This document shows, in pieces, positions 1-24,000 of a DNA stretch of 24,000 nucleotides. The translations under genes were made by a program, and so were the position numbers. Positions within the stretch are counted from its first letter, which is position 1; each line of letters starts with the position of its first letter. The stretch is from Varibaculum timonense (GTDB taxonomy: Bacteria; Bacillota; Clostridia; Tissierellales; Tissierellaceae): assembly GCA_902386935.1 (NCBI GenBank), contig CABMKH010000005.1:100495-124494 (forward strand), in the 5' to 3' direction. Under the pieces are notes generated by a model that was given only the letters and a program-made list of their open reading frames with translations, did no database searches and was not told the DNA's origin.

Positions 1-1
1 C

Positions 2-535
2 ACATATCAGGCAGTATCAGGTTCAGGACTTGGAGGAATAAAGGACTTGGAAGAGGGAAATGTGGAGTTCTATCCCTATCAGATTCAATACAATGTCCTA
101 CCTCATATAGATGTATTTTTAGACAATGGATATACAAAAGAAGAGATGAAGATGATAGATGAAACAAAGAAGATACTAAAAGATGACAATATAAGAATAA
201 CAGCTACAACAGTAAGAGTTCCAGTAAAGTACAGCCATAGTATATCAGCAAATATTGAGCTTAAAAAGGCCTTTGATATAGAAGAATTAAGTGAAGAACT
301 GGCTAATTTCAATGGAATTGTCCTATATGATGATGTAAAAGAGAACAAATACCCTATGGCCATAGATGTTCAAGGAAAGGATGAGGTATATATAGGTAGA
401 ATAAGAAGGGATTATAGTCTAGAAAATGGAATCAATATATGGGTGGTTGCAGATAATGTGAGAAAGGGAGCAGCCACTAATGCTGTCCAGATAGCAGAGA
501 TATTAGGTAAGGACATATTAGAAAGGAGAGCATAG
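2..535 (+). CDS. asd: Aspartate-semialdehyde dehydrogenase, C-terminal part (5' end lies outside the window)
   Basis: The frame of ORF 47..535 stays open back to base 2 (TYQAVSGSGLGGIKDLEEG...). It has an Asd-like C-terminus (VADNVRKGAATNAVQIAEIL). hom-thrC-thrB follow directly. Confidence 0.9.
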   Translation, partial: TYQAVSGSGLGGIKDLEEGNVEFYPYQIQYNVLPHIDVFLDNGYTKEEMKMIDETKKILKDDNIRITATTVRVPVKYSHSISANIELKKAFDIEELSEELANFNGIVLYDDVKENKYPMAIDVQGKDEVYIGRIRRDYSLENGINIWVVADNVRKGAATNAVQIAEILGKDILERRA

Positions 536-1747
536 ATGATAGGAATTGGACTTTTAGGCCTTGGAACTGTAGGCCAAGGGGTAGTGGAGATTTTAGAGGA
601 GAGAAGGGATGCTTTAAAGTCACTATTAAAGGAAGATGTATCCATCAAAAAAATACTAGTAAGGGATATTCACAAGAAGAGGAATATCAAAGTTTCTGAG
701 GGAATACTTACAGATGATTTTCAAGATATTTTAGATGAAGAAGTGGATATTGTCATAGAAGTTACTAGTGATTTAGAACAGAGCTATAGGTATATAGTAG
801 AGGCTATGAATAAGGGAAAACACATAGTCACAGCAAATAAGGCCATAGTATCTAAGTATTTTGAAGAATTAAATGAGCTATCTATAAAGAATGGTGTTGG
901 ATTTTTATATGAGGCCAGTGTAGGTGGTGGTATTCCTGTACTAAAGCCATTGAAGGAACAGATAGTGTTAAATGATATAGATGAAGTTCAGGGTATACTC
1001 AATGGAACTTGTAACTATATACTGACAAATATGTTTGAAAGGGATTTAGATTATGATGAAGTATTGAGAACTGCCCAAGAATTAGGATATGCAGAAGCTG
1101 ATCCATCTGCAGATGTGCAGGGACATGATACACTGCGAAAATTGAGAATACTGGCAACTCTTGGACTCCAAGGGAAGATTACAGAGGAGGATATCCTACT
1201 GGAAGGTATAGACAATATAAATGCCTTTGACATAGCTCAGATAAAGAGACTAGATAGCACTATAAAACTCATAGGAGAGGCTAAGAGGAGAGGAGATGGC
1301 TTTACAGCAGTAGTTCAGCCTATGATCATAAAAAATGATTCCTATTTTGCCAGTGTAAATGGAGCTTTTAATTCTGTAGCTTTCAAAGGTAATAATGTAG
1401 GAGAATTGAAATTCTATGGTTCAGGAGCAGGAAAACTACCTACTGCCAATGCAATTCTATCTGATGTAATAGATATCATAATGGATTCTCATAGGGAGAA
1501 CTCCTTAGGAGATGATGTACTTTCAAATGAGAATCATATGATACATGGACAATATTATCTTAGGATTTCTCCTGTAGCAGGTGAAGGAGTACCTAATATA
1601 TTATCAGAGATATCAGAAGAGATATTGGCACAGGGAGAATATATATCTATAAAGACAAAAGCCACAGGTCTTTATAAGATATATGATGTCCTTAGAGAAC
1701 TAGGACTAAGTAAGGATGAATATTTCTTAGCCAGATTTTTTGATTAG
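536..1747 (+). CDS. hom: Homoserine dehydrogenase
   Basis: N-terminal Rossmann motif GLLGLGTVGQGV. Typical Hom core (TANKA, EASVGGGIPV, ILNGTCNYILT, GYAEADPSADV). RBS AAAGGAG lies upstream, and the ATG abuts the asd stop. Confidence 0.92.
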   Translation: MIGIGLLGLGTVGQGVVEILEERRDALKSLLKEDVSIKKILVRDIHKKRNIKVSEGILTDDFQDILDEEVDIVIEVTSDLEQSYRYIVEAMNKGKHIVTANKAIVSKYFEELNELSIKNGVGFLYEASVGGGIPVLKPLKEQIVLNDIDEVQGILNGTCNYILTNMFERDLDYDEVLRTAQELGYAEADPSADVQGHDTLRKLRILATLGLQGKITEEDILLEGIDNINAFDIAQIKRLDSTIKLIGEAKRRGDGFTAVVQPMIIKNDSYFASVNGAFNSVAFKGNNVGELKFYGSGAGKLPTANAILSDVIDIIMDSHRENSLGDDVLSNENHMIHGQYYLRISPVAGEGVPNILSEISEEILAQGEYISIKTKATGLYKIYDVLRELGLSKDEYFLARFFD

Positions 1748-1758
1748 AGGTGGAATAT

Positions 1759-3243
1759 ATGAAATTTGTAAGTACTAGAAATAGAGAAAATATAGTAAGT
1801 ACAGGTCAGGCAATCTTACAGGGCATATCAAGGGATGGGGGGCTATTTGCCCCCTGTATATTTCCAAGTATAGGAGATTTGGAGTCCTTGTTGGAATTAG
1901 ATTATAGGGAAATAGCTTTATTCATATTGGGAAGTTTTTTTCCAGAACTGGGAATGGATTATCTGAAGGAATCCATAGATAAGGCCTATGATGACAAGTT
2001 CCAAGACAAGGAAATAGCCTCCTTAGTAGATGTGGGAGATATGGAATTTTTAGAACTATATCATGGTCCTACACTGGCATTTAAGGATATGGCCCTATCT
2101 ATATTACCCTATCTCATAAGGGGAGCAGAAAGTATAGAGAAAATCGACAAAGAGATACTCATATTGACAGCTACCTCTGGAGATACAGGAAAGGCAGCTC
2201 TAGAGGGTTTTGCCAATGTAAAAGGCATAAAGATAATGGTGTTTTATCCAGAAAATGGAGTCAGCAATATTCAAAGACTACAGATGATAACCCAAGAGGG
2301 AGACAATACCATGGTAGTAGGCATAAAGGGAAATTTTGACCATGCTCAGAGTGGGGTAAAGGCCATATTTAATGACATGGACCTTAAAGAGTTATTAGAT
2401 AGACATGACTATATACTGTCCTCTGCCAACTCTATCAATATAGGCAGACTAATACCTCAAATTGTATACTATATCCATGGATATATGTCCATGGTAAAGA
2501 GAAACAAAATCCAAATGGGAGAGGAGATAAATATAGTAGTTCCCACAGGGAATTTTGGGAATATATTGGCAGCTTATTATGCTAAGAATATGGGATTGCC
2601 AATAGGGAAACTCATATGTGCATCTAATGAAAATAATGTATTGACAGATTTTTTCAACAAAGGAGTATATGATAGTAGGCGAGAATTACTTCTCACATCT
2701 TCTCCATCTATGGACATACTCATATCTAGTAATCTAGAACGGCTATTATTCCATCTAAGGGGTGAAGATGACAAACTCATATCTAGGAAGATGGAAGACC
2801 TTGTAAAGAGAGGATATTATGATATGGAGGGAATGGATACTCAGGATATCTATGGAAATTATGCAGTGGAAGAAGAGATATCATGGGGAATAAATCATCT
2901 ATTCCAGAAGTATGGATATCTAGTAGACCCACATACTGCTGTAGCCTATATGGTATATAGAAAATACCTAGAGGAGACAAAAGACCATAGAAAGGCCATA
3001 ATAGTATCTACAGCCAGTCCATTTAAATTTGGAGGAAAGGTAGCATCCTCTATAGGAATTGATATTAGAGATGAGGATGAATTTGATATACTTAAGTCCC
3101 TATCTGAAAAGACAGGCATAGATATGCCAAGTAGTGTTGAGAGACTAAGGGACAAACCTGTTCGACATCATAGTGTAGTAGATAGAGATGAGATGAAGGC
3201 TATGGTGATGAAGTTTTTGAATATAGGTGATATATATGATTAA
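1759..3243 (+). CDS. thrC: Threonine synthase (long form)
   Basis: MKFVSTRN start and PLP-lysine motif LAFKDMAL, followed by TSGDTGKAA. I prefer ATG 1759 (RBS AGGTGG at 1748-1753) over the track's GTG at 1750. Confidence 0.9.
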   Translation: MKFVSTRNRENIVSTGQAILQGISRDGGLFAPCIFPSIGDLESLLELDYREIALFILGSFFPELGMDYLKESIDKAYDDKFQDKEIASLVDVGDMEFLELYHGPTLAFKDMALSILPYLIRGAESIEKIDKEILILTATSGDTGKAALEGFANVKGIKIMVFYPENGVSNIQRLQMITQEGDNTMVVGIKGNFDHAQSGVKAIFNDMDLKELLDRHDYILSSANSINIGRLIPQIVYYIHGYMSMVKRNKIQMGEEINIVVPTGNFGNILAAYYAKNMGLPIGKLICASNENNVLTDFFNKGVYDSRRELLLTSSPSMDILISSNLERLLFHLRGEDDKLISRKMEDLVKRGYYDMEGMDTQDIYGNYAVEEEISWGINHLFQKYGYLVDPHTAVAYMVYRKYLEETKDHRKAIIVSTASPFKFGGKVASSIGIDIRDEDEFDILKSLSEKTGIDMPSSVERLRDKPVRHHSVVDRDEMKAMVMKFLNIGDIYD

Positions 3244-4117
3244 TATAAGGGTACCTGGAACTAGTGCCAATATAGGCCCTGGATTTGACACTCTAGGTCT
3301 GGCTTTAGATATATACAATGAGTTTAGATTTCAGGAGATTCCAGAGGGAATAGAGATTCAGGGTTTTGAAAAAGAGATTCACCTTGAAGACAATCTAATA
3401 TATACATCTATGATGGAGACTTTTAGGGAGATAGGATGTAGGCCAAAGGGAGTTAGAGTAGATGTATCTGCTAATATTCCAATCTCCAGAGGATTAGGTA
3501 GTAGTGCCTCCTGTATCCTAGGTGGTGTTGTAGGAGCTAATGAATTAGCAGGATCACCTCTGTCAAGAGAAGAGATATTCAAGTTAGCTACGAAAATAGA
3601 GGGACATCCTGACAATATAGCACCTGCCCTATTTGGAGGTCTAGTAGTATCCATAATGGAGGGAGATAGGATACTATATAATACTGTAGAGGTTCACAAG
3701 GGTATAAAGTTTATAGCTTTGATTCCAGACTTTGTTCTATCCACAAGAAGATCTAGGGAAGTCCTACCTGAGACTATAGATTTTCAACAGGGAATCAATA
3801 ATATAAGTAGAGTGTCACTATTATTGTCTGCTTTATCCAATGGTAGATTTGACCTATTGAGATATTCTCTAGAGGACGTACTTCACCAGCCCTATAGGGG
3901 AAAACTTATACCAAATTTTTTTAATATATTAAATAAATGTTGGGATATGGGAGTATTAGGGGTATATTTAAGTGGAGCAGGTCCTACCATCATGTGCATA
4001 GTAGAAGAAGATGATGAGAAATTTAAAGAGGAAATAGGAGAATATCTAGAGGTATTGGAAGACAATTGGGATATAATGGAACTCCATATGGATTTAGATG
4101 GTACTAGGATCGGCTAA
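3236..4117 (+). CDS. thrB: Homoserine kinase (GHMP family)
   Basis: VPGTSANIGPGFD N-terminus and GHMP motif PISRGLGSSAS. ATG 3236 is preceded by AGGTGA. The track's GTG at 3227 would overlap that RBS. Confidence 0.9.
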   Translation: MINIRVPGTSANIGPGFDTLGLALDIYNEFRFQEIPEGIEIQGFEKEIHLEDNLIYTSMMETFREIGCRPKGVRVDVSANIPISRGLGSSASCILGGVVGANELAGSPLSREEIFKLATKIEGHPDNIAPALFGGLVVSIMEGDRILYNTVEVHKGIKFIALIPDFVLSTRRSREVLPETIDFQQGINNISRVSLLLSALSNGRFDLLRYSLEDVLHQPYRGKLIPNFFNILNKCWDMGVLGVYLSGAGPTIMCIVEEDDEKFKEEIGEYLEVLEDNWDIMELHMDLDGTRIG

Positions 4118-4161
4118 GCTGGAATAGGACTTATAGTAAATACTATTTGGAGGGGATAATA

Positions 4162-5823
4162 GTGAAGGATACCATGAAAGTCTATGTAGAGGGATTTGGA
4201 GAGATAAATATTGAGAGAGGTACTACTTTAGAAGAATTATCCAAGAAGATATATGGAGAAGAGTATAAGAGATATCTAGGGGCTAGGATTGATAATGAAG
4301 TAATGTATCTAGGAAGAGAAGTAGAAGAGGGAAAATATATTAAATTCATAGATATAAGAGACAAAGATGGCCATAGGATATACTCTAGAACATTATCTAT
4401 TATATTCATAAAGGCATGTAGAGATATATTTCCAGAGTGCAAGGTGACTATAGAGCATTCTTTAGGTGAAGGATTATATGCAGAGATCTATAAGGAAGAA
4501 AGTATCAACTTCACTCAAATAGAACTCATAAAAGACAGGATGAAAGAGATAATAGTAAGTGATATACCTATTGAGAGGAAAAAGGTCTCTAGAGATATTG
4601 CCATAGAAAAATGTAGAGAGTATGGCTATGATGGAGAGGTAAGACTATTAAAACATATAGAGAAGGATAGTATACATATCTACAAGGTAGGAGATCATAT
4701 AGATAGATTTCATGGATATCTTGCACCTTCTACAGGATATGCCAGTATCTTCGATTTAAAATATTATTATCCAGGGGCTATATTGTTGTTTCCAACAGAG
4801 GAAAGTGAATATACAGTGCCTGAATTCAAAGAACAGCCTAAATTGGCCAGGGTATTTAAACAGGCAGAGGACTGGGCAAGTATTTTAGACTTAGGTTATT
4901 TAGGTTCGTTAAATGACAAGGTAGAAGATGGGTCCATACTAGAGGTGATAAGGGTATCAGAGGCACTTCATGAGAAGAAGATAGCCCAGATAGCAGATAT
5001 GATCTGTGAGGATAAGAACTTGAATATAATCTTAATAGCAGGTCCATCTTCATCAGGTAAGACTACTTTTTCCAAAAGGTTGGAAGTACAGTTAAAGGTA
5101 AATGGAAAACTTCCCATATCCATATCTGTAGATGACTATTTTGTAAATAGGGAAGATACTCCATTAAATGAATATGGTGAATATGACTTTGAAGCTTTGG
5201 AGGCCATAGATCTTAAACGACTAAATAGGGATCTGATAAGGTTATTGGAAGGGGAAGAGGTAGAACTACCTAGATTTAACTTCAAGACTGGAAGAAGAGA
5301 ATTATCTGGGACCAAGATACGTGTAGATGAAAACCATCCCATAATAGTAGAGGGAATCCATGCTCTGAACTCTAAGATGACATCATCTATACCAGAGAAG
5401 AATAAGTTCAAGATATATGTAAGTGCTTTGACTCAATTGAATATAGATGAACACAATCGAATTCCAACTACAGATACTAGAATTATCAGAAGAATGGTAA
5501 GAGATGTGGAGTTTAGAGGGAATAGCATATTGAGGACCCTTGAGTTGTGGGACAATGTGAGAAGGGGAGAAGAGAAAAATATATTTCCATATCAAGAAGA
5601 GGCAGATGTCATGTTTGACTCTGCGTTAGTATATGAATTGGGGGTATTGAAAAAACATATAGTACCTTTGCTTGAAGAAGTAGATGAGGAGAGTCAATAT
5701 TATTCAGAGGTAAAAAGACTACTTAAATTCCTTGGATATTTTAAGGATATAGAAAAGGAAAATTTCATACCACCAAACTCCATATTGAGGGAATTCATAG
5801 GAGGTTCTTGTTTTTATGAGTAA
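4162..5823 (+). CDS. Fusion protein: ThrRS-N-terminal-like (TGS + degenerate editing-like) domain joined to a uridine kinase/PRK-family P-loop kinase domain
   Basis: The N-terminus aligns by eye to the ThrRS N-terminus (VY..G....ERGTTLEELS...; IYSRTLSIIFIKACRDIFP versus the ThrRS RHSxAHLLxxA..L.P). The C-terminal half has Walker A GPSSSGKTTF and Udk-like blocks (IVEGIHAL, RRMVRDVEFRG). The start is ambiguous: GTG 4162 after GGAGGGG, ATG 4174, or the track's TTG 4147. Confidence 0.75.
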   Translation: MKDTMKVYVEGFGEINIERGTTLEELSKKIYGEEYKRYLGARIDNEVMYLGREVEEGKYIKFIDIRDKDGHRIYSRTLSIIFIKACRDIFPECKVTIEHSLGEGLYAEIYKEESINFTQIELIKDRMKEIIVSDIPIERKKVSRDIAIEKCREYGYDGEVRLLKHIEKDSIHIYKVGDHIDRFHGYLAPSTGYASIFDLKYYYPGAILLFPTEESEYTVPEFKEQPKLARVFKQAEDWASILDLGYLGSLNDKVEDGSILEVIRVSEALHEKKIAQIADMICEDKNLNIILIAGPSSSGKTTFSKRLEVQLKVNGKLPISISVDDYFVNREDTPLNEYGEYDFEALEAIDLKRLNRDLIRLLEGEEVELPRFNFKTGRRELSGTKIRVDENHPIIVEGIHALNSKMTSSIPEKNKFKIYVSALTQLNIDEHNRIPTTDTRIIRRMVRDVEFRGNSILRTLELWDNVRRGEEKNIFPYQEEADVMFDSALVYELGVLKKHIVPLLEEVDEESQYYSEVKRLLKFLGYFKDIEKENFIPPNSILREFIGGSCFYE

Positions 5824-5853
5824 TAGTATATAATCATGTAAAGGAGGGATTCT

Positions 5854-6405
5854 ATGAAGGTAATTGTATTCTTGGCAGATGGATTTGAAGAGGTAGAAGC
5901 TTTGACAGTAGTGGACTATCTCAGGAGGATGGATATAGAAGTAGATATGGTATCTATCACTGGGGAAAAACAGGTAAAGGGAGCCCATGATATCAAGGTA
6001 TTGGCAGATAAGGTAATAGCTGATATTGATATATCTTTCTATGATGGAGGTATAATTCCAGGTGGGATGCCTGGAGCAACTAATCTAAGGGATCATGACA
6101 AGGTCATAGATATGATGAGAACACTATATGAAGGAAAGAAGCTAGTAGCAGCTATCTGTGCAGGTCCCATAGTATTGGAGAGGGCAGGTATAATAAGGGG
6201 CAAGGAGATTACATCCTATCCAGGTTTTGAAGAGAAACTAAAGGATGGCATATATAGAGAAGACCCAGTAGTAAGAGATGATAATATAATAACTGCTAGA
6301 GGACCAGCATTGGCAGTAGATTTTGCCATAGAGATAGTGAAGTACTTCTTAGGTGAAGAGAGGACAGAGGATCTAAAGAACAATATCTTATATAGAAGAT
6401 TTTAG
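5854..6405 (+). CDS. DJ-1/PfpI (ThiJ) family protein
   Basis: Nucleophile-elbow motif AAICAGP and typical DJ-1 blocks (ADGFEEVEA, IPGGMPGA). RBS AAAGGAGGG lies upstream. Confidence 0.85.
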   Translation: MKVIVFLADGFEEVEALTVVDYLRRMDIEVDMVSITGEKQVKGAHDIKVLADKVIADIDISFYDGGIIPGGMPGATNLRDHDKVIDMMRTLYEGKKLVAAICAGPIVLERAGIIRGKEITSYPGFEEKLKDGIYREDPVVRDDNIITARGPALAVDFAIEIVKYFLGEERTEDLKNNILYRRF

Positions 6406-6406
6406 A

Positions 6407-6437
6407 AGACTAGGTAAAAGTTTATCTAGTCTTTTTC
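6407..6437 (+). terminator. Rho-independent terminator closing the thr-extended operon
   Basis: Stem AGACTAG(GTAAA)...(TTTAT)CTAGTCT followed by TTTTTC. It belongs to the same sequence family as the terminators at 18872 and 20803. Confidence 0.7.
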
Positions 6438-6447
6438 TATTTAACTA

Positions 6448-6456
6448 TGTTACAAT
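6448..6456 (+). promoter_or_regulatory. Candidate extended -10 promoter (TGtTACAAT) for the ABC operon
   Basis: TGnTACAAT lies ~28 nt upstream of the ABC ATPase start. No convincing -35 is present. Confidence 0.35.
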
Positions 6457-6483
6457 AAAAAAGACAGACAAAGGAGGGAGAAT

Positions 6484-7263
6484 ATGGAGCCCATAATAAC
6501 CATAAAAAACTTGAGCAAATCCTATGGAGATAAGGAAGTCCTTAGAGATATAAACCTCAATGTATATAGGGGGGAGATCATAGGCTATATAGGTCCAAAT
6601 GGAGCAGGTAAAAGTACTACAGTCAAGATAATGCTAGGGCTTATAGAAGAATATAAAGGAGAAGTCAATATATTAGGACAGGACATAAGAAAAGAGAGTA
6701 TAGAATACAAAAGAAGAATAGGATATGTTCCAGAGACTGGAGATATATATGAAAATCTAACAGCTAGAGAATATCTAACCTTTATAGGAGAACTCTATGG
6801 AATGGAATATGAGGAAGTAGATGAAAAAGCTGAAAGATTGATGGAACTATTTGGCATAAAGGGTGTATATGATTCTAGGATTAGTTCTTATTCTAAGGGG
6901 ATGAGACAGAAGGTCTTGATTATATCAGCTTTAATCAATGATCCAGATATACTATTTTTAGATGAGCCTCTAAGTGGTATGGATGCCAATAGTGTAATGG
7001 TATTTAAAGAGGTCTTAGGAGAATTAGCGAAAAAGGGAAAGACCATATTCTATTCTTCCCATATAATGGAAGTTGTGGAAAGATTAAGCAATAGAATAGT
7101 ACTTATCAACAAGGGACAAATAGTAGCAGATGGAAATATGGAGGATTTAAAAAATAGTTCAGTAGAAGGCTCCCTAGAGATGATATTCAATGAATTGACA
7201 GGATTTAAAGAACATGAGGAAATAGCTAGAGAAATAGTATCTGTCATAAAGAGGGAGGAGTAG
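6484..7263 (+). CDS. ABC transporter ATP-binding protein (ABC-2/NatA-like)
   Basis: Walker A GPNGAGKST, signature variant YSKGMRQKV, Walker B ILFLDEPLSGMD, and an H-loop (SSH). RBS AAAGGAGGGAG. Confidence 0.92.
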   Translation: MEPIITIKNLSKSYGDKEVLRDINLNVYRGEIIGYIGPNGAGKSTTVKIMLGLIEEYKGEVNILGQDIRKESIEYKRRIGYVPETGDIYENLTAREYLTFIGELYGMEYEEVDEKAERLMELFGIKGVYDSRISSYSKGMRQKVLIISALINDPDILFLDEPLSGMDANSVMVFKEVLGELAKKGKTIFYSSHIMEVVERLSNRIVLINKGQIVADGNMEDLKNSSVEGSLEMIFNELTGFKEHEEIAREIVSVIKREE

Positions 7264-7266
7264 GTA

Positions 7267-8910
7267 ATGAGGGATTATGCAGTATTGAGATTTCTAGATC
7301 TATTTGAGAATATATTTAAAATATTTGATATAGATTATATGGCTATGCGAAAGATTCTCCAAGCAAAGCTATTACTAGATAGTAGAAGAGTTGCCACAGT
7401 TTTGCAAAATACCAAGCCCAAGAAGGAACAGGACAAGGATAAAAACAACTTCCTCAAGTCCCTAGGTATGTATCTACTATTAGGGCTTGTAATGATTCCC
7501 ATCATGATATTTGGAGAAAACTATCTATTTCAGATGAGCATTATAATAGGGATGTTTATGTTTTTTATGATGACTTCTTTGATTTCAGATTTTAGCTCTG
7601 TGTTGTTGGATTTACGAGACAAGCAAATTCTACTGTCGAAGCCTATTAATAACAGGACTATAAATATGGCTAAATTGATCCATATATTTTTCTATGTATT
7701 CATGACTACAATGGCAATGATAGGACCAGTACTTATAACATCTTTAATAAAAAATGGAGTGCTGTTCTTCTTCATCTTTTTTATAGAGATAATACTTATA
7801 GACCTATTTTTAATCGTAGTTACAGGACTTATATATCTACTAGTACTTAAGTATTTTGATGGGGAAAAGTTAAGAGACATAATAAACTATGTCCAGATAG
7901 GTCTTACTCTCATATTATCTATAGGATATCAGATGATAGGCAGGATATTTCAGTTTATAGATTTTGACACTATTGAGTTTACCCATAAGTGGTGGACATA
8001 TCTCATATCCCCAATATGGTTTGCAGCACCTTTCCAATTCTTTATAAATGGAGATAGAGAGACATATATACTCAGATATTCGTTGATGGCAGTTATAGTT
8101 CCCATAATCTCCATAATTATATATATAAAATCCATGCCAGCTTTTGAAAGAAATCTACAGAAGTTGGATAGTGCAGGAGGTGCACAGAAAAATAGAAGTA
8201 GGGTCACTAGATTTATATCAAATATTGTATGCAGAACTAAAGAAGAGGCAAATTTCTATAGATTTACAACTAATATGATAAAAAATGAGAGGGTTTTTAA
8301 GCTAAAGGTATATCCAAATCTAGGGATGGGGTTTATATTTCCTCTTTTAATGTTGTTTAGTTTTGGGTATAAAGAGAGTTTTCAAGAACTCTCTAACTCA
8401 AAGGCGTATTTTGTCATATACTTTTCCTATATCATAATTCCTACAATAACTGAATCCTTAAGTCGTTCTGGGAATTACAAAGGGGCATGGATTTATGAAG
8501 TATTGCCTATAGAGTCTGTAGAATCTATCCATAAAGGGGCAATAAAGTCAGGTTTTATAAATCTATTTACACCAGTATATGTCCTAATAAGTATTATATT
8601 TTTACTTATATTTAAGACTAGTATAATAGTCCATGTATTTATAATATACTTAAATATGCTGCTAAGTATAGCCATTCAATTTAGAATATCTCAAAGGGAG
8701 CTGCCCTTTTCTAAGGCCTTTGAAGTATCTGAAGGAAGTGGAGGATTTATAACTATGATATTGTCCTTTATGATCATTGGATTTTTAGGAGGGAGTCACT
8801 ATTTTGTAGAAAAACTAAACTATGGTATTAGTTATATGTATATGGCTATTATCATAATAGCCAATATAATAGTTTGGAAATACTTTTTTAAAGTGAAAAA
8901 GGCAGCTTAA
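7267..8910 (+). CDS. Polytopic membrane protein, putative ABC exporter permease partner
   Basis: It starts 3 nt after the ATPase stop, preceded by RBS GGGAGGAG. It has a charged N-terminal ~60 aa followed by many long hydrophobic segments. I recognise no catalytic motifs. Confidence 0.65.
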   Translation: MRDYAVLRFLDLFENIFKIFDIDYMAMRKILQAKLLLDSRRVATVLQNTKPKKEQDKDKNNFLKSLGMYLLLGLVMIPIMIFGENYLFQMSIIIGMFMFFMMTSLISDFSSVLLDLRDKQILLSKPINNRTINMAKLIHIFFYVFMTTMAMIGPVLITSLIKNGVLFFFIFFIEIILIDLFLIVVTGLIYLLVLKYFDGEKLRDIINYVQIGLTLILSIGYQMIGRIFQFIDFDTIEFTHKWWTYLISPIWFAAPFQFFINGDRETYILRYSLMAVIVPIISIIIYIKSMPAFERNLQKLDSAGGAQKNRSRVTRFISNIVCRTKEEANFYRFTTNMIKNERVFKLKVYPNLGMGFIFPLLMLFSFGYKESFQELSNSKAYFVIYFSYIIIPTITESLSRSGNYKGAWIYEVLPIESVESIHKGAIKSGFINLFTPVYVLISIIFLLIFKTSIIVHVFIIYLNMLLSIAIQFRISQRELPFSKAFEVSEGSGGFITMILSFMIIGFLGGSHYFVEKLNYGISYMYMAIIIIANIIVWKYFFKVKKAA

Positions 8911-8921
8911 TATCACATATG

Positions 8922-9557
8922 TTATTTTAGACTTCCTACAATTTTGGTCCCATGGACCTCTTTTACTCCTGTCTTATTGACTATATCCATATAGTTTTCC
9001 TTGGTGACCCCTCCACCAGCCAATATAGCTATTCTATCATTAGAATAATCCACAAGTTCTTTCAAAGTGTCTAGATTATCCATTGCACTTTGGAGACCAC
9101 CTTTAGTTAGGACCCTATCTATTTTAAGCTCTACTAGTCTATCTAATGCAGACTTCTTATCCTCTATGGAATCAAAGGCCATATGGAAGGTGATCTTCAT
9201 ATCTCCAGCTCTATCTATGAGTCTCTTTATAGTGGATTCATCTATCTTATCATCCTCAGTCAAGGCACCTATGACTACTCCATCTACATTGAGGGATTGA
9301 CAGATTTCTACATCCTTTTCCATAATTTTAATCTCATCTTCATCAAAGACAAAATTACCTCCTCTAGGACGTATTATTACAAATATGGGAATATTCAAGG
9401 CCCTTTTAGTCATCATAATAGTTCCTAAGCTAGGTGTAGTACCTCCTTCTTTTAGATTATCACATAGTTCTATTCTATTTGCACCTAATTCACAGGCTCT
9501 TTTAGCTTCTAAATAATTTCCCACACAGGCTTCTTTCAATATATACATAATTTTCAT
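8922..9557 (-). CDS. cutC: Copper homeostasis protein CutC family
   Basis: CutC-like N-terminus (EACVGNYLEAKRACELGANRIELCDNLKEGGTTPS) and TIM-barrel-like blocks (FHMAFD, RVLTKGG, ILAGGGV). An alternative start at 9548 (MYILKEA) has better SD spacing. Confidence 0.85.
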   Translation of the reverse strand: MKIMYILKEACVGNYLEAKRACELGANRIELCDNLKEGGTTPSLGTIMMTKRALNIPIFVIIRPRGGNFVFDEDEIKIMEKDVEICQSLNVDGVVIGALTEDDKIDESTIKRLIDRAGDMKITFHMAFDSIEDKKSALDRLVELKIDRVLTKGGLQSAMDNLDTLKELVDYSNDRIAILAGGGVTKENYMDIVNKTGVKEVHGTKIVGSLK

Positions 9558-9665
9558 ATCTCCTTTTCAATAATTATATTCCAATATCTTTTATATAATT
9601 ATAGACCATCTAAAAAAATTATCAAATATTATTTAAATAATGAGATCTTTGGATATAAATATCTT

Positions 9666-9740
9666 CTGTACATAACTTACTTATCATTAGGGAAGTTATA
9701 TGTAATAGATTTATAAAAAGCTAGGATATATAATTTTACT
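9666..9740 (+). promoter_or_regulatory. Conserved operator + promoter module, copy 1 (upstream of the PRD regulator)
   Basis: Core CTGTACATAACTTACTTATCATTAGGGAAGTTATATGTAATAGATTTATA. The -35-like TAGATT (9706-9711), a 17-nt spacer and TATAAT (9729-9734) follow. It is repeated at 16282 and 18921. Confidence 0.7.
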
Positions 9741-9758
9741 AGAAAGGATTGTATAATC

Positions 9759-11567
9759 GTGAATAAACGTCAGATAAGTTTACTAAAAAAACTAATAATT
9801 CAAGAGGATTATCAACCCATTAAATATTTTTCTAAGGAACTTGATATATCAGGGAAAACGGTATCTAAGGATCTAGATGAAATCCAAGAACATATCAATC
9901 TCACAGGAGTAAGAATAGATAGAAAACAAGGTATGGGGATAAAACTCTTCTATACTTCTTCTCAGCTAGATGACTTGAATAATATGATAAATAATACAAA
10001 TATATTTGAAGGCGATAAGGGACTAGAGCATAGGCGAATTCAGATTTTACTTAGTCTACTCATGAATACAAATAGATATACTACTATTCAAAGACTATCA
10101 GACAAATATATAGTTAGTAGGACGTCTATCAATAATGATCTAAATGAGATTCAGGAAAAATTAGATAGATATGGTTTAGAGCTTTCAAGAACTGTCAAGG
10201 GAACCAAGATAGTAGGCAGTGAAATAAATATTAGAAAGGCTTTAGTTTCTACTATTCAAGAATATGGGAAATTTCATCCAGACTATATTGTAGAGTACCA
10301 GAACATAAGGCATAGAGAGCTTGAAGACATGGGAAAGAATACTATCCTAGATGAAGAGTCTGTTATATTCTTTGAAAATCTATTAAATAAGTTGGAAAAT
10401 GATTTAAAGCTAGTAATATATGAGCCCTATTATACCAATTTATTGACTCATCTAGTTATTATGACAAATAGGATACTAAGCGGAAATCGTATAGAGGACA
10501 AGTCAGAGGAAAATGACGTGGTATTGGTAACTAATAAGAAATTATACCATAGTGCAATCTATTTAATAGACGAGATAGAGAAAAAGTTCGATATCAAAAT
10601 AAATACAGAGGAGACAATATATATCTACAAATATTTGACCTCTATAGGACTAAGTTATGACGGAAATAGAGATAGGGATAGGGGAGATGATCTGCCCCAT
10701 GTGAAATTTACTAGGGATCTCATAGATATAGTATCTCAGATGTCAGATATAGACTATAGTCTAAGGACTAATCTATATGAGAGACTATCATTGCATATAA
10801 AACCCATGTTAAATAGGGCAAAATATAATATCCAGATAAAGAATCCTCTTTTAAAGGACTTTCTAGGAGAATTTCAAGAGGAGTTCTATGTAGTAAAATT
10901 AGCTTGTTTTTTGGTCTCTAATAGGTATAACAAAAAGATGATAAGTGATCATGAAGTTGCCTATATTCTATCCTACTTTATATCTGAAGGAGAGAGAAGT
11001 GCAGAGGATATCAAGATAAAGACAGTAGTCATCTGTCATAGTGGATATGGAACTAGTCAGCTTTTGGCTACTAGATTGGAAAAGTCCTTTAACAATATTG
11101 AAGTAGTAGATATCATCTCATCTAATTCTATTAATAATATAGATTTGAATAAGATAGACTTAATAGTCTCAACTGTACCATTAGACATAGGTGAGTCATA
11201 TTTTACAGTATCTGCATTTTTAAATGAAATTGATAAGAAGAATATAGAAAACCATATGGAATCCATATTTAAAAGTAGAAGGGCCCTATCTTTTCCAGAA
11301 AAAGTAGAGAATGTATTAGTAGAGAATATCCAAGATGCTGAAGATATAGAAAAGTTCAATCGTATCATCAATAGGGATAATTTACTCCACATAAAAGATA
11401 ATATCTATATATATCCATTAGAGAATAGGAGGAATTATGCTAAAAAAACCATAATAGAAGGGAAATATATATATTCCATCCATTATTCTAACTATAGATA
11501 CCTATCTAAAGTTTTAAGACAGGTAATGAGAGAAAATATAGATGAGGAGAATCTAGACTATGATTGA
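9759..11567 (+). CDS. PRD-domain transcriptional activator of the LicR/MtlR/ManR class (two wHTH, two PRD, EIIB-Gat-like domain), without a fused EIIA domain
   Basis: N-terminal HTH segments (ISGKTVSKDLDEIQEHI; VSRTSINNDLNEIQEKL). PRD-like helices carry conserved His (LLTHLVIMTNR, LSLHIKPMLNR). EIIB-like motif VVICHSGYGTSQLLA. GTG start with AAAGGA upstream. Confidence 0.8.
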   Translation: MNKRQISLLKKLIIQEDYQPIKYFSKELDISGKTVSKDLDEIQEHINLTGVRIDRKQGMGIKLFYTSSQLDDLNNMINNTNIFEGDKGLEHRRIQILLSLLMNTNRYTTIQRLSDKYIVSRTSINNDLNEIQEKLDRYGLELSRTVKGTKIVGSEINIRKALVSTIQEYGKFHPDYIVEYQNIRHRELEDMGKNTILDEESVIFFENLLNKLENDLKLVIYEPYYTNLLTHLVIMTNRILSGNRIEDKSEENDVVLVTNKKLYHSAIYLIDEIEKKFDIKINTEETIYIYKYLTSIGLSYDGNRDRDRGDDLPHVKFTRDLIDIVSQMSDIDYSLRTNLYERLSLHIKPMLNRAKYNIQIKNPLLKDFLGEFQEEFYVVKLACFLVSNRYNKKMISDHEVAYILSYFISEGERSAEDIKIKTVVICHSGYGTSQLLATRLEKSFNNIEVVDIISSNSINNIDLNKIDLIVSTVPLDIGESYFTVSAFLNEIDKKNIENHMESIFKSRRALSFPEKVENVLVENIQDAEDIEKFNRIINRDNLLHIKDNIYIYPLENRRNYAKKTIIEGKYIYSIHYSNYRYLSKVLRQVMRENIDEENLDYD

Positions 11568-12009
11568 GAACATTCTTGATATAGAAAATATACTTGTAGA
11601 TGATATTTTAGAATCTAAAGAAGAGGCCATTGACAGATTAGTAGATCTCTTAATAACTTCAAAGGTACTTTTAGATAGAAAAGAGTTCATAAAGTCCATA
11701 TATGATAGAGAGAGTAGAGCTTCTACTTATGTAGGAGAATATTTGGCTATTCCTCATGGAACTTGCAAATCTGTGATAAAACCAACAATTGCCATTGCTA
11801 AAGTAAATAGAGAATTCTCATGGGGAGAAAGCTATGAACAGGTTAAGTTGGTCATATTATTTGCTATTCCTGAAGATGGACACTGGGAAGAAGAATTAGG
11901 GATATTGAAAAAATTTGCTTCTCTATTGGGAGATTCAGAGTTTATAAAAGGGTTGTTAGAATCAGATACAAAGAGAGAATTATTTGTACAAGCTAAGGAA
12001 AGGTTTTAG
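11560..12009 (+). CDS. PTS EIIA, mannitol/fructose/Ntr type (PTS_EIIA_2), stand-alone
   Basis: Phosphorylatable His motif LAIPHGT, preceded by DRESRASTYVGE, with overall EIIA-2 spacing. The ATG overlaps the regulator stop within ATGATTGA. Confidence 0.85.
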   Translation: MIENILDIENILVDDILESKEEAIDRLVDLLITSKVLLDRKEFIKSIYDRESRASTYVGEYLAIPHGTCKSVIKPTIAIAKVNREFSWGESYEQVKLVILFAIPEDGHWEEELGILKKFASLLGDSEFIKGLLESDTKRELFVQAKERF

Positions 12010-12090
12010 CATGTATAGTGGAGATTTTTATGGTCATATTATATTATACGGTTCTTTGATGAAAAATTATAAAAAGCAGGAGTGATAACA

Positions 12091-13431
12091 GTGCTTAAAA
12101 AACTAGAAAAAGTTTTGATGCCATTAGCAGATAAATTAGGGAAAAACAAGGTCTTAGTTGCAATTCGTGATGGATTTTTAATATCAACTCCACTATTGAT
12201 TGTAGGGTCTATTTTCTTATTAATAGCCAACTTTCCAATAAAGAATTGGTCTGAATTTTGGACACAATATCTAGGAGAAGGTTGGGAGATGTGGTTTATA
12301 AATGTATCTAGAGCAACATTTAGTGTAATTGCTCTATTGACATGTATAGGAACGGGATATGCCTATTCTAGAGAGATAAAGGGAGATAAGATTCAAGGGG
12401 CTGTAGTGGCATTTGTTTCTTTCCTCATACTGATGCCTACTATGATTCCATATGAAGGCGTTGAAGGACCAAGTAATGTAAGTGCATTGGGTTTTGAATA
12501 TGTTGGATCAAATGGAATATTTTTGGCACTAGTAGTATCCATATTGTCAGTATCTATATTTGATTGGGCCTACAAAAAAGGATGGACAATAAAGATGCCC
12601 AATGGAGTGCCACCAGCAGTAGCAGATTCCTTTGCAGCGTTGATTCCAAGCTCTATAGTAATGTTTGTATTCTTTTTAATTAGAATTATATTTGAATTTA
12701 CCTCATTTGGAACAGCTCATAACTTTATATATAAGGTATTACAGACTCCACTTCAAGGTGTGGGAAATACTTTGGGAGCACAGATTGTATATGGTGTAGC
12801 ATCTACGCTTTTTTGGTTCTTTGGAATCAATGGACCAGCAGTTACAAATGCAGTGTTTGGACCAATTACCAAGATATTGACCATAGAGAATTTAGAGGCA
12901 TTTCAAGCAGGATTGCCATTGCCTAATATATTTACAGACCCATTTTCCAACTTCTTCACTGGATTTGGAGGTGGAGGAAGTACACTTTCACTAGTTATAG
13001 TTATGGTACTATTCTGTAAATCTAAGAGGATTACTCAATTAGGTAAGTTGTCCATAGTACCAGGAATCTTTGGAATCAATGAACCTATAATATTTGGTCT
13101 ACCAATAGTATTGAACCCTATATTGATAATTCCATTTATAGGAGTTCCTACAATGAATGTGATTCTCTCCACTTTGGCAACTAGGGCTGGAATTATACCA
13201 TATACTACTGGAGTGGCATTGCCATGGACTACTCCAATAGGATTTTCAGGATATCTATCTACAGGTAGCTTATTTGCATCATTATGGCAGATAGGACTAT
13301 TGATACTTGGATGTATAGTTTACTATCCATTTATAAAGATACTAGACAGACAATATCTAAGAGAGGAAAGAGATGCAGAGGATAATAAATCTGATATAGA
13401 TGATATTTCTTTTGATGATCTATCTCTATGA
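12091..13431 (+). CDS. PTS EIIC, lactose/cellobiose/diacetylchitobiose family (copy 1)
   Basis: Typical CelB/ChbC blocks (LVAIRDGF, FWFFGINGP, GGGGST, GIFGINEPIIFGLPIVLNP). GTG 12091 gives MLKKLEKVLMP, matching the paralog start MLSKLEEVLMP. The track's GTG at 12082 sits inside the AGGAG RBS. Confidence 0.9.
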   Translation: MLKKLEKVLMPLADKLGKNKVLVAIRDGFLISTPLLIVGSIFLLIANFPIKNWSEFWTQYLGEGWEMWFINVSRATFSVIALLTCIGTGYAYSREIKGDKIQGAVVAFVSFLILMPTMIPYEGVEGPSNVSALGFEYVGSNGIFLALVVSILSVSIFDWAYKKGWTIKMPNGVPPAVADSFAALIPSSIVMFVFFLIRIIFEFTSFGTAHNFIYKVLQTPLQGVGNTLGAQIVYGVASTLFWFFGINGPAVTNAVFGPITKILTIENLEAFQAGLPLPNIFTDPFSNFFTGFGGGGSTLSLVIVMVLFCKSKRITQLGKLSIVPGIFGINEPIIFGLPIVLNPILIIPFIGVPTMNVILSTLATRAGIIPYTTGVALPWTTPIGFSGYLSTGSLFASLWQIGLLILGCIVYYPFIKILDRQYLREERDAEDNKSDIDDISFDDLSL

Positions 13432-13451
13432 TTAATTTAGGGGGTAAGACA

Positions 13452-13973
13452 ATGAAGATTTTAATGATATTAGATCAAACACAGGCTGGATTAGGAGGAA
13501 AGGAAAATCCTGATTTGCCTTTAGGTGGAAAGAGTATGCCAATAGGTTCTGCACATATGTTGGAACCAAGTTTGAAACAAGTAGATGGAAAGGTTGTAGC
13601 ATGTCTATATTGTGGAGACGGATATTTTAAGAAAAATAGGGAAGAAGTAAAATTAAAGATGGCTGCAATGGTAAAGAAGATAAGCCCAGATATAGTAGTA
13701 TGTGGTCCAGCTTTTAACTATGCTGGATATGCAGAGATGTGTGCCGTTTTAGCCCATGAAATAAATGAAAAGACAGATATCCCAGCTATTGCTGCCATGT
13801 CTAAGGAAAATGAGGAAACTATTTCAGAATACAAGGATTCAGTGAATATTGTCATCATGCCTAAAAAAGGCGGAACAGGATTAAGCGAATCCCTAAATAA
13901 TATCTGTGTTCTTGCAAAGAAAATAGTAGATGGCGAAGACATAACTGACTATGCAAAACAAATATGTTACTAA
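13452..13973 (+). CDS. Small cytoplasmic protein resembling only the N-terminal domain of GrdB/PrdB-family reductase B subunits
   Basis: From memory of GrdB N-termini (MK.VHYINQF.A.IGGE.KAD...ICGD.YF...PD....GPAFNAGRYG). The matching blocks here are MKILMILDQTQAGLGGKENPD, YCGDGYF, SPDIVVCGPAFNYAGYAEMC and DIPAIAAM. There is no Sec/UGA, and the protein is 173 aa against ~430 for GrdB. RBS AGGGGG precedes ATG 13452. Confidence 0.55.
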   Translation: MKILMILDQTQAGLGGKENPDLPLGGKSMPIGSAHMLEPSLKQVDGKVVACLYCGDGYFKKNREEVKLKMAAMVKKISPDIVVCGPAFNYAGYAEMCAVLAHEINEKTDIPAIAAMSKENEETISEYKDSVNIVIMPKKGGTGLSESLNNICVLAKKIVDGEDITDYAKQICY

Positions 13974-13974
13974 A

Positions 13975-14009
13975 AATAAGGTAGCCTAAATCTTCTAGGC
14001 TACCTTATT
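13975..14009 (+). other. Perfect 14-bp hairpin between the GrdB-N-like gene and the first M42 gene
   Basis: AATAAGGTAGCCTA - aatcttc - TAGGCTACCTTATT. The downstream sequence GCTTAGAG has no U-tract, so it is not a canonical terminator. Confidence 0.6.
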
Positions 14010-14038
14010 GCTTAGAGAAGAAAGGAAGGGTGTAAAGT

Positions 14039-15115
14039 ATGAAAATAGATGACAATACATTGAAATTGGCACAGGAGATTACACAGATAATAGGTGTATC
14101 AGGTAATGAAAGATATATATCTAAAGCTTTGCAAGCTCACTATAAAAAGTACGCAGATGAAATAGTATTTGACAATCTAGGTTCAGTATTTGCAGTAAAG
14201 AGATGTGGAAAGAAAAATGCTAAAAAGGTGATGATTTCAGCCAATATGGATGAGATTGGGTTTATGGTAAATGGGATTACAGATAATGGACTTCTCAAGA
14301 TATTGCCATTGGGAACTATTTTGAATCAGACCATATTATCTCAGAGAATTAGACTGATAAATGGAGAAGGCAAAGAGTTTAAAGGAGCTATAGTGACTAA
14401 GAATAGTGGTGAAGATAAGTCCAAGGTAATAGATATTGATGAGATGTTTGCAGATATTGGAGCTACTAGTAAAGAAGAAGTAGAACAGATGGGTGTAAGA
14501 TTAGGAGATTCCATAGTCATAGATGGACCCTTTGAGATATTATCTACAGGTAAGAGAATACTTTCTAAAGCTTGGAACAATAGATATGGGTGTATACTTG
14601 GGATAGAAATATTGAAGGCATTGAAGGATGTAGAATTAGGTGTGGATTTATATGTGGGATGCACAGTTCAAAAAGAAATAGGTCTAAGGGGAGCGGAGAC
14701 TGCTACAAATCTAGTGGCACCAGATTTGGGAATAGTTCTAGATTGTCTACAGGCCAATGATGTAGAAGGTAAAGAGGATGCAGTGGGCAAATTAGGGGAA
14801 GGACTATTGATAAACTACTATGATAAATCCATGATGCCTAATAGGGCGCTTCTCAACCATCTAGTAGATATATGTAAATCAAATGACATAAAGTACCAAT
14901 ACTACTATTCAATGAAGGAAAATGATGCTAAATGGATTCATAAATTATTGGTAGGATGTCCAACTTTAATGGCGTGTATTTGTACAAGAAATGTAAATAC
15001 AAATAGCTCTATTATCCATATGGATGACTATCTAGCTGCAAAAGAAGCAGTTGTCAGGGTTATAAGATCTTTAGATACAGAGACTATTGATAGATTTAAA
15101 GCTGAAAACAGATAG
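14039..15115 (+). CDS. M42 (TET/FrvX/YsdC) peptidase-family paralog with degenerate active site (predicted non-catalytic)
   Basis: It is collinear with the neighbouring M42 protein, but the key residues are replaced. SANMDEIG stands for GHMDEVG, AWNNRYG for AWDDRIG, VQKEIGLRGA for VQEEVGLRGA, and TRNVNT for TRYMHS. Confidence 0.85.
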   Translation: MKIDDNTLKLAQEITQIIGVSGNERYISKALQAHYKKYADEIVFDNLGSVFAVKRCGKKNAKKVMISANMDEIGFMVNGITDNGLLKILPLGTILNQTILSQRIRLINGEGKEFKGAIVTKNSGEDKSKVIDIDEMFADIGATSKEEVEQMGVRLGDSIVIDGPFEILSTGKRILSKAWNNRYGCILGIEILKALKDVELGVDLYVGCTVQKEIGLRGAETATNLVAPDLGIVLDCLQANDVEGKEDAVGKLGEGLLINYYDKSMMPNRALLNHLVDICKSNDIKYQYYYSMKENDAKWIHKLLVGCPTLMACICTRNVNTNSSIIHMDDYLAAKEAVVRVIRSLDTETIDRFKAENR

Positions 15116-15147
15116 GATATAGGATTAAGAGTACTGGAGGAGAGCTT

Positions 15148-16227
15148 ATGTATAATATGGATTTCCAGATGCTAAAGGAGTTAAGTGAAGCTGATGGAAT
15201 ATCAGGTTGTGAAAGAGAAGTAAGTAGGGTTGTAAAGAGATATTTTGAAGAATATGCAGATGAGATCATGTATGATAATTTAGGCTCTATAATTGGGCTA
15301 AAAAAAGGAAATGAAGATGGGCCAAAGATAATGATAGCTGGTCATATGGATGAAGTAGGATTTCTTGTAAGAGATATAGACAAAGATGGCTATATAAGGA
15401 TATTGCCTGTAGGTGGATGGTGGGGTCATGTACTTCCCTCTCAGGAGATGCGGATAACTACCTCTACTGGAAAGAAGATATATGGAGTAGTGGGAAGTCG
15501 AGCACCTCATGGGATGCCTTCTGAAGAAAAGGAGAAGGTCATTAAACCTATAGATCTATTTATAGATATAGGAGTAGAAAATAGAGAAGAAGCAGAAGAA
15601 CTAGGAATACAGATTGGAGATATGATTACGCCTAATACAGAGTGTAGAATTATGAACAATTCAAATTATATAGTAGGGAAGGCATGGGACGATAGAATAG
15701 GTGTAGCTGTAGCCATAGATGTATTGAGACATCTTCAAAACATTGAACATGATGCAAATGTCTATGCTGTAGGTACAGTCCAAGAAGAGGTAGGCTTAAG
15801 GGGAGCTAGGACAGCTACTCACATGATAAATCCCCATATTGGGATTGCACTAGATGTGACAACTGCTAAGGATACACCTATGGATAAGGGAGACATAGGA
15901 TTAGGGCGTGGTGTCATCCTAAGTATATTAGATGCAACAGCTCTAGCCCATAGGGGACTTTTAAGTGAGCTTGAACAAATATGCAAAGACTTAAGATTAG
16001 ATATAAACTATGATGCTATGACCGTAGGTGGAACTGATGCAGGTAATATCCACAAGACCTTCAGTGGAGTTATTACCATGACGCTTTCTATTCCCACAAG
16101 GTATATGCATTCTCCTAGATTGCTAATCCATAGAAGAGACTATATGGAGACTGTAGAGGTCTTGGCAGAATTCTGTAAAAGACTGGATAAAGACCTATTA
16201 GAAAGATTGCGGATAACTACTAAATAA
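15148..16227 (+). CDS. M42 family aminopeptidase (TET/FrvX/YpdE-like), canonical active site
   Basis: All M42 metal/catalytic motifs are present: GHMDEVG, AWDDRIG, VQEEVGLRGA, ALDVT and PTRYMHSP. RBS GGAGGAG. Confidence 0.9.
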   Translation: MYNMDFQMLKELSEADGISGCEREVSRVVKRYFEEYADEIMYDNLGSIIGLKKGNEDGPKIMIAGHMDEVGFLVRDIDKDGYIRILPVGGWWGHVLPSQEMRITTSTGKKIYGVVGSRAPHGMPSEEKEKVIKPIDLFIDIGVENREEAEELGIQIGDMITPNTECRIMNNSNYIVGKAWDDRIGVAVAIDVLRHLQNIEHDANVYAVGTVQEEVGLRGARTATHMINPHIGIALDVTTAKDTPMDKGDIGLGRGVILSILDATALAHRGLLSELEQICKDLRLDINYDAMTVGGTDAGNIHKTFSGVITMTLSIPTRYMHSPRLLIHRRDYMETVEVLAEFCKRLDKDLLERLRITTK

Positions 16228-16281
16228 TAGATTTTAAAATATAATATATTTTAGATCGATAATGGGTACTCTACAACATGA

Positions 16282-16350
16282 ACATAAGTTACCTATTATT
16301 AAGGAAGTTATATGTAATAGATTTACAAATAGACTTAGGATATAGTCTAA
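16282..16350 (+). promoter_or_regulatory. Conserved operator + promoter module, copy 2 (upstream of the M20 / glycosylasparaginase / EIIA unit)
   Basis: Core ACATAAGTTACCTATTATTAAGGAAGTTATATGTAATAGATTTACA. TAGATT (16318-16323), a 17-nt spacer and TATAGT (16341-16346) follow. Confidence 0.7.
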
Positions 16351-16409
16351 TTAGAAAGAATTTAGAAATTCACATATGAAACTTATCTTTCTTAACGGAG
16401 GTAATATAG

Positions 16410-17534
16410 ATGGAACAGATATTAAATGATAAAATTGATGAATATAGAGAAGAATTATTGAAGTCTATTGTGGAAGTAGTGAATATACCAAGTGTGAGAG
16501 GAGAGTCAAGTGAGGATGCACCCTTTGGAAAAGAGCCAAAGAGAGCATTGGAAAAGGCTCTAGAAATAGCAGAAAGATTAGGATTTCAGACTCATATTGT
16601 AGACAATTGTGTTGGATATGCTCAATATGGACAGGGAGAAGACTATATAGGAATTGTAGGACATCTAGATGTAGTAGATGAAGGAGAAGGTTGGAAATTT
16701 CCACCATTTAGTGGGGATATTGAAGATGGAAAGATGTATGGCAGAGGTGTATTGGACAATAAAGGACCAATCATGTCGGCTCTTTATGGACTATATGCTG
16801 TGAAACAATCTGGTCTAAAGATAAATAAGCCAGTAAGAATCATATTTGGAACCAATGAAGAGACTGGATTTGGTGATATGCCTCACTATTTAGGAAAGGA
16901 AAAGCCACCTATAATGGGATTTACTCCTGATTGTAAATATCCAGTAGTATATGGAGAAAGAGGAAGGGCAAATATACAATTTCAAATAGAATATAATAGT
17001 GAAAACTATGAATATATGGCTAAGGAGTTTTTTGACTTTTTAAATACCTATATCCTCTCTAGTAAGGTAAATGGAGATAGATTGGGAATAGACTTTAGTG
17101 ATAGTGAATTCGGTACTATGGAGATGAGAAATTATAAGATAGATTTAGAGGAATCTAAGATGCTTTTCAATCTTAGTCTAAGTTATCCAGCCATAGTAAG
17201 TATTGATGAAATAGTGAAGAGGATAGAGTCCAAACTATCAGAAAATATAAAGTTAAACTTGTTGTTAAATTATGATCCTGTTAAATTTGAGAAGGATTCC
17301 TTCCTAGTTAAATCCCTACAAAGGGCATATGAAGATGTGACAGGACTAGATGGTACTCCTGTGACTACTACAGGAGGAACATATGCAAAGATAGTTCCTA
17401 ATATTGTACCCTTTGGACCATCTTTTCCTGGACAGAAGGGTATAGCTCATAATCCAAATGAGTACATGGATATAAGTGATATTATTTTAAATGCAAAGAT
17501 ATTTGCTCAAGCAATATATAATTTGGCAAAATAA
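16410..17534 (+). CDS. M20 family metallopeptidase (PepV/DapE-like dipeptidase or amidohydrolase)
   Basis: Motifs GHLDVV, GRGVLDNKGP, GTNEETG, GFTPDCKYPVVYGERG and a C-terminal GIAHNPNEY. At 374 aa it is shorter than ~470-aa PepV enzymes. Confidence 0.85.
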   Translation: MEQILNDKIDEYREELLKSIVEVVNIPSVRGESSEDAPFGKEPKRALEKALEIAERLGFQTHIVDNCVGYAQYGQGEDYIGIVGHLDVVDEGEGWKFPPFSGDIEDGKMYGRGVLDNKGPIMSALYGLYAVKQSGLKINKPVRIIFGTNEETGFGDMPHYLGKEKPPIMGFTPDCKYPVVYGERGRANIQFQIEYNSENYEYMAKEFFDFLNTYILSSKVNGDRLGIDFSDSEFGTMEMRNYKIDLEESKMLFNLSLSYPAIVSIDEIVKRIESKLSENIKLNLLLNYDPVKFEKDSFLVKSLQRAYEDVTGLDGTPVTTTGGTYAKIVPNIVPFGPSFPGQKGIAHNPNEYMDISDIILNAKIFAQAIYNLAK

Positions 17535-17555
17535 GCTTAGAAAAGAGGGATATAT

Positions 17556-18515
17556 ATGAGTTGGGCTTTTATAGCTACATGGAGAATGGCACTAGAGGGT
17601 ATTCAAGAAGGGGCTAAGCTATTAGAGGACAATGGAAACTGTGGAGATGCTGTGGAGACAGCTATAAAGATGGTAGAAGATTTTCCATATTATAAATCTG
17701 TAGGATATGGTGGGCTTCCCAATGAAAATGGAGAAGTAGAACTAGATGCAGCCTATATGGATGGAGATAGTCTATCTATTGGAGCTGTTGCAGGAATTAA
17801 GGATTTCAAAAATCCTATAAGTATAGCTAGAAAACTAAGTAAAGAAAAATTCAATTGTTTTTTAGTAGGTCAAGGAGCAGAGGAATATGCTCACAAAAAT
17901 GGATTTGAAAGAGTGAATATGCTTACAGACAGGGCTATTATCCACTATAAGAATAGATTGAAGGAAATAAAGACTAGAGATCTTACTCCATATTCTGGCC
18001 ATGATACTGTAGGAATGGTTGCACTAGATTTAAATAATTCTATGGCAGCTGGTACATCTACAAGTGGTCTATTTATGAAAAAAAGAGGTAGAACAGGAGA
18101 TTCTCCACTATCAGGTTCAGGTTTTTATGTAGATAGTGAAATCGGAGGAGCAACAGCTACTGGATTAGGAGAAGATATTATGAAGGGATGTGTATCCTAT
18201 GAGATTGTAAGACTTATGAAGGAAGGATATACACCTCAAGAAGCAGCAGATAAGGCAGTATCTGATTTAAACAATCTCCTTATTAGTAGGAGAAAGGAAG
18301 CAGGAGATATCTCTGTTGTATGTATCAATAATAAGGGGGAATTTGGAGTAGCCACAAATATAGAGGGATTTTCCTTTGTAGTAGCTACAGATAGTTTATC
18401 TCCAACTGTATATGTATGTTCATCAGACAATGGAAGGACCACATATGAAGCTGCAAGTAAGGAATGGTTAGATGACTATATGAAAACTAGGACTGCACCA
18501 CTAGAGTTAAAATAA
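17556..18515 (+). CDS. N4-(beta-N-acetylglucosaminyl)-L-asparaginase (glycosylasparaginase, Ntn hydrolase), cytoplasmic
   Basis: Autoprocessing/nucleophile motif GHDTVGMVALD (Thr151, codon 18006-18008). It is followed by AAGTSTSGLFMKKRGRTGDSPLSGSGFYVD, which closely parallels the human AGA block [30 protein letters not shown]. No N-terminal signal peptide is present. Confidence 0.85.
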   Translation: MSWAFIATWRMALEGIQEGAKLLEDNGNCGDAVETAIKMVEDFPYYKSVGYGGLPNENGEVELDAAYMDGDSLSIGAVAGIKDFKNPISIARKLSKEKFNCFLVGQGAEEYAHKNGFERVNMLTDRAIIHYKNRLKEIKTRDLTPYSGHDTVGMVALDLNNSMAAGTSTSGLFMKKRGRTGDSPLSGSGFYVDSEIGGATATGLGEDIMKGCVSYEIVRLMKEGYTPQEAADKAVSDLNNLLISRRKEAGDISVVCINNKGEFGVATNIEGFSFVVATDSLSPTVYVCSSDNGRTTYEAASKEWLDDYMKTRTAPLELK

Positions 18516-18549
18516 TGAAAAAAGCTAAAAGAGAAAGAAGGTTATGATT

Positions 18550-18870
18550 ATGGAAGGTATGGAATTGATGAATTTTCAAATAATAAGCAATGTAGGAGAT
18601 GCAAAATCATATCTATTTGAATCTTTGAAGGCATCAAGGGAAGACAGATTTGAAGATGCTGAAAAGCTTATTAAAGATGCAGATAAGAGTTTAGAAAAGG
18701 CCCATGAAATTCATGTAGAGCTTCTTCAAAGTGAAACACAGGGAAAGCCCATAGAGATATCTCTTCTATTGATGCATGCTGAAGATCAGATGATGACTAC
18801 AGAGATGTTCAGAGATATTGCCAATGAGATGTTGTTGATGCATAAAAAATACGCAAATATAGATAAATAA
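18550..18870 (+). CDS. PTS EIIA, lactose/cellobiose family
   Basis: CelC/ChbA-like sequence: FQIISNVGDAKS, AHEIHVELLQSE, and the His site in LLLMHAEDQMMT. ATG 18550 has better spacing to GAAAGAAGG than the track's ATG at 18544. Confidence 0.88.
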   Translation: MEGMELMNFQIISNVGDAKSYLFESLKASREDRFEDAEKLIKDADKSLEKAHEIHVELLQSETQGKPIEISLLLMHAEDQMMTTEMFRDIANEMLLMHKKYANIDK

Positions 18871-18871
18871 G

Positions 18872-18901
18872 GACTAGGTAAATTTTACCTAGTCTTTATT
18901 T
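18872..18901 (+). terminator. Rho-independent terminator after the Lac-type EIIA
   Basis: GACTAGGTAAA..TTTACCTAGTC followed by TTTATTT. Confidence 0.75.
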
Positions 18902-18920
18902 ATCTATAATATATAGAAAG

Positions 18921-18995
18921 CTGTACATAAGTTACTTATCATTAGGGAAGCTATATGTAATAGATTTATAGAAGACTAAAATATATAATTTTATT
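18921..18995 (+). promoter_or_regulatory. Conserved operator + promoter module, copy 3 (upstream of EIIB / EIIC-2)
   Basis: 67 of 75 positions are identical to copy 1 in an ungapped hand alignment. TAGATT (18961-18966), a 17-nt spacer and TATAAT (18984-18989) follow. A ~125-nt leader separates it from the EIIB start. Confidence 0.7.
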
Positions 18996-19114
18996 GTAGG
19001 AGATTATTTAAGCATATTCCTAGGGGAAAACGATGTCGATAATTTAAGGAAGGCTTAGATATATTGGAGTTTTTAAATACTTAGAGAAAAAATTATATTT
19101 AGGAGGTAAAGATA

Positions 19115-19438
19115 ATGAAGAAGATATATCTATTTTGTGATCAAGGTATGAGTACTAGTATGTTGGCTAAGAAGATGCAGGATATTGGGGACAAACACAA
19201 TTTACCTGTAGAGGTGAAGGCCTATTCTATCAAGATATTGGAAAAAATATTAGAAGAAGAGCATCCAGATTGTGTATTATTAGGACCTCAAGTTAGACAT
19301 CTACTTGAAGATACTGAGAATAGAGTGGAAGGCTATAATGTCCCAGTGGGAGTAGTTGATTCTGTTGACTACGGAATGATGGATGGGGAAAGAGTTCTTA
19401 AAAAAGCTATATTGATGATGAAAAATTACAAGAAATAG
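19115..19438 (+). CDS. PTS EIIB, lactose/cellobiose family
   Basis: Active-site Cys motif IYLFCDQGMSTSML, plus LLGPQV and DGERVLKKA as in ChbB/LicB. RBS AGGAGG. Confidence 0.9.
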   Translation: MKKIYLFCDQGMSTSMLAKKMQDIGDKHNLPVEVKAYSIKILEKILEEEHPDCVLLGPQVRHLLEDTENRVEGYNVPVGVVDSVDYGMMDGERVLKKAILMMKNYKK

Positions 19439-19448
19439 GGGGATAATA

Positions 19449-20795
19449 ATGCTTAGTAAACTAGAAGAAGTTTTAATGCCCATAGCAGATAGATTAGGGA
19501 AAAATAAGATCTTAGTTGCAATTCGTGATGGGTTTTTAGTATCTACTCCACTTATAATTGTAGGTTCTATATTCCTTTTAATAGCCAACTTTCCAGTGAC
19601 AGGTTGGTCTGAATTTTGGGCAAGGTTTTTTGGAACAGGATGGGAATCCTATCTATCAAATGTAGCTAGAGCTACCTTTGATATAGTGTCAATATTGACA
19701 GTTATTGGTATAGGATATGCCTACGCAAGGGAGATAGGGGCAGATAGGATACAAGGTGCAATTGTCTCATTAGTAGCTTTTGTAATCCTAATGCCTACAG
19801 CTATTCCCTATGTAGGAGAAGAAGGACCTGCAGTAATGAGAGCTATAAGTTTTTCCTATATAGGAACCAATGGAATATTTTTAGCAATGTTAGTTTCTAT
19901 TTTATCTGTTCGAATATTCAATTGGGCCTACAACAAGGGATGGACAATAAAATTACCTAAGGGAGTTCCACCTGCTGTATTTGATTCATTTGCAGCTTTG
20001 ATTCCAAGTGCAATAGTAATGTTTGTATTCTTTGTAGCCAGAATTGTATTTGAGCTTACTCCATATGAATCAGCACATAATTTTATATATACTGTATTAC
20101 AAGCGCCATTGATGGGAGTAGGAAATAGTCTAGGTGCTCAAATAGTATATGCAGTAGTATGTTCTGTTTTCTGGTTCTTTGGAATAAATGGACCTTCAGT
20201 TGCAAATTCAGTTTTTTCACCAATATTTAGAACTCTATCAATGGAGAATTTAGCAGCTTTTGAAGCAGGTTTACCATTGCCACATATATACACTGGACAG
20301 TTTGTAGATCTATTTCAAACCTTTGGTGGGGGAGGAAGTACTCTTTCCTTAGTTATTCTTATGATGACAGTCTGTAAGTCTCAGAGGATCAAACAACTAG
20401 GGAGATTATCTATTGTGCCAGGTATCTTTGGAATCAATGAACCTATAATATTTGGTCTTCCAATAGTATTAAATCCTATAATGATAATTCCATTTATAGG
20501 TGTTCCATTGATGAATACAGTTTTATCAGCAATAGCCTTTGAAACTGGATTTTTACCTTATACAAATGGGGTTGCACTACCTTGGACAATACCATTAGGA
20601 TTTTCAGGATATCTATCTACAGGTAGTTTTAAGGCATCCCTATTCCAGATTGTATTGTTGATATTAGGCTGTATAGTCTATTATCCATTTATAAAGATAT
20701 TAGATAAAAATTATCTCAAAGAAGAACATGCTCAAGATGATGAAGGTGGATTAGACGATATATCCTTCGATGATATATCCTTTGATGATCTATAG
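19449..20795 (+). CDS. PTS EIIC, lactose/cellobiose/diacetylchitobiose family (copy 2, paralog of 12091..13431)
   Basis: It is collinear with copy 1 and shares long identical runs (LVAIRDGFL, GWTIK.P.GVPPAV, IVPGIFGINEPIIFGLPIVLNPI). RBS AGGGGG. Confidence 0.9.
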   Translation: MLSKLEEVLMPIADRLGKNKILVAIRDGFLVSTPLIIVGSIFLLIANFPVTGWSEFWARFFGTGWESYLSNVARATFDIVSILTVIGIGYAYAREIGADRIQGAIVSLVAFVILMPTAIPYVGEEGPAVMRAISFSYIGTNGIFLAMLVSILSVRIFNWAYNKGWTIKLPKGVPPAVFDSFAALIPSAIVMFVFFVARIVFELTPYESAHNFIYTVLQAPLMGVGNSLGAQIVYAVVCSVFWFFGINGPSVANSVFSPIFRTLSMENLAAFEAGLPLPHIYTGQFVDLFQTFGGGGSTLSLVILMMTVCKSQRIKQLGRLSIVPGIFGINEPIIFGLPIVLNPIMIIPFIGVPLMNTVLSAIAFETGFLPYTNGVALPWTIPLGFSGYLSTGSFKASLFQIVLLILGCIVYYPFIKILDKNYLKEEHAQDDEGGLDDISFDDISFDDL

Positions 20796-20802
20796 AAGAT
20801 AG

Positions 20803-20834
20803 AGGACTAGGTAAATTTTTACCTAGTCCTTTTC
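20803..20834 (+). terminator. Rho-independent terminator after EIIC-2
   Basis: AGGACTAGGTAAA-ttt-TTTACCTAGTCCT followed by TTTC. Confidence 0.75.
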
Positions 20835-20880
20835 TAAAGAATAATTTAAAAATATTTAAGAATATGAGCCCTTTTATTCA

Positions 20881-20910
20881 TTGACTTTATAATATATCTT
20901 AGGATATAAT
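20881..20910 (+). promoter_or_regulatory. Sigma-A-type promoter of the antiterminator/EIICB module
   Basis: TTGACT (20881-20886), an 18-nt spacer and TATAAT (20905-20910). Confidence 0.65.
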
Positions 20911-20924
20911 GATATTAAAGAATA

Positions 20925-20957
20925 GGTGTGTTACTGATAAATATCAGGCATAAACCT
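20925..20957 (+). promoter_or_regulatory. RAT (ribonucleic antiterminator) element 1 in the leader of the antiterminator gene
   Basis: GGTGTGTTACTGATAAATATCAGGCATAAACCT fits the GTGTTACTGA...ATCAGGCAT pattern of GlcT/LicT-type RATs. An AT-rich hairpin (20955-20982) and a T7 run (20991-20997) follow. Confidence 0.7.
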
Positions 20958-21039
20958 GCATATGAAATATATTTCATATAGGGATATGTCTTTTTTTGAC
21001 TACTCTTTTCATAATCTTTATCAAAGGGAGGCGAAAGAA

Positions 21040-21831
21040 GTGGAGAAAAAGAAAAAATATACTGTCAATAAAGCTTTAAATAACAATGTAATACTTGCCT
21101 TTGATGAAGAAAAAAGAGAAGAGGTAGTATTAGTAGGTAAAGGCATTGGATTTGGAAAGAAGGAAGGAACGACAGTTAAATTAAGTGAATGGCAAATTGA
21201 AAAATCTTTTCTAGCCTTTGATGGAGATATAAAGAAAGAGTATTATCAGCTTATAAATCAGTTAAATGGAAAGGTTATTGGTCTAAGTGAAGAGATAATT
21301 GCAATGGCAGAGAAGGAGTTAGGACAATTAAATAGTCATGTTCACATTGCACTTACAGATCATATTAGCTTTGCAATAGAGAGGATAAAGGCAGGAATGG
21401 ATATAAATAATCCCTTTATCTATGAAATCAAGGCTCTGTACCCTGATGAGTTTACAATAGGGAAAAGAGCTGCAAAGATGATTAAAGATAGGCTTGGAGT
21501 TATCATCTCAGAAGATGAAATGGGTTTTATAGCACTGCATATTCATTCTGCTAGACAGAGCAAAAAAGTTACAGAGACTATAAAGGACACCAAGCTTATA
21601 AAGGACTTGGTAAATATAGTTGAAGAAGATCTAGATATTGATATATCTAATATAGATCTATCATATAGTCGTTTAGTAAATCATCTTCGGGCAGGTATAA
21701 GTAGAATGGAAGAAAAGAAATACATTGAAAATCCATTGTTGAACACCATAAAGGAGAGATTTAAAGTCTCTTATACAATAGCTGAAAAAATAGGTGAACA
21801 CATTGAGAAAATTAAGGGTATATATGTATAA
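21040..21831 (+). CDS. BglG/LicT/GlcT-family transcription antiterminator (CAT + PRD1 + PRD2), ended prematurely by an in-frame TAA
   Basis: CAT domain YTVNKALNNNVILAFDEE...VLVGKGIGFGKK. PRD motifs LTDHISFAIERIK and SEDEMGFIALHIHSA. GTG 21040 is preceded by AAGGGAGG. The same frame continues after TAA 21829-21831 as EDELGYLALHIERLKEITNLR, ending at TAA 21895-21897. Confidence 0.8.
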   Translation: MEKKKKYTVNKALNNNVILAFDEEKREEVVLVGKGIGFGKKEGTTVKLSEWQIEKSFLAFDGDIKKEYYQLINQLNGKVIGLSEEIIAMAEKELGQLNSHVHIALTDHISFAIERIKAGMDINNPFIYEIKALYPDEFTIGKRAAKMIKDRLGVIISEDEMGFIALHIHSARQSKKVTETIKDTKLIKDLVNIVEEDLDIDISNIDLSYSRLVNHLRAGISRMEEKKYIENPLLNTIKERFKVSYTIAEKIGEHIEKIKGIYV

Positions 21832-21896
21832 GAGGATGAATTAGGCTATTTAGCCTTGCATATTGAAAGACTTAAAGAAATAACAAATTTAAGATA

Positions 21897-21929
21897 AGGC
21901 GTGTTACTGAGTAAAATCAGGCATAAGCT
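21897..21929 (+). promoter_or_regulatory. RAT element 2, upstream of the EIICB gene
   Basis: AGGCGTGTTACTGAGTAAAATCAGGCATAAGC. Its 3' part (AGGCATAAGC) is the 5' arm of the terminator that follows. Confidence 0.8.
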
Positions 21930-21970
21930 TTTAATACACTATAGTTGTATTGATTGCTTATGCCTTTTTT
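21919..21970 (+). terminator. Conditional (antiterminator-controlled) Rho-independent terminator
   Basis: AGGCATAAGC (21919-21928) pairs with GCTTATGCCT (21956-21965), and a T-run follows. An inner AATACA/TGTATT helix is also present. It overlaps RAT2. Confidence 0.8.
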
Positions 21971-22002
21971 ATTATAAAATTAAATAAAGGAGGAATTATA
22001 AA

Positions 22003-23466
22003 ATGAAGGATTATTTTCAAAGACTTGGTCGTTCGTTGATGTTACCAGTAGCTGTATTGCCAGCTGCATCAGTGCTTTTGGGAATTGGCTATGCAATTGA
22101 CCCAGCAGGTTGGGGTGGTGGAAGTCCTCTAGCTGCTTTTCTAATTAAATCAGGGGATTCTATCATAGGGAATATGGCTATATTATTTGCCGTAGGCGTT
22201 GCCTTAGGCATGGCTAAGGATAGGGATGGTTCAGCAGCCTTAAGTGGTCTAGTTGGCTATCTAGTAGTTACTACCCTATTATCAACTGAATCTGTTGCAA
22301 TGTTAAAGGGAATCGATCCAGGAGAAGTAAATGCAGCTTTTGCAGCAATAAAAAATCAATTTATAGGAATTCTTTCTGGGCTAATCGCTGCTTCAATGTA
22401 TAATCGATTTAGTCATGTAAAATTGCCAGATGCTCTGGCGTTCTTTAGTGGGAAGAGATTGGTTCCAATTGTAACTTCTGTTTCAATGATAGTGGTTTCT
22501 GGAATACTATATTTCATATGGCCAGCTATATACACTGCATTAGTAGCTTTTGGTACAGGAATTAGTGGATTAGGATTTATAGGAGCTGGACTATATGGTT
22601 TCTTCAATAGACTTTTGATTCCAGTGGGACTACACCATGCATTGAATTCAGTATTCTGGTTTGATGTAGCTGGAATCGATGATATTGGAAATTTCTGGAG
22701 AAGTACTGGAACAAAGGGAATAACAGGTATGTATCAAGCAGGTTTTTTCCCAATAATGATGTTTGGTTTAATTGGTGCAGCATTTGCCATATATAAGACA
22801 GCAAAGCCAGAGAGAAAAAAGGAAATAGGGTCATTGATGATGGCAGCAGGTTTTTCAGCATTCTTAACTGGAGTCACTGAACCCCTTGAGTTTTCATTTA
22901 TGTTTGTTGCACCTGTATTATACTTTGTTCATGCTATATTATCTGGTATCTCTTTAGCAATTTCAGCATTTTTCCATTGGACAGCAGGATTTAGCTTTAG
23001 TGCAGGACTTATAGACTTTGTATTGAGTTCAAGACTTCCCTTGGCAAACAAACCATATATGTTGATAGCTCAGGGACTAGTATTTACACTATTGTATTAT
23101 GTAATATTTAGATTTTTGATTGTAACATTAAATCTATCTACTCCTGGAAGGGAAGAGATATATGAGGGAGTCCAAACAGACAGTAGAGGAACAGATGCTT
23201 TAAAGTCAGATGATGACTTTAATAATATGGCAGCTATAATCTATGAAGGTTTAGGAAAAAATGAGAATATAGTTTCAATTGATAACTGTATTACTCGTCT
23301 AAGAGTAGAAGTAAAGGATATGGATAAGGTTGATCAAGATAAGATAGGGAAAGCTGAAATCCTAGGGATTAGGGTCACAGGCTCAAAAAATATTCAAATT
23401 ATAGTTGGACCTCAGGTACAATTTGTAGCAGATAGGATAGAAGAACTGAGAAAATCTTTAGATTAG
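22003..23466 (+). CDS. PTS glucose/N-acetylglucosamine/maltose-family EIICB component
   Basis: PtsG/NagE-like N-terminus (FQRLGRSLMLPVAVLPAASVLLGIGY). EIIC blocks GITEPLEF-like (GVTEPLEFSFMF). C-terminal EIIB Cys motif IDNCITRLRV. No EIIA domain. RBS AAGGAGG. Confidence 0.9.
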   Translation: MKDYFQRLGRSLMLPVAVLPAASVLLGIGYAIDPAGWGGGSPLAAFLIKSGDSIIGNMAILFAVGVALGMAKDRDGSAALSGLVGYLVVTTLLSTESVAMLKGIDPGEVNAAFAAIKNQFIGILSGLIAASMYNRFSHVKLPDALAFFSGKRLVPIVTSVSMIVVSGILYFIWPAIYTALVAFGTGISGLGFIGAGLYGFFNRLLIPVGLHHALNSVFWFDVAGIDDIGNFWRSTGTKGITGMYQAGFFPIMMFGLIGAAFAIYKTAKPERKKEIGSLMMAAGFSAFLTGVTEPLEFSFMFVAPVLYFVHAILSGISLAISAFFHWTAGFSFSAGLIDFVLSSRLPLANKPYMLIAQGLVFTLLYYVIFRFLIVTLNLSTPGREEIYEGVQTDSRGTDALKSDDDFNNMAAIIYEGLGKNENIVSIDNCITRLRVEVKDMDKVDQDKIGKAEILGIRVTGSKNIQIIVGPQVQFVADRIEELRKSLD

Positions 23467-23482
23467 TAGAGAGATTTTAATA

Positions 23483-23514
23483 AAACAGGGACTGTCAAAG
23501 ACGGTCCCTGTTTT
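23483..23514 (+). terminator. Rho-independent terminator after the EIICB gene
   Basis: AACAGGGACTGTC-aaa-GACGGTCCCTGTT followed by TTT. Confidence 0.85.
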
Positions 23515-23594
23515 AATGGTCAAATATTAAGTTTATAATTGTAAAAATAATTTTAGGGTATATACTGTATAACAGTAATAAGAGGAGGAAAAAT

Positions 23595-24000
23595 ATGAGA
23601 ATAGATATTTGGTCAGATTTTGCCTGTCCTTTTTGCTATATAGGCAAGAGAAATCTTGAAATAGCATTGAAGGAGTTAGACTTATTAGGAGAAGTGGACA
23701 TAGTATTTTGTAGTTTTCAACTAGACCCACATGCAGAGAAGAGTAGCCAATCAGACCCAGTGACAAGCCTATCAGAAAAGTATGGAACTACTAAAGAAGA
23801 AGCTCAGAGAATGATAGATAGGATTGTGAGGATGGCAAGCGATGTAGGGCTAGAATACGACTATGAAAATATGATTCAGACCAACACTTTAGATGCCCAT
23901 AGATTAGTTCATTATGGACAAAAGCTAGGCAGAGACAAAGAACTTATGGAGAGATTATTCAAAGCTCATTTCATAGATGGATTAGATATAGGGGATATAA
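23595..24000 (+). CDS. DsbA/FrnE-like thiol:disulfide oxidoreductase, N-terminal part (3' end lies outside the window)
   Basis: This gene is not in the ORF track because no stop codon lies inside the window. ATG 23595 follows RBS AGAGGAGG. The translation is MRIDIWSDFACPFCYIGKRNLEIAL...DAHRLVHYGQ, with a CPFC redox motif typical of the DsbA_FrnE family. Confidence 0.8.
   Translation, partial: MRIDIWSDFACPFCYIGKRNLEIALKELDLLGEVDIVFCSFQLDPHAEKSSQSDPVTSLSEKYGTTKEEAQRMIDRIVRMASDVGLEYDYENMIQTNTLDAHRLVHYGQKLGRDKELMERLFKAHFIDGLDIGDI

What the first reader, a model, noticed from the sequence alone, without database searches (positions are those of the whole stretch)
9666..20834. Lac/Cel-family PTS locus with peptidases and a glycosylasparaginase instead of any glycosidase: candidate PTS-linked glyco-asparagine / N-glycopeptide salvage system
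The sequence shows a full Lac/Cel-type PTS: EIIA at 18550, EIIB at 19115, and EIIC at 12091 and 19449. It is co-localised and apparently co-regulated with two M42 peptidases, an M20 peptidase and a signal-peptide-less glycosylasparaginase.

The enzymes that normally accompany cel/chb/lic PTS operons are absent. There is no GH1/GH4 phospho-beta-glycosidase, no deacetylase and no sugar kinase.

Established knowledge supports a pathway. Glycosylasparaginases cleave the GlcNAc-Asn amide and need a free alpha-amino and alpha-carboxyl group on the Asn. An aminopeptidase (M42) plus a dipeptidase/carboxypeptidase-type M20 is exactly what would trim a glycopeptide down to a cleavable glyco-Asn.

M42 genes embedded in PTS operons of unknown function are a long-standing puzzle in E. 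coli (frvX, sgcX, ypdE). From memory, and to be verified, a pepV + glycosylasparaginase pairing occurs in the Lacticaseibacillus casei fucosyl-GlcNAc-Asn cluster, but with a non-PTS permease.

Inference: the substrate is taken up and phosphorylated on the sugar. It is then trimmed by peptidases and split into Asp plus (phospho)GlcNAc-amine.
Basis: partly seen in the sequence, partly recalled or inferred. Interest (0 to 1): 0.82.

Follow-up and report, generated by a model that had tools for sequence, protein, structure and literature searches.

The report
PTS-linked GlcNAc-asparagine salvage locus, peptidase-rich variant

Summary
The interpretation, a PTS-linked glyco-asparagine salvage system, is well supported. 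It is also already published: the E. faecalis 'ega' locus (Combret et al., Res Microbiol 175:104169) has a glycosylasparaginase, Lac/Cel EIIB and EIIC, a GrdB-like protein, a dipeptidase and a regulator, and a 'GlcNAc-L-Asn PTS' is cited as established.

In 56 de-duplicated genome loci anchored on the asparaginase, an M20 peptidase (55), a Lac/Cel EIIC (51), CutC (44) and the GrdB-like protein (42) travel with it.

The window is a compound variant:
- A Senegalia-type operon (M20, asparaginase, EIIA, EIIB, EIIC2) is joined to an EIIC1–GrdB-like–M42a–M42b module. That module also occurs in Clostridium and in ega-ordered Vagococcus loci.
- Three transcription units carry the same 44-nt palindromic operator, probably bound by the locus's LicR/MtlR-type activator.

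- M42a has lost four of seven catalytic or metal-binding residues and is probably inactive.
- The M20 is a short PepV-like form lacking the lid histidine region and Arg350.
- About 29% of related loci do carry a MupG-like phospho-glycosidase.

Related gut loci add M81, M19 and M3 peptidases, which favours glycopeptide trimming. That step remains inferred.

The parts
8922..9557 (-). CutC-family TIM-barrel protein, divergent from the regulator gene.
   Evidence: PF03932, E 1e-70. PDB relatives 3IWP and 2BDQ. A CutC homologue lies within 8 kb of the asparaginase in 44 of 56 de-duplicated loci, usually as GA-M20-CutC.
9670..9713 (+). Operator-like 44-nt imperfect palindrome, copy 1. It sits just upstream of a -35/-10 pair (TATAAT-like box at about 9729) for the regulator operon.
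   Evidence: three copies in the window, 0 expected by chance. A single copy lies upstream of the regulator gene in Senegalia, Schnuerera and Anaerosalibacter, with arm changes in Senegalia that keep the palindrome.
9759..11567 (+). PRD-containing transcriptional activator of the LicR/MtlR/ManR type (HTH, Mga, two PRD stretches, EIIB(Gat)-like domain).
   Evidence: Pfam PRD 2e-23, Mga 7e-11, HTH_11, PTS_IIB. Orthologues 62-87% identical head the operon in relatives.
11560..12009 (+). EIIA(Mtl/Fru-type) domain protein. Most likely the split-off regulatory C-terminal domain of the activator, not a transport EIIA.
   Evidence: PF00359, E 1e-29, with an AIPHG His motif. In most other loci this domain is fused to the regulator, a 630-650 aa protein. 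The split is conserved in L003 and L006-L008.
12082..13431 (+). Lac/Cel-family EIIC, paralogue 1 ('EIIC1'). It belongs to the clade that always precedes GrdB-like and the M42 pair.
   Evidence: TIGR00410, 405 bits. 70% identical to EIIC2. Every EIIC at least 75% identical to it (12 loci), and the Vagococcus EIICs at 71-72%, is followed by GrdB-like-(M20)-M42a-M42b.
13428..13973 (+). GrdB-related protein without selenocysteine. The likely true start is Met9, at about 13452. Function unknown.
   Evidence: NF041545, 263 bits against a cut-off of 175. Follows the EIIC in 42 of 56 loci. AlphaFold model pLDDT 95.6 with a flavodoxin-like alpha/beta fold and no close PDB neighbour. C62 invariant; C92 and C160 at least 90% conserved.
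14039..15115 (+). M42-family paralogue 'M42a' with degenerate active site, predicted non-catalytic.
   Evidence: PF05343, 264 bits. Against B. subtilis 1VHE and M42b the changes are GH(x)DE to AN(M)DE, AWDDR to AWNNR, QEE to QKE, and RYMH to RNVN. Only 16 of 48 paired orthologues keep the last His.
15148..16227 (+). M42 (TET-type) aminopeptidase 'M42b', catalytically intact.
   Evidence: PF05343, 339 bits. 1VHE E 5e-103. Six of the seven canonical metal-binding or catalytic residues are invariant across all 51 clade members, and the last His is kept in 50 of 51.
16282..16325 (+). Operator-like palindrome, copy 2, upstream of the M20-GA-EIIA unit.
   Evidence: Conserved at the same place in L001 and L006.
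16410..17534 (+). Short PepV/Sapep-like M20 metallopeptidase (374 aa).
   Evidence: TIGR01887, 374 bits. Metal and catalytic motifs are kept, but about 80 residues of the PepV lid (about 218-296, including the His269 region) are absent and PepV Arg350 is Ser. The 365-381 aa form is the commonest partner of the asparaginase. An M20 is present in 55 of 56 loci.
17556..18515 (+). Cytoplasmic glycosylasparaginase (N4-(beta-N-acetylglucosaminyl)-L-asparaginase-type Ntn hydrolase).
   Evidence: Best PDB match Flavobacterium glycosylasparaginase, E 2e-61, against isoaspartyl peptidases at 2e-37. H149-D150-T151 autoprocessing site, R179, D182, T202/G203 and W9 are conserved. NCBI names its relatives this way. 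No signal peptide.
18544..18870 (+). Lac/Cel-type EIIA.
   Evidence: PF02255, E 2e-31. MHAEDQ His motif.
18872..18894 (+). Palindromic hairpin followed by a T-rich tract. Likely terminator of the M20-GA-EIIA unit.
   Evidence: Nearly the same palindrome recurs at 20803-20830.
18925..18968 (+). Operator-like palindrome, copy 3, upstream of EIIB-EIIC2.
19115..19438 (+). Lac/Cel-type EIIB. It is the only EIIB in this window.
   Evidence: PF02302, E 9e-17. Cys8 in the CxxGMSTS motif. Close relatives have a second EIIB plus an RDD-family gene, which are deleted here.
19449..20795 (+). Lac/Cel-family EIIC, paralogue 2 ('EIIC2'), of the Senegalia/Schnuerera operon type.
   Evidence: TIGR00410, 430 bits. 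81-83% identical to the single EIIC of the Senegalia, Schnuerera and Anaerosalibacter operons.
20803..20830 (+). Palindromic hairpin plus T-tract. Likely terminator at the end of the locus.

Best explanation
This is an ega-type, PTS-dependent utilisation locus for the Asn-linked GlcNAc stub of N-glycoproteins, in a Tissierellaceae genome. It is built from two related modules under one activator.

**Shown by sequence or comparison**
- A complete Lac/Cel PTS: EIIA, EIIB and two 70%-identical EIICs.
- A signal-peptide-less glycosylasparaginase with all residues for autoprocessing and aspartyl binding.
- A short PepV-like M20.
- One intact M42 aminopeptidase (M42b) and one degenerate paralogue (M42a).
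- A GrdB-like protein and CutC.
- A LicR/MtlR-type PRD activator.
- Three transcription units that each carry the same 44-nt palindrome next to their promoter.

**Inferred mechanism**
1. GlcNAc-Asn, and probably very short Asn(GlcNAc) peptides left after extracellular proteolysis and endo-beta-N-acetylglucosaminidase action, enter through EIIC2 and/or EIIC1. They are phosphorylated on the sugar, presumably at O6, via HPr, EIIA and EIIB.
2. M42b, perhaps in a mixed oligomer with the non-catalytic M42a, removes residues N-terminal to the glyco-Asn. The M20 frees the alpha-carboxyl side.
3. The glycosylasparaginase needs both groups free. It splits the amide into L-aspartate and 1-amino-GlcNAc(-6-P), which loses ammonia to give GlcNAc-6-P for NagA/NagB encoded elsewhere.
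4. While substrate is being transported, the PTS components stop phosphorylating the activator's EIIB/EIIA-like domains. The activator then binds the three operators and switches on all units, including its own.

The roles of GrdB-like and CutC are unknown. They are the most conserved uncharacterised partners.
For: **Family assignments**
- Pfam, NCBIfam and PDB assignments for every gene.

**Published precedent**
- The E. faecalis ega locus and its 'GlcNAc-L-Asn PTS' (PMC11549559; PMC11976118).

**Conserved synteny around the asparaginase**
- In 56 de-duplicated loci: M20 55, Lac/Cel EIIC 51, EIIB 47, CutC 44, GrdB-like 42, EIIA 38.
- Aspartase (14 loci) and malic enzyme (11 loci) appear in Clostridium versions. 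This fits aspartate being a product.

**Links to the ega arrangement and to peptidases**
- Vagococcus (Enterococcaceae) loci have the published ega order plus the M42 pair. Their EIIC is 71-72% identical to EIIC1 and their asparaginase 58-59% identical to the window's.
- A search anchored on M42a, so not biased towards the asparaginase, still finds the asparaginase-M20-CutC block within about 5-7 kb in most lineages.
- That search also shows M81, M19 and M3 peptidases inserted between the modules in human-gut contigs.

**Co-regulation**
- Three copies of the 44-nt palindrome, with 0 expected by chance. Relatives with a single operon have one copy, and in Senegalia both arms change while remaining palindromic.
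Against: - No experiment exists for this organism.
- I could not obtain the E. faecalis sequences or read Combret et al. Orthology to the characterised proteins therefore rests on gene content, gene order and the Vagococcus intermediates.
- In L. casei a pepV mutant grew normally on the glyco-amino acid, so the M20 may be dispensable for the simple substrate.
- M42a is probably inactive. The short M20 lacks PepV His269 and Arg350, so its activity as a classical dipeptidase is doubtful.
- In a few lineages (L091-94, L110, L113, L124) the EIIC1-GrdB-M42 module has no asparaginase within 10 kb.
- Whether the asparaginase accepts a 6-phosphorylated sugar is untested here.
Confidence: 0.75

Rival explanations
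1. The locus uses free GlcNAc-Asn only, as reported for E. faecalis. The two EIICs are redundant or differ only in affinity. The M20 and M42 proteins do not trim glycopeptides; they might handle ordinary di- or oligopeptides, or Asp-containing products, that happen to be co-regulated.
For: - The only experimentally named substrate of this kind of PTS is GlcNAc-L-Asn.
- L. casei pepV is dispensable for growth on the glyco-amino acid.
- M42a is degenerate and the M20 is atypical.
- Lac/Cel EIICs are known for disaccharide-sized substrates (established knowledge of the family).
Against: - An M20 accompanies the asparaginase in 55 of 56 loci.
- The EIIC1 clade is always followed by the M42 pair.
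- Unrelated peptidase families (M81, M19, M3) have been recruited independently into the same locus in gut bacteria. That is hard to explain if no peptide bond has to be cut.
Confidence: 0.25
2. The EIIC1-GrdB-like-M42a-M42b module serves a different sugar-amino acid or sugar-peptide conjugate, for example a glycated (Amadori) peptide or a muropeptide fragment. It has merely been joined to the glyco-Asn operon and its activator.
For: - The module occurs without an asparaginase within 10 kb in some metagenomic lineages (L091-94, L110, L113, L124).
- In the window clade it looks like an insertion into a Senegalia-type operon.
- M42 genes sit in other PTS operons of unknown substrate in E. coli (frvX, sgcX, ypdE; recalled knowledge).
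Against: - In Clostridium and Vagococcus, the EIIC1-type EIIC of the module is the only EIIC next to the asparaginase. In the main gut lineage the module supplies the EIIC while the asparaginase block supplies EIIA and EIIB, so the two halves form one PTS.
- The GrdB-like protein is the same family that follows the EIIC in loci without M42 genes.
- No deglycase, amidase or MurNAc etherase is present.
Confidence: 0.12
3. The Ntn hydrolase is an isoaspartyl peptidase or plant-type asparaginase working with the peptidases on beta-aspartyl peptides. The PTS imports an ordinary beta-glucoside or chitobiose.
For: - It belongs to Pfam Asparaginase_2, and its only NCBIfam hit is a beta-aspartyl-peptidase model, well below cut-off (121 against 567 bits).
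- One JGI record names a relative 'isoaspartyl peptidase/L-asparaginase-like'.
Against: - It is far closer to solved glycosylasparaginases (E 2e-61, about 45% identity, with the sugar-stacking Trp conserved) than to isoaspartyl peptidases (2e-37).
- There is no glycosidase in the window to use a beta-glucoside.
- The ega precedent.
- Synteny with a PTS in 51 of 56 loci.
Confidence: 0.04

Closest known systems
Enterococcus faecalis ega (enterococcal glycosylasparaginase) locus, OG1RF_10933-10939; Combret et al., Res Microbiol 175:104169 (as described in PMC11549559 and PMC11976118)
   Same: - A cytoplasmic glycosylasparaginase, Lac/Cel-family EIIB and EIIC, a GrdB-like 'putative oxidoreductase' after the EIIC, and an M20 dipeptidase.
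- More than one promoter, and PTS-dependent use of GlcNAc-L-Asn.
- Vagococcus loci with this gene order have proteins 58-72% identical to the window's and also carry the M42 pair.
   Different: - The regulator is a GntR repressor there and a LicR/MtlR-type PRD activator with a split EIIA domain here.
- The EIIA (CelA1) is encoded elsewhere in E. faecalis and inside the locus here.
- The window has two EIICs and an M42a/M42b pair, and CutC is adjacent.
- No M42 genes are mentioned for OG1RF_10933-10939.
- The E. faecalis sequences themselves could not be compared.
Lacticaseibacillus casei BL23 alf-2 cluster (alfHC, asdA, alfR2, pepV, asnA2, sugK); PMC6960285
   Same: - pepV-type M20 paired with a signal-peptide-less, self-processing glycosylasparaginase.
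- Products are Asp plus 1-amino-GlcNAc, which goes on to GlcNAc.
- A downstream Asp-consuming enzyme in some loci.
- The authors also suggested that glycopeptides could be substrates.
   Different: - Uptake there is by an MFS permease that requires a 6'-fucose, followed by the AlfC fucosidase and a ROK sugar kinase. Here a PTS replaces both the permease and the kinase, and there is no fucosidase.
- GntR regulator there.
- No M42, GrdB-like or CutC genes are described there.
Flavobacterium/Elizabethkingia meningoseptica glycosylasparaginase (PDB 1AYY, 2GAW, 9GAA and others) and human AGA
   Same: - Ntn-hydrolase fold family.
- His-Asp-Thr autoprocessing site with a Thr nucleophile.
- Arg/Asp pair for the alpha-carboxyl and alpha-amino groups, Thr-Gly oxyanion region, and the Trp that stacks on GlcNAc.
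   Different: - Those enzymes are secreted or lysosomal and act on unphosphorylated GlcNAc-Asn.
- The window protein is cytoplasmic and follows a PTS.
- Its N-terminal motif is ATWRMA in all PTS-linked homologues seen, where the Flavobacterium enzyme has STWNFG.
cel/chb/lic Lac/Cel-family PTS operons (for example E. coli chbBCARFG, B. subtilis licRBCAH)
   Same: - EIIA, EIIB and EIIC of the same families.
- A LicR-like PRD activator with an operator next to the -35 box.
   Different: - No GH1/GH4 phospho-beta-glycosidase and no ChbG-type deacetylase.
- An amidohydrolase and peptidases take their place.
E. coli PTS operons with M42 genes (frvABXR, sgc, ypdABCDEFGH)
   Same: An M42 (TET-type) aminopeptidase gene embedded in a PTS operon whose substrate is not a plain sugar.
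   Different: - Different PTS families (Fru and Gat types), and no asparaginase or GrdB-like protein.
- The NCBIfam equivalog models for the E. coli proteins score below cut-off (286 against 412 bits for M42b).
- This comparison is from recalled knowledge and was not examined here.

Membership tests
ega-type GlcNAc-Asn PTS utilisation locus | Cytoplasmic glycosylasparaginase gene in the cluster | tested here: met
   17556-18515. Glycosylasparaginase is the best PDB match (2e-61), catalytic and binding residues are conserved, and there is no signal peptide.
ega-type GlcNAc-Asn PTS utilisation locus | Lac/Cel-family EIIB and EIIC encoded next to the asparaginase | tested here: met
   19115-19438, 19449-20795 and 12082-13431. 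The same linkage is seen in 51 of 56 related loci.
ega-type GlcNAc-Asn PTS utilisation locus | GrdB-related small protein ('putative oxidoreductase') directly after the EIIC | tested here: met
   13428-13973, NF041545 above cut-off. The description of the E. faecalis gene is in PMC11549559.
ega-type GlcNAc-Asn PTS utilisation locus | M20 dipeptidase gene in the locus | tested here: met
   16410-17534, although it is a short-lid variant.
ega-type GlcNAc-Asn PTS utilisation locus | GntR-family regulator | tested here: not met
   The regulator here is HTH/Mga/PRD/EIIB-like plus a separate EIIA(Mtl-type) ORF. Vagococcus loci do have GntR. Regulator type varies across the family: LicR-like in 28 loci and sigma54/PRD in 23.
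ega-type GlcNAc-Asn PTS utilisation locus | Sequence orthology to the characterised E. faecalis proteins | not tested
   No E. faecalis sequence could be retrieved. The indirect bridge is the Vagococcus ega-ordered loci: asparaginase 58-59%, EIIC 71-72%, GrdB-like 59-62% identical.
ega-type GlcNAc-Asn PTS utilisation locus | Growth on, or induction by, GlcNAc-Asn that depends on the locus | not testable with these tools
   This needs culture and genetics.
Glycosylasparaginase (EC 3.5.1.26), Ntn hydrolase | His-Asp-Thr autoproteolysis site, Thr nucleophile, Arg and Asp for the substrate's alpha-carboxyl and alpha-amino groups, Trp stacking on GlcNAc | tested here: met
   H149-D150-T151, R179, D182, T202-G203 and W9 align with H150-D151-T152, R180, D183, T203-G204 and W11 of the Flavobacterium enzyme. 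All are invariant in 9 relatives.
Glycosylasparaginase (EC 3.5.1.26), Ntn hydrolase | Hydrolysis of GlcNAc-Asn, or of GlcNAc-6P-Asn | not testable with these tools
   This needs an enzyme assay.
M42 (TET) aminopeptidase | Two-metal site (His, Asp, Glu, Asp/Glu, His) and a catalytic Glu | tested here: met
   M42b, 15148-16227: all seven positions are canonical. Six are invariant in 51 of 51 clade members and the last His is kept in 50 of 51.
M42 (TET) aminopeptidase | The same two-metal site and catalytic Glu in the second paralogue | tested here: not met
   M42a, 14039-15115: His to Asn, Asp to Asn, Glu to Lys and His to Asn at four of seven positions. It has the M42 fold family but is predicted not to be a peptidase.
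PepV/Sapep-type M20 dipeptidase | Metal ligands and catalytic Glu, plus the lid-domain residues that hold the substrate carboxylate and transition state (PepV Asn217, His269, Arg350) | tested here: inconclusive
   The metal and catalytic motifs (HxD, D-NKGP, NEET, PD, H-x-NE) are present. The lid segment around PepV 218-296 is absent and Arg350 aligns with Ser. Residue roles are recalled from the PepV structure literature.
cel/chb/lic beta-glucoside or chitobiose PTS operon | GH1/GH4 6-phospho-beta-glycosidase (and ChbG deacetylase for chb) | tested here: not met
   No ORF in 8800-23600 has such a domain. A MupG-like enzyme is also absent from the window.
LicR/MtlR/ManR-type PRD activators | HTH-Mga-PRD-PRD-EIIB(Gat)-EIIA(Mtl) architecture and a palindromic operator abutting the -35 box of target promoters | tested here: met
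   Domains, with EIIA as a separate ORF. Three 44-nt palindromes lie immediately upstream of promoter-like hexamers. Binding and regulatory phosphorylation were not tested.

The most novel reading that the evidence does not exclude
The EIIC1-GrdB-like-M42a/M42b module is a PTS for short Asn-linked glycopeptides rather than for a glyco-amino acid.
- It would be the first PTS known to import a peptide conjugate. That would also give the first concrete job for the M42 genes found in PTS operons (frvX, sgcX, ypdE).
- In this reading M42a is a non-catalytic subunit that adapts the M42b oligomer to glycosylated N-termini.
- The conserved unknowns CutC and/or the GrdB-like protein would process the cytoplasmic product 1-amino-GlcNAc-6-phosphate, which at neutral pH should not break down as readily as it does in the lysosome.
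- The Arg that always follows the sugar-stacking Trp (ATWRMA) would bind the 6-phosphate.
Probability: 0.22. Interest if true: 0.7.

Novelty: new variant of a known kind. Interest (0 to 1): 0.38.

Why it matters
The system lets Firmicutes, including gut commensals, clostridia and enterococci, feed on the last fragment of host N-glycoproteins. In E. faecalis it is reported to matter during infection.

This window adds no new principle. The comparison built around it does three things:
- It shows the cassette is very widespread: at least 539 genome hits across Clostridia, Erysipelotrichia, Peptostreptococcaceae, Lachnospiraceae and Enterococcaceae.
- It defines partners that are always there but unexplained: the GrdB-like protein, CutC, the short-lid M20 and the RDD protein.
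- It identifies a peptidase-rich subtype: an active M42 with a degenerate M42 partner, and in gut bacteria also M81, M19 and M3 peptidases.

The peptidase-rich subtype makes 'PTS uptake of glycopeptides' a concrete, testable idea. It also offers a handle on the old question of why M42 aminopeptidases sit in PTS operons.

Tried and rejected
- **Exact-sequence look-up of the window's asparaginase.** Not on record. The organism was therefore placed by homology as Tissierellaceae: 95% identity to strain HCP3S3_D8, with DNA identity of 77-91% across the aligned blocks (84-91% within the locus).
- **Retrieving E. faecalis ega sequences.** All routes failed.
  - The genome scan kept only the 80 best loci, all at least 67% identical.
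  - The large clusters among the GrdB-like hits turned out to be Faecalitalea, Amedibacillus and Coprobacillaceae.
  - The supplement of PMC11549559 is not held.
  - Combret et al. is not held.
  - A literature search for ega gene names returned noise, and a locus-tag search returned only the paper already read.
- **Rfam at E ≤ 0.1 over the whole window.** No riboswitch or leader RNA.
- **Strict cre consensus.** No match.
- **Literature linking CutC to glycosylasparaginase, or M42 or glycopeptides to a PTS.** Nothing found.
- **Isoaspartyl-peptidase reading of the Ntn hydrolase.** Considered and rejected.
- **The 11560-12009 EIIA as a transport EIIA of a second PTS.** Considered and rejected. 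In most relatives that domain is the C-terminus of the regulator.

Full report
**1. Observation**

- Lac/Cel-family EIICs lie at 12082-13431 and 19449-20795.
- The EIIA is at 18544-18870 and the EIIB at 19115-19438.
- Two M42-family genes lie at 14039-15115 and 15148-16227.
- A PepV/Sapep-like M20 is at 16410-17534.
- An Asparaginase_2 Ntn hydrolase is at 17556-18515.

The Ntn hydrolase matches solved Flavobacterium glycosylasparaginases much better than isoaspartyl peptidases or plant-type asparaginases (E 2e-61 against 2e-37).
- It keeps the His-Asp-Thr autoprocessing site, the Arg/Asp pair for the aspartyl alpha-groups, the Thr-Gly oxyanion region and the sugar-stacking Trp.
- These positions are invariant in nine relatives.
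- Its Trp9 aligns with Trp11 of the mature secreted enzyme, so it has no signal peptide.

No glycosidase, deacetylase or sugar kinase lies in the region.

- a 602-aa PRD-type regulator (9759-11567);
- a separate EIIA(Mtl/Fru-type) ORF (11560-12009);
- a GrdB-related protein (13428-13973; NF041545 above cut-off);
- a divergent CutC gene (8922-9557, minus strand).

**2. Origin**

The exact protein is not on record. The nearest relatives are a Tissierellaceae isolate and MAGs (95%), then Schnuerera, Anaerosalibacter and Senegalia (82-86%), then Clostridium paraputrificum and its relatives (about 75%). NCBI already names these proteins N(4)-(beta-N-acetylglucosaminyl)-L-asparaginase.

**3. Already published**

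[quoted passage not shown] The paper is not held, but citing papers describe it.
- The ega locus has a GntR regulator and a dipeptidase under one promoter.
- Under another promoter it has EgaG, Lac/Cel EIIB and EIIC, and a gene for a putative (GrdB-like) oxidoreductase, which is a pseudogene in OG1RF (PMC11549559).

It pairs pepV with asnA2, uses an MFS permease, yields Asp and 1-amino-GlcNAc, and a pepV mutant grows normally (PMC6960285). The central idea is therefore right but not new.

**4. Neighbourhood survey**

A genome scan with an alignment of the asparaginase matched at least 539 places. The 80 best were kept. I called ORFs, labelled them by BLAST against the window's proteins, and clustered and annotated the rest.

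In 56 de-duplicated loci with at least 5 kb on both sides, these genes lie within 8 kb of the asparaginase:

| Gene | Loci (of 56) |
|---|---|
| M20 | 55 |
| Lac/Cel EIIC | 51 |
| EIIB | 47 |
| CutC | 44 |
| GrdB-like | 42 |
| Lac/Cel EIIA | 38 |
| LicR-like regulator | 28 |
| RDD-family membrane protein | 26 |
| sigma54/PRD activator | 23 |
| YitT-family protein | 21 |
| MupG-like (DUF871) enzyme | 16 |
| aspartase | 14 |
| malic enzyme | 11 |
| M42 pair | 10 |

- The common order is regulator-RDD-EIIA-EIIB-EIIC-GrdB-like-GA-M20-CutC.
- Aspartase and malic enzyme in the Clostridium versions fit aspartate being a product.
It is not met. Still, a MupG-family candidate 6-phospho-glycosidase is a frequent accessory (29%), and it never occurs together with the M42 pair.

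**5. Anatomy of this locus**

EIIC1 and EIIC2 are 70% identical.
- EIIC2 is 81-83% identical to the single EIIC of the Senegalia, Schnuerera and Anaerosalibacter operons. Their order is regulator-EIIA(Mtl)-RDD-EIIB-EIIC-GrdB-M20-GA-EIIA.
- Every EIIC at least 75% identical to EIIC1 is followed by GrdB-like-(M20)-M42a-M42b.
- The window clade therefore looks like a Senegalia-type operon into which an EIIC1-GrdB-M42a-M42b block has been incorporated.

Compared with its 95% relative L006, the window lacks about 950 bp that carry the RDD gene and a first EIIB. Its flanking ABC-transporter genes also sit on the other side of the locus.

Two Vagococcus genomes were found through the GrdB-like protein. 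They have the published ega order with the M42 pair appended: M20, GntR, then GA-EIIB-EIIC-GrdB-like-M42-M42. Their EIIC is 71-72% identical to EIIC1. This ties the window's first module directly to the enterococcal type.

**6. Regulation**

A 44-nt imperfect palindrome, ACATAAsTTACyTATyATTArGGAAGyTATATGTAATAGATTTA, occurs at 9670, 16282 and 18925. Each copy lies just upstream of promoter-like hexamers of a transcription unit. There are three matches with up to 3 mismatches against 0.00 expected.
- Close relatives have the same three copies.
- The single-operon relatives have one copy, upstream of the regulator gene.
- In Senegalia both arms have changed but remain complementary.

This is what an operator of the locus's LicR/MtlR-type activator would look like, and it supports co-regulation.

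Near-identical hairpins with T-tracts follow EIIA (18872-18894) and EIIC2 (20803-20830). No Rfam family and no strict cre site were found.

**7. The peptidases are not what they seem**

M42b keeps all seven canonical metal-binding and catalytic positions, and they are almost perfectly conserved across its 51-member clade. Six are invariant and the last His is replaced in one member.

M42a has Asn for the first His ligand, Asn for the bridging Asp, Lys for the catalytic Glu and Asn for the last His. Among 48 orthologues paired with an M42b, only 16 keep the last His. M42a is therefore probably non-catalytic. TET peptidases are known to form mixed oligomers (recalled knowledge), so it may be a partner subunit.

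The M20 keeps its metal site. It lacks about 80 residues of the PepV lid, including the His269 region, and has Ser for PepV Arg350. This 365-381 aa form is the usual partner of the asparaginase. Its substrate may not be a classical dipeptide.

**8. Test without asparaginase bias**

I scanned metagenome contigs with an M42a alignment and annotated the loci.

The dominant human-gut context is YitT(divergent)/regulator-RDD-EIIC-GrdB-M42a-M42b-M81(MlrC-like), then M19 and M3 (PepF-like) on the other strand, then EIIA-EIIB-GA-M20-CutC.
- The M42 module supplies the only EIIC, and the asparaginase block supplies EIIA and EIIB. The two halves make one PTS.
- Three more peptidase families have been drawn in.

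A few lineages have the module with no asparaginase within 10 kb, so the link is strong but not absolute.

All PTS-linked asparaginases seen, whatever the search anchor, carry ATWRMA where the secreted enzyme has STWNFG. The Arg is a candidate contact for a sugar 6-phosphate. This is speculation.

**9. Unknown partners**

The GrdB-like protein gives a confident model (pLDDT 95.6) with a flavodoxin-like alpha/beta fold, conserved cysteines and no close solved neighbour. CutC is a TIM-barrel protein with solved homologues but no convincing function. No paper links it to glycosylasparaginase.

**10. Verdict**

The locus is best filed as a compound, peptidase-rich variant of the ega-type GlcNAc-Asn PTS system. 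Its open questions are testable: glycopeptide uptake, the degenerate M42, the short M20, the GrdB-like protein and CutC.

Noticed in passing
window 20881-23466: Directly downstream lies a GlcT/LicT-type antiterminator (20962-21831) and a GlcNAc-specific PTS EIICB (22003-23466; TIGR01998, 636 bits). They follow a strong promoter-like site (TTGACT-18-TATAAT, 20881-20910) and a sequence that by eye resembles a RAT (GTGTTACTGATAAATATCAGGCATAAACC, about 20929-20957). The arrangement is the same as the autoregulated nagY-nagE operon of E. faecalis (PMC12502629). Free GlcNAc uptake is thus encoded next to GlcNAc-Asn uptake.
   Followed up: partly
window 11986-12055, compared with L006 3500-4448: The window lacks about 950 bp that in its closest relatives (L001, L002, L006) encode an RDD-family membrane protein and a first EIIB between the EIIA(Mtl-type) ORF and EIIC1. 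The window therefore has one EIIB for two EIICs.
   Followed up: yes
window 6484-8910, compared with L006 13481-15922: An ABC ATPase and a 547-aa protein with no Pfam match flank the locus in both genomes but on opposite sides: upstream of cutC here, and between EIIC2 and the antiterminator in L006. DNA identity is only 77%, against 84-91% for the locus itself.
   Followed up: partly
related loci, e.g. L043 13708-14802, L053 8378-9502, L084 7323-8414, L048 3773-4867: MupG-family (DUF871; 6-phospho-N-acetylmuramidase-like) genes sit inside or just after the asparaginase/PTS cassette in 16 of 56 loci, and never together with the M42 pair. They may cleave a phosphorylated outer sugar, for example from chitobiosyl-Asn, before the asparaginase acts.
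   Followed up: partly
L145 12122-16234 and L103 12912-16451 (human-gut metagenome contigs): M81 (MlrC-like), M19 (membrane-dipeptidase family) and M3 (oligoendopeptidase F-like) genes lie between the EIIC-GrdB-M42 module and the EIIA-EIIB-GA-M20-CutC module. That makes up to six peptidase-family genes in one PTS locus.
   Followed up: partly
window 8922-9557 (-) and 44 of 56 related loci: CutC, annotated as a copper-homeostasis protein, is one of the most faithful neighbours of the glycosylasparaginase (GA-M20-CutC). The link holds even in loci with no PTS nearby (L029, L042, L051). I found no literature on this link.
   Followed up: partly
window 18872-18894 and 20803-20830: The two terminator-like hairpins are nearly the same palindrome (GACTAGGTAAA-TTTACCTAGTC). 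They may have been duplicated when the units were rearranged.
   Followed up: no
L010-L013 (Clostridium sp. KNHs214): Four contigs of one assembly carry the same GA-CutC-EIIA segment at identical similarity to the query. This is probably an assembly duplication rather than four gene copies.
   Followed up: no
window 4147-5823: A 558-aa ORF has a uridine-kinase/PRK-family domain in its C-terminal half and a weak threonyl-tRNA-synthetase-like N-terminal match. It lies just after thrC-thrB. The fusion is unusual and was not examined.
   Followed up: no
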